DNA from: Thermomicrobium sp.
GTDB lineage: Bacteria; Chloroflexota; Chloroflexia; Thermomicrobiales; Thermomicrobiaceae
NCBI GenBank assembly: GCA_026419575.1
Contig: JANZZC010000133.1
Coordinates: 2,496-66,495, forward strand
DNA length: 64,000 nt
Reading direction: 5' to 3'
The position numbers and the translations under genes are program-made. Below the pieces are notes generated by a model, which searched no databases, was not told the origin of the DNA, and worked only from the letters and a program-made list of their open reading frames with translations. How positions within the stretch are numbered: the first letter of the stretch is position 1; the number at the start of each line of letters is the position of its first letter. Of this stretch, positions 1 to 64,000 are shown piece after piece.

Positions 1-2
1 CG

Positions 3-794
3 GATCGCATCTTCCCGGGGCAAACGCTCGTGATCCCGCGGCCGACGGCAGCGACCTGGTCGGATGCCGGCCCCAGGCGCTATGTCGTCCAGCCGGGGGA
101 CACGCTGTCGTCTCTGGCGCGTCGCTTCGGCATCTCGGTACAGGCGCTGGCCGACGCGAACGGGATCACCGATCAGGATCGGATCTTCGCCGGGCAGGTT
201 CTCACGATCCCGACCGACGCTGCGGTTGATGCCGTGCGCTTGGAAGGCGTACCGGCCATCCGGCAGTCGTTGCCGCTCAGCTGCGAGGCGGCGGCGCTGA
301 GCATGGTTACGGCCTACTGGGGACGCCCTGTCGGGGAGTGGGTCTTCATTGAGAACATACCGTACGACCGGAACCCGCACCGGGGATTCCGTGGCCGGAT
401 GACGGGCGTCTTCGGTGGCACGGACGACTACGGGGTCTATGCCGAACCGCTCGTCCCCTTGCTCGAACGGTTCGGTTTCCGGGCGGAAGCCGTGTACGCG
501 GAGGGCGACGCCGAGGTGCTGAAGCAGGAACTGCGGGCCGGTCGGCCGGTCGTCGTGTGGATGACCAACATGGCTTCGGTGCAGCCGCAGCTCGTCGAGG
601 AGGCGAACGGCGAACGGTTCGTTCTCGTGCCGCAGGAGCACGCGGTGGTCGTCTACGGGTACGATGCGGAGCGGGTCTACGTCGCCGATCCGGGCGACGG
701 CCAGTACCGTGCCTTCGCCTGGAGCGACTTCCTGCGCTCCTGGGGGTACTTCGACGGCATGATGCTGCGGATCCAACCGGCTCCCTGGGGCTAA
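3..794 (+). CDS. LysM-repeat protein with C39-like (YvpB-type) cysteine peptidase domain, 5' partial
   Basis: The frame is open from the window edge. Bases 3-38 encode DRIFPGQTLVIP, the end of one LysM. A second LysM follows (YVVQPGDTLSSLARRFGISVQALADANGI...GQVLTIP). Then comes a C39_2-like domain with candidate Cys (LPLSCEAAALSM) and His (EHAVVVYGYD). Confidence 0.8.
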   Translation, partial: DRIFPGQTLVIPRPTAATWSDAGPRRYVVQPGDTLSSLARRFGISVQALADANGITDQDRIFAGQVLTIPTDAAVDAVRLEGVPAIRQSLPLSCEAAALSMVTAYWGRPVGEWVFIENIPYDRNPHRGFRGRMTGVFGGTDDYGVYAEPLVPLLERFGFRAEAVYAEGDAEVLKQELRAGRPVVVWMTNMASVQPQLVEEANGERFVLVPQEHAVVVYGYDAERVYVADPGDGQYRAFAWSDFLRSWGYFDGMMLRIQPAPWG

Positions 795-1291
795 GGGACG
801 AGGCGGGCAGCGAGCAGGACGACGGCGAGCGTCAGGACGAGGTTAGCGACCGAGACGGCGATCGACCAGCGGCCGAGGCTGCTGGCGCGCTCGCCTCCGG
901 CGGTCGTCGCCGTGCGCGTCGACCGGGCGAGCCGAGGACCGATCAGGCGCCCGTGGGCGAGCGTGAGCGCGAGAACCAGTCCGACGAGGACCATTTTGGT
1001 CGCGAGCACGCGTCCGTACCCGTCGCGCCAGGCGAGGAGCGCGAACCAGTCCACTCCGCGGTGCACACCGAGCAGCCAGCCCGTCACGACCATGACGCCG
1101 AGGCTGAGCCAAGCGAGCGGCGAGTAGCGGTGGCCGAGAGCGGCCGTGAGTTCGACGCGGGTTACCCGATCGGGAATCGCTGCGCGGAGCACCGGGCGCA
1201 CGACGAGGAACAGGAACAGTTGCCCGCCCAACCAGAAGGCGAGCGCGATGAGATGGAACCAGCGGATCACTGCCCACAGCCAGTCGGCCAT
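791..1291 (-). CDS. CopD-like integral membrane protein (about 4 TM helices)
   Basis: Only the last 166 codons of the 644-aa track ORF look coding (MADWLWAVIRWFHLIALAFWLGGQLFLFLV..., four hydrophobic helices). The upstream part is antisense to pntAA and Arg/His-rich. The stop overlaps the convergent LysM gene stop. Confidence 0.6.
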   Translation of the reverse strand: MADWLWAVIRWFHLIALAFWLGGQLFLFLVVRPVLRAAIPDRVTRVELTAALGHRYSPLAWLSLGVMVVTGWLLGVHRGVDWFALLAWRDGYGRVLATKMVLVGLVLALTLAHGRLIGPRLARSTRTATTAGGERASSLGRWSIAVSVANLVLTLAVVLLAARLVP

Positions 1292-1603
1292 CGCTTCCCT
1301 CGCCCTTCCGTTCACCGAGTCCAGCACCGCCGTTCGGAGATCCTTCTCGGAGTTAGGTCGCTTGCCGACTCGCTGGACAATCGTATCCGTGGGGGCTAGT
1401 TCCAACAAGGCGAGCCCGGTGTCGCGGTTCCCGGCCGTTGCCTCCGCAGGTGATGCGATAGCTCGCTCGACTCGCGTTCCGCTGCCGCGAACAGTCGCTT
1501 GACCGTCCTGGAGGATGGAGACTAGAGTTAGCGCGGAAACGCCGTCGGGAGAATCGGAGATCGCGATCGGGCGAAGAGCAAGTCGACGGAAGGGGCGGCG
1601 ACG

Positions 1604-2764
1604 GTGCAGCAGGGTGCGAACGCTCCGCTTCGGACACTCGGGGTACCACGCGAACGTGCACCGCGCGAGCGGCGGGTGGCTGCGACGCCGGAGACCGTGC
1701 GTCAGTTCGGTCGTCTCGGATTCCAGGTTCTGGTGGAGCGCGAGGCGGGGCTGGCGGCGGGCTTCCCGGACGACGCGTACGAGGCAGCCGGTGCGGAACT
1801 GGTCGACGATGCGGCGGAGCTCTATCGCCGAGCGGACGTGATCGTGAAGGTGCAGCGGCCGCTTCCTGACGAGGTGGAATCGCTGCGGGAGGGCCAGATC
1901 CTCATCGGCTTCCTCCAGCCACTCGTGGCGCCGGAGCTCGTCGCGGCGCTCGCCGAGCGCGGGGTGATCGCGATCAGCATGGACACGATTCCCCGGATCA
2001 CCCGCGCGCAACCGATGGACGCGCTCTCCTCGATGAGCACCGTCGCTGGGTACAAAGCGGTCCTGCTCGCGGCCAACGAGTTGCCGAAGTTCTTCCCCCT
2101 CATGATGACAGCGGCTGGTACGATCCGTCCGGCCCGCGTGCTCGTGCTCGGCGCCGGCGTCGCCGGTCTTCAGGCGATCGCGACGGCGCGACGGCTGGGA
2201 GCGATCGTCGAGGCATTCGACACGCGCCCGGTCGTGAAGGAGCAGGTCGAGAGTCTCGGCGCGAAGTTCCTCGAACTCGGCGTGACGACCGAGGAAGTGG
2301 GCGGTTACGCCAAGGAACTCGCGGAGGAGCATCTCCGGCGCGAGCAGGAGCTCATCCATACCCATTGCCTGGAAGCCGACGTGGTCATCACGACGGCGCT
2401 GGTGCCGGGGCGCCGGGCACCGTTGCTGATCCGCGAGGAGACCGTGCGACAGATGCGACCACGCTCGGTGATCGTCGACTTGGCGGCGGAAATGGGCGGC
2501 AACTGCGAACTCACCGTACCGGGCGAAACGATCGTCCGCTACGGGGTGACGATTATGGGACCGCTCAACCTGCCGAGCGAGATGGCCTACACGGCGAGCC
2601 AGATGTACGCGCGCAACGTGGCAGCGCTCATCCAGCATCTGGCGCCGAAGGGCGAGTTCGTCTGGAACTTCGAGGACGAGATCACGCGCGGCGTGGTGCT
2701 CACCAAGGACAAGCGGATCCTGCACGAGCCGACGTTGGAGCGCCTCAAGGAGGAAGTGCGGTGA
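1604..2764 (+). CDS. pntAA: NAD(P) transhydrogenase subunit alpha part 1
   Basis: AlaDH/PNT-type sequence: LGVPRE..ERRVAATPE, Rossmann VLVLGAGVAGLQAIATARRLGA. GTG start with GGAAGGGG upstream. pntAB and pntB follow directly. Confidence 0.9.
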   Translation: MQQGANAPLRTLGVPRERAPRERRVAATPETVRQFGRLGFQVLVEREAGLAAGFPDDAYEAAGAELVDDAAELYRRADVIVKVQRPLPDEVESLREGQILIGFLQPLVAPELVAALAERGVIAISMDTIPRITRAQPMDALSSMSTVAGYKAVLLAANELPKFFPLMMTAAGTIRPARVLVLGAGVAGLQAIATARRLGAIVEAFDTRPVVKEQVESLGAKFLELGVTTEEVGGYAKELAEEHLRREQELIHTHCLEADVVITTALVPGRRAPLLIREETVRQMRPRSVIVDLAAEMGGNCELTVPGETIVRYGVTIMGPLNLPSEMAYTASQMYARNVAALIQHLAPKGEFVWNFEDEITRGVVLTKDKRILHEPTLERLKEEVR

Positions 2765-3114
2765 ATCAGGAACTGCTGCTCGGCTTGTACGTTCTCGTCT
2801 TGACGATCTTCCTCGGTTTCGAAGTGATCTCGCGGGTGCCGACTCTGCTCCATACGCCGCTGATGTCGGGAACCAACGCGATCCACGGGATCGTCTTGCT
2901 CGGCGGCATTCTGGTCGCCGGAACAGCCGACGACCCGTTGACCCTCGCGCTCGGCCTCCTCGGCTGCCTGTTCGGTGCCGGGAACCTCTTCGGCGGCATC
3001 GTGGTGACCGATCGCATGCTCGAGATGTTTAAGAAGAAGGAAGCGCCGGCAACCACGCCGGCGGAGCGAGCGCCAGCGGCGGCGCACGAAAAGGAAATGG
3101 TGGGACAGCGATGA
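2761..3114 (+). CDS. pntAB: NAD(P) transhydrogenase subunit alpha part 2 (small membrane subunit)
   Basis: GTG 2761 overlaps the pntAA stop (GTGA). 117 aa, hydrophobic, with the LMSGTNAIHGIVLLG motif. Lies between pntAA and pntB. Confidence 0.85.
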   Translation: MNQELLLGLYVLVLTIFLGFEVISRVPTLLHTPLMSGTNAIHGIVLLGGILVAGTADDPLTLALGLLGCLFGAGNLFGGIVVTDRMLEMFKKKEAPATTPAERAPAAAHEKEMVGQR

Positions 3115-4514
3115 TCGAGAACGTGCGCGAGGCGATCATCGATCTGACCTATCTGGCCTGTGCGGTCGTCATCATCCTCGGCCTCAAGCGACTCAGCACG
3201 CCGCGTACGGCTCGCTCGGGGAACCAGCTGGTCGCTGCTGGGTTGTTGGTGGCGGTCGCGGTCACTTTGCTCGACCCGCATATCCAGTGGCGGTTCGCCA
3301 ATGTCGCGGTCATCCTCGTCGGTACCGTCCTCGGGGCCGCTGGATCGATCTATCTGGCGCGGGTCGTCCCGATGACGGCGATGCCGCAGATGGTCGCGCT
3401 CTTCAACGGGATGGGTGGCGCGACGGCGGCGCTCGTCGCTGTCGCTGAGTTCCAGCGCTTCGTCGCCAGCGGGACGGTCACCAGCGGCGAGCGGGCGTCG
3501 GTCGCCTTCGGGACGACGGTGGGGTCGATCGCGTTCACAGGGAGCGTCATCGCGTTCCTGAAGCTGCAAGAGCTGATGACCGGTCGGCCGGTCCGCTTCC
3601 CGTTGCAGATCCCGCTCAACGTCGCGGTCGCCGCCGGTATCGTGGCGATGTGGATCTGGCTGCTCGGCATGGGCGGCGGTTCGGCATCCGTGTGGATCAT
3701 GTTCGGACTGGCGCTCCTCTTCGGCGTGCTGCTCGTCCTACCGGTCGGCGGCGCGGACATGCCCGTCGTCATCTCGGTCTTGAACTCGATGACCGGCTTG
3801 GCCGCCGCTGCTGCGGGCTTCGTGCTGGAGAACCAGATCCTAGTGGTCGCCGGTGCCCTGGTCGGTGCCTCCGGCTCCTTGCTGACGATCCTGATGAGCC
3901 GGGCGATGAACCGGTCGCTCGCCAACGTCCTGTTCGGCGCGTACCGCGTGCGCGCCCGCGGCGCAGCGGTCGCCGAGGCGAAGCCGATCCGCGAGACGGC
4001 GGTGGACGACGCCGCGGTGGTCCTGGCGTACGCCAATCTCGTCATCATCGTCCCCGGATACGGGCTCGCGGTCGCGCAGGCGCAGCACGAACTGGCGGAA
4101 CTCGCCAACGAGTTGGAGAAGCGCGGCGTCGAGGTGAAGTTCGCGATTCACCCGGTCGCCGGACGCATGCCCGGTCATATGAACGTCTTGCTGGCCGAAG
4201 CGAACATCCCGTACGACAAGTTGTACGAGATGGAGCAGATCAACGACGAATTCCAGCGAGCCGACGTCGCGCTCGTCGTCGGCGCGAACGACGTGGTGAA
4301 TCCGGCTGCCCGGACCGATCCATCGAGTCCGCTCTACGGCATGCCGATCCTCAACGTGGATCAGGCCAAGAACGTGATCGTGCTGAAGCGCAGCATGCGG
4401 CCGGGGTTCGCTGGCGTCGAGAACGAACTCTTTCACATGCCCCAGACGCGCATGCTCTTCGGCGACGCGAAGGAGACGCTCAAGCGACTGGTCGAGGCGA
4501 TCAAGTCGGTGTGA
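3111..4514 (+). CDS. pntB: NAD(P) transhydrogenase subunit beta
   Basis: 467 aa with a multi-TM N-terminus and a C-terminal NADP(H) domain (VPGYGLAVAQAQH, AIHPVAGRMPGHMNVLLAEA, VVGANDVVNPAA). ATGA overlap with pntAB. Confidence 0.95.
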   Translation: MIENVREAIIDLTYLACAVVIILGLKRLSTPRTARSGNQLVAAGLLVAVAVTLLDPHIQWRFANVAVILVGTVLGAAGSIYLARVVPMTAMPQMVALFNGMGGATAALVAVAEFQRFVASGTVTSGERASVAFGTTVGSIAFTGSVIAFLKLQELMTGRPVRFPLQIPLNVAVAAGIVAMWIWLLGMGGGSASVWIMFGLALLFGVLLVLPVGGADMPVVISVLNSMTGLAAAAAGFVLENQILVVAGALVGASGSLLTILMSRAMNRSLANVLFGAYRVRARGAAVAEAKPIRETAVDDAAVVLAYANLVIIVPGYGLAVAQAQHELAELANELEKRGVEVKFAIHPVAGRMPGHMNVLLAEANIPYDKLYEMEQINDEFQRADVALVVGANDVVNPAARTDPSSPLYGMPILNVDQAKNVIVLKRSMRPGFAGVENELFHMPQTRMLFGDAKETLKRLVEAIKSV

Positions 4515-4670
4515 CGCGTCCGCGCCGACGGTACGACTGGGCGCCGGCGAGTCGTCCGCGTGGCTCGGTGCAGCGCGTGCCGTGCTTGCGTTCCGGTGGG
4601 CGTTCGGTCGGAACGCGCCGGGTACGCTGGACGCTCGCGCCGTGTGCCTCGGGAAGGGAAACGCAGGGAC

Positions 4671-5042
4671 ATGGAGAAGCCGACACATCTCGAGGAATTC
4701 CGTGCGTATCGTGCCCGGATGAACGCCCGGATAAGCGAACTCGGACATCGCGAGATCAACCGTTTCTTCGCGTTGGACAGCGCGACCTATCGGGACGGCG
4801 CGCTCGATGCCCGCACGAAGGAATTGCTCGGGCTCGTCGCCTCGTTGGTCCTGCGCTGTAACGACTGCGTCGATTATCACCTCGACCGTTGCGTCGAACT
4901 CGGTTGGTCGGACGCCGAGCTCTACGACGCGATGTCGGTCGCGCTGGTCGTCGGCGGGAGCATCGTGATCCCGCATCTCCGGCACGCGGTGGAGACGCTC
5001 GATCTCCTCCGAGCCGAACGACAAGACGGCCCTGCCGACTGA
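4671..5042 (+). CDS. carboxymuconolactone decarboxylase / AhpD-like family protein
   Basis: 123 aa with the CxxC-type motif LVLRCNDCVDYH typical of the CMD/AhpD fold. ATG 4671 follows an Arg-rich, non-coding-looking lead of the track ORF. Confidence 0.8.
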   Translation: MEKPTHLEEFRAYRARMNARISELGHREINRFFALDSATYRDGALDARTKELLGLVASLVLRCNDCVDYHLDRCVELGWSDAELYDAMSVALVVGGSIVIPHLRHAVETLDLLRAERQDGPAD

Positions 5043-5128
5043 ACCGTGTCGGCGACCGCGGTCGACGTCGCGCTGCCCGGCTATGCTTAGGCGGTCGGCT
5101 TGCTCGCTGTGCCCGACGGAGGCGAGTC

Positions 5129-6427
5129 GTGGACGCGAAACGCGACGGTGCGGGGAATCGGAGCGCAGCCTCCTCGCAGGGACCATGGATCCTCGTCGCA
5201 CTGGCGCTCTTCCTGGCTGGCATCCTGGTCGGCCGGACGACTGAACAACCGCTCCAGTCATCGACGACCGCGGCCGAGTTGCCGACCGCAGTCGCCGTCT
5301 TCGGCGAGGCATGGAGTCTCCTGCACGAACACTATGTCGACCCGAGCGCACTGGACGACCGGCGGCTTCTGGCCGGCGCTCTGCGCGGTCTGGCCGATGC
5401 GGTCGGTGACAACGGGCACACGCGCTACCTCACGGCCGAGGAACTCGCGCAACATACCGAGCAGCTCTCCGGCGAGTACTCCGGTATCGGGGTGGAGATC
5501 GGCGAACGGGACGGCGCGATCGTCGTGCGCGACGTTTTCCAGGACTCGCCGGCGGAGCGAGCGGGTATCCGCGTCGGAGATATCCTCCTCGCCGTGGACG
5601 GCGTTCCGGTGGACGAACTCGGGCTCGATGGCGTCGTCCAGCATGTCCGCGGTCCCGAGGGAACCGCGGTGACGTTGCGGCTGAGCCGGCCGGGCACGGT
5701 GGAGCCGTTCGAGGTCACCGTCGTGCGCGCGAAGGTACGCGCCAGCACGGTGCGCTGGGCCCTCCTCCCGAACGATGTCGGGTACGTGCGCCTCGGTTCG
5801 TTCTCGAGCGGCGCGAGCACGGATCTGCGCCAGGCCCTGGAAACCTTGCGAGCGCGAGGGGCGCGGGGACTGGTCCTGGATCTGCGCGGCAACCCGGGGG
5901 GTCTCGTCGACGAGGCGGTCGATGTCGCCGGACTGTTCCTGCCGCCGAAGACGCTCGTCTTCTCTTCCCGGGATCGTAACGGAAACGTGACGGAATATCG
6001 GACGGAAGGCAGCGAGGCCGTGTTCACCGCGCCGATGGCCGTGCTCGTCGATGGCGGCACGGCCTCGGCGGCGGAGATCGTCGCGGGTGCGCTGCAGGAC
6101 TATCGCCGTGCCGTGATCGTCGGAGAACGAACGTTCGGTGCGGGAACAGTCCTCATCGAGTTCCGGCTGCAGGACGGGTCCGCGTTGCTCATCGGAACCC
6201 AGGTCTGGATCACCCCGAACGGGCGAGTGATCTGGCGCAACGGTATCGACCCGGACGTGACCGTTTCGCTCGGCGAGGAGCGAGCACCGTTGGTTCCGGC
6301 GAACGGCGAGGAAGTGACGATGGACGATTTGGCGACCGATCCGCAGCTCGAGCGAGCCTGGCGCGAGCTGAGCGATGCGGATCCGGTCGCGCATCTGGCC
6401 GCGGCGGGGTGCGGCCGATGCCCATGA
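5129..6427 (+). CDS. S41 family C-terminal processing peptidase with PDZ domain
   Basis: TM anchor WILVALALFLAGILVG, PDZ (GIGVEIGERDGAIVVRDVFQDSPAERAGIRVGDILLAVDG) and S41 core (LDLRGNPGGL, VLVDGGTASAAEIVAGAL). Start GTG 5129 was chosen by eye. The track start at 4889 overlaps the previous gene and is Arg-rich. Confidence 0.85.
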   Translation: MDAKRDGAGNRSAASSQGPWILVALALFLAGILVGRTTEQPLQSSTTAAELPTAVAVFGEAWSLLHEHYVDPSALDDRRLLAGALRGLADAVGDNGHTRYLTAEELAQHTEQLSGEYSGIGVEIGERDGAIVVRDVFQDSPAERAGIRVGDILLAVDGVPVDELGLDGVVQHVRGPEGTAVTLRLSRPGTVEPFEVTVVRAKVRASTVRWALLPNDVGYVRLGSFSSGASTDLRQALETLRARGARGLVLDLRGNPGGLVDEAVDVAGLFLPPKTLVFSSRDRNGNVTEYRTEGSEAVFTAPMAVLVDGGTASAAEIVAGALQDYRRAVIVGERTFGAGTVLIEFRLQDGSALLIGTQVWITPNGRVIWRNGIDPDVTVSLGEERAPLVPANGEEVTMDDLATDPQLERAWRELSDADPVAHLAAAGCGRCP

Positions 6428-6825
6428 ATGCGAGCCTGCGCGACGCCTGTAGCGAAGCGCCTCAGCCGCCTCTCCGGCAGGCCTGGAGCTTGTACACGGC
6501 AGGTGACTATTTCGCCTGCCACGAGGTGCTGGAGGAACTCTGGCGGGCGACCGAAGGGCCGCTCCGCGAGCTCTATCGCGGACTGATCCAAGTCGTGGTC
6601 GGACTCTACCATGCGCGACGTGGCAACGTCGTCGGTGGCCGGCAGGTGCTGGCGCGGGGGCTCGTCCGGCTCGAAGCGTACCCTGCGTGCTGCCTCGGGA
6701 TCGATCTCGCGCTCCTCCGTGCCGGTGCGCGACGCTATCTCGATTGGCTCGTCGCCGGGGCGTCCGACCCCGAGCCGGAGCGGCCGGTGTGGCGGTGGAC
6801 CTCGGAATGGCCAGGTGAGACCTGA
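6409..6825 (+). CDS. DUF309 domain protein
   Basis: The pattern YFACHEVLEELWR....LYRGLIQVVVGLYHARRGN is characteristic of DUF309. Confidence 0.7.
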   Translation: MRPMPMNASLRDACSEAPQPPLRQAWSLYTAGDYFACHEVLEELWRATEGPLRELYRGLIQVVVGLYHARRGNVVGGRQVLARGLVRLEAYPACCLGIDLALLRAGARRYLDWLVAGASDPEPERPVWRWTSEWPGET

Positions 6826-6858
6826 CGGTCAGGGAGTTCGGCGAAAGGAGCGGAGACG

Positions 6859-7596
6859 GTGCACGTACCGGAAAGGCCGCAGCGCGTCCTGGTGGTCATG
6901 GCGCATCCGGACGACGCGGAGTTCATCTGTGCGGGGACGGTCGCCCGCTGGGCGAGCGAAGGGAGCGAGATCGTCTACGTGCTCGTCACGAGCGGGGACA
7001 AGGGGAGCAACGATCCGACGATGACTCCCGAGCGGCTCGCGGAGCTCCGGGAGGCGGAGCAGCTGGAGGCCGCACGCATTCTCGGTGTCGCACACGTGGA
7101 GTTCCTGCGCTATCGGGATGCCGAGGTGGTGGCCGACCTCCGGTTGCGCCGAGAACTGGTGCGCGCGATCCGGTGCTTCAAACCGGACGCCGTGATTTGC
7201 CAGGATCCGACGAGCCGGTACTTCGGCCAGGAGTACATCCAGCATCCCGACCACATCGCCGTCGGCGAAGCGACGCTGGCTGCGGTCTTCCCCAGCGCGC
7301 GCGACCGGCTCACGTTTCCGGAGTTGGTGGAAGAGGGCCTGGAGCCGCACGTCGTCCGCTACGTCTATCTGACCGGCTCGCGCGAGCCGGACGTCTTCGT
7401 CGACATCACCGAGGTCTTCGAGCGGAAGATCGCGGCGTTGCGCGCGCACCGGAGCCAGCTGGGCGACTGGGATCCCGAGCCCGTCCTGCGTCTCTGGGCG
7501 CAGGACACCGCGGCCGAGGCGCGTCGGAAAGGCTGGCCTGGCGGGGAGCGCATGCTGCTTGCCGAGTCGTTCAAGTTCTTCGACCTCGGCGACTAG
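6859..7596 (+). CDS. PIG-L / LmbE family deacetylase
   Basis: N-terminal RVLVVMAHPDDAEF and VTSGDKG motifs of the PIG-L family. GTG start preceded by AAAGGAGCGGAG. Confidence 0.85.
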   Translation: MHVPERPQRVLVVMAHPDDAEFICAGTVARWASEGSEIVYVLVTSGDKGSNDPTMTPERLAELREAEQLEAARILGVAHVEFLRYRDAEVVADLRLRRELVRAIRCFKPDAVICQDPTSRYFGQEYIQHPDHIAVGEATLAAVFPSARDRLTFPELVEEGLEPHVVRYVYLTGSREPDVFVDITEVFERKIAALRAHRSQLGDWDPEPVLRLWAQDTAAEARRKGWPGGERMLLAESFKFFDLGD

Positions 7597-7779
7597 ACCT
7601 CGCGTTCGCCGAGGACGGCGAGCGGTCGGCAGGCCGGGGCAGCGGCGCGCTGCCGCCGAACTCGGTGGAAGACCGCTCAGGTTCCGGCGGTTGGAGGTGG
7701 CGCGTGCCGCGCTACAGATGCCGAGGTTGCTATACTGCATCCCCGGCGTGTCGCGGTTCGTGAGGAAGCGAACGCTCGG

Positions 7780-8766
7780 GTGCGACGGATCGTCATCGGG
7801 ATCGCGATCAGCCTGCTGTTCCTCGGCCTCGCCCTGCGTGGACAGGACTTCCATGCCTTAGCTGCCGCGCTGCGTGGCGCGAACTACTGGTGGCTGCTTC
7901 CCGCCGTCGCGGTCTACTTCCTCGGAGCCGGGTTGCGTGCGGGCCGCTGGGCGACACTGCTCGCCCCGGTCCGTCGTGTCTCCTGGCGCGAGCTCTGGCC
8001 GATCGTGGCGGTCGGCTACATGGCGAACAACGTGCTCCCGTTCCGGACGGGCGAAGTGGTGCGGGCCTACGCTGTCGGGCGGCAATTCGGCGTCAGCAAG
8101 ACGGCGACGCTGGCGACGATCGTCCTCGAGCGCCTGCTCGATGGGTTGACGATGCTCGGGTTCATGGTCGTGGCGGCGACCGTGGTGGCGTTCGACTCGG
8201 CACTGCGGCATGTCGCGGTCGTGGCGACCGCGGTCTTCCTCCCCGGCTTCGGTCTGCTCGTCGTGGCAGCGCGTTCCGAGCGAGGCTTGTCGCTCGTGCT
8301 GCGAGCGACGCGGATCTTGCCGAGTGCGGTCCGCGGGCGGGTGGAGCGGATGATTCGCTCCGGTTTCAGCGGGGTCGCGGCGCTGCGCAGCGGGGCGACG
8401 TTGTCGCGGGCGGTGCTCCTCTCCCTGGCTGCCTGGTCGGCCGAGGCGGCGATGTACGCCCTGGTGGCGCGAGCGTTCGACGTCGATCTCTCGGTGCCGA
8501 TCGTTCTGCTGACGACAGCGGTCGCCAATCTCGCGACGCTGATCCCCTCGTCCCCCGGGTACATCGGTCCCTTCGAAGCCGGTGTGCTCCTCGTCCTTGC
8601 AGGCGTCGCCGGTGTGTCGCGCGCGGTGGCGCTCTCCTACGCGATCGTGCTGCACACCGCCCTGTACGTGCCCATCACGCTCGTTGGGCTGATCTACTGG
8701 TCGAAGCTCCAGCTCGACTGGGCGGTCCTGCGGCGTACGCGGACCGAGGAGGTCGTCACGTCGTGA
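7780..8766 (+). CDS. flippase-like / lysylphosphatidylglycerol-synthase TM-region family membrane protein (UPF0104)
   Basis: 328 aa, polytopic. N-terminus IVIGIAISLLFLGLAL...W..LLPAVAVYFLG..LRA.RW is typical of the TIGR00374-like family. Confidence 0.8.
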   Translation: MRRIVIGIAISLLFLGLALRGQDFHALAAALRGANYWWLLPAVAVYFLGAGLRAGRWATLLAPVRRVSWRELWPIVAVGYMANNVLPFRTGEVVRAYAVGRQFGVSKTATLATIVLERLLDGLTMLGFMVVAATVVAFDSALRHVAVVATAVFLPGFGLLVVAARSERGLSLVLRATRILPSAVRGRVERMIRSGFSGVAALRSGATLSRAVLLSLAAWSAEAAMYALVARAFDVDLSVPIVLLTTAVANLATLIPSSPGYIGPFEAGVLLVLAGVAGVSRAVALSYAIVLHTALYVPITLVGLIYWSKLQLDWAVLRRTRTEEVVTS

Positions 8767-9596
8767 GCCTCTGGCAAGCGATCGTACTCGGGGTGCTGCA
8801 GGGGGCGACGGAGTTCTTGCCGATCAGTAGCTCAGCGCATCTCATCGCGGTTCCCTGGCTGTTCGGCTGGCCGGAGCCGGGTCTCGCCTTCAACGTCGCG
8901 CTCCATCTCGGGACGCTCGCCGCGGTGTTCGTCTATTTCTGGCGCGACATCGCGCGGATCGCGCTCGTCTGGCTCCGTGGGGTCTTTCGCGCGCACGATC
9001 GGAGAACGCCCGAGTGGCGTCTCGGCTGGGCTATCCTCGTCGGCTCGGTTCCGGCTGGCGTCGTCGGCGTGCTGGCGAACGATGCGATCGATAGGGTCTT
9101 CCATGCGGGAGGCGGCGGGAGGTTCGCGATCGTGCTGGTCGCGATGCTGCTGATCGCGCTCGGTGTCCTGCTCTGGGTCGGGGAACGGGTCGGGACGCAG
9201 CGTCGGGGTATCGAGGAGATCGATCTCGTGGACGGTCTGGCGATCGGCGTGGCGCAGGCGTTCGCGCTGCTCCCCGGTGTCTCCCGCTCGGGGAGCACCA
9301 TCACCGCAGGGTTGTTCCGCGGGCTGGATCGAGCCAGTGCCGCGCGCTTCTCGTTCCTGCTCGGGATACCGGCCATCGTCGGCGCGGGTGCGCTGGAAGT
9401 CGTGGAACTCGGCCGGCACGGACTCCCGCCGGAGGAGCGGGCGGTCTTCCTCGTCGGGGTAGCGAGCGCCGCCGTGACCGGATTTCTCGCGATCGCTTTC
9501 CTGCTGCGGTTCCTCCAGCGCCGCAGCACGCTCGTTTTCGTCGTCTATCGCCTGGCCTTCGGTCTCCTCCTGCTCGGGATGGTCCTGGCGCGCTAG
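8763..9596 (+). CDS. uppP: undecaprenyl-diphosphate phosphatase
   Basis: GTG overlaps the upstream stop (GTGA). Motifs VLQGATEFLPISSSAHL and PGVSRSGSTITAGL are BacA/UppP signatures. Confidence 0.92.
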   Translation: MSLWQAIVLGVLQGATEFLPISSSAHLIAVPWLFGWPEPGLAFNVALHLGTLAAVFVYFWRDIARIALVWLRGVFRAHDRRTPEWRLGWAILVGSVPAGVVGVLANDAIDRVFHAGGGGRFAIVLVAMLLIALGVLLWVGERVGTQRRGIEEIDLVDGLAIGVAQAFALLPGVSRSGSTITAGLFRGLDRASAARFSFLLGIPAIVGAGALEVVELGRHGLPPEERAVFLVGVASAAVTGFLAIAFLLRFLQRRSTLVFVVYRLAFGLLLLGMVLAR

Positions 9597-11224
9597 CGTT
9601 CGTCCGCCTCCCGTGCCGCAGCGGCGCCGACCGCTGGCTCTTCGGTTCGCCCCGGTCGGATATCGGGTAGGAGCGTGCTGGCGACGAAGCCGATCGCGAT
9701 GAAGGCGGCGGCGACGATCGCGGTCCGTCGCGCTGCAGTGGTGAAGGCACGCTCGATCGCCTCGACGACGGCCGTCGTGCCGGGCTGCTGCCGCAGTTCC
9801 ACGAGGATCTGGCCGGCCGATTGCTTGGTGGCGCGGGCGATGGCGACGGCCTGCTCGGCCGGCAGACCGAGGTCGCGCAGCCGTGCCTCGGTGCCGGAGG
9901 AGAGTCCGGCGGCCAGGACGGCGCCGAGCAGGGCGATGCCGAGCGCCGCGCCGACCTGGCGCGTCGTGCTCTGCGTTCCCGAGGCCTGTCCGGACTGGGC
10001 TGTCGGTACCTCGGCGAGGATGACGCTCGTCAGTTGGGCGGTCGCGAGACCGACGCCGAGCCCGTACAGGAAGAGCGCAGGGGCGAGCCGCCAACCGGTC
10101 GTGGTGGGGGAGAGGAAGGGGACGATGAGCAGGAGTCCGCTGGCCTCCAGGATCATGCCCGCACGGACGACCTGCCGGGCGCCGAAGCGTTGGGCGAGGT
10201 TCGCCGCGGCTGGACCACCGAGGAAGGCGCCGATCGCTGTCGCCAAGAGGACGAAACCGGTCTGGAGCGCCGTATAGCCGAGCACCGCCTGCAAGTACAG
10301 GGGAAGGACGAAGACGATGCCGAACTCGCCCAGGCTCACGATGAGTGCTGCCAGGTTGCCCCAGCGGAAACTCGGGTAGCGGAAGAGCCGCAGGTCGAGG
10401 AGCACCGGCTGGCCTCGACGGATACGACGGAGTTCGTACCAGGCGAAAGCCGGCAGGACGAGCGCCGCGATCGCGAGCGCGATCGGGACGGGCGAGAGCG
10501 TGCGGAGCGGCCATTCCCAGGAACCGATCCGGAAGGTGTCCGTCGGATGCCACCAGCCGTAGCGTTCGCCCTCGATGAGACCGAAGACGAGAGCGCCGAA
10601 ACCGAGCGCACTCGAGACGATACCGAGGAGATCCAACCCGCGTTGCGTGTGCGGGTCGCGCGTCTCGGGGACCGTCAGAAGTGCCACGGTACCGGCCAGG
10701 AGACCGAGCGGGAGGTTGATGCCGAAGGCCCACCGCCAGGAGAAGTCGGTCGTGAGCCAGCCGCCAACCAGCGGACCGAGGGCCGCGACGCCGCCGATGA
10801 CCGAGCCCCAGATCCCGAAGGCGATCGCGCGTTCGCGTCCGCGGAACATCGCGTTCACGCTGGAGAGGGTCGAGGGCAAGATGAAGGCGGCTCCGATCCC
10901 TTGGGCGGCGCGTGCCGCGATCAGGAGCCCGCCGCTGGGCGCGATGGCGCAGAGGAGGCTGGCGAGGACGAAGAGACCCAGACCGATGAGGTACACCCGT
11001 TTGCGGCCGAAGAGATCGCCCAGGCGACCGACCGTGACGAGGAGCGCAGCGAAGACGAGGGAGTAGACCGAGTTGATCCATTCGGCATCGGTGAGCTGGA
11101 GGCCGAGGTCAGCGATGATGCTGGGGATCGCCACGTTGACGATCGTCGCGTCGACGATGATCATAGCGAGACCGAGGGCGAGCGAAGCGAGCCCGATCCA
11201 CCGCATGCTTCCGTTCACCTGCAT
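9593..11224 (-). CDS. MFS transporter, DHA2 (EmrB/QacA, 14-TMS) family
   Basis: Start MQVNGSMRWIGLASLALGLAMIIVDATIVNVAIPSI with GGAGGAG upstream. Motif GRLGDLFGRKRVYLIGL. 543 aa. The track ORF extension beyond 11224 is non-coding-looking. Confidence 0.88.
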   Translation of the reverse strand: MQVNGSMRWIGLASLALGLAMIIVDATIVNVAIPSIIADLGLQLTDAEWINSVYSLVFAALLVTVGRLGDLFGRKRVYLIGLGLFVLASLLCAIAPSGGLLIAARAAQGIGAAFILPSTLSSVNAMFRGRERAIAFGIWGSVIGGVAALGPLVGGWLTTDFSWRWAFGINLPLGLLAGTVALLTVPETRDPHTQRGLDLLGIVSSALGFGALVFGLIEGERYGWWHPTDTFRIGSWEWPLRTLSPVPIALAIAALVLPAFAWYELRRIRRGQPVLLDLRLFRYPSFRWGNLAALIVSLGEFGIVFVLPLYLQAVLGYTALQTGFVLLATAIGAFLGGPAAANLAQRFGARQVVRAGMILEASGLLLIVPFLSPTTTGWRLAPALFLYGLGVGLATAQLTSVILAEVPTAQSGQASGTQSTTRQVGAALGIALLGAVLAAGLSSGTEARLRDLGLPAEQAVAIARATKQSAGQILVELRQQPGTTAVVEAIERAFTTAARRTAIVAAAFIAIGFVASTLLPDIRPGRTEEPAVGAAAAREADER

Positions 11225-11334
11225 CTCGTCTCCTCCGGAGACTACTGAAGATTGGTAAGAAGACCGCCGAATCCAAGCGTACCACGGTGCGCACTGCGTC
11301 GGCTGGCGTCGCCAGTCGTGCGCGTCGTCCTTCG

Positions 11335-11679
11335 CTAGGCGATCGGGCTCCCCAGTTCGGCCTCGCTGTCCGGTTGCAGGAGGACGACGCGGCCGTCGGG
11401 TTGGATCGCGCCCAAGACGAGCACTTCCGATGGGAAGCCGGCGACCCGTCGCACCGGCAGATTGACGACGGCGATGACCAGTCGGCCGATCAGCGCATTC
11501 GGTTCGTACCAAGGTCTGATCGCGGCGGACGACCGCTTCATGCCGAGCGGGCCGAAGTCGATGGTGAGCTTGTACGAGGGCTTGCGCGCCTCGGGAAACG
11601 GGTCGACCGCGACGATGCGGCCCACGCGCATGTCGACGCGCTGGAACTCCTCGGGAGTTACGCGTGCTTTCGGTTCCAT
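11335..11679 (-). CDS. csaA: tRNA-binding (EMAP/CsaA-type) protein
   Basis: 114 aa. F..VDMRVGRIV....FPEARKPSYKL.IDFG matches the CsaA/tRNA_bind domain. ATG with GGGGGAGG upstream. Confidence 0.85.
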   Translation of the reverse strand: MEPKARVTPEEFQRVDMRVGRIVAVDPFPEARKPSYKLTIDFGPLGMKRSSAAIRPWYEPNALIGRLVIAVVNLPVRRVAGFPSEVLVLGAIQPDGRVVLLQPDSEAELGSPIA

Positions 11680-11759
11680 CCGGTACCTCCCCCGACCGCC
11701 GTTCGGAAGCGTACCATCGACTGCGCAGAGCGAGCCCGGTGTCCTTGCCGGAGGCGCGC

Positions 11760-12500
11760 ATGGAGCGAGAAACGACCCGACCGCCGACGACCGATCCGCA
11801 GGACGAGCGCTTGGATGTCCTCACCGCGGAGGGTGCTCGGACCGGCACCACCGCATCCCGCGGCGAGGTGCACGCGCGCGGTCTCTGGCACCCTGCCTTC
11901 CATCTCTGGATCGCTTACCAGGAGCGCGGGGAGTTCACCGTGCTCCTGCAGCGCCGGAGCCTCACCAAGGACACCATGCCAGGCAAGGTCGACGTGAGCG
12001 TCGGTGGACACTTTCGTGCCGGCGAGTACGATCCCGGCAATCGTGGATCACGACGCGTTCTCCGAGCCGTGTGCCGGGAACTCGCCGAAGAGCTCGGTCT
12101 CGCAGTGGATCCCGGCGTTCTCCGGTGGGTCGGTACCCGCTGGTCGGAGGCCTGCAGCGCCGGTGTCGTCGACCGCGAGGTGCAGGAGCTGTTCGTCTGG
12201 TTGCCCGCTCGTCGACCGGAACGTCTGGTTCCCGATCCTCGCGAGGTATCGGCGGTCCTCGCCGTGCCGGTGGGCGCGTTGCGCCGACTTCTCGGCGACG
12301 GGGTGGAAGCCGACGTGGTGGTGCTGTGGCGAGACGGCACCGAACCGCTCGGCAGGGAACATGTCGGCCGCGCCGACCTGGTGCCGGGTCGAGGGGGTTA
12401 CTGGCTGGCCATGCTGGAGCTCTTGGAACGCTGGCGGCACGGTCAGGAGTTCGAGCCGCTGGTCTTGCGCGATCAAGCCGGATGCGGGGAAGAAGCCTGA
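11760..12500 (+). CDS. Nudix hydrolase family protein
   Basis: Nudix box elements GGHFRAGE ... RELAEELGL (see findings for the unusual spacing). ATG 11760 chosen as the first Met after the csaA overlap. Confidence 0.75.
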   Translation: MERETTRPPTTDPQDERLDVLTAEGARTGTTASRGEVHARGLWHPAFHLWIAYQERGEFTVLLQRRSLTKDTMPGKVDVSVGGHFRAGEYDPGNRGSRRVLRAVCRELAEELGLAVDPGVLRWVGTRWSEACSAGVVDREVQELFVWLPARRPERLVPDPREVSAVLAVPVGALRRLLGDGVEADVVVLWRDGTEPLGREHVGRADLVPGRGGYWLAMLELLERWRHGQEFEPLVLRDQAGCGEEA

Positions 12501-12805
12501 GCGCTGGCCACGTCGGAGGCGAGCGTGCCGGTGCGCACGATCCTGCCTTCGTTGCGGTGCTGTCTCGGCGGGTCGAGCGATCGGGCGTGCGGTCCGCTCG
12601 TACCGTGGCGAGCATCGTCGGGTCTCACGACGAGCAGGCGGGCGCCACGGTGACGACCGTCGGGCGAGCGCCGTCCTGCGGTGCCGCCAGCGTGTCCGAC
12701 CGATCACCGGCGAATCCGCCCGGTGGTCGCCCCGACGCGAGGAGTCCGAGGAAATACTCCCCGAACCCCTCGCGTCGCCAACCAGCTGCGCGGATCGGCC
12801 GACGC

Positions 12806-14377
12806 TCAGTCGATGTAGTTGTAGGCGATGAACGTCAGGAACTCGATGAACTCGTCGGAGAGCACCAGGCGATCCAGAATCTCCCGAGCTTCACCGAGCC
12901 GGCCGACTCCGGGCCCACCCAACTTCGCGACTTCCTCGTCCCTGATCCGCTCGTAGAGCTCGGCCGTGACCGGTCGGCCGTCATCGAGTTCCGCACCGTG
13001 GAAGCGCCATTGCCAGAGTTGCGCGCGCGAGATTTCCGCCGTCGCGGTGTCCTCCATGAGGTTGAAGATCGCGGCGGCTCCCTGGCCGCGCAGCCAGTTG
13101 TCGAGGTACTGGAGCGCGACGCTGACGTTGTTCCGCAGCCCACCTTCGGTGATGCGACCGCCCGGCACGCGCACGTCGAGAAGATCGCGCGCCGTCACCC
13201 GCACGTCCTCGCGCAGGCGATCCTTCTGGTGCGGCTTCTCGCCGAGGACGCGATCGAACACTTCCATGGCGACCGGGACGAGGTCGGGATGGGCGACCCA
13301 GGTCCCGTCGAACCCATCGTTGGCCTCGCGCTCCTTGTCCTCGCGCACCTTAGCGAGCGCGACCTCGTTGACCTGCGGGTCGCGGCGGCTCGGGATGAAG
13401 GCCGCCATGCCGCCGATCGCGTGCGCACCACGGCGATGACAGGTGCGGACGAGGAGTTCGGTGTACGCCCGCATGAACGGGACGGTCATCGTGACCTGCG
13501 CGCGATCCGGGAGAAGGAACTCGCGATGCCGGCGGAACTTCTTGATGATGCTGAAAATGTAGTCCCAGCGTCCGGCGTTGAGCCCAGCAGCGTGATCGCG
13601 CAGCTCCCAGAGGATCTCGTCCATCTCGAACGCCGCGAGGATCGTTTCGATCAAGACGGTCGCCCGGATGGTTCCGCGCGGGATACCGAGCCGATCCTGA
13701 GCGAAGTTGAACACGTCGTTCCAGAGCCGGGCTTCGAGGTGGCTCTCGAGTTTCGGGAGATAGAAATACGGTCCCGAACCGCGGGCGAGGAGCTCGTGGG
13801 CGTTGTGGAAGAAGTAGAGGCCGAAGTCGAAGAGGCTCGCCGAGATCGGCTCGCCGTCGACGAGCACGTGTCGCTCGACGAGGTGCCAGCCCCGCGGGCG
13901 GACGACCAAGGTGGCTGTCTTCTCGGCCAGGCGGTAGACTCGGCCATCCGGGCTCTCGAAACTGATCGTGCGACGCACCGCGTCGCGCAGGTTGATCTGT
14001 CCTTGGACGACGTTCGCCCAGGTCGGCGACAACGCATCCTCGAAGTCGGCCATGAAGACGCGGGCACCGGAATTGAGCGCGTTGATCATCATCTTGCGGT
14101 CGACCGGCCCGGTGATCTCGACGCGCCGGTCTTCGAGGTCGGGTGGTGCCGGTGCGACGCGCCACTCGCTCTCGCGGATATGGGCCGTCTCCGGGAGAAA
14201 GTCGGGAAGTTGCCCAGCGTCGAGTGCTCGCTGCCTCTCGGCGCGACGTGCGAGCAGCTCCAGACGACGCGGGTTGAATTCCCGGTGGAGGGCAGCGACC
14301 AAGTCGAGCGCTGGCTCGGTGAGGATCTCGGCGAACTCCGGGGTGACCGGACCGACGACGCGCACCTCTCGACCCAT
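12806..14377 (-). CDS. aceB: malate synthase A
   Basis: 523 aa. [47 protein letters not shown] and [11 protein letters not shown] are classical malate synthase A blocks. ATG with GAGGGAGGA upstream. Confidence 0.95.
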
Positions 14378-14435
14378 ACCTGATCCTCCCTCACCTGGTG
14401 ATCTCGCCGACCGTCCGGGGCGATTGTAACGGAAA

Positions 14436-14471
14436 CGAGCTGGGAGAGGACGCGCGTCCTCTCCCAGCTCG
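14436..14471 (-). terminator. 15-bp perfect intercistronic hairpin between aceA and aceB (partial terminator or mRNA-stabilising stem)
   Basis: CGAGCTGGGAGAGGA-cgcgcg-TCCTCTCCCAGCTCG. On the minus strand it is followed by TTTCCGTT. It sits 5 nt after the aceA stop. Confidence 0.45.
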
Positions 14472-14476
14472 TACGG

Positions 14477-15637
14477 TCAGACGACCGCTTCTTCAGGAAG
14501 GTCTTCTTCGAACTGCGTACCGAGGCGTGGCGCGTCGTACACCTGGCCGAGGAGGTGGTGGTAGGGGACGCCCGAGAAGAAGTGATGGCTGCGGGTGGGG
14601 AAGTCGGTCCCCGGTGCCCACTCGCGCTTCTGGAGATCGATGTACGCCTCCTGCTGGCGGGCAGCGAGGTCCTGGAGCAGTTCGCTGAAGCCGAGTCCCA
14701 TCGCGTGTTGCGCAGCGAGGGTGATGAAGATGAACCGGACACCCATTTCGCCGAGCTCGCGGAAGCTGATCGGGTCGGGATCCGTGAACCACTTGAACGA
14801 CGACGACCAGTTGAAGGCGAAGCGCGCCTCGGGGAAGCGCTTCCGCACTTCCTCGACGAACGTCTCCAGTGGGCCGCGCTCGGAGGTTGGGAACTCGCAC
14901 CAGATCAAGTCCGGAACTCCGCTGTCGAGGTAGCGGAGCGCGCGCTCGATCGCCAGCGGCAGTCCGCGCAGGGATTCGGGAGCATCCACCGCCGAGACTC
15001 CATCGGTGCGAGCGATGATGACGAAGTCCGGATTGCCGAGGTCATCCGCGACGGCCCGCATCATCTTGAGCTTGCCGACCATCTCGCGGGCAGGGATGAG
15101 CGCCTTGCCGGCGATGTGCCCGCAACGCTTGGGCATGACCTGGTCCTCGATGTGCGCGCCAGCCACGCCGGCCGTGACGTAGAGCTCGGTCGTCCGCTGC
15201 ACGTTGAAGATGTTGCCATAGCCCGTATCCATGTCGGCGACGACCGGCGGGATGTGGAGGTGCCTGGGAGGAATGCCCTTCTCCGGATCGCCGACGGCCA
15301 TCGTGAGTTGGAACTTGCGGAGCGCCGAAACGATACGACGCGCCGCGTCAGCGATCTCGACACTGGCGTAGAGATCCATGTCGGTCGTTCCCAGGTGGCC
15401 GATCGCGAAGGAGTAGCCGCTGAAGTAGACCGCCGGGAAACCGTAGTACATGACGAGTTCCGCACCGTGCGGATCGAAGACGCCCGGCGCGAAGACGTAC
15501 GGGAGAGTGTCGAGCAGCTGGCGGAGTCGGGTGCTGGGATGGATCCAACGGGATGCCGGAACGGTGAAGCCGGGCGGCAGCAACGGCGTTTCACGGAGTT
15601 CTTCGGGATTCCCTGGGGGCTGGGGCAGCGACCACAT
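14477..15637 (-). CDS. aceA: isocitrate lyase (ICL/PEP-mutase superfamily)
   Basis: ICL signature KRCGHIAGK and the DMDTGYG metal site. It lies immediately upstream of aceB. Start MWSLPQ chosen because AAGGAGGAA lies 5 nt upstream. Confidence 0.85.
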   Translation of the reverse strand: MWSLPQPPGNPEELRETPLLPPGFTVPASRWIHPSTRLRQLLDTLPYVFAPGVFDPHGAELVMYYGFPAVYFSGYSFAIGHLGTTDMDLYASVEIADAARRIVSALRKFQLTMAVGDPEKGIPPRHLHIPPVVADMDTGYGNIFNVQRTTELYVTAGVAGAHIEDQVMPKRCGHIAGKALIPAREMVGKLKMMRAVADDLGNPDFVIIARTDGVSAVDAPESLRGLPLAIERALRYLDSGVPDLIWCEFPTSERGPLETFVEEVRKRFPEARFAFNWSSSFKWFTDPDPISFRELGEMGVRFIFITLAAQHAMGLGFSELLQDLAARQQEAYIDLQKREWAPGTDFPTRSHHFFSGVPYHHLLGQVYDAPRLGTQFEEDLPEEAVV

Positions 15638-15887
15638 GGCGTTCCTCCTTCCCTCGGGGACGACCTGAATTTCGTGCATACCGGACACGGTTCTCGGTAT
15701 CAACGGGCTCGGAGGCTTCGGTTCTCGTCATGAGAACACCTTATGAACGAGGGGCGGTCAGCGTCCTACGTGCGGTCCCGCGGTGGGGGTATCGGGGGAA
15801 TGCCGGTACGGTGTCCTCGCGACGGGCACTGGCCTTTCCATCTCGTTCCTCCCGCTCCAGAAGCCCGAAGGCGAGCTCGCCCGCTGC

Positions 15888-15916
15888 TTCACAGCATATC
15901 CATATCGGCATATAAT
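15888..15916 (+). promoter_or_regulatory. candidate sigma-70-type promoter for the LysR gene (TTCACA-17 nt-TATAAT)
   Basis: TTCACA at 15888-15893 and TATAAT at 15911-15916 with a 17-nt spacer, about 43 nt upstream of ATG 15959. An AT-rich ATAT-N10-ATAT element overlaps it and is a possible LysR box. Confidence 0.4.
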
Positions 15917-15958
15917 GGCCAATAGCACTTCGTGATGCGCCGTATAGGGGGCATCTAT

Positions 15959-16858
15959 ATGGATGTGAGCTTGCGGCAACTCCAGGTGTTCCGAGCGGTA
16001 GCCCGGCACCGGAGCTTTTCCCGCGCAGCGGAGGAGCTGGTCATCAGCCAGCCGGCGGTCTCCGCGCAGATCAAATCGCTCGAGCAGGTGCTCAATGTCC
16101 CTCTCTTCCAGCGGACCGGTCGCGGTGTCGAGCTGACCGAGGCAGGCCGCCAGCTTCTCCCGTATGCCGAGCGGATGCTCGATCTCCTGGAGGAAGCGCT
16201 GACCGCGGTGCACGAGCTCCGAGCGGCCCAACGGGGGCGCGTCCGCGTCGCGGCGAGCACGACGGCCGGCATCTACGTGGTGCCGAAAGCGCTCGGCGCC
16301 TTTCACCGTGCCTATCCGGGCGTCGAGCTCTCGCTCGACGTCCTGAACCGCTACGCTGTCCAGCAGCGTCTCCTCGCCGGCGACGCAGACCTTGCGATCA
16401 TGGGGCTGATCGAGGACCCGCAGGACTTGGAGATCGCCCAGTTCTTGCCGAACGAACTCGTCGTGATCGCGTCCCCACGCCATCCGTTGGCTCGCCGGCA
16501 TCGGATCCCGCTCGAGGAGATCGCGCGCGAACCGTTCCTGGTGCGCGAGATCGGCTCGGGGACGCGCAGCGACACGGAACGCATCTTCGCCGAGGCGGGC
16601 TTCCCGTTGCGCGTCGCCATGGAGCTGCGGAGCAACGGCGCGATCAAGCAGGCTGTGGCAGCCGACCTCGGCGTCGCGGTGATGCCGCGGGACGCGATCG
16701 GACTCGAGTTGGAGACCGGGCGACTCGTCGTCCTCGACGTGCAAGGTTTTCCGGTCCGGCGTTGGTGGTCTCTCGTCCGCCGAGCCGGTCGTCCGGTATC
16801 ACCGGCAGCCGACGCGCTCTGGCATTTCCTGCTGCAGTACCGCCTGCAGCCTCACTGA
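15959..16858 (+). CDS. LysR family transcriptional regulator (divergent from aceA-aceB)
   Basis: N-terminal wHTH LRQLQVFRAVARHRSFSRAAEELVISQPAVSAQIKSLE plus a LysR substrate-binding domain. Confidence 0.9.
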   Translation: MDVSLRQLQVFRAVARHRSFSRAAEELVISQPAVSAQIKSLEQVLNVPLFQRTGRGVELTEAGRQLLPYAERMLDLLEEALTAVHELRAAQRGRVRVAASTTAGIYVVPKALGAFHRAYPGVELSLDVLNRYAVQQRLLAGDADLAIMGLIEDPQDLEIAQFLPNELVVIASPRHPLARRHRIPLEEIAREPFLVREIGSGTRSDTERIFAEAGFPLRVAMELRSNGAIKQAVAADLGVAVMPRDAIGLELETGRLVVLDVQGFPVRRWWSLVRRAGRPVSPAADALWHFLLQYRLQPH

Positions 16859-17700
16859 GGGAGATCGAGGCCGGGGAGCGGCGGATGGTCCATGCCGAGC
16901 AGGTCCATGAGGAGGAGCGCGTTCCGCGGCCCCTGGTTCCCGTAGTTCGTGTTGAAGAAGACGTGCACTTCTTGGACTTCTTCCTGGGCACGGCGGAGCT
17001 TCGGAGTCCATTCCTGTAGTTCCTCCGGCCGATACTCCCAGTTGAAGCGTTCTCCCGTTCTGCCGGTGAAGCGGTACCAGGTCTCGGCGTTGCGCCCGTG
17101 GAAGCGCACGACGGCGAGACGAGGATTGGTGACCGCGTAGATCGGGGGAACGCAGCCGACTCCGACTTGCGGCTCGTCGACCATCGTGTAGGCGAGCCCC
17201 GCCTCGCGGAGCAGTGCGAGCGTCTCGTCGCGATGGCGGGGATCGAGCCAGTCGCGCCGGCGGAACTCGACGGACAGCGGGAGACCGGGAAAGAGTTCCG
17301 GGAGCAGACGAAGGTACTCGCGATGCTCCTCAGTGTTCCGGTAGGAGGGCGGGAACTGGAAAGTGATCGCCCCGAGTTTTCCCGCCTCGATCAAGGGTTC
17401 GAGCGCCTCCACGAAGCGGCGGGCGAGATCGGCATCGGGCACCGGTGCCTCGCCCCCCGGCTGTTCGGGAGTCGCCGTCAATTGACGCGGCGGCTTGACG
17501 TCGAAGACGAAACCGGGTGGGGTCCGTTCCACCCAGCCCTGGACGACGCGGCGGGACGGGATAGCGTAGTAGGTCGAGTTGACCTCGACGATCGGGAAGT
17601 ACCGAGCGTAAAAGCGGATGCGATCGCGCGCCTCGATCCCGGGTGGATAGAAGTTCTCGTGGTCGGTCCAGGACGATGTGCCGATCAGGATCCGTCCCAT
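16852..17700 (-). CDS. DUF72 (UPF0759) family protein
   Basis: IGTSSWTD...FYP......R..FYA..F..VEVNSTYY is the typical DUF72 opening. 282 aa. Confidence 0.88.
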   Translation of the reverse strand: MGRILIGTSSWTDHENFYPPGIEARDRIRFYARYFPIVEVNSTYYAIPSRRVVQGWVERTPPGFVFDVKPPRQLTATPEQPGGEAPVPDADLARRFVEALEPLIEAGKLGAITFQFPPSYRNTEEHREYLRLLPELFPGLPLSVEFRRRDWLDPRHRDETLALLREAGLAYTMVDEPQVGVGCVPPIYAVTNPRLAVVRFHGRNAETWYRFTGRTGERFNWEYRPEELQEWTPKLRRAQEEVQEVHVFFNTNYGNQGPRNALLLMDLLGMDHPPLPGLDLPQ

Positions 17701-17805
17701 GGGTTCCCTCCGGTCGTCGATCGTAACACGCCGTTCCGTGGCACCGGATATCGCGATACGCTACGCTTGGCGACGTGAAACGCTGGTACAGGGAAGGGGG
17801 CCGGG

Positions 17806-18522
17806 ATGGCGATACTCTCTCCAGCCGATCAGGAGTACCTGCGGGGCGTCTTCGCGGAGCGTCTGCGCGACCCGGTGACGATCGAGCTGTACACGCAGCG
17901 CGTCACCGCGATCAGTATCCCCGGATACGAGTGCGCGACGTGCCGGGAGACGAACCAGCTTCTCGAAGAAGTCGCCGCGTTGTCCGACAAGATCACGCTG
18001 CAGATGTACGACCTTTTGCAGGACGCCGAGCGTGCCCGGGCGGCGGGAATCGAGGAGATCCCGGCCATCGTCCTCAAGGGCCACAACAAGGGAACGCTCC
18101 GCTTCATCGGCGTGCCCGCCGGGTACGAGTTCGCGACGCTCATCGAGGACATCATCGACGTCTCGCGCGGCACCACCGAGCTGTCGCCGTTGAGTCGCGA
18201 GACGCTCGCCAAGCTCGCCCAACCGGTCCATATCAAGGTCTTCGTGACGCCTACTTGACCCTACTGCCCACGTGTCGCCAGGTTGGCGCACATGATGGCG
18301 ATCGAGAGCGAGAAGGTCATCGCTGACGTCGTCGAGGTCAGCGAGTTCCCCCACATCGCACAGCGGTATCGGGTTTTCGCCGTTCCCAAGGTCGTCATCA
18401 ACGAAGCGCTCGAGTTCGAGGGAGCGCGGCCGGAGGCAGCGTTCGTCGCCATGGTCGAGTCGGTGGCCGGATCGCCGCCGACGGACAACGAGAAGGGAGA
18501 CGGTACCTCGTCCGGCGGATGA
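17806..18522 (+). CDS. two-domain thioredoxin-fold protein disulfide oxidoreductase / glutaredoxin-like protein, probable selenoprotein (TGA 18256-18258 read as Sec)
   Basis: Track ORFs 17806-18258 and 18283-18522 are in the same frame. Read-through gives VFVTPT-U-PYCPRVARLAHMMAIE...FPHIAQRYRVFAVPKVVINE, so TGA replaces the first Cys of the expected TPTCPYCP. The N-terminal unit keeps CATC. A SECIS-like hairpin follows, and selB is in the window. Confidence 0.75.
18265..18300 (+). promoter_or_regulatory. candidate bacterial SECIS hairpin
   Basis: Upper stem G72-C91, U73-A90, G74-C89, bulged U75, then C76-G88, G77-C87, C78-G86, C79-G85 (coordinates are 182xx). Loop is A-G-G-U-U (18280-18284). 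Lower stem 18265-18270 pairs with 18293-18300. It starts 7 nt after the TGA. Confidence 0.6.
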
Positions 18523-20072
18523 CGCGGGAGAGCGAGGCGCTACCGCACTGGGATGCGGTGGTCGTCGGGTCCGGCCCCAACGGTCTCGCCGCGGCGCTCG
18601 AGCTCGGACGCCGCGGGCGACGAGTCCTGGTGCTGGAGCGAGCTCCGGTGCCCGGTGGGGGGTTGGACACGCGGGCCGGTCCGATTGCCGGTTGCCTCGT
18701 CGACCATTGCGCCACGGTCTTTCCGCTCGCCCGGGCCTCGCCCTGCTTCGCCGCCTCCGGGATCGTCGAGCGCTTGCCTTGGATCGAGTCCCCGGCGGTT
18801 CTCGCGCATCCGCTGGGCGACGGAACGACCGTGCTGCTCTGGCGGGATGTCGAGCGGACGGCTGCGGAGCTCGGCTGCGATGAACGAGGCTACGCGGCGC
18901 TGTTCCGACCGTTGGTGGACGACGCGCCGCAGCTGCTCGCGACGCTGCTCGGCCCGGCGCCAGGACTCGTCCGGTTCCCCGGATCCCGACTGCCGGCGCG
19001 GGCCTTGCTGCGTTTCGCGCGCTCCGGTCTCCGGTCGGCGGCGAGCCTGAGCCGACAGTTCCGATCCGAACGCACGCGGGCGCTCGTCGCTGGGCTGGCG
19101 GCGCACAGCACGTTGCCGCTCGAGTGGGCGCCGTCGGCCGCGTTCGCGCTCGTCCTGGCGATCGCCGGACACCGCGTCGGCTGGCCGCTCCTCCGCGGCG
19201 GCGCGGTCACGCTCGGCCGCGCCCTCGCGGAGGAGGTAGCGAGAGCTGGCGGGAGTGTGGAGTGCTCATTTCCGGTGGAGCGTTTGGCGGATGTACCGCC
19301 TGGGCGCTCGCTCGTTCTCGACGTCGCGCCACCGGCGGCACTGGCGCTCGCGGGCGAGCGCTGGCCGCTGCGGTACCGTCGGACGCTCCGTTCCGTCCGC
19401 CCGGGCCCCGGTGTCTTCAAGGTCGATTGGCTCGTCCGGCAGGGGATTCCGTGGCAGGACGAGCGATGCCGGCTCGCGGCGACCGTGCACGTCGGTGGGG
19501 CCTACGACGAGATCGCGGCTGCGGAGCGGGCGGTCGCGCTCGGGCGCGTGCCCGAGCGTCCGTTCGTCATCCTGGTGCAAGCGAGCCGCTTCGATCGCTC
19601 CCGGACGATCGACGGCGTCGAGGTCGTCTGGGGCTACTGCCATGTGCCGAACGGTTGGAGCGGCGACCTGACGGCCGCGATCGAGGCGCAGGTCGAGCGG
19701 TTCGCGCCCGGATTCCGGGAACGGATCGTCGCGCGCCGGACCTGGGAACCGCGCGAACTCGCTCGCGCGAACCCCAATCTGGTCGGTGGGGATCTCACCG
19801 GGGGATGGCCGACGCTCGGGCAGCTCTTCGCTCGACCGGCCGGCTGGCCGTGGCCGCCGTACTGCACGCCCGATCCGGCGATTTTCCTCGCGAGCGCGGC
19901 GACACCTCCAGGGGGCGGCGTGCACGGGATGTGCGGTTACTGGGCGGCGCAGCAGGTCGAGCGGTGGCTGGCGCGCCTCGACCGGCCTCACGCCGGTCGA
20001 GGTCGCTCTGGGCGAATCGACGCGAACGGCAGGGCGCACTTTCGACCGCGTCCCGGGCCCGCGGCGAGTTGA
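18519..20072 (+). CDS. NAD(P)/FAD-dependent oxidoreductase, phytoene-desaturase (COG1233) family
   Basis: Dinucleotide fold DAVVVGSGPNGLAAALELGRRGRRVLVLE...PGG. 517 aa. ATGA overlap with the preceding thioredoxin-fold gene. Confidence 0.85.
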   Translation: MTRESEALPHWDAVVVGSGPNGLAAALELGRRGRRVLVLERAPVPGGGLDTRAGPIAGCLVDHCATVFPLARASPCFAASGIVERLPWIESPAVLAHPLGDGTTVLLWRDVERTAAELGCDERGYAALFRPLVDDAPQLLATLLGPAPGLVRFPGSRLPARALLRFARSGLRSAASLSRQFRSERTRALVAGLAAHSTLPLEWAPSAAFALVLAIAGHRVGWPLLRGGAVTLGRALAEEVARAGGSVECSFPVERLADVPPGRSLVLDVAPPAALALAGERWPLRYRRTLRSVRPGPGVFKVDWLVRQGIPWQDERCRLAATVHVGGAYDEIAAAERAVALGRVPERPFVILVQASRFDRSRTIDGVEVVWGYCHVPNGWSGDLTAAIEAQVERFAPGFRERIVARRTWEPRELARANPNLVGGDLTGGWPTLGQLFARPAGWPWPPYCTPDPAIFLASAATPPGGGVHGMCGYWAAQQVERWLARLDRPHAGRGRSGRIDANGRAHFRPRPGPAAS

Positions 20073-20104
20073 CGGCGCGTCGCGCGCGCCGTAGACTGCA
20101 TGTG

Positions 20105-20252
20105 CAAGACCTTCGGGGCAGGGTGAGGCGCGAAGGCGCCAATTCCCGACCGGCGGTACAGCCCGCGAGCGGCCTCTGGCCGCAGGATCCGGTGAGGCGC
20201 GAAGGCGCCAATTCCGGAGCCGACGGTATAGTCCGGATGGGAGAAGGTCGTT
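20105..20252 (+). promoter_or_regulatory. FMN riboswitch (RFN element) upstream of ribD
   Basis: Conserved blocks CUUCGGGGCAGGGUGA..AAUUCCCGACCGGCGGUA.AGCCCGCGAGC ... GAUCCGGUGA..AAUUCCGGAGCCGACGGUAUAGUCCGGAUGGGAGAAGG. P1 is GACCUUC pairing with GAAGGUC. Confidence 0.9.
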
Positions 20253-20297
20253 GCTCCGGTCGATCGTACCGGCGCATCAGCGACTTCGACCGAACCT

Positions 20298-20325
20298 GAA
20301 CCCGGGGGCTCTGCCACCCGGGTTC
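20298..20325 (+). terminator. hairpin in the FMN riboswitch expression platform (possible terminator or sequestor)
   Basis: GAACCCGGG-ggctctgcca-CCCGGGTTC followed by GTCGTTGTGG, a weak U tract. It ends 19 nt before the ribD ATG. Confidence 0.35.
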
Positions 20326-20343
20326 GTCGTTGTGGAACGAGCG

Positions 20344-21501
20344 ATGGAGACGAGGCAGACCGCCGCAACACGCGACACCGACCGCCAGTGGATGCAGCGG
20401 GCCATCGCCCTGGCCTGGCGTGCGGCTGGTCGGGTTGCCCCGAATCCGGCAGTCGGCGCGGTTATCGTCCGCGACGGCCGGGTGGTCGGCGAGGGGTGCA
20501 CGAAGCCTCCGGGTGGACCGCATGCCGAAATCGTCGCGCTCCAGGCAGCCGGAGATCAGGCTCGCGGAGCGACGCTCTACGTCACGCTCGAACCCTGCGC
20601 GCACTACGGCCGCACGCCCCCGTGCGTCGAGGCAATCGTGCGCGCCGGAATCCAGCGCGTCGTCGTCGCCCTCCGGGATCCGTATCCGGAGGTGGATGGT
20701 CGCGGTATCGCGGCGCTCCGGGCCGCTGGCGTGGAGGTGGACGTCGGGGTGGAGGCCCCCTCCGCCGCGGAGGTGGTCGCCGGGTATCTCAAGCGGCTGC
20801 GCACGGGGCTTCCCGAAGTGACGCTGAAGTACGCGATGACGCTCGACGGCCGTCTGGCCACGCGAACCGGGCATTCGCGTTGGATCACCGGGCCGGAGGC
20901 TCGTCGGTATGCGCACCAGCTGCGCGACCGGCACGACGCGATCCTGGTCGGTGTCGGAACGGTGCTGCGGGACGATCCGGAACTGACGACCCGGCTCGAT
21001 GCGGCGGACTGCGGCGACGGCGGGCCGCCCCATCCGCTACGCGTCGTCCTCGACAGCCGAGCGCGGACGCCGCCGACGGCCCGGCTCCTCTCGCGCGGCA
21101 TACCGGGCCGGACGTTGATCGTCACGACCGATGCCGCACCGCCGGACCGTCTCGTCGCGTTGCGGGAGGCCGGTGCGGAGCTCCTCACCGTGCCGGCGCG
21201 TTGCGGGAAGGTGGACCTCCGCGGTGCCCTGGGGGAACTCGCGAGGCGCGGCACCAACAGCGTCCTGGTCGAGGGCGGCGGTCTGGTGCTCGGTTCGCTC
21301 TTCGACGAGGCGCTGGTCGACCGGGTCGTCGTGTTCGTCGCGCCGGTGCTCGTCGGTGGGGCGGACGCGCCGGTTCCCCTGACGGGACGCGGTGTGGCCA
21401 CGATGGAGGAGGCGGTACGACTGCGCGACGTACGGGTTCGCCGACTGGGAAGCGATGTCGTGTTCGAAGGGCGCGTGCGTCCGATCGAACTACCGGAGTG
21501 A
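20344..21501 (+). CDS. ribD: bifunctional diaminohydroxyphosphoribosylaminopyrimidine deaminase / 5-amino-6-(5-phosphoribosylamino)uracil reductase
   Basis: Deaminase motifs NP.VGAVIV, HAEI.AL and TLEPC.H.GRTPPC, then the reductase domain. First gene after the FMN riboswitch. Confidence 0.93.
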   Translation: METRQTAATRDTDRQWMQRAIALAWRAAGRVAPNPAVGAVIVRDGRVVGEGCTKPPGGPHAEIVALQAAGDQARGATLYVTLEPCAHYGRTPPCVEAIVRAGIQRVVVALRDPYPEVDGRGIAALRAAGVEVDVGVEAPSAAEVVAGYLKRLRTGLPEVTLKYAMTLDGRLATRTGHSRWITGPEARRYAHQLRDRHDAILVGVGTVLRDDPELTTRLDAADCGDGGPPHPLRVVLDSRARTPPTARLLSRGIPGRTLIVTTDAAPPDRLVALREAGAELLTVPARCGKVDLRGALGELARRGTNSVLVEGGGLVLGSLFDEALVDRVVVFVAPVLVGGADAPVPLTGRGVATMEEAVRLRDVRVRRLGSDVVFEGRVRPIELPE

Positions 21502-21504
21502 GAA

Positions 21505-22167
21505 ATGTTCACGGGGATCATCGAGGAGATCGGTGAAGTTCGCGCGGTGCAACCGATCGGCGGTGGCGGTGCACGCCTCCGCATCGGCTGTCGCGTCGTG
21601 CTCGAAGGAACGAAGATCGGTGACAGCATCGCGGTCGACGGCGTGTGCTTGACCGTGACCGATCTGGCGCGAGACAGCTTTCTCGTCGAGCTCCAGCCGG
21701 TCACGCTGCGACGGTCGGCGCTCGGGACGCGTCGTGTCGGCGACCCGGTCAACCTGGAGCGAGCGGTCGCTGTCGGCGGGAGGTTCGGGGGCCACTACGT
21801 GCAAGGACATGTCGATGGGATCGGACGGGTAACGGCGTCGTACCGGGACGGTCCGGCGCTCGTCGTGCGGATCGCCGCTCCGCCGGAGCTCATGCGCTAC
21901 GTGGTCGAGCGTGGGTTCATCGCGGTGGACGGAGCGAGCCTCACCATCCAACGGCGAACGGCGAGCGAGTTCGAAGTCTCGCTCGTCGCCTATACCCAGG
22001 AGCACATTACCCTGCCGCGCAAGGAAGTCGGAGCGCCGGTCAATTTGGAGGTCGATATCGTCGCGAAGTACGTCGAGCAATTCGTCCGGCTCGGCACGGC
22101 GAGCGGCCTGACCGGTGAGCTGCTCGAACGTGCCGGGTTCGGTTCGGAGTTCGGAGGTCGGTCGTGA
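21505..22167 (+). CDS. ribE: riboflavin synthase (alpha chain)
   Basis: MFTGIIEEIG.V and GDSIAVDGVCLTV, with the duplicated lumazine-binding repeat. Confidence 0.95.
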   Translation: MFTGIIEEIGEVRAVQPIGGGGARLRIGCRVVLEGTKIGDSIAVDGVCLTVTDLARDSFLVELQPVTLRRSALGTRRVGDPVNLERAVAVGGRFGGHYVQGHVDGIGRVTASYRDGPALVVRIAAPPELMRYVVERGFIAVDGASLTIQRRTASEFEVSLVAYTQEHITLPRKEVGAPVNLEVDIVAKYVEQFVRLGTASGLTGELLERAGFGSEFGGRS

Positions 22168-23420
22168 CGCGATTCGAACGGGTCGAGCGAGCCATCGACG
22201 CTTTCCGGGCCGGTCGCTTCGTCATCATCGTCGATGATGCTGAGCGCGAGAACGAGGGAGATCTCGCGATCGCGGCGCAGTTCTGTACGCCCGAGGCGGT
22301 GAACTTCATGGCGCGCGAGGCGCGCGGCTTGATCTGCGTGCCGATGGCGCCGGAGTGGGTCGACCGGCTCGGCTTGCCGCTCATGGTTCCGCCCGATGCC
22401 AACAGCTCCCGGTTCCGCACGGCGTTCACCGTGTCGGTCGAGGCGCGCGAGGGGGTCTCCACCGGCATCTCCGCCTTCGATCGGGCGCGGACGATCCAGA
22501 AGCTCGCGGACCCGACCGCGACGCTCGAGGATTTCATCATGCCCGGACACGTCTTCCCGCTCCGAGCGCGTCCTGGGGGCGTGCTCGAGCGGGACGGTCA
22601 GACGGAGGCCTCGGTCGATCTCGCTCGTCTGGCAGGACTCCATCCGGTCGCGGTCGTCTGCGAGATCATGAGCGCCGACGGGACGATGGCGCGGTTGCCC
22701 GAGTTGGAACGCTTCGCCGCCCGGCACGGGATTCCCTTGGTCCATGTCGCCGATCTCATCGCCTACCGGATCGCCCGCGAGCGGGTGGCGCGCTGCGTCG
22801 CCGAGACGACGTTGCCGACGAGCGTCGGCACCTTCCGTCTCCGTGCCTACCAGCGGTTCGGTGGCGACGAGATCGACCTCGCGCTCGTCATGGGAACGCT
22901 CAAGAGCGACGAGCCGGTGCTGGTGCGGCTCCATTCCGAGTGCCTGACCGGGGACGTCTTCGGGTCGCAGCGCTGCGATTGCGGCCCGCAACTCGAGAAC
23001 GCGATGCAGCGGATCGCGAGCGAGGGGCGCGGCGTCATCGTGTACTTGCGTCAGGAGGGGCGCGGCATCGGCCTCTTGAACAAGCTACGGGCGTATCACC
23101 TGCAGGACCGCGGGCTCGACACGGTGGAGGCGAACCTCCAGCTCGGCTTCCCGGCCGATCTCCGCGACTACCGGGAAGCAGCGATCATCCTGCGTGACCT
23201 CGGTGTCGAGCGCATCCGGCTCATGACGAACAATCCGCGCAAAGTCGCGGCGCTCGAGGATCTCGGGTTCACGGTCGTCGAGCGCGTGCCGATCGAGCTC
23301 CCACCCACGGAGCACAACCGGCGGTCTCTCCAAACGAAGCGCGACAAGTTAGGGCAACTCGTGTTGCTCGACGAACTGACTGCAGTCGTCGGCGAGTCCG
23401 AGCGAGGAGGCGCAGGATGA
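22164..23420 (+). CDS. ribBA: bifunctional 3,4-dihydroxy-2-butanone-4-phosphate synthase / GTP cyclohydrolase II
   Basis: DHBP synthase block (VDD..RENEGDL, GHVFPL) followed by GCH II ([35 protein letters not shown]). Confidence 0.95.
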
Positions 23421-23932
23421 TACGACCCGATGACCAGCCGGTGCGAACCATAGCAGCGTCCTTGAACGGGCGCGGCCGTCGTTTCGCGATCGTGGTCAGT
23501 CGCTTCAACGAGCTCATCTCCAGCCAGCTGCTGCGCGGAGCGCTCGACGGTTTGATCCGTCACGAGGTGGAGCCACAAGCGATCGACGTGGTCTGGGTGC
23601 CTGGGTCGTTCGAGATTCCGCTGACCGCGAAGCGTCTGGCGCAGACCAATCGGTACCATGCCGTCATCTGCCTCGGTGCGGTGATCCGTGGAGCGACGCC
23701 GCATTTCGACTACGTCGCTGGCGAGGTCGCGAAGGGAATCGCGAACGCGTCGCTCGAGACGGGCGTCCCCATCGTGTTCGGCGTACTCACGACCGACACG
23801 ATCGAGCAAGCGGTCGAGCGCGCCGGGACGAAGCTGGGCAACAAGGGGTTCGAGGCAGCGATGACCGCACTCGAGATGGCCAATCTGATGAGCGAACTCG
23901 AGCGCTTGACCGTTTCGTCGCTCGAGGCCTGA
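23417..23932 (+). CDS. ribH: 6,7-dimethyl-8-ribityllumazine synthase
   Basis: [32 protein letters not shown] and FGVLT motifs. ATGA overlap with ribBA. Confidence 0.95.
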
Positions 23933-24154
23933 CGGATCCGGTCGCAGAAGGGGCTCCGGGGCGCACCGAGCCATGCCGGTCGTCCCCGGGCGGGCAGCGT
24001 TTCGTACCCTCGTTCCGACGGTTCCTCGAGCTGCGGAGGACGATGCGAGCATGACCATCGTGGGGTCGGGGCAGCCCCGACCTCGTGCCGCTTGCCGGTG
24101 AGGTCGCGATGCGTCATGCTGAGCGGGCTGGGATCGGTCGGGACGGGGGTGTCG

Positions 24155-25807
24155 ATGGTGCACCGTAGGGCTCCACGCCTCTTCCTCGTGTTCATGCTGC
24201 TCGCGCTGAGTTCGCTTCATCCTCGGACCGTCACCGCAGCCCCGGACGTCGTCGCTCGCCACTGGGTGATTCTGGACGCCTCCGATGGGCGTGTGGTCGC
24301 CGAGCGCGCAGCACGCGAACCGGGGGCGATCGCTAGTCTGACGAAAGTGATGACGGCGCTGGTCGCGCTCGAGCGCGGCGATCTGGAGCGTATGGTGACG
24401 ATCGTTCCCGAGGACCTCGTCGGGGAATCCTCGGCGGGGTTGCAGGCTGGGCAGACGGTGGCGCTGCGGACTTTGTTGTACGGCCTCCTGCTGCGGAGCG
24501 GGAACGACGCGGCGATGGCGATTGCCCGGGCGGTCGGGGGAAGCCCGGATCGCGAAGATCCGGTAGCTCGCGCTCGGTTCGTCGGCTGGATGAACGAAAA
24601 GGCAGCGACGCTCGACCTGCGCGACACCCGCTTCAGGAATCCTCACGGGCTCGACGAACCAGGCCACCGGAGCAGCGCGTTGGACCTGGCGCGCCTGACG
24701 CGTGCTGCCCTGCGCGACCCGCGGTTCGTCGAGATCTTCGGAGCCAGCGAGTACCAGGGGGAAGGTTTCGAGTGGCGACACACGAACCGGCTGCCCGAGC
24801 GCTACCCGGGCGTCGTCGGCGGGAAAACCGGGTGGACCGATGAAGCCGGGCTGTGCCTCATCGAGGTCGCCGAGCGGGCTGGCCGCACGTTGATTGTGGT
24901 GCTGACCGGATCGACCTTCGAGGCCTGGTACGACGATGCCGCGCGATTGCTCGACTACGGCTGGGCGCTCGTGGATCCCATCGAGGGGCCGGCCGAAGCG
25001 ACGGAACTCTTCTCCTGGTGGTGGCACCGCACCGACGATCCGGTCGCCCGTGGGCTTGTCCGACGCACCTGGCTGTGGGGTCCGGCACTCGGGCCGGTGG
25101 AGTGGGAACCCTATCGTGAAGCGCCCGGTGGTCTCCGTCTCGTGCAGTACTTCGACAAGGGCCGTATGGAGCTGACCGATCCGCGGGCGGTGGTCGATGC
25201 GCGCTGGCGCGTCACCGGCGGACGACTGGCCTGGGAGCTCCTGACCGGTCAGCGGCAGGTCGGCGACGAGAAGATCGTCGCGCGTGGCCCGGCGACGGTG
25301 CCGGTCGCCGGCGACCCCGGGAACCCGTTCACCTACGCGCTGTTGGGCACGACACTGCACCGACCGCCCGGACCGCCGGGGGAACTCGTCCGCTCGAGAT
25401 TGCTCCCGACGGGAGACGTCGTCGAGGAGCCGGCGCTCGAGCGATACGGCGTACGGTACGGACAACCTTTCGCGGAGACCGGGCACGGGATCGCCTCGGT
25501 GTTCGCCGACTGGGTCGCGCAGCGTGGACCGGTCTGGGCAGGACAGCGCCTGCGCGACGAGCCGCTCTTCGCGCCGTGGATCGCCGTGCTCGGGTATCCC
25601 GTGACCGAGCCGTACTGGATTCGGGTACCGGTCGCGGGCATCGAGCGCGACGTGCTCGTGCAGTGCTTCGAACGTCGCTGTCTGACGTACACACCGGACA
25701 ACCCGGATGGCTGGCGAGTGGAGATGGGCAACATCGGCAGGCATTATCGGAGTTGGATCCTGGGTGCCGTGTCGGGCAAAGGCCGAGTCGCCGGACGGCC
25801 GTCGTGA
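24155..25807 (+). CDS. serine-type D-Ala-D-Ala carboxypeptidase (S11) with about 290-aa C-terminal domain of unknown function
   Basis: Signal-like LFLVFMLLALSSL, SxxK (ASLTKVMT) and SGN (LLLRSGNDAA) motifs, KTG (GGKTGWT). After about residue 270 the sequence (WWWHRTDDP...YFDKGRMELT...) has no family I recognise. Confidence 0.85.
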   Translation: MVHRRAPRLFLVFMLLALSSLHPRTVTAAPDVVARHWVILDASDGRVVAERAAREPGAIASLTKVMTALVALERGDLERMVTIVPEDLVGESSAGLQAGQTVALRTLLYGLLLRSGNDAAMAIARAVGGSPDREDPVARARFVGWMNEKAATLDLRDTRFRNPHGLDEPGHRSSALDLARLTRAALRDPRFVEIFGASEYQGEGFEWRHTNRLPERYPGVVGGKTGWTDEAGLCLIEVAERAGRTLIVVLTGSTFEAWYDDAARLLDYGWALVDPIEGPAEATELFSWWWHRTDDPVARGLVRRTWLWGPALGPVEWEPYREAPGGLRLVQYFDKGRMELTDPRAVVDARWRVTGGRLAWELLTGQRQVGDEKIVARGPATVPVAGDPGNPFTYALLGTTLHRPPGPPGELVRSRLLPTGDVVEEPALERYGVRYGQPFAETGHGIASVFADWVAQRGPVWAGQRLRDEPLFAPWIAVLGYPVTEPYWIRVPVAGIERDVLVQCFERRCLTYTPDNPDGWRVEMGNIGRHYRSWILGAVSGKGRVAGRPS

Positions 25808-26352
25808 TCGCTCGATTGCGCGCGCCGCTCTCGGAGTATCGGGAGGCGGTCGGGCGCTTCTCGCCAGCGGCCCGCCGACTGCTCGCGATCCTCGCCGCGC
25901 TCGGCATCGGGTACGGTGTCTTCTCGACCCTCTTCACGCTGTACCTGGCTGCGCTCGGGTTCGACGAGCGCTTCGTCGGCGAGCTGGTCGCGGTCGGTAC
26001 GGTAACCGGTGCCCTGGCGAGCGTTCCGGCCGGGGCGGCGTTCGACCGCTACGGCGCACGGGCCGCGTTCCTCGGCGGGCTCGCGCTGACCGGGCTCGGC
26101 ATCGCGATCGAGTGTCTGGCCGTCGACCGTTTCGCGCTGCTCGCGGGTGCAGCGATCGCTGCGGTCGGCGTGGCCGGTGCGATGGTCGCGCAGCCGCCGC
26201 TCCTGACTGCAGTCTCGAGCGAGCGGGAGCGCACCCATCTGTATGGCGTGGCAGCCGCGATCGGTGTGTCGGCGAGCGTGGTCGGGAATCTCTACGCCGG
26301 CGTGCTCCCCGAGCTGCTCGAGCGCTGGATCGCGGAGACCGCGCTGCGCTAA
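25804..26352 (+). CDS. MFS transporter, N-terminal six-helix half (ends at in-frame TAA 26350-26352)
   Basis: GTG overlaps the upstream stop (GTGA). Hydrophobic helices, and FDRYGAR resembles the MFS loop 2-3 motif. It stops in the expected central loop. Confidence 0.6.
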   Translation: MIARLRAPLSEYREAVGRFSPAARRLLAILAALGIGYGVFSTLFTLYLAALGFDERFVGELVAVGTVTGALASVPAGAAFDRYGARAAFLGGLALTGLGIAIECLAVDRFALLAGAAIAAVGVAGAMVAQPPLLTAVSSERERTHLYGVAAAIGVSASVVGNLYAGVLPELLERWIAETALR

Positions 26353-26355
26353 CGG

Positions 26356-27045
26356 GTGACGCTCCTCACCGGCTGCGCACCGGCGCTCCTGACGCTCTGG
26401 TTGGCTCGCGAGCTCGCTGTCGCACCGATGGCCGGGCGGGATCCGCGCGGGTTGTTCTGGGCATGCCTCGCGCATCCAGCGGTGCGCCGCCTGGTTCTGA
26501 CCGGTGTCGCGCTCGCTTCCGGTGGCGGCCTGGTGCTGCCGTTCGTCAACCTGTTCTTCCTCGAGACGTTCGCGGTCGGGAGTCGGGAGATCGCATTCGT
26601 GCGCGTGGGGGCGACGCTGGCGACGGTGGCTGGCGCGCTCGCGGCTCCGTTGCTCGCAGCGCGTGCCGGGCTGCTGCACGGAGTGGTGCTGGGACGATCC
26701 GCCTCGGCACCGTGGCTGTTGCTCACCGATCTGGCACCGACGTGGTGGTCGGCGGGTGGAGCGTACGCGGTGCGTACCTTCTGCGTCTATTGCTCCGATC
26801 CGCTCCACACCGATTTCTCCATGCGCGTGGTACCACCAGGGCTGCGCGCGACGGCGAGCAGTCTGACGTTCCTGAGCTGGAACGTCTCGCTGGCGGTGAC
26901 CGGGTGGATCGGCGGCGAACTCGCGGCCCGAGTCGGTTACCCGGCACTCTTCTCGCTGGGGACGGTGCTCACGCTGGCCGCGGCGGCCTGCTTCTGGTTC
27001 GCCTTTCGGGCTGCCCAGCTCCAAGGGAGCTCACGGACCGGTTGA
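26356..27045 (+). CDS. MFS transporter, C-terminal six-helix half (same frame as 25804-26352, one codon after the TAA)
   Basis: GTG 26356 is in the same frame (TAA CGG GTG). It has six further hydrophobic segments. Together the halves make a normal 12-TMS MFS of about 411 aa. Confidence 0.6.
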   Translation: MTLLTGCAPALLTLWLARELAVAPMAGRDPRGLFWACLAHPAVRRLVLTGVALASGGGLVLPFVNLFFLETFAVGSREIAFVRVGATLATVAGALAAPLLAARAGLLHGVVLGRSASAPWLLLTDLAPTWWSAGGAYAVRTFCVYCSDPLHTDFSMRVVPPGLRATASSLTFLSWNVSLAVTGWIGGELAARVGYPALFSLGTVLTLAAAACFWFAFRAAQLQGSSRTG

Positions 27046-27858
27046 GCTACGGAACGGGACCTTGCGGTCGCTCTCGTTCAGCGACCAGAATCGCTCGGTC
27101 AGACCGCCGTCGCCGAGTTCGGCCGCGTACCGCCGGAGCGTCGCCTCGACGTCGCCGAGGTCGCGGAAGATGAACGCGAGTTGGCTCCGGTACTGGTCGA
27201 TCGCCGCGATCCGCCGCTCGAAGAGTTCCTCGGTAAGCGGCACGATCCAGGGGGGACTCGGCGCGTGGAGCGCGAAACGCGCGAGCGTGGCGCGGCCTGA
27301 CACGGTCGCCGCGTAGGGAAGATCCTCGTAGCACCAGACGACGAACCCGCGATCCGCCAGGCGCTGGCCCACCGCCCGGGCGAGCTGGTGATCGACGTGG
27401 TTGCCGATCGCCAACGGAGCGAAGACCGTCACCGGCTTCGGGAGCGCTTCCAGGAAGGCATGGACCTCGTCGGCGAGTTCTTCGAGCAGTCCGGCGTCGT
27501 CCGGATGGATCGGACCGAACAGTTCGTCGTCGGAGGTATAGCGAGCGTCGCGGTAGATCGCGTCAGGATAGTCGAGCCAGCGAGCGGTGGCGCCCAGAAC
27601 GGCTGCGGCAGCTAGTTCCTCGTTCCGGCGGATCCGGATGACCGTGGTGTCGTCGAGCCCGCGCCAGCGGTGCTGCTGGCGTGCGAACGGCGTGAGGGGA
27701 CCACGCGGTTCGCCGCCGAAGAGCGTGAGGATGATGGTGTCGATGCCGAGGGAACCGAACAGCGCCACCGTGCCGCCGCACGACAACGGCACGTCGTCGA
27801 AGTGCGGCGAGAGGAAGAGCGCGCTCGCCGATGGATCAGACGTACCGGACGCGAGCAT
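27031..27858 (-). CDS. PIG-L / LmbE family deacetylase (second copy in window)
   Basis: LFLSPHFDDVPLSCGGT and later HxDH (GNHVDHQ) motifs. 23-nt overlap with the selB 3' end. Confidence 0.85.
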   Translation of the reverse strand: MLASGTSDPSASALFLSPHFDDVPLSCGGTVALFGSLGIDTIILTLFGGEPRGPLTPFARQQHRWRGLDDTTVIRIRRNEELAAAAVLGATARWLDYPDAIYRDARYTSDDELFGPIHPDDAGLLEELADEVHAFLEALPKPVTVFAPLAIGNHVDHQLARAVGQRLADRGFVVWCYEDLPYAATVSGRATLARFALHAPSPPWIVPLTEELFERRIAAIDQYRSQLAFIFRDLGDVEATLRRYAAELGDGGLTERFWSLNESDRKVPFRSSTGP

Positions 27859-29728
27859 CGCCGACTCGACGCGTGACGCGCTGCTGGTCGAGGTACTCGA
27901 GGAGAGCTTGTGCGTACTTGCGGCTGGTTCCCAGGGCGTCGCGCACCTGGGCGAGCGTGACGCTGCCGTTCGCGTCGATGAGCGCCAGGACCCGTTCGCG
28001 GATCTCCTGCCAGGCGTCCGGAGCGAAGACGACCTCGTCGGTGATCCGGACGACTCGACCCAGATCGGCGAGCGCCTGGACGAGTTCCGGATCCAAGCCG
28101 AAGTCGGCGGGGGCCGGAGGTGCGAACGGTTCCCGCCGGAGGGCCGCTTCGTAGGCCCGAGCGCGCTCCTCTTGCTCCGGCGAGAGACGGATGCGGTGCT
28201 CCGGCGTGCGCAGCACCTCGCCGTCTTCGACGAGCACCCCTTCGCTGGCCAGACGGCGCACGAGCAGATCGAAAGGCCGTTGCGTCAGGCCGAGACGGCT
28301 CCGCGCCATCTCCCGCGGCAGACCGCGGCGGAGCGGAAACCGCGCGTGGTACTCGGCCAGCGCTCGCAGCAGCTGTGCCTGCAGCCGCTCGACCACGTCG
28401 CGACGGACGAGCACGGTCGTTAGCCCGAGCGAATCGCCGGTCGTGTCCAGCGCCACCAGCCGGCCCTGGGCGATGAGTCGGTGCACGGCCCGCGTCGCCG
28501 CGGACTCTTCGAGGTTGGACCGTTGCAGGAGCTCGCGCCACTCGTACAACCCGCTCTCCAGGACGTGCAGGAGGATCGCCTCCGGATCACCCGAGGCGAG
28601 CGCTTCCAACCCCCGTATGACGTCCGGGCGGAAGCGGCGATGCCGCCGGGGATGCGTGTCGACGACGACGCCGCCGGCGAGCGTCGCGCTGGGCGAAGGG
28701 CGGCGCAGGATGAAGCGATCCCCGCGCAGGGCGACGATCGGGTGCTGCAGGCGGATCTGCACCCACCCGCTCTGGCCTGGTTCCAGCCGCTCGGCATCGA
28801 GCAAGGTCACCCGCGCGAGGGTCTCGCTGGTGCCGATGAAGAAGTCGACTTCGTCGTTCTGTTCGAGCGGTGCCGGTGCGTCCGCTACCAACCGGAGCTT
28901 GGCGTCGAGCAGCGTGGTCGGTTCCAGCCAGCCGGGGACGGTCAGGACGTCGCCCCGCTCGATCTCCTCGACCTCGACGCCGCTCAGGTTGACGGCGGTG
29001 CGCGAGCCGGGCGCGGCCCGCTCGACCTTCGTGCGGTGGCTCTGCAGTCCGCGGATGCGCGCTCGCAGACGGCGCGGCAGGATCTCGACCTCCTGGCCGA
29101 TTTCCAGGAAGCCGTCGCGCAGGGTGCCGGTCACGATCGTGCCGAAGCCTGGCATCGTGAAGACGCGGTCGATGGCGAGTCGTGGTCTCCCGTGTCCGGC
29201 ATGGGTCGGGACCGTCTCGAGGAGCTGGTCGATCGTCTGGACGAGTTCGTCCAGCCCCTCGCCGGTGACCGCCGACACCGGAACGATCCGCGCGCCTTCC
29301 AAAACGGTTCCGCGCAAGAGTTCCTCGACTTCGACCGTGACCAGCTCCAACCAGTCGGCATCGACGAGATCGCGCTTGGTGAGAACGACGATACCGTAAC
29401 GGATCTCCAGGAGATCGAGGATGGCGAGATGCTCGCGGGTCTGCGGCATCGGCCCTTCGTCGGCAGCGACGATCAGAAGGGCCGCATCGAAACCGCCGAC
29501 GCCGGCCAGCATGTTCTTGATGAAGCGTTCGTGTCCGGGAACGTCGACGATGCTCAGGCGACGGCCGCTCGGGAGCGTGAGCCAGGCGAAGCCGAGATCG
29601 ATCGTCATTTCCCGTTCTTTCTCTTCCCGCAAGCGGTCGGGATCGATGCCGGTGAGCGCCTTGACGAGGGTCGATTTGCCGTGGTCGACGTGCCCGGCGG
29701 TGCCGATAACATAGGTGTGGCGATTCAT
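27836..29728 (-). CDS. selB: selenocysteine-specific translation elongation factor
   Basis: 630 aa. GTPase motifs [21 protein letters not shown] and TKRD. EF-Tu-like domains II/III are followed by a long winged-helix C-terminal extension, a SelB-typical length and architecture. Confidence 0.92.
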
Positions 29729-29805
29729 GCCCGGTTCGCCTCTCCCATGTCCTTCGCCGTCAAGTGTAACGGTTCGCGCGCTGGCGCGGTGGGAGGGCAG
29801 GGTCG

Positions 29806-30708
29806 ATGGAATCCGTCACGATCCCGCGCTCCGCGACCAGTCCGGCGTTCGCTGCCGATGCGGTGCCGGTTGCTCGCGTACCGCCCGGTACGGTCGTCAT
29901 CTTCGAGACGACCGACGAACCGTATCGCTCGCTGGCGAGCGGCGTTCCGGTCGACCGGTCGGCGCTCGAGCGGTTCAATCTGGTGTCGGGCCCCCTCGCG
30001 GTCGAGGGGATCGAGCCTGGCGACGTGCTGCGCGTCGACATTCTCGAAATCACGATCGAGCGCGCTTGGCTCGTCTTTCTGCGATCTTATGGGCCACTCG
30101 GGGACCTGCTGCCCGAGACGCTCTGCAAGCAGCTGTCCATCGAGGCGGGTCGACTCGTCGTCTCGTCGCGTCTCCGCCTGCCGGTGCGACCGAGCATCGG
30201 TTGCCTCGGCTTGGCGCCGCGTTCCGGCCGCACGTCGACCTTCCGGCCGGTCCGACCCTGGGGCGGCAATCTGGATCTCCCCGAACTCGCGCCGGGGAGC
30301 ACGGTGTGGCTGCCGGTGCAGCGGCCCGAGGGGTACCTCTATGTCGGTGACGTCCACGCCGCGATGGGCGCGGGTGAGCCCGCGCACGTCGGTATCGAAG
30401 CAGCGGCGCGGGTGCGCGTGCGGGTCGATCGCAGCCAGGGGTTGTGCTGTCCTGCCCCGCGTATCCGGACGACAGGGGAGCTCCTGTTCGTCGGGATCGG
30501 CGAGACGGTCACGGTCGCGCAGCGCCATGCGCTGGAGCATGCTGTCGGGGCTCTCCGGAACGAGTACGGACTGGCTTCCAGCGAGGCGTACGCGCTCGCG
30601 AGCGCGTGTCTCTCGTATCGGTTCGGCGGTCCGGCCGGGCCGGTAGTCCTCGCAGCGGTGCCGCTCGACGTCCTGGCTCAATTGCCCGCGTCGGCGACCC
30701 CGAGCTGA
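29806..30708 (+). CDS. acetamidase/formamidase family protein
   Basis: SGPL.VEG.EPGD.L.V.I, GGN.D and GD.HA.MGAGE are blocks of the FmdA/AmdA family. Confidence 0.85.
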
Positions 30709-32741
30709 CTCGCTAGTTCCTGCGGCGTCGTGACCGGGCGTTGGCAGACGAACTCGCGGCAAACATAGGCCGTCGGTTGCCCGTCGATCGCCTCCCGCCC
30801 GGCGAGGAGCGGGACGATCCGGGGAGCCTCCTCGTCGCCGGGCCGACGGAGGGCGAGGACGCGATTCGGTAGGTAGTTGCCGTACACGACGCGCAGCAGC
30901 GCCTGCGTCCGGGTGTCTTCCGGCGTCCCCACGATGGCGATCTCGAACGGTCGGCCGAGCGCGAAGTCCATCGCCACCAGCAATTGCCCGCAGGCGATCG
31001 GGTGTTCGACGGCGATGCGGGCGTAGCGTTCGAGCACGTGGGTCGCCCGATCGAGGTAGCGTCGCTCCCCGAGCAGGGTGCCGAGCCGGAGCAACGCTTC
31101 GGCAGCGGCACCGTTCCCGCTCGGCGTGCCTTGATCGACGAAAGTTTTCGGCCGGACGATCAGCGGCTCGCCGTCCTCCGGGGTGTCGAAGAAGTCGCCG
31201 GTCTCCGGATCGAGGAAGCGCTCCAGAACGACCTCGGCGAGTTCCCGAGCCCAGGCGATCCACGCGGGATCGAACGTCGCTTCGTAGAGTGAGATCAATC
31301 CATTGGCGAGATCGGCGTAGTCGTCCAGGAAGCCCGGGAAGCGCGGCTCGCTCTCTTCCCACACGTGGGAGAGCCGTGTCCCGTCCCACAGGTGCTGCCG
31401 GACGAAGGTCGCTGCCTCGGCGGCGACCTGCGCGTAGTCCGGCCGGTCGAAGGCGGTGGCCGCCTCTGCGAACGCCCGAATCGCGAGACCGTTCCAGGCG
31501 ACGATGACCTTTTCGTCGTGCGCCGGTGCGGGGCGGCGACTGCGAGCTTCGAAGAGGACGGCACGGGCCTGCCGGATCCGCTCATCCAACTCGTCCAGGG
31601 AGAGGCCGAACTCGGCAGCGATCGCCTCCGGATCGTCGGGAATGTGCAGGATCGACATTCCTTCGAAGTTGCCTTGTGGGGTCGCGCCGTAGTAGCGGCG
31701 AACGAGCTGTGCGTCGTCGGGCGGGAGCAGCGCCTCGATCTCGTCGAGGGTCCACAGGTAGTACGCACCCTCGCCACCCTCGCTGTCGGCGTCCTGAGCC
31801 GAGAAGAAGGCCCCGTGCGCTCCCCGCATCTCGCGCAACAGGTACCCCAGGGTGTCCTCGGCGACCCGGCGGCACCAGGCGGCGCCCGAAGCGAGGTACG
31901 CCTGGGTGTAGACCCGGGCCAGGAGGGCGTTGTCGTACAGCATCTTCTCGAAATGCGGGATCAACCAGGCGTCGTCGACCGTGTACCGGTGGAATCCACC
32001 GCCGACCTGGTCGTGGAGTCCTCCGCGAGCCATGGCCGCGAGACTCTGGAGCACCATCTCGAGCGCACGCGGTGCCCCGGCTCGGCGATAGGTGCGCAGC
32101 AGGAACTCGAGCTGGAGCGGCGCAGGGAACTTCGGCGCTTGGCCGAAACCACCGTGAACCCGGTCGTACTGGGGGACGAGGTTCCGGGCGGCCTCGTCGA
32201 GGAATTGCTCGCGGAGCGCTTCCGGAGTCAAGGGCGGCCGTGTCTGTTGGTGGAGGTACTGGACGAGATCCTCAGCCGCACGCTGTACTTCCTCGCGGCG
32301 TTCCCGATAGGCGTGAGCGACGGCGACGAGGACGCGGGGCCAGGCTGGTAGTTGTCCGCGGTCTTCGGGCGGGAAGTAGGTGCCGCCGTAGAACGGCTTT
32401 CCGTCCGGCGTGAGGAAGACGTTGAGCGGCCAACCGCCGGAGCCGGTCATCGCCTGGACGGCGTTCATGTAGAGCTCGTCGAGGTCGGGACGCTCCTCCC
32501 GGTCGACCTTGATATTGACGAAAAGTTCGTTCTGGAGCGCGGCGATCTCGGGATTCTCGAAGCACTCGTGCTCCATGACGTGGCACCAATGGCAGGAGGA
32601 GTAGCCGATACTGAGCAGGATCGGCTTGTCCTGCTCGCGGGCGACGCGGAACGCCTCTTCGCCCCACGGGTACCAGTCGACGGGGTTATCGGCGTGCTGA
32701 CGCAGGTACAGGCTCTTCTCGTTGGCGAGGCGGTTCGACAT
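30678..32741 (-). CDS. thioredoxin-domain (DUF255) / N-acylglucosamine-epimerase-like protein, YyaL family
   Basis: Start [31 protein letters not shown]. Motif [17 protein letters not shown] long alpha/alpha-toroid C-terminal part follows. 687 aa. Confidence 0.9.
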
Positions 32742-32921
32742 GGCGATCCTCGCTTTCGCGCTCGGTTGCCCGCACGGTTCCCGGTGGGACCGGGTTCGAT
32801 CAAGGATACCGGACGGAACGGGCGTCGGCGGCGATACGTCGATACCGTGCGCATCGGGCCGCTGGCACCGGAGCGGTGAGGCGCCGATTTGACGTCGGGG
32901 CGCTGGCATGCTAGCCTGAGC

Positions 32922-33093
32922 GCATGTACGGTTCTCGAGCGCAGGACCGTGCAGGGGAAAGGGGGTGATGCCCGGAATGAGTAGTCACGAACTTCCGGGC
33001 GTCACCGTGGAGGTGGTCGGTTAGCCGACCCCCGACGCGGGGGACGCCCAAGCGAACCACCGAGCCGGCCTCATCAGGCCGGCTCGGTGTTTT
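32922..33093 (+). ncRNA. unclassified structured RNA (candidate riboswitch/attenuator leader of DUF1684-pepA, or stand-alone sRNA)
   Basis: No convincing CDS in the 360-nt divergent gap. Stacked hairpins: 32926-32932/32946-32952; a 13-bp stem 32966-32978/32993-33005; GGTCGG-ttag-CCGACC at 33015-33030. It ends in a canonical intrinsic terminator. Confidence 0.4.
33058..33093 (+). terminator. rho-independent terminator
   Basis: 13-bp GC-rich stem CACCGAGCCGGCC-tcatca-GGCCGGCTCGGTG followed by TTTT. There is no upstream plus-strand CDS, so it terminates a leader or sRNA. Confidence 0.7.
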
Positions 33094-33154
33094 CAGGGTA
33101 TCCTTGCGCGTGTGTCGGAAAGCGAGCATGACACGCGAACGAGGAGCAGGCCCG

Positions 33155-33748
33155 ATGGAGAACGTCGAAACGTATGTCCGGCGGATCGAAGAGTACCGGA
33201 AGCGGCGCGACGAATTCTTCCGCACCAATCCCAACTCGCCGCTCCTCCCCGAACAGCGCGAGCGTTTCCAGGGACTCCGATACTATCCGGTGAAGCCGGA
33301 GTATCGCTTCGTCGTCGAACTCGAGCGCCCCGAGGGCGAGCCGCAGCGGGTCGTCCTCGGAACGACGACCGGCGAGCCGAAGGAGTTCGTCGTCGCCGGT
33401 CGGGCGACGGTGGTGATCGAGGGGAAGCCGGTGACGTTCACGGTGTATCGCGAGGTGGGGCGCGGGCGCTACTTCCTCCCCTTCCGCGATGCGACGGCTG
33501 GGACGGAGACCTATTCGGTTGGGCGCTACCTCGATCCGCAGGAGACGCCGGACGGGAAGTTGGTCATCGACTTCAACATGGCCTACAACCCGTACTGCGC
33601 CTACAACGATCGCTGGACCTGCCCGATCCCGCCGCGCGAAAATATCGTCGATGTGCCGATCCGAGCGGGGGAGATGATGTACCCCGACTACGTGTCGGTG
33701 ACCGAGGAGGAGAAGCCTTCCGGACCGGTTCCGCTGATCGGGGGGTGA
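33155..33748 (+). CDS. DUF1684 domain protein
   Basis: Y...R..RD.FFR....SPL, G.RYFLPFRDAT.G.ETY..GRYLD, YNPYCAYN..W.CP.PP.EN are DUF1684 blocks. ATG 33155 preferred (GAGGAG 9 nt upstream); ATG 33128 is also possible. Confidence 0.85.
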   Translation: MENVETYVRRIEEYRKRRDEFFRTNPNSPLLPEQRERFQGLRYYPVKPEYRFVVELERPEGEPQRVVLGTTTGEPKEFVVAGRATVVIEGKPVTFTVYREVGRGRYFLPFRDATAGTETYSVGRYLDPQETPDGKLVIDFNMAYNPYCAYNDRWTCPIPPRENIVDVPIRAGEMMYPDYVSVTEEEKPSGPVPLIGG

Positions 33749-33749
33749 G

Positions 33750-35255
33750 GTGGTACCGGAGGTCGTCACGACGAGCGAGCCGTTGGATGTCCTCAGCGGG
33801 ACGGTCGTCGTGCCGGTCGTTCCCGAGTACCGGAGCGACGAGGGAGCTCCGGCCGGGGACGAGGGAGCGCGCGTGTGGTTGGAGCGCGCGGCGCGCGCGG
33901 TCGGCGTTTCCGGGCGAGCCGGTCACACCGCCGTGTCGCTGGCCCCGCCGGGCTGGCGCGCTGAACGTCTGATCCTGGCCGGTACCGGGGTTCCGGCACA
34001 GCGGACGGTGCACGACCTCCGCCGGGTCGCGGCGCTGACCGCGAAGCAGGTCGCCGAGGTCGGGGGCGGGACGCTGGTCTGGCCGGTGCTCACCGTACCG
34101 GGTGTTCCGATCGAGACGGTCGTGCAAGCGATCGTCGAGGGGGTCGGCCTCGCGAATTACCGGTTCCATCGGTATCGGAGCGCCGACGCTGCACCCCGCG
34201 TGGAGCGGCTGGTGATCGCCGGCACCGGGCCGTCGGTCGAGGCAGGCGTGCGGCGTGGTCGGATCGTGGCCGACGCGGTGCGCTTCGCCCGGGATCTGAC
34301 CAACGAGCCGGGCAACGTGCTCGATCCGGAGCATTTGAGCGGCATCGCCTGGGAGGTCGCGCAGGACGTCGGTCTGCAGTGCTCCGTCTACGACCGCGCG
34401 TCGCTGGAGGAGCTCGGCGCCGGGGCGATCCTCGCGGTCGGACAGGGAAGCCGGCGCGAACCCCGCTTGATCCATCTCGTCTATCGACCGGAAGCGCGGC
34501 CAGCGAGACGGATCGCCCTCGTCGGCAAGGCGGTGACCTTCGATTCGGGTGGGCTGAGTCTCAAGCCTGCCGACGGGATGGAGCGGATGAAGGGCGACAT
34601 GGCCGGGGGTGCCGCTGTCCTGGCCGTCCTGCGGGCGCTCCCCGCGCTCGGCGTGCCCGTCGAGGTGCACGGTATCGTGGCGGCGGCCGAGAACATGCCG
34701 GACGGGGACGCTTTCCGTCCCGGTGATATCGTGCGCACGCTGAGCGGAAAGACGGTCGAGGTGATCAGCACCGATGCCGAGGGACGGCTGCTCCTCGCCG
34801 ATGCGTTGACCTTCGCCGTGCAGCACGACGCGGAGCTCCTGGTCGATGTGGCGACGCTCACCGGCGCGTGCGCGGTCGCGCTCGGGCGGGGCGGCAGTGG
34901 TCTTTTCGCGAGCGATGAGCAGGCGCGCCTGCTCTTCCTGCGGGCGGCGGAGGAGACCGGCGAGCGCGTCTGGCCGTTGCCGCTCTGGGACGAGTACCGC
35001 GAACTCTTGCGGAGCGAGCATGCCGACTTGAAGAACACCGCCGGGCGTTGGGGCGGGGCCATCAACGCGGCGCTCTTTCTCCGCGAGTTCACCGCCGGTC
35101 GTCCCTGGTTGCATCTCGACATCGCCGGACCGGCGTGGGCGGAGAGCGCTGGGCCGTTCGGCCCTGCTGGCGCGACGGGCCACGCCGTCCGGACTCTCCT
35201 CCGCTTCGTCGAGCTGTGGGCGGCGGAAGAGCGGCGCGGGGAGGCGCGTCGATGA
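33750..35255 (+). CDS. pepA: leucyl aminopeptidase (M17)
   Basis: VGKAVTFDSGGLSLKP...M..MK.DM.GGAAV and NTDAEGRL-type block (STDAEGRLLLADAL). Confidence 0.93.
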   Translation: MVPEVVTTSEPLDVLSGTVVVPVVPEYRSDEGAPAGDEGARVWLERAARAVGVSGRAGHTAVSLAPPGWRAERLILAGTGVPAQRTVHDLRRVAALTAKQVAEVGGGTLVWPVLTVPGVPIETVVQAIVEGVGLANYRFHRYRSADAAPRVERLVIAGTGPSVEAGVRRGRIVADAVRFARDLTNEPGNVLDPEHLSGIAWEVAQDVGLQCSVYDRASLEELGAGAILAVGQGSRREPRLIHLVYRPEARPARRIALVGKAVTFDSGGLSLKPADGMERMKGDMAGGAAVLAVLRALPALGVPVEVHGIVAAAENMPDGDAFRPGDIVRTLSGKTVEVISTDAEGRLLLADALTFAVQHDAELLVDVATLTGACAVALGRGGSGLFASDEQARLLFLRAAEETGERVWPLPLWDEYRELLRSEHADLKNTAGRWGGAINAALFLREFTAGRPWLHLDIAGPAWAESAGPFGPAGATGHAVRTLLRFVELWAAEERRGEARR

Positions 35256-35674
35256 GTCGAACCTTCGCTCGTCGCTTTCAGGTCGCGACCACCGGTCATG
35301 ACCAGATGGTCGACATCACTGCGCAGGTACGCGAAGCGGTGACGAACAGCGGCATCCGGGACGGGCTGGTCTGCGTGTTCGTCGCGCATTCGACCGCGGC
35401 GGTTTCGGTTTCCGAGTACGAGTCGGGTCTGGTCGAGGACGTGCGACTGACGGCCGAGCGGATCGCTCCGGCGCGGGCCGACTACGCGCACAATCGCTTG
35501 AACGCGGACGACAACGCGCACAGCCATCTCCGTGCGCTCGTGATCGGGCCGTCGGTGACGGTGCCGTTGGTCAGCGGGGATTTGACGCTCGGCACGTGGC
35601 AGCGCATCGTTCTGATTGATTTCGACACCCACGCGCGCACGCGGACGTTCTGGGTACAGGTTCTCGGTGAGTGA
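35252..35674 (+). CDS. YjbQ / UPF0047 family protein (secondary thiamine-phosphate synthase-like)
   Basis: 140 aa. VDIT..V, G...VFV.HSTAAV...E and NAHSHLRA......VTVPL..G.L.LGTWQ motifs. ATGA overlap with pepA. Confidence 0.88.
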   Translation: MSRTFARRFQVATTGHDQMVDITAQVREAVTNSGIRDGLVCVFVAHSTAAVSVSEYESGLVEDVRLTAERIAPARADYAHNRLNADDNAHSHLRALVIGPSVTVPLVSGDLTLGTWQRIVLIDFDTHARTRTFWVQVLGE

Positions 35675-36029
35675 TCGGCTGCGGGAGACGATCGCCGGTT
35701 TTCTCGCGCGGGCGCGGGCGCAGCGCGGTTGGACGCTCCGGCAGCTCGCCGAGCGGAGCGGACTGTCGGTCGCTTACGTGAGCGAGCTGGAACATGGGCG
35801 GAAGCTGCCGACTCTGGAGGCGCTCGAGCAGCTCGCTCGGGCGTACGAACTGCCGCTCGCGGAGTTCCTGCGCGCGCTGGCGGATTCACTCGATGGTTCG
35901 CCGCTGCCGCGGCCGAGCTGCGCGGATTTCGCTCACCTCGATGCCGAAGAGCGCGCCGAACTCGAGCGCTTCGCTGCCTATCTCCGTTGGCGACGTCGGA
36001 CGATGCCCGAGCACACCAGGGAGGGATGA
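35667..36029 (+). CDS. XRE family HTH transcriptional regulator
   Basis: GTG start overlapping the yjbQ end. HTH_3 core RGWTLRQLAERSGLSVAYVSELEHGRKLPTLEALEQLARAYELPL. Confidence 0.8.
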   Translation: MSDRLRETIAGFLARARAQRGWTLRQLAERSGLSVAYVSELEHGRKLPTLEALEQLARAYELPLAEFLRALADSLDGSPLPRPSCADFAHLDAEERAELERFAAYLRWRRRTMPEHTREG

Positions 36030-36032
36030 GCG

Positions 36033-36917
36033 GTGACGACGATCGACCGGGAACGGCTGCTGGTGAGCACGAGCTGGTTGGTCGACCGCTCGGACGATCC
36101 GAGCATACGGATCCTCGATTGCCGGTATTACTTCGACGGACGCGACGGCTACGCGGAGTATCGGCGCGGGCACATTCCCGGTGCACGGTACTTCGACTGG
36201 ACGAAGGTGACGGTCGACCCGGACGATCCGATCGCCTACCGGCTCGCACCAGCGGAGTACATCGCCGGGCGGCTCGGCGAACTGGGAATCGGCGACGAGC
36301 ACACGATCGTCGGGTACGACGACGAGGGCGGTCACTTCGTCGCCCGTTTGTGGCTGACGCTGGCGCGCTACGGACGGGCCGATCGTCTCCGGATTCTGGA
36401 CGGTGGGTGGACACGGTGGGTGCAGGAAGGGCGCGCGGTCAGTACCGACGAGCCGACGTGGCCGCCTGCCCGTTTCACGCTTCCGGGGCTTCATCCCGAT
36501 CCCGACCTCGTGGTCGACGCTGACGAGGTCCTCCAGGCCATCGCCGAGGGGTCGGCGGTCGTACTCGACGTGCGGCGCTTCAGCGAGTACAGCGGCGAGG
36601 AAGTGCGGGCACGGCGCGGCGGGCACGTTCCGGGTGCACGACACTGGTTCTGGCAGCAGAGTTTGGAGTGGGACGGCGACCGCACCTTTCGTTCGGCCGA
36701 GGCGGTGCTGGCGAGCGTGCGGCGTGTCGGTGTGGGTCCGGAGACGCCGGTGATCACCTACTGTCACGGGGGTGTGCGAGCGGCGCACGCGGCGTTGGCG
36801 CTCCGGATGGCAGGCGTCGCGAACGTGCGGGTGTACGTGGGGAGTTGGGCAGAGTGGGGTAACCGCGACGACTTGCCGATCGCGCTGGGGAGCGCGGATC
36901 CAACGGTCTCATGCTGA
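36033..36917 (+). CDS. rhodanese-type sulfurtransferase (tandem rhodanese domains)
   Basis: YRRGHIPGA repeated in both halves. Active-site loop YCHGGVRAA. 294 aa. Confidence 0.9.
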   Translation: MTTIDRERLLVSTSWLVDRSDDPSIRILDCRYYFDGRDGYAEYRRGHIPGARYFDWTKVTVDPDDPIAYRLAPAEYIAGRLGELGIGDEHTIVGYDDEGGHFVARLWLTLARYGRADRLRILDGGWTRWVQEGRAVSTDEPTWPPARFTLPGLHPDPDLVVDADEVLQAIAEGSAVVLDVRRFSEYSGEEVRARRGGHVPGARHWFWQQSLEWDGDRTFRSAEAVLASVRRVGVGPETPVITYCHGGVRAAHAALALRMAGVANVRVYVGSWAEWGNRDDLPIALGSADPTVSC

Positions 36918-37529
36918 GGGTTTCTCGGCGAGAACCCACTCCACGATCCCCAGAGCTCGTCGCTCGACCTCGAGGACGCGAAAGCCGATCGTTTCCAAGT
37001 GTTCCAGCGGTTCGCGCACGAGGTGGTCGTACGCGAAGCGCATGCTCAGAGGATCGAGCAGTCGTTGGACCACCCGCACCGCTCGGTTCGGACTGCGCAC
37101 GTGCTCGACGAGGACGAGGCGACCGCCGGGACGGAGTACACGGAACGCCTCCCGCAACGCTTGTCGATCGTCGGGAATGGTGCACAGCGTGAGAACCGAG
37201 ATAGCGACGTCGATGCAGTCGTCGCGGAGCGGGAGGCGCTGCGCGTCGCCCCGGATCAGCGACACGCGAGCTGGCGAGAAACGAGCGCGTCGCGCAGCGA
37301 CGTCGAGCATGCCCCGGCTCAAATCGAGGCCGATCACCATGACTCCGGCTGGATAGTAGGGAAGCGTCCGCCCCGTGCCGATCGCGATCTCGAGCGTGCG
37401 GCCGCGGGCGTGGCGCGCTGCTCGGGCGCGCCAGTCACCGAGCAGCCATGTCTCGATGCGGTCGAGCGCGCGGTCGTAACCCCGCGCGAGACGGTCGTAG
37501 TGCTTCGCGAGCGACGCGAGTTCCTGCAT
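36909..37529 (-). CDS. class I SAM-dependent methyltransferase
   Basis: Motif I LEIAIGTGR. Post-I and motif II/III spacing (DLS..ML, RVLRPGGRLVLVEH). Confidence 0.85.
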   Translation of the reverse strand: MQELASLAKHYDRLARGYDRALDRIETWLLGDWRARAARHARGRTLEIAIGTGRTLPYYPAGVMVIGLDLSRGMLDVAARRARFSPARVSLIRGDAQRLPLRDDCIDVAISVLTLCTIPDDRQALREAFRVLRPGGRLVLVEHVRSPNRAVRVVQRLLDPLSMRFAYDHLVREPLEHLETIGFRVLEVERRALGIVEWVLAEKPSA

Positions 37530-37600
37530 CGAGAGACGGTCCGTTCGGTCCGACGTCAGTGTAGCTGGTCAGGCGCGCGGCGAGCCGGTAGGCTTGTGGT

Positions 37601-38131
37601 GTGGCGTCGAGGAGGGGCCCGGAGATGTGGTTGATTGTTCCCCTCGTGTTCGTGCTGTCCTGGAGGATGACGCGGCGTTTCGGGCAAGCGTTCAACGAGA
37701 CGGTCGCCTGGGTGGTGGGATACTTCGCGACCGCCGGGATCCTGTGGTTCGCCGATTTCGGCGGGATCGAGCTGATCGACACGCGGCCCAACGGACCGGG
37801 TGCGCTGCTGGCCGTGCTCGGTGGCTTCGCCGGGATGTTCCTGAGTCGCTGGCGCTGGAAGCGGCGCGGTGGGCACCTGGAGCCGCGGAGAGACCTCCTG
37901 CGGGAACTGGGGCGCGGTGCGGGCCGCTTGCGGGAGAACCGAGGGAATGCGGTCGGTAGCGGGAACGGGACGAGTGCGGCACGTGCGGGTTCGCAGGACT
38001 TCTCCACGGCGGCCGGGCGACTGCTGGGACGTGCGGCGGCGAGCGTCTTCGTTCCCGAGCTCCGCCGGAAGAATCCTTGGGTGCGCGCTGTCCGGGCGTT
38101 CGTGGCCGGCACGCGGACGCCGCGCAAGTGA
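37601..38131 (+). CDS. hypothetical membrane protein
   Basis: Codon pattern with G/C-rich third positions. Three hydrophobic segments (WLIVPLVFVLSW, VAWVVGYFATAGILWF, ALLAVLGGFAGMFL), then a charged tail. No family recognised. Confidence 0.55.
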   Translation: MASRRGPEMWLIVPLVFVLSWRMTRRFGQAFNETVAWVVGYFATAGILWFADFGGIELIDTRPNGPGALLAVLGGFAGMFLSRWRWKRRGGHLEPRRDLLRELGRGAGRLRENRGNAVGSGNGTSAARAGSQDFSTAAGRLLGRAAASVFVPELRRKNPWVRAVRAFVAGTRTPRK

Positions 38132-38152
38132 ACCGACGAGGGAGGGGTTGCG

Positions 38153-38758
38153 ATGGGGGAAGGGCGGCGATTGCCGACGCGCGAGGAAGCGTGGGCGCTC
38201 GTCCGGGAGTTCACGACCCAGCCGCATCTCCTGCGGCACATGCGCGCGGTCGAGGCAGCGATGCGTGCCTACGCGCGGCGGTTCGGCGAGGACGAGGAGC
38301 TCTGGGGGCTCGTCGGGCTGCTCCACGACTTCGACTACGAACGGTACCCCGAGATCAGCACCGAGGGGCACCCGGTCGTCGGCTCGCGGATCCTTCGCGA
38401 GCGCGGCTATCCCGAGGAGGTGATCCGGGCGATCCTCGCGCACGCGAGCGAGGTCACCGGCGTGCAGCCCGAGACGCTGCTGGAGAGGACATTGGTGGCT
38501 GTCGACGAACTCACCGGGTTTCTGGTCGCCGTCGCTTTGGTGCGACCGAGCAAGAGCATCCTCGACGTGGAGGTCTCGAGCGTCAAAAAGAAGTGGAAGG
38601 CCAAGGAGTTCGCGGCAGCCGTCGATCGGCGGGAGATCGAGCACGCTGCCGCTGCGCTCGGGATACCGCTCGACGAGCACATCCGCATCGTCCTCGACGC
38701 AATGAAGGAGGTCGCCGAGGAACTGGGGCTGGAGCGGAAGCCGGTCGAGGCGGCCTAG
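38153..38758 (+). CDS. HD-domain phosphohydrolase
   Basis: H.RAVEA.MR..A and the LVGLLHDFDYE (HD) motif. 201 aa. Confidence 0.85.
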   Translation: MGEGRRLPTREEAWALVREFTTQPHLLRHMRAVEAAMRAYARRFGEDEELWGLVGLLHDFDYERYPEISTEGHPVVGSRILRERGYPEEVIRAILAHASEVTGVQPETLLERTLVAVDELTGFLVAVALVRPSKSILDVEVSSVKKKWKAKEFAAAVDRREIEHAAAALGIPLDEHIRIVLDAMKEVAEELGLERKPVEAA

Positions 38759-38821
38759 ATCGGTCTCGGCCGGAACGGCGTTCCGGGCGTGCGAGGTACG
38801 CCCGGTACCGCGACCGACGAA

Positions 38822-40081
38822 TCAGGCGGTCTTGATCTCCGTCCAGAGACGGTCGAATTTGAGGGCACCTTCCTCACCGACGTCCTTGATCCATTGCAGG
38901 CGCTTCCAGACCTCGGGCGGTGGGTAGACGCCGGGATTGCTGAGTACCGCCTCGTCGATGTAGCCCTGCTCGCGGGCAGCCTTGTTCGGCGAGCCGTACA
39001 TGATGTACATGGCGTTGCGCCCAGCGATGTCGGGGCGGTTGAGGAAATCGATGAAGGCCATGGCAGCGTACTTGTGCGGTGCCGTCTTGGGGACGCACAG
39101 GTTGTCCTGCCAGACCGTGCAGCCCTCGAGCGGGATGACGTAGCGCAGTCCGGCTCGCTCCTGTTCGGCCAAGAGGGCGTCGCCCGTCCAGATGTGGGCG
39201 ATCAGCGCTTCCCCCGCGACGAGGAGGTCGTCGTTGTTCTGGCTTGAGTACGCGAGTACGTGCGGCTTCTGGGCGAGGAGCAGGCTCTTCGCCTTGGCGA
39301 GGGCTTCGTCGCTCGTCTCGTTGATCTCGTAGCCGAGGTACATTAGCGCGGCGCCGATGACCTCGCGCTGATCGTCCAGCATGACGATCTTGCCTCGGGC
39401 TTCCGGACGCGGTTCGAAGACTTCTTTCCAACTCTCGAGGTTGTCGCCGAGGACCATCGTGTCGTAACTGTAGCCCGACGTTCCCCACATGTAAGGGACG
39501 CTGTACGTATTCTGGGGATCGTAGTAAGCGTGGAGATTCTCGGGGTCGATGTTCTCGATCGTCTTGATGATCGAGTAGTCGAGCGGCTCGAGCATACCGA
39601 GGTTGATCATGATGCTGACCATGTAGTCCGAGGGGACGATCACGTCGTAGCCGGTCGCACCACCTTGGAGCTTGGCGAGCAGATCCTCGTTCGACGCGTA
39701 GATGTCCATCGTGACCTTGACGCCGTAGATCCGCTCGAACTCGGTCAGGATATCCGGGTCGATGTATTCCGACCAGTTGTAGAAGTTGAGCTCCTTCTCG
39801 AGCTTGCTGGGATCGATGTAGTCGGGGATACCGGCCGTGCTCGGCGCGAGGGTACCCTCGCTGCTCGGCGTAGCGCCGGTGCTGGCCGGTGTCGCTGTCG
39901 GTGTCCCCTCACCGCGCCCGCAGGCAGCGAGGATCGTCGCGATCGCCGCTGCACTCGCCCCAGCGAGCCCGAGCCGTCGCAGGAGTTCACGACGGGAGAG
40001 ACGCCCGGACTGCCAATCGGTCACCCACCGCGCGATCAGATCTTCGCGCCGCATCGCATGCCTCCTCACGTCACGTCGCAC
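38822..40081 (-). CDS. potD: spermidine/putrescine ABC transporter substrate-binding lipoprotein
   Basis: Tat-like SRRELLRRLG plus lipobox LAAC. PotD/PotF-type SBP body (LNFYNWSEYIDP...). Last gene of potABCD order. The true start may be the internal Met at about 40054. Confidence 0.9.
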   Translation of the reverse strand: MRRDVRRHAMRREDLIARWVTDWQSGRLSRRELLRRLGLAGASAAAIATILAACGRGEGTPTATPASTGATPSSEGTLAPSTAGIPDYIDPSKLEKELNFYNWSEYIDPDILTEFERIYGVKVTMDIYASNEDLLAKLQGGATGYDVIVPSDYMVSIMINLGMLEPLDYSIIKTIENIDPENLHAYYDPQNTYSVPYMWGTSGYSYDTMVLGDNLESWKEVFEPRPEARGKIVMLDDQREVIGAALMYLGYEINETSDEALAKAKSLLLAQKPHVLAYSSQNNDDLLVAGEALIAHIWTGDALLAEQERAGLRYVIPLEGCTVWQDNLCVPKTAPHKYAAMAFIDFLNRPDIAGRNAMYIMYGSPNKAAREQGYIDEAVLSNPGVYPPPEVWKRLQWIKDVGEEGALKFDRLWTEIKTA

Positions 40082-40928
40082 GTCTCCGCTGGAAGGCGAG
40101 GGACCCCAGCACCAGTACGATCGAAGCCAAGAGCATCACGGTCGAGAGTGCATTCACGTCCGGGGTGATGCCGCGCCGGACACGTCCGTAGATCTCGAGC
40201 GGCAGAGTCGTCGAGCCGACACCGGCATTGAAGAACGTGATCACGAAGTCGTCGATCGAGAGCGTGAAGGCGAGCAGCGCTCCGGCGATGATCCCCGGCA
40301 TCAGCAGCGGTAGGGTCACGTAGCGGAACGTCTGCCAGTCGTTCGCGCCGAGGTCCTGCGCGGCCTGCTCGAGCGTCCGGTCGAAGTCGGCCAGACGAGC
40401 ACGGACGACCACCGCGACGAAGGGGAACGAGAAGGCGATGTGGGCGATGGTGATCGTCCCCAGGCCGAAGTTGAGCTGCAGGCCGAACAGCCGGTCAAGC
40501 CAGCTGAACGACAGATTGAAGAAGACGAGGAGCGCGATCGCCATGACGATCTCGGGAACGATGATCGGCAGGTACATCGCGCCCTCGTAGAGCCGCTTGA
40601 CGCGGAACCGCGTCCGCTCGAGCGCCATCGCCGTGAGCGTCCCAATCACCGTCGAGACGAGGGTGGACACGAGCGCGATGACGAGGGAGTTCTCTGCTGC
40701 CACCCGGACGCGCTCGTCGTGCACCATGCGGGCGTACCAGTCGAGCGTGAAGCCCATCCAGACCTGCATCTGGCGGGACGCGTTGAAGCTGAAGATCGAC
40801 ATCACGACGATCGGCGCGTAGAGGAACACGAACGTCGAGAGGACGTTCAACCAGAGCAACGCCCACCCGGCGGAAAGCCGTCGTTTCCGCCGGGGCGCCT
40901 GGAGACTGGTCGTCGCGGTCGCGGTCAT
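40071..40928 (-). CDS. potC: spermidine/putrescine ABC transporter permease
   Basis: Six-TM BPD permease with EAA loop (LEQAAQDLGANDWQTFRYVTLPL). Confidence 0.9.
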   Translation of the reverse strand: MTATATTSLQAPRRKRRLSAGWALLWLNVLSTFVFLYAPIVVMSIFSFNASRQMQVWMGFTLDWYARMVHDERVRVAAENSLVIALVSTLVSTVIGTLTAMALERTRFRVKRLYEGAMYLPIIVPEIVMAIALLVFFNLSFSWLDRLFGLQLNFGLGTITIAHIAFSFPFVAVVVRARLADFDRTLEQAAQDLGANDWQTFRYVTLPLLMPGIIAGALLAFTLSIDDFVITFFNAGVGSTTLPLEIYGRVRRGITPDVNALSTVMLLASIVLVLGSLAFQRRRAT

Positions 40929-41839
40929 ATGCGCCGTGTCTCCCCGATCCGGAAGTACAGCATCGTCGCGGCCAGGACGATGGCCATGAGCACGAAGGAG
41001 ACCGCCGAGCCGAACGGCCAGTGTCGGACCGTCAGGAACTGCTGGTTGATCAGGTTGGCGATCATCACGACCTTCCCGCCACCGAGGAGGTCAGGGGTCA
41101 CGAAGGCGCCGACCGAAGGGATGAAGACGAGAATGGAGCCGGCGAGGACGCCCGGCAGCGTGAGCGGCAGCAACACGCGCCAGAACACCTGCCACGTGTC
41201 GGCGCCGAGATCCTGTGCAGCTTCGACGAGCGTGAAATCGAACTTCTCGATGGACGCATAGATAGGCAGGATCATGAAGGGGAGATACCCGTAGACCAGT
41301 CCCAGGACGACCGCGAAGGGGGTGAACAGCATCGTCAAAGGCCGGTCGATCAGACCGAGCCATTGGAGCGCATTGTTGATGAGCCCGTCGGATCGCAGCA
41401 GCAGCATGATGGCATAGGTGCGGACAAGGAAGTTCGTCCAGAACGGGATGAGGACCAAGACGAGCAAGGCGTTCCGCCAACGCCGTGGACTCCGGGCGAT
41501 CACGAACGCGAAGGGGTAGCCGATCAGCAGGCAGATCACCGTCGTCAGCAGGGCGAGCCACACCGACACGAGAAAGACCCGGATGTAGAGCCAGTCGAAG
41601 AAGCGGACGTAGTTCTCGAGCGTGAAGGCCCAGCTGACCGTTCCGTACGGACCACGCCTGGCGAAGCTGTACGCGAAGACGATCGCGGTCGGAAGCAAGA
41701 AGAACAGCAGCAACCACAGCCCACCGGGGCCGGCGAGCAGCAGCGCGCGCAGCCCCTCGTGCTGACGAATCGCGTCCCCGAGACGCTCGCGCCAGCTTCT
41801 GCTCCGCTCGCTCGGCCGAATCCGCTCGACGATGGCCAT
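40925..41839 (-). CDS. potB: spermidine/putrescine ABC transporter permease
   Basis: BPD permease with EAA loop (LVEAAQDLGADTWQVFWRVLLPL). ATGA overlap with potC. Confidence 0.9.
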   Translation of the reverse strand: MAIVERIRPSERSRSWRERLGDAIRQHEGLRALLLAGPGGLWLLLFFLLPTAIVFAYSFARRGPYGTVSWAFTLENYVRFFDWLYIRVFLVSVWLALLTTVICLLIGYPFAFVIARSPRRWRNALLVLVLIPFWTNFLVRTYAIMLLLRSDGLINNALQWLGLIDRPLTMLFTPFAVVLGLVYGYLPFMILPIYASIEKFDFTLVEAAQDLGADTWQVFWRVLLPLTLPGVLAGSILVFIPSVGAFVTPDLLGGGKVVMIANLINQQFLTVRHWPFGSAVSFVLMAIVLAATMLYFRIGETRRI

Positions 41840-41857
41840 CGCGGTGCCTGCTTCCGT

Positions 41858-42976
41858 TCAGTCCAGGAGCACTCGGGCAGCGTCCGGCGCCCAGGACAGC
41901 GCCACGGCTGTACCGATCGGCAGGAGCTGTCCACCGTCGAGCCGGTTGCGGTCGTTCTGGCTCCGCACGCGCACCGTCGTCGTCTCGTCGATCCGGACCA
42001 CGTAGAAGGTGTCCGTACCGATGTAGATGACCTCCTCAACCCGTCCCCGCAGGAGTCCGTCCGCTCCCGGAGCTTCCAGCGGAACGATCTGCACCTTTTC
42101 CGGCCGGACGGCGACCGTCACCTCGCTGCCGACGGAGAGCGGCTCGTCGATGCGGACCCGCACCGGGCGGTTTCCGGCGACGAGCACCGTGGCCGTGTCG
42201 CGCTCGACGTCGTCGACCCGACCGGAAAGGAAGTTCGTCTCGCCGATGAAGTCGGCGACGAACCGGGAAGTGGGACGCTCGTAGATCTCGATCGGCGTGC
42301 CCACCTGGAGCACTCTCCCGGCGTTCATGACGGCGATCCGGTCGGACATGGTGAGCGCCTCTTCCTGGTCGTGGGTGACATAGATGAACGTGATGCCGAC
42401 CGTCATCTGGAGGTGCTTGAGCTCGAGTTGCATCTCCTTGCGCAGCTTGAGGTCGAGCGCGCCGAGCGGCTCGTCGAGCAGGAGCACCCGTGGCCGGTTC
42501 ACGAGCGCGCGCGCGAGCGCGACGCGCTGCTGCTGGCCACCGGACAGCTGCCGCGGATACCGCTCCTCGAAGCCGCTCAACCGGACCAGCTGGAGCGCTT
42601 CGCGCACCCGCCGGCTGATCTCGTCCCGCGGGACGCGCTTCATGCGGAGGCCGAACGCCACGTTCTCGAACACGGTCATGTGCGGGAAGAGCGCGTAGTT
42701 CTGGAAGACCGTGTTCACGTTGCGCCGGAACGGTGGGGTGTGACCCATCGGCCGTCCTTCGATCCGGACTTCGCCGGCGGTCGGGTGCTCGAACCCGGCG
42801 ATCATCCGGAGCGTCGTCGTCTTACCGCATCCCGAGGGACCCAGGAGCGAGAAGAACTCTCCCTGCTGGATCTGGAGCGTGACGCGATCGACCGCGACGA
42901 CACCGGAGTCGAAGACTTTCGTGACATCGATCAGCTCGACGTCGATGGGGCGATCCAATGGTGCGAATCCTCCCAT
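41858..42976 (-). CDS. potA: spermidine/putrescine ABC transporter ATP-binding protein
   Basis: Walker [10 protein letters not shown], signature [15 protein letters not shown], Walker B LLLDEP. A C-terminal TOBE-like domain follows. Confidence 0.95.
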
Positions 42977-43022
42977 GCCGCTCGTGCTCGTATTGGCCGT
43001 TCCGGACAGGCCACAGCGAATT

Positions 43023-44471
43023 CTATACCGTATTGCTTCCCTCGCCGCAAACGGTCCCGGCTTGCCGAACGGTGCCGTTCGTCCGCTCCGGCCAACAGGT
43101 GCGCTGGCGGACGATCTCCGCGCTCGGATACCAGCGCTCGCGTGCCTGGCCGACCAGATAGAGCGATCCCGTCACCAGGACCAGATCGTCGCTCCGGGCG
43201 ACCTCGAGCGCCACGTCGACTGCCTCCTCCACGCAGCGCATGGGTACGGCTGGCGTGCCGAGCCGCTCGAAGAGCACCGCGAGCGCCGTCGGGTCAGCGG
43301 CTGTACGGAGCGTCGCTTCCGGCGCTGCGGTGAACACGAGGTCGACCCGCTCGGCGAGGAGGCGCGCCATCTCCTCCGCATCGTGCCCGTCCAGAACGCC
43401 GAAGATCGCGATGCGACGCGCCGCTCGGGGCAGGTCTTCCAACGCGGCGAGCAGGGCACGCAGCTTCTGCGGATTGTGCGCCCCGTCGAGGACCACCATC
43501 GGCCGCTCCTGTACCAACTCGAAACGACCGGGAAAGCGGGCCGTCGCCAGACCCTGGGCGATCGCGGCCTCCGCCCGCTCGGACGGCCAGCCGAGTTCCC
43601 GGATCGCTGCGCTCGCCAGCGCCGCGTTGTGGGCCTGGAAGCGCCCGCCGAGCCCGAGGCGGTAGCGGCGCCCGGTGCGCGTCTCGACGAGGAACGTGGC
43701 GCCGGCCTCGCAGTTCACCGTGAAGTCGCGGCCGGGTAGGACGACGCGCAGCGGGGCTCCGTTCCGGCGAGCCTCGTCCGCGATGATGGCGAGCAGATCG
43801 GGGTCGTCGACGCCGGTCACGGCCGGCCGACCAGGCTTGATGATGCCAGCTTTGTGCCACGCGATGTCGCGGATCGTCGGCCCCAGTGTGCGGACGTGGT
43901 CGAGACCGACCGTCGTGATGACGGAGACCTCCGGGAAGACGACGTTGGTGAGGTCGAACCGTCCGCCGACACCCACTTCGACGACCGCGAAATCGACGGC
44001 TTCGCGCCGAAAGGTATGAAAGACGAGCGCGGTCCAGAACTCGCCGTAGGTGAGGGGATCCTCTCCCTCGGCGAGCCACGCGCGCACCGCTTCGTCGAGT
44101 TCAGCGACGTAGGTAGCGAAGCGATCTGCGGGCAGGAGCCGATCGCCGATCTGCAGCTTTTCGGTCTCGACCTGTAGGTACGGGGAAATGTGCAGCCCGA
44201 CGCGGTAGCCGGCCGCGTGGAGAATGCTCGCGATGAAGGCGCTGGTCGAGCCCTTCCCGGAAGTGCCGGTGACGTGAACGACCGGATAGGCCCGGTGCGG
44301 CTCGCCGAAGAAGGCGAGGAAGGAGCGGAGACGTTCCAGGCGTTGGCGGGCACGTTCCCGGACGACTTCCGGCGGTGTCCCCGGCGGCGGACCGGGTGGC
44401 GCTTGGATGAGCGCGCGGAGATACGAGACCGCCCACCGGTATCGTGGATCGATCGACGCGAACTCAGCCAT
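43023..44471 (-). CDS. folC: bifunctional folylpolyglutamate synthase / dihydrofolate synthase (Mur ligase family)
   Basis: HVTGTSGKGST P-loop, ISPYL and VVEVG.GGR.D.TNV blocks. Confidence 0.9.
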   Translation of the reverse strand: MAEFASIDPRYRWAVSYLRALIQAPPGPPPGTPPEVVRERARQRLERLRSFLAFFGEPHRAYPVVHVTGTSGKGSTSAFIASILHAAGYRVGLHISPYLQVETEKLQIGDRLLPADRFATYVAELDEAVRAWLAEGEDPLTYGEFWTALVFHTFRREAVDFAVVEVGVGGRFDLTNVVFPEVSVITTVGLDHVRTLGPTIRDIAWHKAGIIKPGRPAVTGVDDPDLLAIIADEARRNGAPLRVVLPGRDFTVNCEAGATFLVETRTGRRYRLGLGGRFQAHNAALASAAIRELGWPSERAEAAIAQGLATARFPGRFELVQERPMVVLDGAHNPQKLRALLAALEDLPRAARRIAIFGVLDGHDAEEMARLLAERVDLVFTAAPEATLRTAADPTALAVLFERLGTPAVPMRCVEEAVDVALEVARSDDLVLVTGSLYLVGQARERWYPSAEIVRQRTCWPERTNGTVRQAGTVCGEGSNTV

Positions 44472-44543
44472 CTCCGGAGTGTCCTCTTGCTCGTCCGATA
44501 CACTACCACGGGCAGTGGCGCAGTGATTCTAGCGTGCTCGGAC

Positions 44544-45791
44544 ATGCGGAGACAGTGCAGCGAGGAATGGCCCTCTTGGCGGCTCTTCGCCGGTGCGGCG
44601 ATAGCCTGGAGTCTGCTCGGTGGCTTCGCGAGCGGTGCGCTCCTCTTCGCCGCCCGATGGATCGGGCGGGGCGAGCTCGGCACGCCAGCGCTCGCTGTCG
44701 TCCACGGTCGAGTTCAGGTGTTCGGTTTCGTGCTCCTGATGACGATTGGCGTACTCTACTGGTTCCTCCCGCGTCTCTGGGGCGTCCCGGCTGCACCAGG
44801 CACGCACCCGGGAGCTGCGTTGGGGCTGTTCACCAGCGGTGCGATCCTCGCGGTCGTCGGGCATCTGGCGGAGGCCGGGCCGGTCGTCACGGTCGCCGCT
44901 GCGTTGGAGACCGGGGGTGCAGTCGTCGTCATGCGCGATATCCTCGGGCTCCTGCGCCGGCGAGCGGAGCCAGGCAAGGGTGACGATCCAGCGCTCCTCG
45001 CCGCGCTCGGGTCCGCGGCTCTCGCGCTTCCCAGCGCTTTCGTCGTGCAGGGGCTGGCCCCAACTGGACTCTTGCCGATCGGACTGGCGCTCTCGTTCTC
45101 GCTCGCGTTCCACGGCGTGCTCGTGCCGATCGCTCTCGCCATGTCGGCGCGACTCTTCCCGCTCTACTTCCGGACGCGCTTGCCGGTGCGCCGGGTCTTG
45201 GCTGCCGCGCTGGCGGTGAACGCTGCTGGGCTGGCGATCCGGACGTGGGGGCTCGCCAGGGACTGGGCTGTTGGCGTACGATTCGGGAGCGTGCTCGAGG
45301 GAGCGGCGATCCTGGCAGCGATCGGTGCCTTGCAGCTGCTCGCGCCACGTCAGCGGCGACCGGCCGCAGCGCGCGTGCTCTGGCGGGATCCGACGACCTA
45401 TCTCGTCCATGCCGCCTATTGCTGCCTGGGATGTGACGCCGTTCTGCTGATGTGGGCAGGCGTCGTCGGCGCGACGGTTGCGGGCACGCTCGAGTGGCAT
45501 CTCGTCGGGGTTGGGTATCTGACCGGCCTCATTTTGGGAGTGGGAACGCACCTCCTGCCTGGTTTCGCGCGACGCCGGCAGTGCAGCGAGCGCGCCGCGT
45601 GGGGGATCTTCGTCGGGTATCTCGCGATGACCGCGCTGCGGCTCGTCGCCGCTGTGGTCGCCGGCACTCGGGCAGCGCCAGCGGGAACCGCCGCGGGGAT
45701 CGTGGGACTCGTCACGCTCACCGTTTTCGCGTGGAACTCCCGGATCCTCGACGCAGCGAACCGGGAGCATCGTAGGGAGCCGACGTGTTAA
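44544..45791 (+). CDS. NnrS-like polytopic membrane protein
   Basis: 415 aa with about 12 TM helices. HGRVQVFGFVLLMTIGVLYWFLPRL resembles the NnrS His-containing helix. The assignment is moderate only. Confidence 0.65.
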   Translation: MRRQCSEEWPSWRLFAGAAIAWSLLGGFASGALLFAARWIGRGELGTPALAVVHGRVQVFGFVLLMTIGVLYWFLPRLWGVPAAPGTHPGAALGLFTSGAILAVVGHLAEAGPVVTVAAALETGGAVVVMRDILGLLRRRAEPGKGDDPALLAALGSAALALPSAFVVQGLAPTGLLPIGLALSFSLAFHGVLVPIALAMSARLFPLYFRTRLPVRRVLAAALAVNAAGLAIRTWGLARDWAVGVRFGSVLEGAAILAAIGALQLLAPRQRRPAAARVLWRDPTTYLVHAAYCCLGCDAVLLMWAGVVGATVAGTLEWHLVGVGYLTGLILGVGTHLLPGFARRRQCSERAAWGIFVGYLAMTALRLVAAVVAGTRAAPAGTAAGIVGLVTLTVFAWNSRILDAANREHRREPTC

Positions 45792-45847
45792 GATACGAGC
45801 GCGTTTCGGAACGCGGCGAGCCGGAGAACGCAGAGGGGCCGAGGACG

Positions 45848-46939
45848 ATGAACGAGCTGACACAGGAACGGATCATCGAGGCGCTGCGTCCAGTGCAGGA
45901 TCCTGAGCTCCGGCGGAGTCTCGTCGAGCTCGGCATGGTGAAAGAGGTCGCGATCGAAGGGACCAGGGTTCGGGTCCAGGTGGAGTTGACGACGCCGGCG
46001 TGCCCGCTCCGGGAACGCATCCGCAGCGATGTCGAGCGAGCCGTCCTCGCGGTACCGGGCGTCGAGCAGGTCGACGTCGCCTTCTCCGCGCGTGTCCGGG
46101 CGGCGGGCACCGGTTTGCCCGATCGGCAACCGATTCCGGGCGTCAAGAATACGATCGCGGTCGCGAGCGGCAAGGGCGGCGTCGGCAAGTCGACCGTCGC
46201 GGTCAATCTCGCGGTGGCGCTCGCGCGAGAGGGGGCAGCCGTCGGGCTGCTCGATGCTGACGTCTACGGCCCGAGCATCCCGTTGATGCTCGGTGCGGAG
46301 GAGCAGCCTGGCCTCGCCGAGAACAAGATCATCCCGGGGCGGGCCTACGGGATCGCCGTGATGTCGGTCGGCTATATCCTGGATCCGGAGAAGGCGCTGA
46401 TCTGGCGTGGTCCGCTGGTCTCCCAACTGATCCGGCAGTTCCTGAGCGATGTCCAGTGGGGCGAACTCGACTACCTGGTCATCGACCTGCCGCCCGGGAC
46501 CGGAGATGTCCAGTTGACGCTCGTGCAAACGATCCCGCTCTCCGGGGCGATCATCGTCACGACGCCGCAGGATGTCGCGTTGGCGGACGCCATCAAGGGG
46601 CTGCAGATGTTCCGCGAGGTGAAGACACCGGTCCTCGGTATCATCGAGAACATGAGCTACTTCGTCTGCCCGCACTGTGGGCATGTGGCGGAAATCTTCG
46701 GCTCCGGCGGGGGCGAACGGGTGGCCAATGCCTACGGGGTGCCGCTGCTCGGTCACATTCCGATCGATCCCGCCGTGCGCGAAGGCGGCGATACCGGGCG
46801 CCCGATCGTCGTGAGTCATCCGGACTCCGCGACGGCGGCGGCCTTCCGCGAAGCGGCTCGTCAGGCAGCCGCGCGCCTCGCGGTCGAGGCCGCGAACAAA
46901 CCGCGCAAACCGACCCTGTTGCTGCGTCCGCAGCGGTAA
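45848..46939 (+). CDS. mrp: Mrp/NBP35 (ApbC) Fe-S cluster carrier ATPase with N-terminal DUF59
   Basis: DUF59 (L..V.DPEL..SLVELGMV), deviant Walker A ASGKGGVGKST, and the CPHCG motif. Confidence 0.92.
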   Translation: MNELTQERIIEALRPVQDPELRRSLVELGMVKEVAIEGTRVRVQVELTTPACPLRERIRSDVERAVLAVPGVEQVDVAFSARVRAAGTGLPDRQPIPGVKNTIAVASGKGGVGKSTVAVNLAVALAREGAAVGLLDADVYGPSIPLMLGAEEQPGLAENKIIPGRAYGIAVMSVGYILDPEKALIWRGPLVSQLIRQFLSDVQWGELDYLVIDLPPGTGDVQLTLVQTIPLSGAIIVTTPQDVALADAIKGLQMFREVKTPVLGIIENMSYFVCPHCGHVAEIFGSGGGERVANAYGVPLLGHIPIDPAVREGGDTGRPIVVSHPDSATAAAFREAARQAAARLAVEAANKPRKPTLLLRPQR

Positions 46940-47000
46940 GATCGAGTGACGAGCCGAAGCGTCGGCTGTCCGCGAGGAGCCGGTCGAGGAAGGGGAGGGT

Positions 47001-48335
47001 ATGCGCTGCCAGCGGTGTGGTGAGCAGCTGCCGGAGGGAGCGCGCTTCTGTCCGTGGTGCGGCGCACGCGTGGTGTCGGAGGGGTTCGGCGCACGTCGGC
47101 GCGTCGTCGTCACCGGTCTCGGCGCGATCACTCCCCTCGCGCTCAGCGCGGAAGAGACGTGGCAGCGCCTACTGCGCGGCGAGTCGGGCGTGCGGCGCAT
47201 CGAACGGTTCGACCCCAGCGATCTCCCCGTGCAGATTGCGGCCGAGGTGCGCGATTTCCGCTTGGGCGACTGGGTCGATCCGAAGACGGCGCGACAGATG
47301 GCGATGTTCAGCCAGTACGCCCTGGAAGCGGGTGGGCAAGCGTTGCGCGACGCGCGACTGGACGCCGACGACATCGATCCTGCACGGGCCGCAGTGGTGA
47401 TCGGGACCGGGGCTGGGGGCATGGCGACCATCCTCGAGACGCACGAACTCGCGCAACGTCGCGGGCTCATGCGCATTTCTCCGCACTTCATGACGACATT
47501 CCCCCACAACATGCCGGCCTATCACCTCGCCCAAGCGTTCCGCTTCCTCGGCCCCAGCCTCACCGTGTCGACGGCGTGCGCGACCGGGGCGCAGGCGATC
47601 GGCGAAGCGGCCGAAATGATCCGCTCCGGAGTCGCCGACGTCGCGCTGGCCGGCGGCACGGAGTACGCCGTCTTCCCGTTGTTCATCGCCAGTTTCGCCG
47701 TGCAGCGCGCCGCCTCGACCTGGAACGATCGTCCGGAGGAGGCCAGCCGGCCGTTCGACGCGGAGCGACACGGATTCGTCGTCGGCGAGGGGGCCGGGAT
47801 CGTGGTGTTGGAGAGCCTCGAACACGCCAGGGCGCGCGGTGCCCGGATCTACGCGGAGCTCCTGGGCTACGCCTCGAGCAACGACGGTTACCACCCGATC
47901 GCGCCGGATCCTGAGGGGAGCGGGGCAGCCAGAGCGATCCGCGCAGCCCTCGCCGATGCCGGCGTGCGCCCCGACGAGGTCGACTACATCAACGCGCATG
48001 CCGCGTCGACGCCGCTCGGCGACCACGCGGAGACGATCGCGATCAAGGCGGTCTTCGGCGAGCAGGCGTACCGGATCCCCGTCAGTTCGACCAAGTCGAT
48101 GATCGGCCATCTCATGGGAGCGGCGGGCGCGGTCGAGTCGATCGTCACGATCCTCAGTATCCGCGACGGCGTGATCCACCCGACGCGGAACTACACTTTC
48201 CGCGATCCCGAGTGCGATCTGGATTACGTGCCGGAGGGCGCCCGGCGATGTCGAGTCCGGATCGCTCTGAAGAACTCCTTCGGCCTCGGTGGTCAGAACT
48301 GCTGCCTCGTCTTCGGGGCCTGGGAGGATCGCTGA
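47001..48335 (+). CDS. fabF: beta-ketoacyl-ACP synthase II with N-terminal zinc-ribbon extension
   Basis: KAS II core RRVVVTGLGAITPL and catalytic triad contexts STACATG, NAHAAST, KSMIGHLMGAAG. The first 25 aa are MRCQRCGEQLPEGARFCPWCGARVV (CxxC-x10-CxxC). RBS GGGGAGGG lies directly upstream of ATG 47001. Confidence 0.9.
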   Translation: MRCQRCGEQLPEGARFCPWCGARVVSEGFGARRRVVVTGLGAITPLALSAEETWQRLLRGESGVRRIERFDPSDLPVQIAAEVRDFRLGDWVDPKTARQMAMFSQYALEAGGQALRDARLDADDIDPARAAVVIGTGAGGMATILETHELAQRRGLMRISPHFMTTFPHNMPAYHLAQAFRFLGPSLTVSTACATGAQAIGEAAEMIRSGVADVALAGGTEYAVFPLFIASFAVQRAASTWNDRPEEASRPFDAERHGFVVGEGAGIVVLESLEHARARGARIYAELLGYASSNDGYHPIAPDPEGSGAARAIRAALADAGVRPDEVDYINAHAASTPLGDHAETIAIKAVFGEQAYRIPVSSTKSMIGHLMGAAGAVESIVTILSIRDGVIHPTRNYTFRDPECDLDYVPEGARRCRVRIALKNSFGLGGQNCCLVFGAWEDR

Positions 48336-48360
48336 GCGGTGCATCGAAGAGGAGGGCGTC

Positions 48361-49317
48361 ATGCCGAAACGGTATGCGCCGGTGAGCGGGTTGGAGCTCC
48401 CCCGGTTCGCCGGTATTCGGACGTTCGCGCGTCTTCCGTACGTCCGTGATCTCGACGGAGTCGACGTCGCGATCGTCGGCGCGCCGTTCGACACCGGCGT
48501 CACCTACCGGGTCGGGGCCCGGTTCGGTCCGGCGGCCGTACGAGAGATGTCGGCGATGCTGCGGACGTACCACCCGGCGCTCGACGTCGACGTGTACGAA
48601 GTCCTCTCGGTCGTCGACTACGGCGACGTGCCGGTGGTGCCCGGATACATCGAGGACAGCTATGCAGCGATCGAGCGCGGTTTGCGACCGCTGGTGGAAC
48701 GCGGTGTCGTCCCCTTCGTGATCGGGGGCGACCATTCAATCACGCTCGCCGAGCTCCGTGCGGTCGCGGCACGGTACGGTCCGGTCGGCTTCGTGCAGTT
48801 CGACTCCCATACCGATACGTGGGACGAGTACTGGGGCAAGAAGTACACGCACGGTACGCCGTTCCGTCGCGCCGTCGAAGAGGGATTGATCGACACCAAG
48901 CGAGCGATCCAGGTCGGCATGCGGGGGTCGCTCTACGGGCCGGACGACCTGGACCAATCCAGGCAGCTGGGCTTCGAGGTCTGGACCGCCGACGACATGC
49001 GACGGACCGGTCTGGGTGCGGTGATCGAGGCGATCCGTCGCCGGGTCGGTAGCGGCCCGGTCTTCGTCAGCTTCGATATCGATTTCCTGGATCCGGTTTA
49101 CGCTCCCGGAACCGGTACTCCGGAGATCGGCGGTTTCACGACCCGCGAAGCGCAGGAGCTGGTGCGGGGACTCGTCGGCGTGGAGATCGTGGCGGCCGAC
49201 GTGGTCGAGGTGCTTCCTGCCCACGATTCGAGCGGAGTCACGGCGCTCGCTGCGGCGAACATCCTCTTCGAGCTCCTCGCCGTTCTCGCTTTCAATCGGC
49301 GCAGCAGTACCCATTGA
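48361..49317 (+). CDS. agmatinase / guanidino-acid hydrolase (arginase-family ureohydrolase), paralog 1
   Basis: Metal-site motifs GGDHSIT, FDSHTDTW and SFDIDFLDP are all present. 318 aa. Confidence 0.88.
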   Translation: MPKRYAPVSGLELPRFAGIRTFARLPYVRDLDGVDVAIVGAPFDTGVTYRVGARFGPAAVREMSAMLRTYHPALDVDVYEVLSVVDYGDVPVVPGYIEDSYAAIERGLRPLVERGVVPFVIGGDHSITLAELRAVAARYGPVGFVQFDSHTDTWDEYWGKKYTHGTPFRRAVEEGLIDTKRAIQVGMRGSLYGPDDLDQSRQLGFEVWTADDMRRTGLGAVIEAIRRRVGSGPVFVSFDIDFLDPVYAPGTGTPEIGGFTTREAQELVRGLVGVEIVAADVVEVLPAHDSSGVTALAAANILFELLAVLAFNRRSSTH

Positions 49318-49362
49318 CGACGGCGCTGCGCAGGACGAGCGGTTCGCGAGAGGACGGGCGGA

Positions 49363-50340
49363 GTGCACGAGCCGAAGCAGGGGCAACCGACGGTCTGGCG
49401 GCCGCGCTTCAGCGGGCTGCGGACGTTCGCTCGCTTCCCACATACCGTGGAACTCGACGGGGTGGACCTGGCGATCGTCGGCATCCCGTTCGATACCGGC
49501 GTCACCTACCGGCCGGGAGCACGGTTCGGGCCAGCGGCCATTCGGGAGCAGTCCTCGCGCATCGAGGAGTACCATCCCGTGCTCGATCTCGACGTGACGG
49601 AAGTGCTGTCGATCGTCGATTACGGCGACACCCCGGTGGTCCCAATGGAGACGGAGCGGAGCTTCGAGGCGATCGCCCGGACGCTGGAGCCGCTGGTCGC
49701 GCGCGGGATCGTGACGATCGGCCTCGGAGGCGATCACTCCGTGTCGCTGCCGGAGCTCCGGGCCGTCGCCGCCCGCTACGGCCCGCTCGCGCTCGTGCAC
49801 TTCGATGCCCACGTCGATACCTGGGACACGATCTGGGACACGCGCTACAACCATGGGACGCCCTTCCGGCGAGCGGTCGAGGAGGGACTGGTCGATCCGC
49901 AGCGCTCGATCCAGGTCGGGATCCGTGGGTCGCTCGGCGACCGGGGCGAGTTGGAACAATCGCGGGAGCTCGGTTTCGAGGTTTGGACGGCCCGCGAGGT
50001 GCGCTCGGCTGGCCTCGCGGCGGTGTCAGCGGCGATCCGGCAACGGGTCGGCTCGCACCCGGTGTTCCTGAGCTTCGATATCGACTTCCTGGACCCGGCG
50101 TTCGCGCCGGGTACCGGGACGCCGGAAGTGGGTGGCTTCGCGACCTGGGAAGCGCAGGAGTTTCTCTGGAACCTCGTCGGTCTGCGCATCGTGGCCGCCG
50201 ATCTCGTCGAGGTCCTGCCCGATCGGGACCCGGCGGGAGTGACCGCACTCAATGCAGCCAACCTCGTTTTCGACATGATCGCCGTCATCGCTGCTACCAG
50301 GAAGGGGTCGGAGCATGGCGCAACCGAGCGCGCCGAGTGA
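49363..50340 (+). CDS. agmatinase / guanidino-acid hydrolase (arginase-family ureohydrolase), paralog 2
   Basis: GGDHSVS, FDAHVDTW and SFDIDFLDP motifs. It aligns by eye with paralog 1 along its whole length. GTG start with GGAG upstream. Confidence 0.88.
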   Translation: MHEPKQGQPTVWRPRFSGLRTFARFPHTVELDGVDLAIVGIPFDTGVTYRPGARFGPAAIREQSSRIEEYHPVLDLDVTEVLSIVDYGDTPVVPMETERSFEAIARTLEPLVARGIVTIGLGGDHSVSLPELRAVAARYGPLALVHFDAHVDTWDTIWDTRYNHGTPFRRAVEEGLVDPQRSIQVGIRGSLGDRGELEQSRELGFEVWTAREVRSAGLAAVSAAIRQRVGSHPVFLSFDIDFLDPAFAPGTGTPEVGGFATWEAQEFLWNLVGLRIVAADLVEVLPDRDPAGVTALNAANLVFDMIAVIAATRKGSEHGATERAE

Positions 50341-50953
50341 ACACCTGTTGTTCGGGCGGATACCGCGGCGGGCGGCGCAGGTTCGCCCGACGGTACCCAT
50401 CGCGTTCCCTGTGAAGGAAGGACAGCTGCTCCAGATCAGCGACGTTATGGGCAAGCAGGTCGCCGACATGGTCGCGTTCAACCTGCACGACCTCCGGGAG
50501 TATCTCTCGCCTTCGCACACGCGCGCGATCAACAACTCGCTCGTTCTCGTCCAGGGCATGACGCTCTACAGCAATCGCCGGAACCCGATGTTCGTGCTGC
50601 TCGAGGACACCGTGGGGCGGCACGATATCCTCTTCCCGGCCTGTGACCGCCGCGGTTATCTCGACGACTACGGTTTACCGGATCACCCGAACTGCAAGGA
50701 CAACTTCGTCCGCGCGCTCAGCGAATACGGCATAAGCGAGGACGATATTCCCGACCCCGTTCACTGGTTCATGCACGTCGCTCTCCTGGCCAAGGGGCGG
50801 TTCGAGATCCGCGAGCCGCTCTCCGAGCGCAACGATTACGTCCTGCTCCGCGCTCTGATGGACGTCGTCGTCGCGGTCTCCGCCTGCCCGCAGGATCAGA
50901 ACGCCTGCAACGCGTTCAATCCGACCGATATCCTGGTCCGGGTCTACGACTGA
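50315..50953 (+). CDS. DUF1989 (urea-carboxylase-associated) family protein
   Basis: F.VK.GQ.L.I.D..G.QV.D..AFN, H.ILF..C and the Cys-rich tail are typical of DUF1989. It overlaps the 3' end of paralog 2 by 26 nt. Confidence 0.8.
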   Translation: MAQPSAPSEHLLFGRIPRRAAQVRPTVPIAFPVKEGQLLQISDVMGKQVADMVAFNLHDLREYLSPSHTRAINNSLVLVQGMTLYSNRRNPMFVLLEDTVGRHDILFPACDRRGYLDDYGLPDHPNCKDNFVRALSEYGISEDDIPDPVHWFMHVALLAKGRFEIREPLSERNDYVLLRALMDVVVAVSACPQDQNACNAFNPTDILVRVYD

Positions 50954-50975
50954 CTTCGGGAAACCCCGCGCGCGT

Positions 50976-52676
50976 TCACGCGATGAAGTAGCGGAACGTG
51001 AGCGGCAGCTCTTCCGCCGGTGGGATTTCGACCGTGCGACCGTCGATGGCGACCTCGAGCGTGGCTGGATCGACGACGACGCGCGGCGAGGCCGTGTTGT
51101 GCAGCATCGCGGCCTTGAACGTGCGGCGCGTGTTGCGGACGGCGACCGCGCGGCGCTGGAGCCGGAGCCGCTCGAAGAGGCGGTTCTCGGCAGCGACCGG
51201 CGCGACGAAGGCGAGCGAGAGCGCGGCCGGGGCGCGTCCCAGCCCGCCGAACATCGGACGGTAGATCGACGGCTGACTCCAGCGGGTCGAGCCCATACCG
51301 TCGCCGACCGGTGCCCAGGCGACGAAACCACCCTTGATGACGGCGGTCGGCTTGGCGCCGAAGAACGCGGGATGCCAGAGGACGATGTCGGCCAGCTTGC
51401 CCGGCTCCAGACTCCCCACCTCGTGGTCGAGACCGTGCGCGATCGCCGGGTTGATGGTGTACTTCGCCAGATACTGGAGGATGCGCGGGTTGTCGTCCCC
51501 CTGGCCGGTCGCGGGATCGAAACCGCCGCCCCGCACTTCCTTCATCCGGTGCGCGAGCTGCCAGGTGCGCGTGATCACTTCGCCGATCCGTCCCATCCCT
51601 TGCGAATCGGAGGACATGATCGCGATGGCACCGAGATCGTGCAGGACGTCCTCGGCCGCGATCGTGCTCGCTCGCACCCGGTCACGAGCGGCAGCGACGT
51701 CGGTCGGGATGCTCAGGGAAAGGCGATGCACGGCAACGATCATGTCGAACAGTTCCGCGGTGCTGTTGCGCGAGTACGGGATGGTGGGGCTGGTCGACGA
51801 GCCGATGACGTTAGGCTCGGAGACGATCTCCAGTACGTTCGGCGCATGACCGCCACCGGAGCCTTCGACGTGATAGGCGTGGATCGAGCGTCCCGCGATC
51901 GCGGCGATGGTCTCCCGCAGGGAGCCGGCTTCGTTGAGCCCGTCGGTATGGAGCGCGACCTGCACGCCGGCCTGTTCCGCGATCGTCAGGCAGGCATCGA
52001 TGACGGCGGGGCAGGCACCGACATCCTCGTGCACCTTGAAGCCGGCACAACCGGCCTCGAGATGCTCGGCGAGCTGGTCGGTATCCGACGAACCACGCCC
52101 GAGGACTGCGAGGTTCAGGGGGATGCTCTCGAAGGCCTCGAGGAGATGCTGGACGTTCGCGAGCGGGTTGACGCCGAGATCCCAGACGCCGCCCGAGCCT
52201 TGCGCGACGATCGTGGTGATACCGGCGGTGAGCGCAGCTGGAACGACGCTGGTCGAGGACAGGTGCACGTGGGCATCGACCGCCCCCGGCGTCGCGATCA
52301 GGCCTTCGCCGGGAACGATACCGGTGGCGTTGCTGATGAGCACTTCGACGTCGTCCATGACGTCGGGATTCCCAGCGCGACCGATCGCGACGATGCGACC
52401 GTCCTTGATACCGATATTGCTCTTGAAGATGCCGAGGACCGCGTCCATGACGACGACGTTGGTCACGACGAGATCCAGCTTGCTCGGCCCGTGGTCCCGA
52501 CCAGCGAGCATCCCGTCCCTGACCGGGCGAGCGAAGCCGACGAGCGGTTCGAAACCGGGCAACGTGTCGTCGCGTTCGATCCGTGCGAAGAGATTCGTAT
52601 CGGCGAGACGGATCCGGTCGCCAGTGGTGGGACCGTACCAGGACGCGTAGTCACGACGCGCGATGCGCCAGGGCAT
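50976..52676 (-). CDS. ureC: urease subunit alpha
   Basis: Start MPWRIARRDYASWYGPTTGDRIRLADT. Ni-site contexts AVDAHVHL, GFKVHEDVGA (carbamyl-Lys), ALHTDGLNE, HAYHVEGSGGGHAPN and SSDSQGMGRIGEV. Confidence 0.95.
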   Translation of the reverse strand: MPWRIARRDYASWYGPTTGDRIRLADTNLFARIERDDTLPGFEPLVGFARPVRDGMLAGRDHGPSKLDLVVTNVVVMDAVLGIFKSNIGIKDGRIVAIGRAGNPDVMDDVEVLISNATGIVPGEGLIATPGAVDAHVHLSSTSVVPAALTAGITTIVAQGSGGVWDLGVNPLANVQHLLEAFESIPLNLAVLGRGSSDTDQLAEHLEAGCAGFKVHEDVGACPAVIDACLTIAEQAGVQVALHTDGLNEAGSLRETIAAIAGRSIHAYHVEGSGGGHAPNVLEIVSEPNVIGSSTSPTIPYSRNSTAELFDMIVAVHRLSLSIPTDVAAARDRVRASTIAAEDVLHDLGAIAIMSSDSQGMGRIGEVITRTWQLAHRMKEVRGGGFDPATGQGDDNPRILQYLAKYTINPAIAHGLDHEVGSLEPGKLADIVLWHPAFFGAKPTAVIKGGFVAWAPVGDGMGSTRWSQPSIYRPMFGGLGRAPAALSLAFVAPVAAENRLFERLRLQRRAVAVRNTRRTFKAAMLHNTASPRVVVDPATLEVAIDGRTVEIPPAEELPLTFRYFIA

Positions 52677-52687
52677 CGGTCGACTCC

Positions 52688-53077
52688 TCACTCCTCGGGT
52701 CGGTGGCAGAAGCCGCGCGCGACGAGGGCACGCAGCGCTTCCTCGGGATCGACGGCGTCGAGCGCGCCGTCGATGACGCCGTGGAAACCGCGCACGACAC
52801 GTCGTCCGCCGATCGGTACCAGGGGCACCTCGACGGTCGCGCCGGGCTCGATGCGGATCGCCCAACCGACCGGAATGTCCGGGCGCATCCCGAACGCCCT
52901 GCGTCGATCGAAGCAGAGGGCGGGGTTCGCCTCGAAGACGTGGAAGTGAGCGGTGAGGTGCACCGGAACATTCCCACCGTTGGTGATGCGGATCGTCACC
53001 GAGGGGAGACCGGCGTTGACCTCGATGTCACCGTTCCCCGTGAGCACCCCGCCGGGAGGCAATCGCTCGTCGATCAT
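52688..53077 (-). CDS. ureB: urease subunit beta
   Basis: PGG......I..N.G.....I.I.N.G..PV.L..HFHVFE.N..L.FDR is classical UreB. Confidence 0.93.
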   Translation of the reverse strand: MIDERLPPGGVLTGNGDIEVNAGLPSVTIRITNGGNVPVHLTAHFHVFEANPALCFDRRRAFGMRPDIPVGWAIRIEPGATVEVPLVPIGGRRVVRGFHGVIDGALDAVDPEEALRALVARGFCHRPEE

Positions 53078-53376
53078 CGAATCGGCTCCCGAATCGTGAC
53101 CAGGCGCGTTCCGTCCGGGAAGAGCGCATCGATGTAGAGGACCGACAGCATTTCCGGCACTCCCGGTAGCACGTCGTCCCTGGTGAGGAGCGACCGTGCA
53201 TGGGCGACGACTTCCTCGTAGCTGCGTCCTGCCCTGGCTTCCTCGTAGACCTCGTCGCAGATCAAGGCCGCCGCTTCAGCGTAGTTCAGCTTGATGCCGC
53301 GGACGCGGTGACGCCGCGCGAGTTCCGCGAGCGTGAAGACGGTCAGTCGATCGACTTCCTTCGGCGTCAAGTACAT
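53074..53376 (-). CDS. ureA: urease subunit gamma
   Basis: MYLTPKEVDRL..F....LARRH..RG.KLNY.EA.ALI. 100 aa. ATGA overlap with ureB. Confidence 0.95.
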   Translation of the reverse strand: MYLTPKEVDRLTVFTLAELARRHRVRGIKLNYAEAAALICDEVYEEARAGRSYEEVVAHARSLLTRDDVLPGVPEMLSVLYIDALFPDGTRLVTIREPIR

Positions 53377-53744
53377 CGCTCGTCCTGCCCTGACGGAGAC
53401 GCCGGCGCGACCGCATCGTCGCTCGCCGGGACAGCGAGGAGCTCCAGACGCGTCCGATAGGGAATGCGGTACTGGCGCAGGAGATTGGGCACGTTGACGC
53501 TGCGGAAACCCGTCGAGAGACGAGGCCGCTCGTGCGGCGAGATGGCCAATCGGGTCGGCAGGAAGCGACCGAGCCGCCCGCTGCGGATCGCTTCGGCCAG
53601 GAGATCCAGGTCAGCACGGCCCGGGACGTCCTCGATCCAGAGATCGGGAGGGCCGCTGAACGGATCGCGATCGAGCCAGATGTACAGTCGCCGGTCGGTC
53701 ACAGCTGCGTGCTCCCGGCCGCGTTCCCGTACGTGCGAGGTCAC
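53367..53744 (-). CDS. hypothetical 125-aa protein translationally coupled between the HTH gene and ureA
   Basis: GTG 53742-53744 overlaps the HTH stop (GTGA). Its stop overlaps the ureA start by 10 nt. Third positions are G/C-rich with common codons (ctc, ctg, cgc, gac, atc, ttc). No family recognised. Confidence 0.5.
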   Translation of the reverse strand: MTSHVRERGREHAAVTDRRLYIWLDRDPFSGPPDLWIEDVPGRADLDLLAEAIRSGRLGRFLPTRLAISPHERPRLSTGFRSVNVPNLLRQYRIPYRTRLELLAVPASDDAVAPASPSGQDERCT

Positions 53745-53983
53745 GAGGTGAAGGGGATCCAGGCGTCGGCCGCCGGCAAGCGCTTCTCGTCGAGGGAAGC
53801 CGGCTGGAGGCGCAAGAGCGCCTCGATGTCGACCCGGCGGTAGAGCCGTTCCCGACCGATACCGCGACGAAAGCTCCGGATGCGGCCGCGGCTGGCGTAG
53901 GCGTACAAGGTCTCGCGTTTGACACCCAGAAGCGCAGCCGCTTCCTGCGCCGTGAGGTATTCCACACCGTCGATCTCGATCAT
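53741..53983 (-). CDS. MerR/excisionase-type (HTH_17-like) DNA-binding protein
   Basis: 80 aa. YLTAQEAAALLGVKRETLYAYASRGRI is a typical excisionase-family HTH. GGGAG lies 6 nt upstream of the ATG. Confidence 0.7.
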   Translation of the reverse strand: MIEIDGVEYLTAQEAAALLGVKRETLYAYASRGRIRSFRRGIGRERLYRRVDIEALLRLQPASLDEKRLPAADAWIPFTS

Positions 53984-54728
53984 CGTTCGCTCCCGTCACC
54001 CAGCCCGCAGCGCTGCAGTATACCCGTCTCGGATTGCGGCCGTCCACGGGCGATCCCCGGTCTTTCCGGGAATGTCGCGGCTAAGAACGCCGGATCGACT
54101 GCAGGGAGACGGGCCCTCGTAGGAGCGCCGCTCGTGCCGCCGACGTCGCCGGAGTGCTCGGCGCAGCGGTGTTCGCTGCCGGCCGTGATCGTCGCGTGCG
54201 ATCGACGGGCGCGCGGCGCTCGCCGGTGGCCGCCACGGCGGTGAGAAGATCGCCGCGGTCGAGCGAGGGTCTCCGTCGCCCGAACGCGGTCTCTCGGCAC
54301 TGCGAGTCGAGGAGACAGCCTCTGACCGCGACTCCGCAGCCAGGGGGTCGGAGCCGGTGCGCACCAACCGACGCTCGCACCAGCGCGTGGATCAGGTCGA
54401 AAAGAAGGTGACGCACGGCGTTGCACGCGATGCGCCCGGTGATTCCGTAGCCGTGCGTGCGGCGCTGCAGAGCGGGCGCGCGACGCGGCACCGCCCTTCT
54501 TTCACTGCGCCGGCCGAAGCGGGGACGGGCGGCGTGTGCCGGGTCGCGACTGAGCGCGTTCCGCGAGAGCGCCGGAGAGGAACCGTTTCGACCGCGCGCC
54601 AGGGAACCTTCGTTCAGCGATCGACCGCGAGCGGATGGATGCGGATTCGGTGCGGGTGTGCTATCATTTTCTAGTGTGCCGGCACGGGCGATCGTGCCAA
54701 TCTCGGTACCGAAGGGGTGTGAGGCCAG

Positions 54729-54953
54729 GTGGCGAAGTCGGTTCACGTCGAGCTGCGCGAGAACGAGAGCTTCGACGCGCTCCTCAAGCGGTTCACCAAG
54801 GAGCTGCAGAAGGCCGGAGTCCTGCGCGACTACCGCGCGAAGCGGCACTACGTGAGCAAGTCGGAGCAGCGGCGGGCCAAGATCCGCAAGGCGGAGCATC
54901 GCCGGCGCCGCAAGCTCGCGAAGCTCGCGAAGAAGGGCCAGCTCGGGCTCTGA
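54729..54953 (+). CDS. rpsU: 30S ribosomal protein S21
   Basis: VELRENESFDALLKRFTKELQKAGVLRDYRAKRHYVSKSEQRR is canonical bS21. GTG start. Confidence 0.93.
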   Translation: MAKSVHVELRENESFDALLKRFTKELQKAGVLRDYRAKRHYVSKSEQRRAKIRKAEHRRRRKLAKLAKKGQLGL

Positions 54954-54955
54954 CC

Positions 54956-55357
54956 GTGCGTGCAGCGGGCGCCGGCAGGAACGAGTCGGGTCGGTCTTCG
55001 CTCGACCGGTTGGTGAAGCAGACGTGGCTGTTGCCGCTCGCGACAGCCACGTTTCTCGTATTCCTCGGTGGGTCGCTCTGGCTCGTGGCAGGGCTGGGCC
55101 GACCGTTCTGGATCGTTCTCCTGTTGCTGCCCCCGTCGTTCGTCCTTACGACGCTCGCGTTGGCGGTCGCGCTCGCTGACCTGTTCGAACGTCCGTCGCA
55201 CCGCTTCCCGTTCGGTGGTCGGCTCGTCTGGCTGGTGCTGGTCGCCGGCCTCAATGTCCTCGCCTTTTTCCCCTACTGGATCTTCGTCGTGCGCCGCAGT
55301 CGACCGGAGTCCGATCGGACGGATCATTCGCTCGTCAACGAACGCAGCTCCGCTTGA
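54956..55357 (+). CDS. small membrane protein (possibly PLD-N-terminal-domain-like)
   Basis: Three or four hydrophobic helices (WLLPLATATFLVFLGGSLWLVAG, FWIVLLLLPPSFVLTTLALAVAL, LVWLVLVAGLNVLAFFPYWIFVV). The start is uncertain (GTG 54956, or TTG/GTG near 55010). Confidence 0.5.
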   Translation: MRAAGAGRNESGRSSLDRLVKQTWLLPLATATFLVFLGGSLWLVAGLGRPFWIVLLLLPPSFVLTTLALAVALADLFERPSHRFPFGGRLVWLVLVAGLNVLAFFPYWIFVVRRSRPESDRTDHSLVNERSSA

Positions 55358-55767
55358 AGCGACCGGGCGAGGTCCTGTACTTCGTGCGCCGGGGCGCGCG
55401 CGTCGACCGCGTGCGTGAGGCGATCCAGGAGGCTGTCGACGCGTTCCCGCCGCGTTTCGGGCACCGCCTGCCGGACTCGTTCCCACTGCGTCCGCACGCG
55501 CTCCAGGGCGGTCCGGGCTGCCGCATATTCCTCTGGGCGCAGCACGGTACCGTCGCGGACCGTTTCGTCGGTGTAGAGGGAGATCGCCAGGACGTCCAGC
55601 TCGGCGACCATCTGCGGTACGGCGCTCGACACGTCAGCGGAGGCCGGAGCCGGCGAGCGAGTTCGGAGCAAGGCTGCGGCGACGAGCGTGACCAGTACGA
55701 TCGTGGCCGCGACGACAGCAGCGGGAAGCCACGCGGGACGGCGCCGGTGCGGTCGAACGACAGCCAC
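55324..55767 (-). CDS. signal-anchored helical protein, last gene of the FTR1 operon
   Basis: N-terminal anchor WLPAAVVAATIVLVTLVAAALL. Its C-terminal helix motif AVDARAPAHEVQDLARSLQAEL resembles motifs in the two upstream iron-uptake proteins. Confidence 0.55.
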   Translation of the reverse strand: MAVVRPHRRRPAWLPAAVVAATIVLVTLVAAALLRTRSPAPASADVSSAVPQMVAELDVLAISLYTDETVRDGTVLRPEEYAAARTALERVRTQWERVRQAVPETRRERVDSLLDRLTHAVDARAPAHEVQDLARSLQAELRSLTSE

Positions 55768-55776
55768 GGTCTCGCC

Positions 55777-57831
55777 TCACAGCCGGGCCGGTTGGCCGAC
55801 GAGCAAGCAGCCGCCCTCGCCGGACGCGAGCGCTTGGTCGATGTCGACCGGCCGATCCAACAGCAGACAGCGAGCACCGATGATCGCGCAGGCACAGCCC
55901 TGGCTGGGCTGCCGGGTGTTCGACGTCTCGGTGCCGCTGAGCGCTCGGCACGAGCCATCGACGGCATGGAAGCAGACCGAGCCATGGCGATCGATGACGA
56001 CGATCGGTCTGCGTTCGCGGCGGAACGGGCCGATTCCGGTACGGACCGACGCCGTGAACACCCAGTAGTACGGATTCTCGAACTGTAGGCGCACCGACGT
56101 CGCCGGCACGCCGAGCGCTCGCGCGGCGAGTTCGTGGGCGGTCTCCCGGTCGATGCTGGGGCGCAGGCCGGCGGACCGGTGGGTTTCGAGCGCGAGTGCG
56201 CGGATGCGCGATGCCTGACGCTCGGGGATCGGTTCCACGACGACCTGCACGCTCCCGCGAGTGGCACCGAAAGCGACAAGTCGCCGTTCGACGCGCTCGA
56301 CCGCGGCCAGGAGCTCCGGACCGGAGCGGACGTGGACCTCCTCGATAAGGCTGAGCGGCGTCGTCGCCGCGCCGATCGCCGCGATCACCTCAGCGGCGGG
56401 TGCGATCGCCGTGCGCAAGCCGAGTCGTTCCGCGAGGAGCGGCGCGATCACGCCAGCGCCGCCCCCGAGGCCGATCACCGGCGGCTGACGGAGTTCGTAC
56501 TCGCGGAGGAGGTCGCGCGCGAGCGGCTCCAGCGCCGCGCAGGCGGCGTCCAGAACCTCGCGCGCCAAGTCGTCGGCGGTCCGACCGAGCGCACGAGCGA
56601 CGACCTCGAAGGCCGCGCGAGCTCGCGCGCGGTCGCCGCAGGCGTAGTCCGTCGACGGGAGCAGTCCCAGCGCGTTCGCGGCGTCGGTCAGCGTCAAGGC
56701 GGCCGGACGCCCATGGGCGTCGCGGATCACGACGTAACTCTCATCGTCTCCCTCGCGCGGTGCGACCGTCTCCCACGCGGAGGGCTGCCCGAGATCAGCG
56801 GCGAAGCTGACGTAGGGTAGCCCAGCGATATGCGCGCTGCGCGGACCGACACCGACGACGCGATTCCGTTCGATCCGGATCAGCGAGCCACCGCCGATCC
56901 CGGCGACGTGCACGTCGACCGACCGCAGGCAGGTCGGGTGCCGCATGATGCGGACGTAGCGCAGGGCGGGCCGTCCGTTCCGGATGACGCCGATGTTCGT
57001 GCTCGTACCGCCGACTTCGACGAAGAGCGCGTCGACCGTCGGGTTGGTGCGGAGCGCACCGGCCACGCTCGCGGCTGGCCCCGAGAGCATGCTCGGCGCG
57101 GGGAGATCGGCGAGCTGGTCGATCGGAACGACGCTGAGATCGCCGGTCAGGACCATGGCGGGCGCGCCGATGCCGGACTGGTCGAGCGCGGCCTTGACCC
57201 AGGCGGTCGTCTCGCGCATGCGCGGGAGGATGCTGGCGTTGATCGCGGCGGTGAGCGTGCGAACCTCGAGCCCGTACAGCCCGGTCAGCTGGTGCCCGGC
57301 CGTGTCCGGAACTCCCAACCGGCGGGCGACGGCCAGCGCGCGTTCCTCCACTGCCGGGTTCTCGACCGCGTACGCTGCGGAGATCGCGATCGCTCCCGCG
57401 CCGGCAGCCGTGAGCTCCTGGAGAGCCCGTTCGAGAACAGCTTCCGACGCCTCTTCCAGATCAACGTACGCGTAGTGGAGTCGCAGGGCGCGACCGGGCG
57501 CCAGCTCGATCCGTTCCAGGCGCGTCCGTTGCTGGGTCTGTCGACGCTCGCGGCGGGGACCGAGGGCGAGGATGCCGACCGGAACGACGTCGCCTTCGAG
57601 CAGCGCATTGACGGCCTGCGTGGTGCTGAACGTGACGAGGCGCACGTCCGCGGCGGCGAACCGGGCGGTCGCCAGGAGCCGCTGCAGGGCCTCGATGGCC
57701 CCGGCGGCGACGCCCTGCTGTGCCCGATGGGTCGTCGGAACCGCCACCCGTGCGATCGGCTCGCCGGAACCGAGATCGACGGCGACCGCCTTGGTGAACG
57801 TTCCACCGACGTCGATGCCGATCCGGATCAC
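55777..57831 (-). CDS. hydantoinase/oxoprolinase-like ASKHA-fold protein
   Basis: IGIDVGGTFTKAV phosphate-1 motif and a second VEVGGTSTNIG motif. 684 aa. GTG start with GGGAGGGAG upstream, 12 nt after the FTR1 stop. Confidence 0.8.
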   Translation of the reverse strand: MIRIGIDVGGTFTKAVAVDLGSGEPIARVAVPTTHRAQQGVAAGAIEALQRLLATARFAAADVRLVTFSTTQAVNALLEGDVVPVGILALGPRRERRQTQQRTRLERIELAPGRALRLHYAYVDLEEASEAVLERALQELTAAGAGAIAISAAYAVENPAVEERALAVARRLGVPDTAGHQLTGLYGLEVRTLTAAINASILPRMRETTAWVKAALDQSGIGAPAMVLTGDLSVVPIDQLADLPAPSMLSGPAASVAGALRTNPTVDALFVEVGGTSTNIGVIRNGRPALRYVRIMRHPTCLRSVDVHVAGIGGGSLIRIERNRVVGVGPRSAHIAGLPYVSFAADLGQPSAWETVAPREGDDESYVVIRDAHGRPAALTLTDAANALGLLPSTDYACGDRARARAAFEVVARALGRTADDLAREVLDAACAALEPLARDLLREYELRQPPVIGLGGGAGVIAPLLAERLGLRTAIAPAAEVIAAIGAATTPLSLIEEVHVRSGPELLAAVERVERRLVAFGATRGSVQVVVEPIPERQASRIRALALETHRSAGLRPSIDRETAHELAARALGVPATSVRLQFENPYYWVFTASVRTGIGPFRRERRPIVVIDRHGSVCFHAVDGSCRALSGTETSNTRQPSQGCACAIIGARCLLLDRPVDIDQALASGEGGCLLVGQPARL

Positions 57832-57843
57832 GCGCTCCCTCCC

Positions 57844-59100
57844 TCAGTCGGAGACTCGAACCGCTCGGCTCACCGTAGCGCTCCGGTACCAGGCCCATCC
57901 GGCCCAAAGCCACGCAGCACTATACGCCAGAGCGAGCGCGAGTTGCGCGATCAGTACCTCGCGGGTCGGGTGGAGGCCGAGAAGCTCCGTGACCAAACGG
58001 TTCAGCGCCGGAAGTTCGACGACGGTGACCGGCAGGTAACCCAGCATCTGGAGCTCCCAGACCGCATGACCAAGAATCGCGATGGAGAGCAGCATGACGA
58101 TCGAGACCGCCGCGGAGAGGAAGGCCCGCAGCGGCAGGCGTGCGCCGAGCGCAATGACAGCCCAGCCGATCAGGACGAGCGAGACGGCGGCCAGGAGCAC
58201 GCCGAGGGCGATCCACGTCTCGAGTCGCCGGGCCATCAGCACCAGCGACTGGTAGAGGACGGCGGTCTCCGCTCCTTCGCGGTAGACGGCCGTGAAGCCG
58301 AGGAGCGCGACGGCGGATGCCTTGCCGGTCGCGATCGCCTCCCAGGCGTGGGCGCGGAGATACTCCATCCACCGGCGCGTGTCGATGCGCCGCAGGAGCC
58401 AGAGACTGATGGAAATCATGAGCGCGACGGCCAGGAGCGACATGGCGATCTCGAGGAGCTCGCGCCCGACCGGGACGACTCGGAGCACGACGACGAGCAG
58501 GAGCCAGGTCGCCAGACTCGCCGGGACAGCCAGGAGCACGCCGATCCAGAGCGGGCGCCGCAAGCTCGGTTGATGCACGCCGAGATAGCCGAGCAGCGCG
58601 GCGATGACCAGGATCGCCTCGATACCCTCCCGGAAGAGGATGGAGAACGAGGCGAGCGTCACGAAGGCCGGCGCCGCGAGTCCGGGGCCGCCGACGACGC
58701 GCTCGACCTCGACAAGTCCGCTGTCGATCTCCATGAGGATCCGATCGATCTCGTCGGCCGGGGCTCCTCGTTCGATCGCCTGTCGCCACTCGGCGAACTG
58801 GACTTCCATCGCGAACGTGAAGTTCGGGTCGGCGACGCGGAGGGGAATCTCCACCAGCTCGAAGTGATCAAGGTAGGCCTGCCGCGCCAAGCGCAGCGCC
58901 CGTTCGCGGTCTCCAGCGCGATACGCGTCCCGGCTCTGCGCCATGAGGCGACGAATCGCGGCGAGTTCGTCGCGTACGGCGACCGCGGGTGCGCCGGCGT
59001 CCGCGCGGACCGAGAGCGGCAGCGCCGCCATCGCGATGGCCAGGAGCGCGAGCAGCAGGAGACCGAGCCGACGGGGTCGACCGAGCGCGGCGGACGTCAC
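57844..59100 (-). CDS. FTR1-family high-affinity iron permease with N-terminal extracytoplasmic helical domain
   Basis: Two REXXE motifs (FREGIEAIL, YREGAETAV) in a 7-TM body. The signal peptide plus about 130-aa helical domain resembles the upstream lipoprotein C-terminus. GTGA overlap with the lipoprotein gene. Confidence 0.88.
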   Translation of the reverse strand: MTSAALGRPRRLGLLLLALLAIAMAALPLSVRADAGAPAVAVRDELAAIRRLMAQSRDAYRAGDRERALRLARQAYLDHFELVEIPLRVADPNFTFAMEVQFAEWRQAIERGAPADEIDRILMEIDSGLVEVERVVGGPGLAAPAFVTLASFSILFREGIEAILVIAALLGYLGVHQPSLRRPLWIGVLLAVPASLATWLLLVVVLRVVPVGRELLEIAMSLLAVALMISISLWLLRRIDTRRWMEYLRAHAWEAIATGKASAVALLGFTAVYREGAETAVLYQSLVLMARRLETWIALGVLLAAVSLVLIGWAVIALGARLPLRAFLSAAVSIVMLLSIAILGHAVWELQMLGYLPVTVVELPALNRLVTELLGLHPTREVLIAQLALALAYSAAWLWAGWAWYRSATVSRAVRVSD

Positions 59101-60239
59101 TGCAGGACCTCCTCCACTTCCTCGAGCCCGCTCTTCACTTCGTCGATCAGCTGGGCGACCTCGTCAGCTGGCTTGCCTTCGCGGATCGCGTCGCGGACGG
59201 CCTTGAAGTCGAGCTCGAGGCGTTCGACGAGATCGCGGTGGCCGGCGTCGAGCAACGGTGCTTCCAGCTGCTCGAAGCCCTCGAGATACGCGTTCGCGGC
59301 CTGCTCGTAGGCGGCGTCGGCCTGGCCGCCCCGGTACAGCTCGAGCGAGCGGTCGAGCATGGCGTGGATCTCGGCAATCCGGTCGCTCACCGAGCTCGCT
59401 TCCGGTGCGCGGATCCCGAACGCGCTGCGGAGTTCTGCCGCCAGGTGCCGCAGTCGCTCCTGGATCGGTTGCAGGTCGCCGAACTGCGCGCCTGGCTGGT
59501 CGTGGAACTGAGCGAGCGGACCGGCTGCGAGCGTCTCCAGGTCTTCGGCCGCCTCCGCGGCGGCTGCCTTCCCGGACTCCGGAGCCTGGGAGACGATTTC
59601 CGGAAGCTCACGCTGGAGCACCTGGAAGAATCCCCAGGCGTCCTGGAACTCCTCGATGTTGACGATCGTGCCGCCCTCGACGCCCTCGGCGAGTTCCGTC
59701 GCCACCGCTTCGGCCAGCGAGGCGAGCGCGGCCGCGCGCAGTGCCGTGCCGTCGGGGCTGGCGGTCGCGAGTCGGGCGATCGCGTCATGCAGCGCCTGGC
59801 GAGCGGTATCGTTCGCCGCCAGCGCGTCCGTCGCCTGGTCGCGCGCAGCCCGGAGATTGGCGTCGAGCGGATCCCGGATCGCGGTCAAGCCGTGCCGAGC
59901 GAGCGCCGATTCGACCGCTGCCCAATACTCGGCGGTCGGATGGGCGGCGTGTGCTTGGGCCAGCGTCCAGTTACCACGCTCCAGGTTGGCTCGGCTCGCT
60001 TCGAGGTGCCCGAGCATCTCGTAGAGGGTCGCGACGAGTCCAGCGTCGTCCGCAATGGCCGTGGTCTCGTGGCCTTCGTGGCTCGAACCGGTCACGGTTG
60101 CTGCCGCGGCCGGTGTCGGTGTCGCTGGCTTGGACGAGGGCGTCGGCGTCTCGACGGATCGGTTACAGGCTGCGAGCAGGAAAACGAACGACAACAGGAA
60201 CGCGAGGACACGCTGAATCGGGAACCAGCGATGAGTCAC
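59097..60239 (-). CDS. all-helical lipoprotein of the FTR1 operon (possible iron-binding component)
   Basis: Lipobox FLLAAC, Pro/Thr linker, SSHEGHE segment, long Ala/Glu/Leu-rich helices. Its C-terminal 70 aa align with the FTR1 N-terminal domain. Confidence 0.75.
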   Translation of the reverse strand: MTHRWFPIQRVLAFLLSFVFLLAACNRSVETPTPSSKPATPTPAAAATVTGSSHEGHETTAIADDAGLVATLYEMLGHLEASRANLERGNWTLAQAHAAHPTAEYWAAVESALARHGLTAIRDPLDANLRAARDQATDALAANDTARQALHDAIARLATASPDGTALRAAALASLAEAVATELAEGVEGGTIVNIEEFQDAWGFFQVLQRELPEIVSQAPESGKAAAAEAAEDLETLAAGPLAQFHDQPGAQFGDLQPIQERLRHLAAELRSAFGIRAPEASSVSDRIAEIHAMLDRSLELYRGGQADAAYEQAANAYLEGFEQLEAPLLDAGHRDLVERLELDFKAVRDAIREGKPADEVAQLIDEVKSGLEEVEEVLQ

Positions 60240-60685
60240 GCGCTTTCCCCCTTCTGTGCACCCGCTCGATCGACGTTCCGTGCCTTCCCGATCCAGTCGC
60301 CGGCGACCAAACCCGAGTAAAACACTCGGGATTCATTCTACGGGTGGCCGCGCGGGGTGTCAAGCGATCGGCGCGCTCGCGAGGCAGTGCGACGACCGGT
60401 GTCGGCCTCGCGGCGAGCGACCGGAGAGCGGCACCGTGCACGACGCCTGCGGGGAGCCTGGCGGGGGAAGCGTCCACGCTGGTCCGGAGTGGCTGTTTCG
60501 GACCGGCCGGTCGCGCGACGATGATCGGCTGCTGGACGAGGTCGCTCGGACGGACCCAAGGGCGGCCGCCGCGGCCGGTGAGCAGGCGTCGACGCTTCCG
60601 GCTCGATCCCGGAACACGCGCGAACCGGAGTTCGGGTCATGCTCCGGTTCGCGGGCGCGGTGCGTGCAGGACTTTGTCGGTTCGG

Positions 60686-61351
60686 TCACACCGGCCATGC
60701 CTCTCGTCGCCAGGCGCTGTCCCAGAAGAGCCACTCGTAGCGCGAAGTCGTGACGAAGTGCTGCCGGACGAGCGCGCGGCGCGATTCGGGCAGGTCGGCG
60801 GTCGCCTCCTCGGTGACGTCGATCACGGCGCGCACGACCTGCGCATATTCCTCCGATGCGTAGGTGTCGATCCAACGTCGGTAGAGCGGGTTCGGCGAGC
60901 CGGTTCGCTCGAGGTGCTTCCCGACCTCCCAGTAGATCCAGTAGCACGGCAGCACGGCGCCCAGGACTTCCTCGAAGGGACGCTCGTACGCGACGCGCAG
61001 AAGATAGGAGGTGTAGGCCAGGTTGGCGGGCGCGTACGGCGTCGCCGCAACGTCTTCCGGAGCGAGGCCCCATTCGCGGAAGAAGCTGTCGTGGAGCGCT
61101 CGTTCGACGACCAGCGCGACCTTGGCATGCTCGGCGAAGAGTTCGCACCAGGCTGCCCTGGGTGCCTTGGCGGCGGCGAGAGCGAGGGTGCGGGCGTAGT
61201 CCTGGAGGTAGAGCGCGTCCTGGACGACGTAGAAGCGGAACGTCTCCTCCGGGAGCGTCCCGTCGGTCAGTCCTTGCACGAAGGGGTGAGCGAGGATCGC
61301 CGAGAAGATCGGTTCGATCGAGCGCCAGAGTTCGTCGGTGAAGCGCTGCAT
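60686..61351 (-). CDS. tenA: thiaminase II / aminopyrimidine aminohydrolase (TenA_C type)
   Basis: HPF...L..G.L....F..Y..QD..YL, active-site Cys context VLPCYWIYWEVG, and the C-terminal YEWLFWD. Confidence 0.9.
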   Translation of the reverse strand: MQRFTDELWRSIEPIFSAILAHPFVQGLTDGTLPEETFRFYVVQDALYLQDYARTLALAAAKAPRAAWCELFAEHAKVALVVERALHDSFFREWGLAPEDVAATPYAPANLAYTSYLLRVAYERPFEEVLGAVLPCYWIYWEVGKHLERTGSPNPLYRRWIDTYASEEYAQVVRAVIDVTEEATADLPESRRALVRQHFVTTSRYEWLFWDSAWRREAWPV

Positions 61352-61369
61352 CTTCGGTCTCCTCTCGGT

Positions 61370-62014
61370 TCAGACCGGCCAGCGGGCTCGCGTGTAGACC
61401 ATGTCCCAGAAGAGGTACTCGTACCGTGCCGTGGCCAGAAAGGCCGCTCGCACCGCATCGTAGTCGAGCGCGGTGGTCGTGCGCAGCAGTTGTCGCCCCA
61501 CCCAATCGACCCAGGCGGCGAACTGCGGGCTCGTCCAGTTCTCGATCCAGCGCGCGTAGGGCTCGGCGAGACCGAGCGACCGGCGGACGGTCACCCAGGC
61601 GTCGTAGTAGGCTTTCTCGGCTCCCCAGAGGACGGCGAGCGCTTCGGCAAGCGAACCGGTCGCGGCCGTCGCGAGGAGATAGGAGGCATAGCCCAGACAG
61701 ACCGGTGTGGGATCGACGGCCAGGGAGAGCCCATTGGTTCGCGCGTAGTCCTCGAAGATCGTGAGCTCGTGGCGGAAAGCGACGGCCGCATCGAGCAGTC
61801 CGCGCCGGAGCTCCTCGTCCGGTGCACGTGCGATGAGCAGGGCGAGAAAGCGGATGCCGGCCTGTACGAACAGGTAGTCCTGTTGGACCCAGAAGTCGAA
61901 CCGCTCGCGCGGGAGCTGCCCGGTCGCCAGGTCGCGCAGGAAGGGGTGTTCGGTCATCCTTTGCCAGAGCGGGCGCGCCTCGTGCAGCAGGTCGTCGAGC
62001 AGTGTCGTGGACAC
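61370..62014 (-). CDS. TenA-family paralog lacking the active-site Cys
   Basis: Same fold blocks ([35 protein letters not shown]). The Cys position reads VLWGAEKAY. GTG start with GGGAGG upstream. It is the first gene after the TPP riboswitch. Confidence 0.85.
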   Translation of the reverse strand: MSTTLLDDLLHEARPLWQRMTEHPFLRDLATGQLPRERFDFWVQQDYLFVQAGIRFLALLIARAPDEELRRGLLDAAVAFRHELTIFEDYARTNGLSLAVDPTPVCLGYASYLLATAATGSLAEALAVLWGAEKAYYDAWVTVRRSLGLAEPYARWIENWTSPQFAAWVDWVGRQLLRTTTALDYDAVRAAFLATARYEYLFWDMVYTRARWPV

Positions 62015-62094
62015 GGCTGGACCTCCCGTTCTCGATTCGAACGACGCGATAGCGGTGGTTCTGCAGGGGTCCGGAAGCGGGGTCAGGCGGCTGC

Positions 62095-62195
62095 GGCCCT
62101 CCCTTCGCTGGCATTACCCAGATCAGGTCCGACCGGTCGGCGGCGGTTTCCTCAGCCGCCCTCTCAGCCCGGTTCACCCGAGCTCCCGGGGCACG
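62095..62195 (-). promoter_or_regulatory. TPP riboswitch (THI element)
   Basis: The minus strand reads GGGAGCUCGGGUGAACCGGGCUGAGAG...GACCUGAUCUGGGUAAUGCCAGCGAAGGGA. This contains the CUGAGA and ACCUGAUCUGG.UAAU.CCAGCG.AGGGA cores. Confidence 0.9.
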
Positions 62196-62433
62196 CTTCG
62201 TCCCCGACACTACTCGGCTCCGGACAGGTTGTCAAGGCATCAGTTGCAATGCAGCCAACCATCGGTATTCCCGCGTCGACCGGTGTCGCTCGACCGAGCG
62301 GACGGCTCCGCGTCGAGCGGGAAGCGACGTCGGCCGCGAGTCGTCGGAAAGGGCTCGCTATACTAGCAACGGTAGCGCTCCCCGGATGCCACAGGCTCGC
62401 CGGGTCCGGGTGCCGACGATCGAGGAGGGACCG

Positions 62434-63204
62434 ATGAAGGGGGTCGTTCTCGCGGGTGGGTTGGGAACGCGGCTCTACCCGTTGACGTTCGCGACGAACA
62501 AGCACCTCCTGCCGGTCTACGATCAGCCGATGATCTATTACCCGATTCAGACGCTCGTCCGGGCCGGGATCGACGAGATCATGGTCGTGACCGGTGGCCC
62601 GCACGCGGGGGATTTCCTCCGGGTACTGCGGAACGGCCGGCATCTCGGTGTGCGCCACCTCGAGTACGCCTACCAGGAAGAGGAGCGCGGCATCGCCGAT
62701 GCCCTGAGCCTCTGCGAGGAGTTCGCCGACGGCGAGCACATCTGCGTCATCCTCGGCGACAACACGACCGATGCCGACATCCGTTCGGCGGTGGAGAGCT
62801 TCACCGGCGGTGCGCTGATCTTCCTCGCGCGGGTTCCGGATCCGCAGCGGTTCGGCTGCCCGGTCTTCGATCCGGAGGATCCGACGCGCATCGTCCGGAT
62901 CGAGGAAAAGCCGAAGGAGCCGAAGAGCCCGTACGCGGTCACGGGACTCTACCTCTACGACAGCCGGGTCTTCGACTTCATCCGGGAGCTCGAACCGTCG
63001 CCGCGCGGCGAACTGGAGATCACCGACGTCAACAACCGGTACCTGGAACTCGGGCTCTTGCGGTGGGTCGAGCTCCAGGGGTTCTGGAGCGACGCGGGCA
63101 CCTTCGAGAGCCTGCATCGTGCCAACCGGTACTGGGCCGAGCGGCGCGGCTACCGCGATCCGGAACCGAGCTTCCCGCACTCGGCGTCGACGATCGGGCG
63201 ATGA
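62434..63204 (+). CDS. RmlA-like sugar-1-phosphate nucleotidyltransferase
   Basis: MKGVVLAGGLGTRLYPLT....KHLLPVYDQPMIYYPI is close to the glucose-1-phosphate thymidylyltransferase N-terminus. GAGGAGGGA RBS. Confidence 0.88.
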   Translation: MKGVVLAGGLGTRLYPLTFATNKHLLPVYDQPMIYYPIQTLVRAGIDEIMVVTGGPHAGDFLRVLRNGRHLGVRHLEYAYQEEERGIADALSLCEEFADGEHICVILGDNTTDADIRSAVESFTGGALIFLARVPDPQRFGCPVFDPEDPTRIVRIEEKPKEPKSPYAVTGLYLYDSRVFDFIRELEPSPRGELEITDVNNRYLELGLLRWVELQGFWSDAGTFESLHRANRYWAERRGYRDPEPSFPHSASTIGR

Positions 63205-63226
63205 GACCATTCGACACGGAGGCAGG

Positions 63227-64000
63227 ATGTTCAAGCGAGAGAGCGAGCGAGCAGCGGCACTCATTCAGCGCGCGTTGATCGCGCTCGGGTACGGTGAGCG
63301 TGTTTTCGAGATGCGGCCGATTCCTTTCCCGGGCGTGTGGGGAACTTCGACGACCGTCTGCTACCAGATCGCGAACGAGCAGCTGTCGGAGGAACTCGAG
63401 CGCGTCACGGCGGGGCTCTCCAAGAAGGAAGCCAAGCGTCTGGTACAGGAGCGGGTACGCGAGCGCGCGCAAGCGATCGCGGCGGAGCTCGCTGGATGGC
63501 TCGAGGAGCACGGCGACTTCGCGCGCGTCGAGGCGGTCAACGGGTATCTCAACATCGTGTACGACACCGGTCGGTTCGCCAACGAGGTCCTGCGCACGGC
63601 GCTGGCGAGCGGGCCGGCCTTCGGTCGCGGGGAGCCGCGCGGCGAGCGCGTCATGGTCGAGTATTCCCAACCGAATACCCACAAGGCCTTCCACATCGGT
63701 CACTTGCGCAACGTGTGCCTGGGCAACGCACTGAGCCGCATTCTCCGCTTCGCCGGGTTCGACGTGCTCGAAGCCAACTACATCGGCGATATCGGACTCC
63801 ATGTCATCAAGTGTCTCTGGTGCTACTTGCGGTTCCATCAGGGCGAGGAACCCCCGCGCGAGCAACGTGGCCGCTGGCTCGGCGAGATCTACGCCGAAGC
63901 GGACCGCCGGTTGAGCTACCGCAACGACGTCGTGGAGCTCCTGAACGAGATCGTGCGCAGTGATCAGATCTTCGTTCAGGCGATCGATCGGATGCTCAAG
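63227..64000 (+). CDS. argS: arginine--tRNA ligase, 3' partial (runs off window)
   Basis: Not in the ORF track because there is no stop. My translation from ATG 63227 gives MFKRESERAAALIQRAL...VMVEYSQPNTHKAFHIGHLRNVCLGNALSRIL..AGFDV...NYIGDIG, a class I HIGH region typical of ArgS. GGAGGCAGG RBS. Confidence 0.85.
   Translation, partial: MFKRESERAAALIQRALIALGYGERVFEMRPIPFPGVWGTSTTVCYQIANEQLSEELERVTAGLSKKEAKRLVQERVRERAQAIAAELAGWLEEHGDFARVEAVNGYLNIVYDTGRFANEVLRTALASGPAFGRGEPRGERVMVEYSQPNTHKAFHIGHLRNVCLGNALSRILRFAGFDVLEANYIGDIGLHVIKCLWCYLRFHQGEEPPREQRGRWLGEIYAEADRRLSYRNDVVELLNEIVRSDQIFVQAIDRMLK

Follow-up and report, generated by a model that had tools for sequence, protein, structure and literature searches.

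A selenocysteine-type protein disulfide oxidoreductase gene, probably read through an internal UGA, in Thermomicrobium

Results

A single reading frame crosses an in-frame UGA

Positions 17806–18522 on the forward strand of a 64-kb stretch of Thermomicrobium DNA (hereafter the window, meaning the whole stretch analysed) appear to be one gene for a selenocysteine (Sec)-containing protein disulfide oxidoreductase (Sec-PDO), in which UGA codon 151 would be decoded as Sec through a downstream hairpin and the elongation factor SelB. We put the probability of this reading at roughly 90%, and the earlier reading of the locus as a selenoprotein, made in a preliminary description of the same DNA, is supported.

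Two open reading frames lie here, one of 150 amino acids with an ATG start (17806–18258, forward) and one of 79 amino acids with a TTG start (18283–18522, forward). The preliminary description took them for parts of one gene, and they are indeed in a common frame: the TGA at 18256–18258 is the only stop between them and the sole in-frame TGA of a 238-codon frame. Read through, the product runs HIKVFVTPT, the UGA codon, PYCPRVARLAH, and its 238 sense codons extend from ATG 17806 to the true stop, TGA 18520–18522, on the forward strand. By inspection, a Shine-Dalgarno-like AAGGGGG (17794–17800, forward) lies 5 nt 5' of the ATG and may serve in initiation. A search of the window for in-frame TGAs flanked on either side by coding-type GC3/GC2 returned the 18256 site and three ordinary gene junctions. 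The arrangement of one TGA and two open reading frames at 17806–18522 is not due to chance.

The read-through product is predicted to be a two-domain PDO

With C put in for UGA, the product scored 258.8 bits against the curated equivalog model NCBIfam TIGR02187.2 ('PDO_seleno_TRX'; cutoff 185), covering profile positions 3–207 of 209, and Pfam recognised two Thioredoxin_3 stretches and DUF7088. Residues 1–217 aligned with PDB 1A8L at E 6.9e-40; across the PDB structures 1J08, 1A8L, 2AYT and 2HLS the E values ran from 1e-40 (1J08) to 1e-28. FVTPTCPYCP lined up in these alignments, residue by residue in 1A8L and 1J08. From these matches we classify the 238-residue product as a predicted PDO of the ~230-amino-acid class with two thioredoxin-fold units, as had been proposed. 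The N-terminal unit carries an ordinary redox motif, C43-A-T-C46 (nt 17932–17943, forward), at a position where the relatives P0001–P0091 retain CxxC. The UGA (18256–18258, forward) would supply the first residue of U-P-Y-C (18256–18267) in the C-terminal unit; in 1J08 as well as in P0001–P0091, the residue aligned to it is the leading Cys of CPYC.

Likeness to the solved PDOs of hyperthermophiles, those of Pyrococcus furiosus (1A8L) and P. horikoshii (1J08) and the glutaredoxin-like proteins 2AYT/2YWM and 2HLS, extends over nearly the full length. All comprise ~226–240 residues in two thioredoxin-fold units, with CxxC in the N-terminal unit and xPYC inside FVTPTCPYCP in the C-terminal unit. 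They differ in that every solved PDO has Cys at the position of residue 151, where the Thermomicrobium protein would have Sec, and in that the CATC of its N-terminal unit is unlike the motifs of the solved proteins.

The PDO family also goes by the names 'AhpF N-terminal domain homologue' and glutaredoxin-like protein. As a classical glutaredoxin the product fell below cutoffs (GRX_bact 24.7 bits against 90; GlrX_YruB 20.2 against 88.55), and its only glutaredoxin match was the generic Pfam Glutaredoxin domain. AhpF was likewise rejected (TIGR03140 62.6 against a cutoff of 502.9; TIGR03143 90.9 against 687.65). The N-terminal domain of AhpF (PDB 1ZYN, 1HYU) does have a homologous double-thioredoxin fold (E 1e-7 to 1e-6), whose second unit bears the redox CxxC as in Sec-PDO, but AhpF carries a fused thioredoxin-reductase-like FAD/NADH module and the 238 residues do not. 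The name 'alkyl hydroperoxide reductase subunit AhpF', which JGI gives to the 150-amino-acid fragments, is therefore misleading.

A table in PMC13188914 attributes a UxxC PDO selenoprotein family, exemplified by ABB15282.1, to Kryukov & Gladyshev (2004), and the Sec-PDO family has been reported in Carboxydothermus hydrogenoformans and Symbiobacterium thermophilum (PMC1794560). The Thermomicrobium gene would share with this family Sec in place of the first Cys of the C-terminal unit (UxxC), a score above the cutoff of the NCBIfam model, and an in-gene SECIS hairpin just 3' of the UGA; its host, a member of the Chloroflexota, sets it apart from the known members. Our literature search returned no paper placing the Sec-PDO family in Thermomicrobium.

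Cys replaces the UGA in orthologues, and selection continues past it

Alignment of homologues, the check proposed in the preliminary description, showed that the Cys of Cys-type orthologues falls in exactly the column of the TGA. Aligned codon 151 is TGA in the window, in L001–L004 and L007, and in T. roseum (L130/L131, including strain DSM 5159), and it is TGC or TGT in L005, L006, L008, L009, L132 and L133; more distant relatives also have Cys in this column. Six Thermomicrobium relatives share the TGA of the window, and in three close relatives the codon is TGC or TGT. The Cys-type orthologues are single continuous proteins. In addition, at least 120 metagenome contigs have TGA at this codon, followed in each by ~70–85 codons of conserved frame.

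Purifying selection is strong past the TGA: over the 67 codons 152–218, dN/dS is 0.02–0.07 (dS ~0.8–2), compared with 0.03–0.16 before the TGA. PYCP codons change only synonymously among loci. These results bear directly on the possibility that the TGA is a true stop, leaving either a decaying pseudogene or a 150-residue N-terminal thioredoxin-like protein followed by an untranslated remnant. NCBI does annotate P0006 and P0017 as 150-amino-acid proteins, and some truncated product is likely made as well, because Sec insertion is usually inefficient. But the TGA is retained in at least seven Thermomicrobium sequences diverged to dS ~1 or more, the 67 codons beyond it contain neither a frameshift nor a second stop, and the same pattern recurs in the 120 or more metagenome homologues. 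A 150-amino-acid product would, moreover, stop one residue short of the active-site motif, in a fold that is otherwise intact. We regard termination at codon 151 as the gene's normal fate as very improbable.

A conserved, covarying hairpin follows the UGA

We found a bacterial SECIS (bSECIS) core hairpin at 18272–18291 (forward; nt 17–36, counting the U of UGA as 1). It consists of a 5-bp upper stem (21–25/29–33), a one-base bulge and a lower stem of 2–3 bp, with an apical loop G26 G27 U28 (18281–18283) closed by the pair A25-U29; an extended lower helix spans 18265–18300. The minimum free energy (MFE) was -11.0 kcal/mol over 24 nt (z -2.5) and -17.8 kcal/mol over 36 nt (z -2.7). The bSECIS criteria quoted in PMC13188914 call for a loop of 3–9 nt, an upper stem of 4–16 bp, G in the first two loop positions, a distance of 16–37 nt from the UGA and an MFE of -7.5 kcal/mol or lower. 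Measured against them, the element has a 3-nt loop on a 5-bp upper stem, the loop sequence A-GGU-U (N1-G-[G/U]-N-N2), a spacing of 22 nt and an MFE of -11 kcal/mol, all within the prescribed limits. The E. coli fdhF-type bSECIS, as PMC13188914 summarises it after Zhang & Gladyshev (2005), is likewise a coding-region hairpin directly after the UGA; on the same account, fdhF-type and general bSECIS elements also have a small apical loop that opens with GG/GU and is closed by a base pair, and a stem with a bulge of one base. The Thermomicrobium hairpin shares no sequence identity with the E. coli fdhF element.

Constraint on this segment acts at the RNA level. Codons 157–161 are the sole run of three or more invariant codons among six Sec-type loci, against a background in which 13% of amino-acid-invariant codons are codon-invariant, and the run includes codons that are rare in the window (AGG, 2.2% of Arg codons; TTG, 10% of Leu codons). 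Covariation was evident at pair 21–33 (CG 11, GC 25, GU 3), which represents class A, and in the compensatory codon pairs of class B (CGA/CTC 23, CAA/CTT 12). Hairpin cells were paired in 89.6% of cases, versus 25–42% in slid controls. We also counted hairpins with a stem of 5 bp or more whose loop, at nt 19–30, contained GU: 82 of 114 unique TGA-type sequences had one, whereas synonymous recodings gave 16.9 +/- 3.3 by the same criterion, with a maximum of 26. The Sec-PDO family uses two or more SECIS registers, one with the loop GGU at nt 26–28 and another with the loop CGUGGU at nt 21–26. In the Cys-type locus L006 the hairpin has been recoded and lost (-3.3 kcal/mol).

In a genome of 68% GC, the informative tests were the 24–36 nt core, synonymous-recoding controls and covariation. 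When all 60 nt following the UGA were folded, the comparison with dinucleotide shuffles was not significant (z -1.27), the signal sitting in the 24–36 nt core, and family-wide MFE over 54 nt shifted only modestly relative to synonymous recoding (mean z -0.67); the targeted hairpin criterion (at least 5 bp, GU in loop) took the place of this 54-nt comparison. Rfam at gathering thresholds across the whole window matched no SECIS or other family to the hairpin, and at E up to 10 over 18200–18360 it gave only a chance CRISPR-DR match.

The same segment speaks to a second alternative, in which two proteins are made, one of 150 amino acids and one of 71–79 amino acids begun at TTG 18283 or at ATG 18292 or 18295, which might reassemble a split thioredoxin fold. 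In its favour, two ATGs (18292 and 18295) are in frame, an AGG precedes them by 9 nt, and the Logan caller predicts a 71-amino-acid product there in T. roseum L131. That AGG, however, belongs to the invariant hairpin loop. Codons 152–162 (PYCPxVARLAH), which run from the TGA to the first possible ATG and so lie upstream of any such start, are conserved in amino acid sequence while their third positions vary synonymously, and must therefore be translated. A C-terminal fragment would be entirely without the xPYC motif, and the continuous Cys-type orthologues also speak against separate proteins. As the preliminary description had argued, the downstream frame is not independent, a later start losing the redox motif; we think a two-protein arrangement about as improbable as a true stop.

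An intact selB lies nearby

The preliminary description had also pointed to selB 9.3 kb away, and the gene is there and intact: at 27836–29728 (reverse strand) it encodes a 630-amino-acid Sec-specific elongation factor (TIGR00475, 368.7 bits; cutoff 242). Pfam identified GTP_EFTU, Beta-barrel_SelB, SelB-wing_2 and SelB-wing_3, with all winged-helix domains in place. The gene has no internal stops, is under purifying selection (dN/dS ~0.15 relative to T. roseum), and stands in the same synteny to the Sec-PDO gene in T. roseum. We know of no role for SelB besides Sec delivery.

We searched for the remaining Sec genes with NCBIfam and Pfam models on ~45 open reading frames and with tblastn against the window and all loci. 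Within the 64-kb window, ARAGORN, Rfam, NCBIfam and six-frame tblastn with E. coli SelA and SelD found no selA, selD or tRNA-Sec (selC). In the metagenome loci L020, L097 and L106, selA lies a few kb from the Sec-PDO gene. When E. coli SelD and SelA were run by tblastn against a plasmid collection, Thermomicrobium was not among the matches listed, most matches being unlisted. The open reading frame adjoining selB (29725–31389, reverse) was considered as selA; it had no family match and is probably a spurious high-GC frame. Our literature search found no statement on the Sec machinery or selenoproteome of Thermomicrobium.

The absence of selA, selD and tRNA-Sec from the window would fit a third alternative, in which the UGA is read through as another amino acid, by near-cognate suppression (Trp, Cys or Arg) or under a reassigned code. 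TGA, however, is the stop of 32 of the 36 confirmed genes in the window, the Sec-PDO gene included, so the code is standard rather than reassigned. The UGA falls exactly at the redox-active Cys, a hallmark Cys/Sec pair; the bSECIS-like element is conserved and covaries only where TGA occurs; and selB is intact under purifying selection. Read-through without Sec consequently strikes us as very improbable, if marginally less so than the other two alternatives.

Directly downstream of the Sec-PDO gene is a 517-amino-acid FAD/NAD-binding oxidoreductase of CrtI/amine-oxidase-like type (18519–20072, forward; Pfam NAD_binding_8, DAO and Amino_oxidase), whose ATG overlaps the PDO stop (ATGA) and whose NCBIfam matches were only sub-threshold and of CrtO/CrtD type. 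It adjoins the PDO gene in Thermomicrobium loci only (5 loci in the clustering). We rejected a family-wide functional link of PDO with the downstream FAD oxidoreductase, LysR or DUF72, because these neighbours are confined to Thermomicrobium loci. No thioredoxin reductase (TrxR) gene is adjacent to the PDO gene in the window.

Discussion

Decoding as Sec would proceed as follows. Ribosomes would initiate at ATG 17806 and, with the UGA at 18256 in the A site, meet the hairpin 16 nt 3' (18272–18291), which would offer its GGU loop 22 nt past the UGA. SelB-GTP-Sec-tRNA(Sec) would bind the hairpin, Sec would be inserted, and translation would continue to TGA 18520. The protein would then have two active sites, U-P-Y-C in the C-terminal unit and the ordinary C-A-T-C in the N-terminal unit, with Sec151 in place of the attacking, nucleophilic Cys. 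Sec151 may alternate between the selenol and a selenenylsulfide with Cys154 as substrate disulfides are reduced or isomerised, and re-reduction would presumably come from a flavoprotein of the thioredoxin-reductase type.

T. roseum, like Thermomicrobium generally, is an aerobic thermophile. Close relatives do with Cys at codon 151, and, according to a review, aerobic bacteria seldom retain selenoproteins; both observations count against the Sec reading, as do the absence of selA, selD and tRNA-Sec from the window, the modest folding of the 60 nt that follow the UGA and the failure of Rfam to match the hairpin. If decoded as we propose, the Sec-PDO gene means that Thermomicrobium has a selenoprotein, together with a SelB that appears functional, in a lifestyle where selenoproteins are rarely retained.

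Because the selenoprotein family has been known since 2004, the main value of this analysis is in mending a recurrent annotation error. Standard gene callers had been expected to truncate or split the gene, and they do: NCBI gives 150 amino acids, as 'thioredoxin family protein', for both P0006 (the exact window sequence) and P0017 (T. roseum RefSeq/GenBank), and the Logan assembly has calls of 150 and 71 amino acids. Public Thermomicrobium records, including the complete genome of the T. roseum type strain, thus cut the gene to a meaningless 150 amino acids. Hundreds of metagenome entries must suffer from this error too, and its correction is clean and well evidenced. Our understanding of the mechanism of Sec decoding is unchanged by these results. 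With 120 or more homologues of the TGA type, SECIS elements that covary in two registers, and closely related Cys-type alleles, the data set could serve as a starting point for a SECIS covariance model of the Sec-PDO family and for work on the conversion of Sec to Cys.

The only new element, and a mild one, is the Sec/Cys polymorphism between 98%-identical strains. L132 is 98% identical to T. roseum DSM 5159 over 20 kb and has TGT where the latter has TGA, together with a G-to-A change in the SECIS loop (the AAG allele); both strains keep an intact selB. L005 looks recombinant, its N-terminal half resembling the Cys type and its C-terminal half, including the SECIS, the Sec type. It is tempting to see the Sec/Cys state as a polymorphism actively exchanged within Thermomicrobium and not a fixed trait, though we consider this rather unlikely. 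If selection by selenium supply or oxygen maintains both alleles in this aerobic thermophile, Thermomicrobium would be a natural system in which to measure the benefit of Sec over Cys in a thiol oxidoreductase.

One reading frame continues past an in-frame UGA

Direct reading of the sequence bore out the layout proposed in the preliminary description, in which two ORFs share a frame and are parted by one TGA: window positions 17806–18522 (plus strand) hold 238 sense codons in a single frame, interrupted solely by TGA at 18256–18258 (codon 151) and ended by TGA at 18520–18522, and the peptide read through the UGA is ...HIKVFVTPT-[UGA]-PYCPRVARLAH.... The CATC claimed for the N-terminal unit lies at residues 43–46, and an SD-like AAGGGGG can be read 5 nt 5′ of the ATG. 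TGA terminates 32 of the 36 confirmed genes in the window, this one included; the code is therefore standard. A search of the window (68% GC) for in-frame TGAs flanked on either side by coding-type GC3/GC2 gave the codon-151 site and three ordinary gene junctions. Two TENA/THI-4 family genes (61370–62014 and 60686–61351, minus strand), which a TPP riboswitch precedes (62083–62199, minus strand; RF00059, 58.9 bits), also share a frame with a single TGA between them, and this TGA was rejected as a recoding site, being an ordinary gene junction.

We compared the window with Sec-type loci, which carry TGA at codon 151, by the Nei-Gojobori method. Codons 152–218 gave dN/dS of 0.02–0.07 at dS of ~0.8–2, a constraint that equals or exceeds that on the N-terminal 150 codons. 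Among loci found by whole-protein similarity, the P-Y-C-P codons right after the UGA vary only synonymously (CCC/CCG/CCA, TAC/TAT, TGC/TGT), and therefore translation runs through the UGA without restarting at the downstream TTG or ATG. Purifying selection after the UGA, together with these synonymous-only changes, rules out a pseudogene; an independent 79-aa gene is ruled out as well, since the PYCP codons upstream of the TTG/ATG already evolve as coding sequence, and the earlier view that the downstream ORF is no separate gene stands. Judging from its codon evolution, the part 3′ of the UGA is translated.

With Cys put in place of the UGA, the product scored 258.8 bits (cutoff 185) against TIGR02187.2, ‘protein disulfide oxidoreductase’ (PDO; NCBIfam, short name PDO_seleno_TRX), and Pfam placed two Thioredoxin_3 stretches and DUF7088 on it. 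Family members with solved structures align along almost the entire protein: P. horikoshii 1J08 (E 1e-40) and P. furiosus PDO 1A8L (E 7e-40), then 2AYT/2YWM and 2HLS; FVTPTCPYCP in the solved PDO structures matches residue for residue, with its first Cys opposite the UGA. The above-cutoff score and the structure alignments agree with the two-domain PDO/glutaredoxin-like identity first suggested. Full-length AhpF and classical glutaredoxin models fell far below their cutoffs, so neither name applies. By homology, the protein would be a cytoplasmic thiol-disulfide oxidoreductase, in which Sec151 would stand in for the attacking Cys at the xPYC site of the C-unit and would be expected to make a selenenylsulfide with Cys154. 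Archaeal PDOs divide labour between two redox sites, and thioredoxin reductase is the usual donor.

Cys stands opposite the TGA in Cys-containing orthologues, the check that the preliminary description had proposed. Across seven Thermomicrobium genome loci (L001–L007), aligned codon 151 is TGA in L001–L004 and L007 and TGC in L005 and L006; it is also TGC in two distant relatives, from a Thermotogae MAG (L008) and a Heimdallarchaeota MAG (L009), and the full-length database relatives P0001–P0005 all carry CPYC or CPHC. T. roseum DSM 5159 (L130; CP001275) has TGA at codon 151 and the gene order of the window: malate synthase, isocitrate lyase, LysR, DUF72, PDO, FAD oxidoreductase, rib operon, carboxypeptidase, PIG-L and selB. 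The expected truncation by gene callers is seen twice: NCBI entry P0006, from a MAG of Thermomicrobium sp., matches the N-terminal 150-aa fragment at 100% identity, and in T. roseum the annotated gene ends after 150 aa and is followed by a gap without annotation.

A constrained hairpin lies downstream of the UGA

The hairpin GUGUCGCC-A-GGU-U-GGCG(C)AC (18272–18291, plus strand), 16 nt 3′ of the UGA, is built of an upper stem of 5 bp, a single bulged base and a short lower stem; its apical loop, GGU closed by A-U, begins 22 nt after the UGA. The MFE is -11.0 kcal/mol (24 nt, z -2.5) and falls to -17.8 kcal/mol (36 nt, z -2.7) once the lower helix is included. The hairpin agrees with all four elements of the published bacterial SECIS model: firstly, a 3–9 nt loop on a 4–16 bp stem; secondly, G in the first two loop positions, in the pattern N1-G-[G/U]-N-N2; thirdly, a spacing of 16–37 nt; fourthly, an MFE no higher than -7.5 kcal/mol (PMC13188914).

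This hairpin is under RNA-level constraint beyond coding constraint, for four reasons. Firstly, of 157 degenerate codons whose amino acid is invariant across six Sec-type loci, only 21 (13%) are also invariant as codons, and the sole run of at least three such codons in the gene, 157–161 (GTC GCC AGG TTG GCG), is the hairpin core. Secondly, this run uses AGG and TTG, which make up 2.2% of Arg and 10% of Leu codons in the window. Thirdly, Cys-type L006 encodes A-A-R-L-A as GCT GCT CGT CTC GCG and no longer forms the hairpin (-3.3 kcal/mol, z ~0). Fourthly, hairpins are in excess family-wide: among the matches listed from a metagenome scan for TTYGTNACNCCNWSNTGACCNTAYTGYCC, 82 of 114 unique sequences pair without interruption over ≥5 bp into a hairpin that starts at nt 19–30 and has GU in its loop, as compared to 16.9 ± 3.3 (maximum 26) in synonymous recodings. 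The scan returned at least 120 contigs (L010–L129), and in all of them the homologous frame goes on after the TGA, for ~70–85 codons in nearly all complete cases.

Two registers dominate, class A with loop GGU at nt 26–28 (window included) and class B with loop CGUGGU at nt 21–26, classes being assigned by peptide and not by structure; at least two SECIS registers occur in the PDO family among the matches listed. Over nt 1–45 after the TGA in L010–L129, x-A-R-L-A goes with the class A loop and A-V-x-L-A with the class B loop. Class A pair 21–33, which joins two third-codon positions, is C-G in 11 sequences, G-C in 25–26, G-U in 3 and unpaired in 2. Formally counted, 89.6% of class A cells are paired versus 25–42% in slid controls, and the covariation score is 0.138 versus 0.049 in shuffles (0/500 reach 0.138) and ≤0.05 in slid controls; the sequences are related, so these figures are supportive and not exact probabilities. 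In class B, codons 156 and 160 change together (CGA/CTC in 23, CAA/CTT in 12), an Arg CGA to Gln CAA change being compensated by a synonymous Leu CTC to CTT change.

Sec machinery and gene neighbourhoods

The selB noted earlier in the window is present and intact (27836–29728, minus strand; TIGR00475, 368.7 bits), with all SelB winged-helix domains, no internal stops, and dN of 0.21 and dS of 1.4 versus T. roseum. We found no selA, selD or tRNA-Sec within the 64-kb window, and no selA adjoins selB there; three metagenome loci (L020, L097, L106) carry selA no more than a few kb from their Sec-type PDO gene. Upstream of selB, a 743-aa thioredoxin-domain protein (30678–32909, minus strand; Pfam Thioredox_DsbH/DUF255, 257.6 bits) has a weak NCBIfam match to the selenoprotein TsoB family, and a partial acetamidase/formamidase-like ORF (29806–30708, plus strand) sits in the 950 bp that separate this gene from selB.

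Outside Thermomicrobium, among the matches listed from L010–L129, the commonest neighbours of Sec-type PDO are OsmC-like proteins (at least 22 loci), with ECF sigma factors in at least 20 loci (zf-HC2 anti-sigma factors in at least 5) and TlpA/AhpC-TSA-like thioredoxins in at least 17. In Thermomicrobium, PDO is found near genes for a LysR regulator, DUF72 and a CrtI/amine-oxidase-like flavoprotein. These neighbourhoods point to putative thiol and oxidative-stress roles, but are lineage-specific. In the window the PDO stop and the flavoprotein start share nucleotides (ATGA), and we therefore speculate that there may be translational coupling between the end of the selenoprotein and the flavoprotein. 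The LysR gene (15932–16858, plus strand) lies ~950 bp upstream of the PDO gene, a position kept in T. roseum; its best NCBIfam match, just below cutoff (230.2 bits; cutoff 250), is NF040786, ‘selenium metabolism-associated LysR family transcriptional regulator’.

The PDO/flavoprotein pair is closely followed by an FMN riboswitch (20105–20252, plus strand; RF00050, 85.4 bits) and, directly after it, the riboflavin operon ribD-ribE-ribBA-ribH (20251–23932, plus strand). Ordinary metabolic context is provided by glyoxylate-shunt genes (12806–15703, minus strand; malate synthase A and an isocitrate lyase-like gene below its cutoff), two tandem agmatinase paralogues (48289–50340, plus strand) and urease alpha (50976–52865, minus strand). 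A 91-nt tRNA-Arg(CCG) called by ARAGORN (34193–34283, plus strand) falls wholly within a leucyl aminopeptidase ORF (33750–35255; NF002073, 468.9 bits) and is probably a false positive.

Sec and Cys forms within Thermomicrobium

Cys/Sec pairing, selection past the UGA, SECIS constraint and selB support the reading of the two ORFs as one selenoprotein, and we predict, with a probability of about 0.9, that 17806–18522 is a genuine selenoprotein gene. PDO is already established among predicted selenoprotein families (Zhang et al.; PMC13188914), with Sec forms noted in Asgard archaea (PMC13188914); our literature search found no paper naming Thermomicrobium for its Sec type. The Thermomicrobium gene is a newly recognised, currently mis-annotated member of this already known family.

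T. roseum DSM 5159 and a metagenome strain (L132) are 98.0% identical over 20.4 kb, with selB intact in both. Their PDO genes (10001–10702 in each locus) differ at 14 positions; in L132, codon 151 is TGT in place of TGA, and AAG in place of AGG at codon 159 turns the SECIS apical loop GGU into AGU. This Sec/Cys difference, also seen between loci L131 and L133, is a within-species polymorphism. The Cys-type L005 allele (3001–3696) looks chimeric: its codons 1–150 are near Cys-type L006 (dS 0.11) and far from L003 (dS 3.0), and its codons 152–218, including an intact SECIS hairpin, are near Sec-type L003 (dS 0.23), which suggests that recombination may have occurred near the Sec/Cys codon. Together, the strain difference and the chimeric-looking L005 allele indicate that the Sec/Cys state turns over within the genus Thermomicrobium, which is the one mildly new point.
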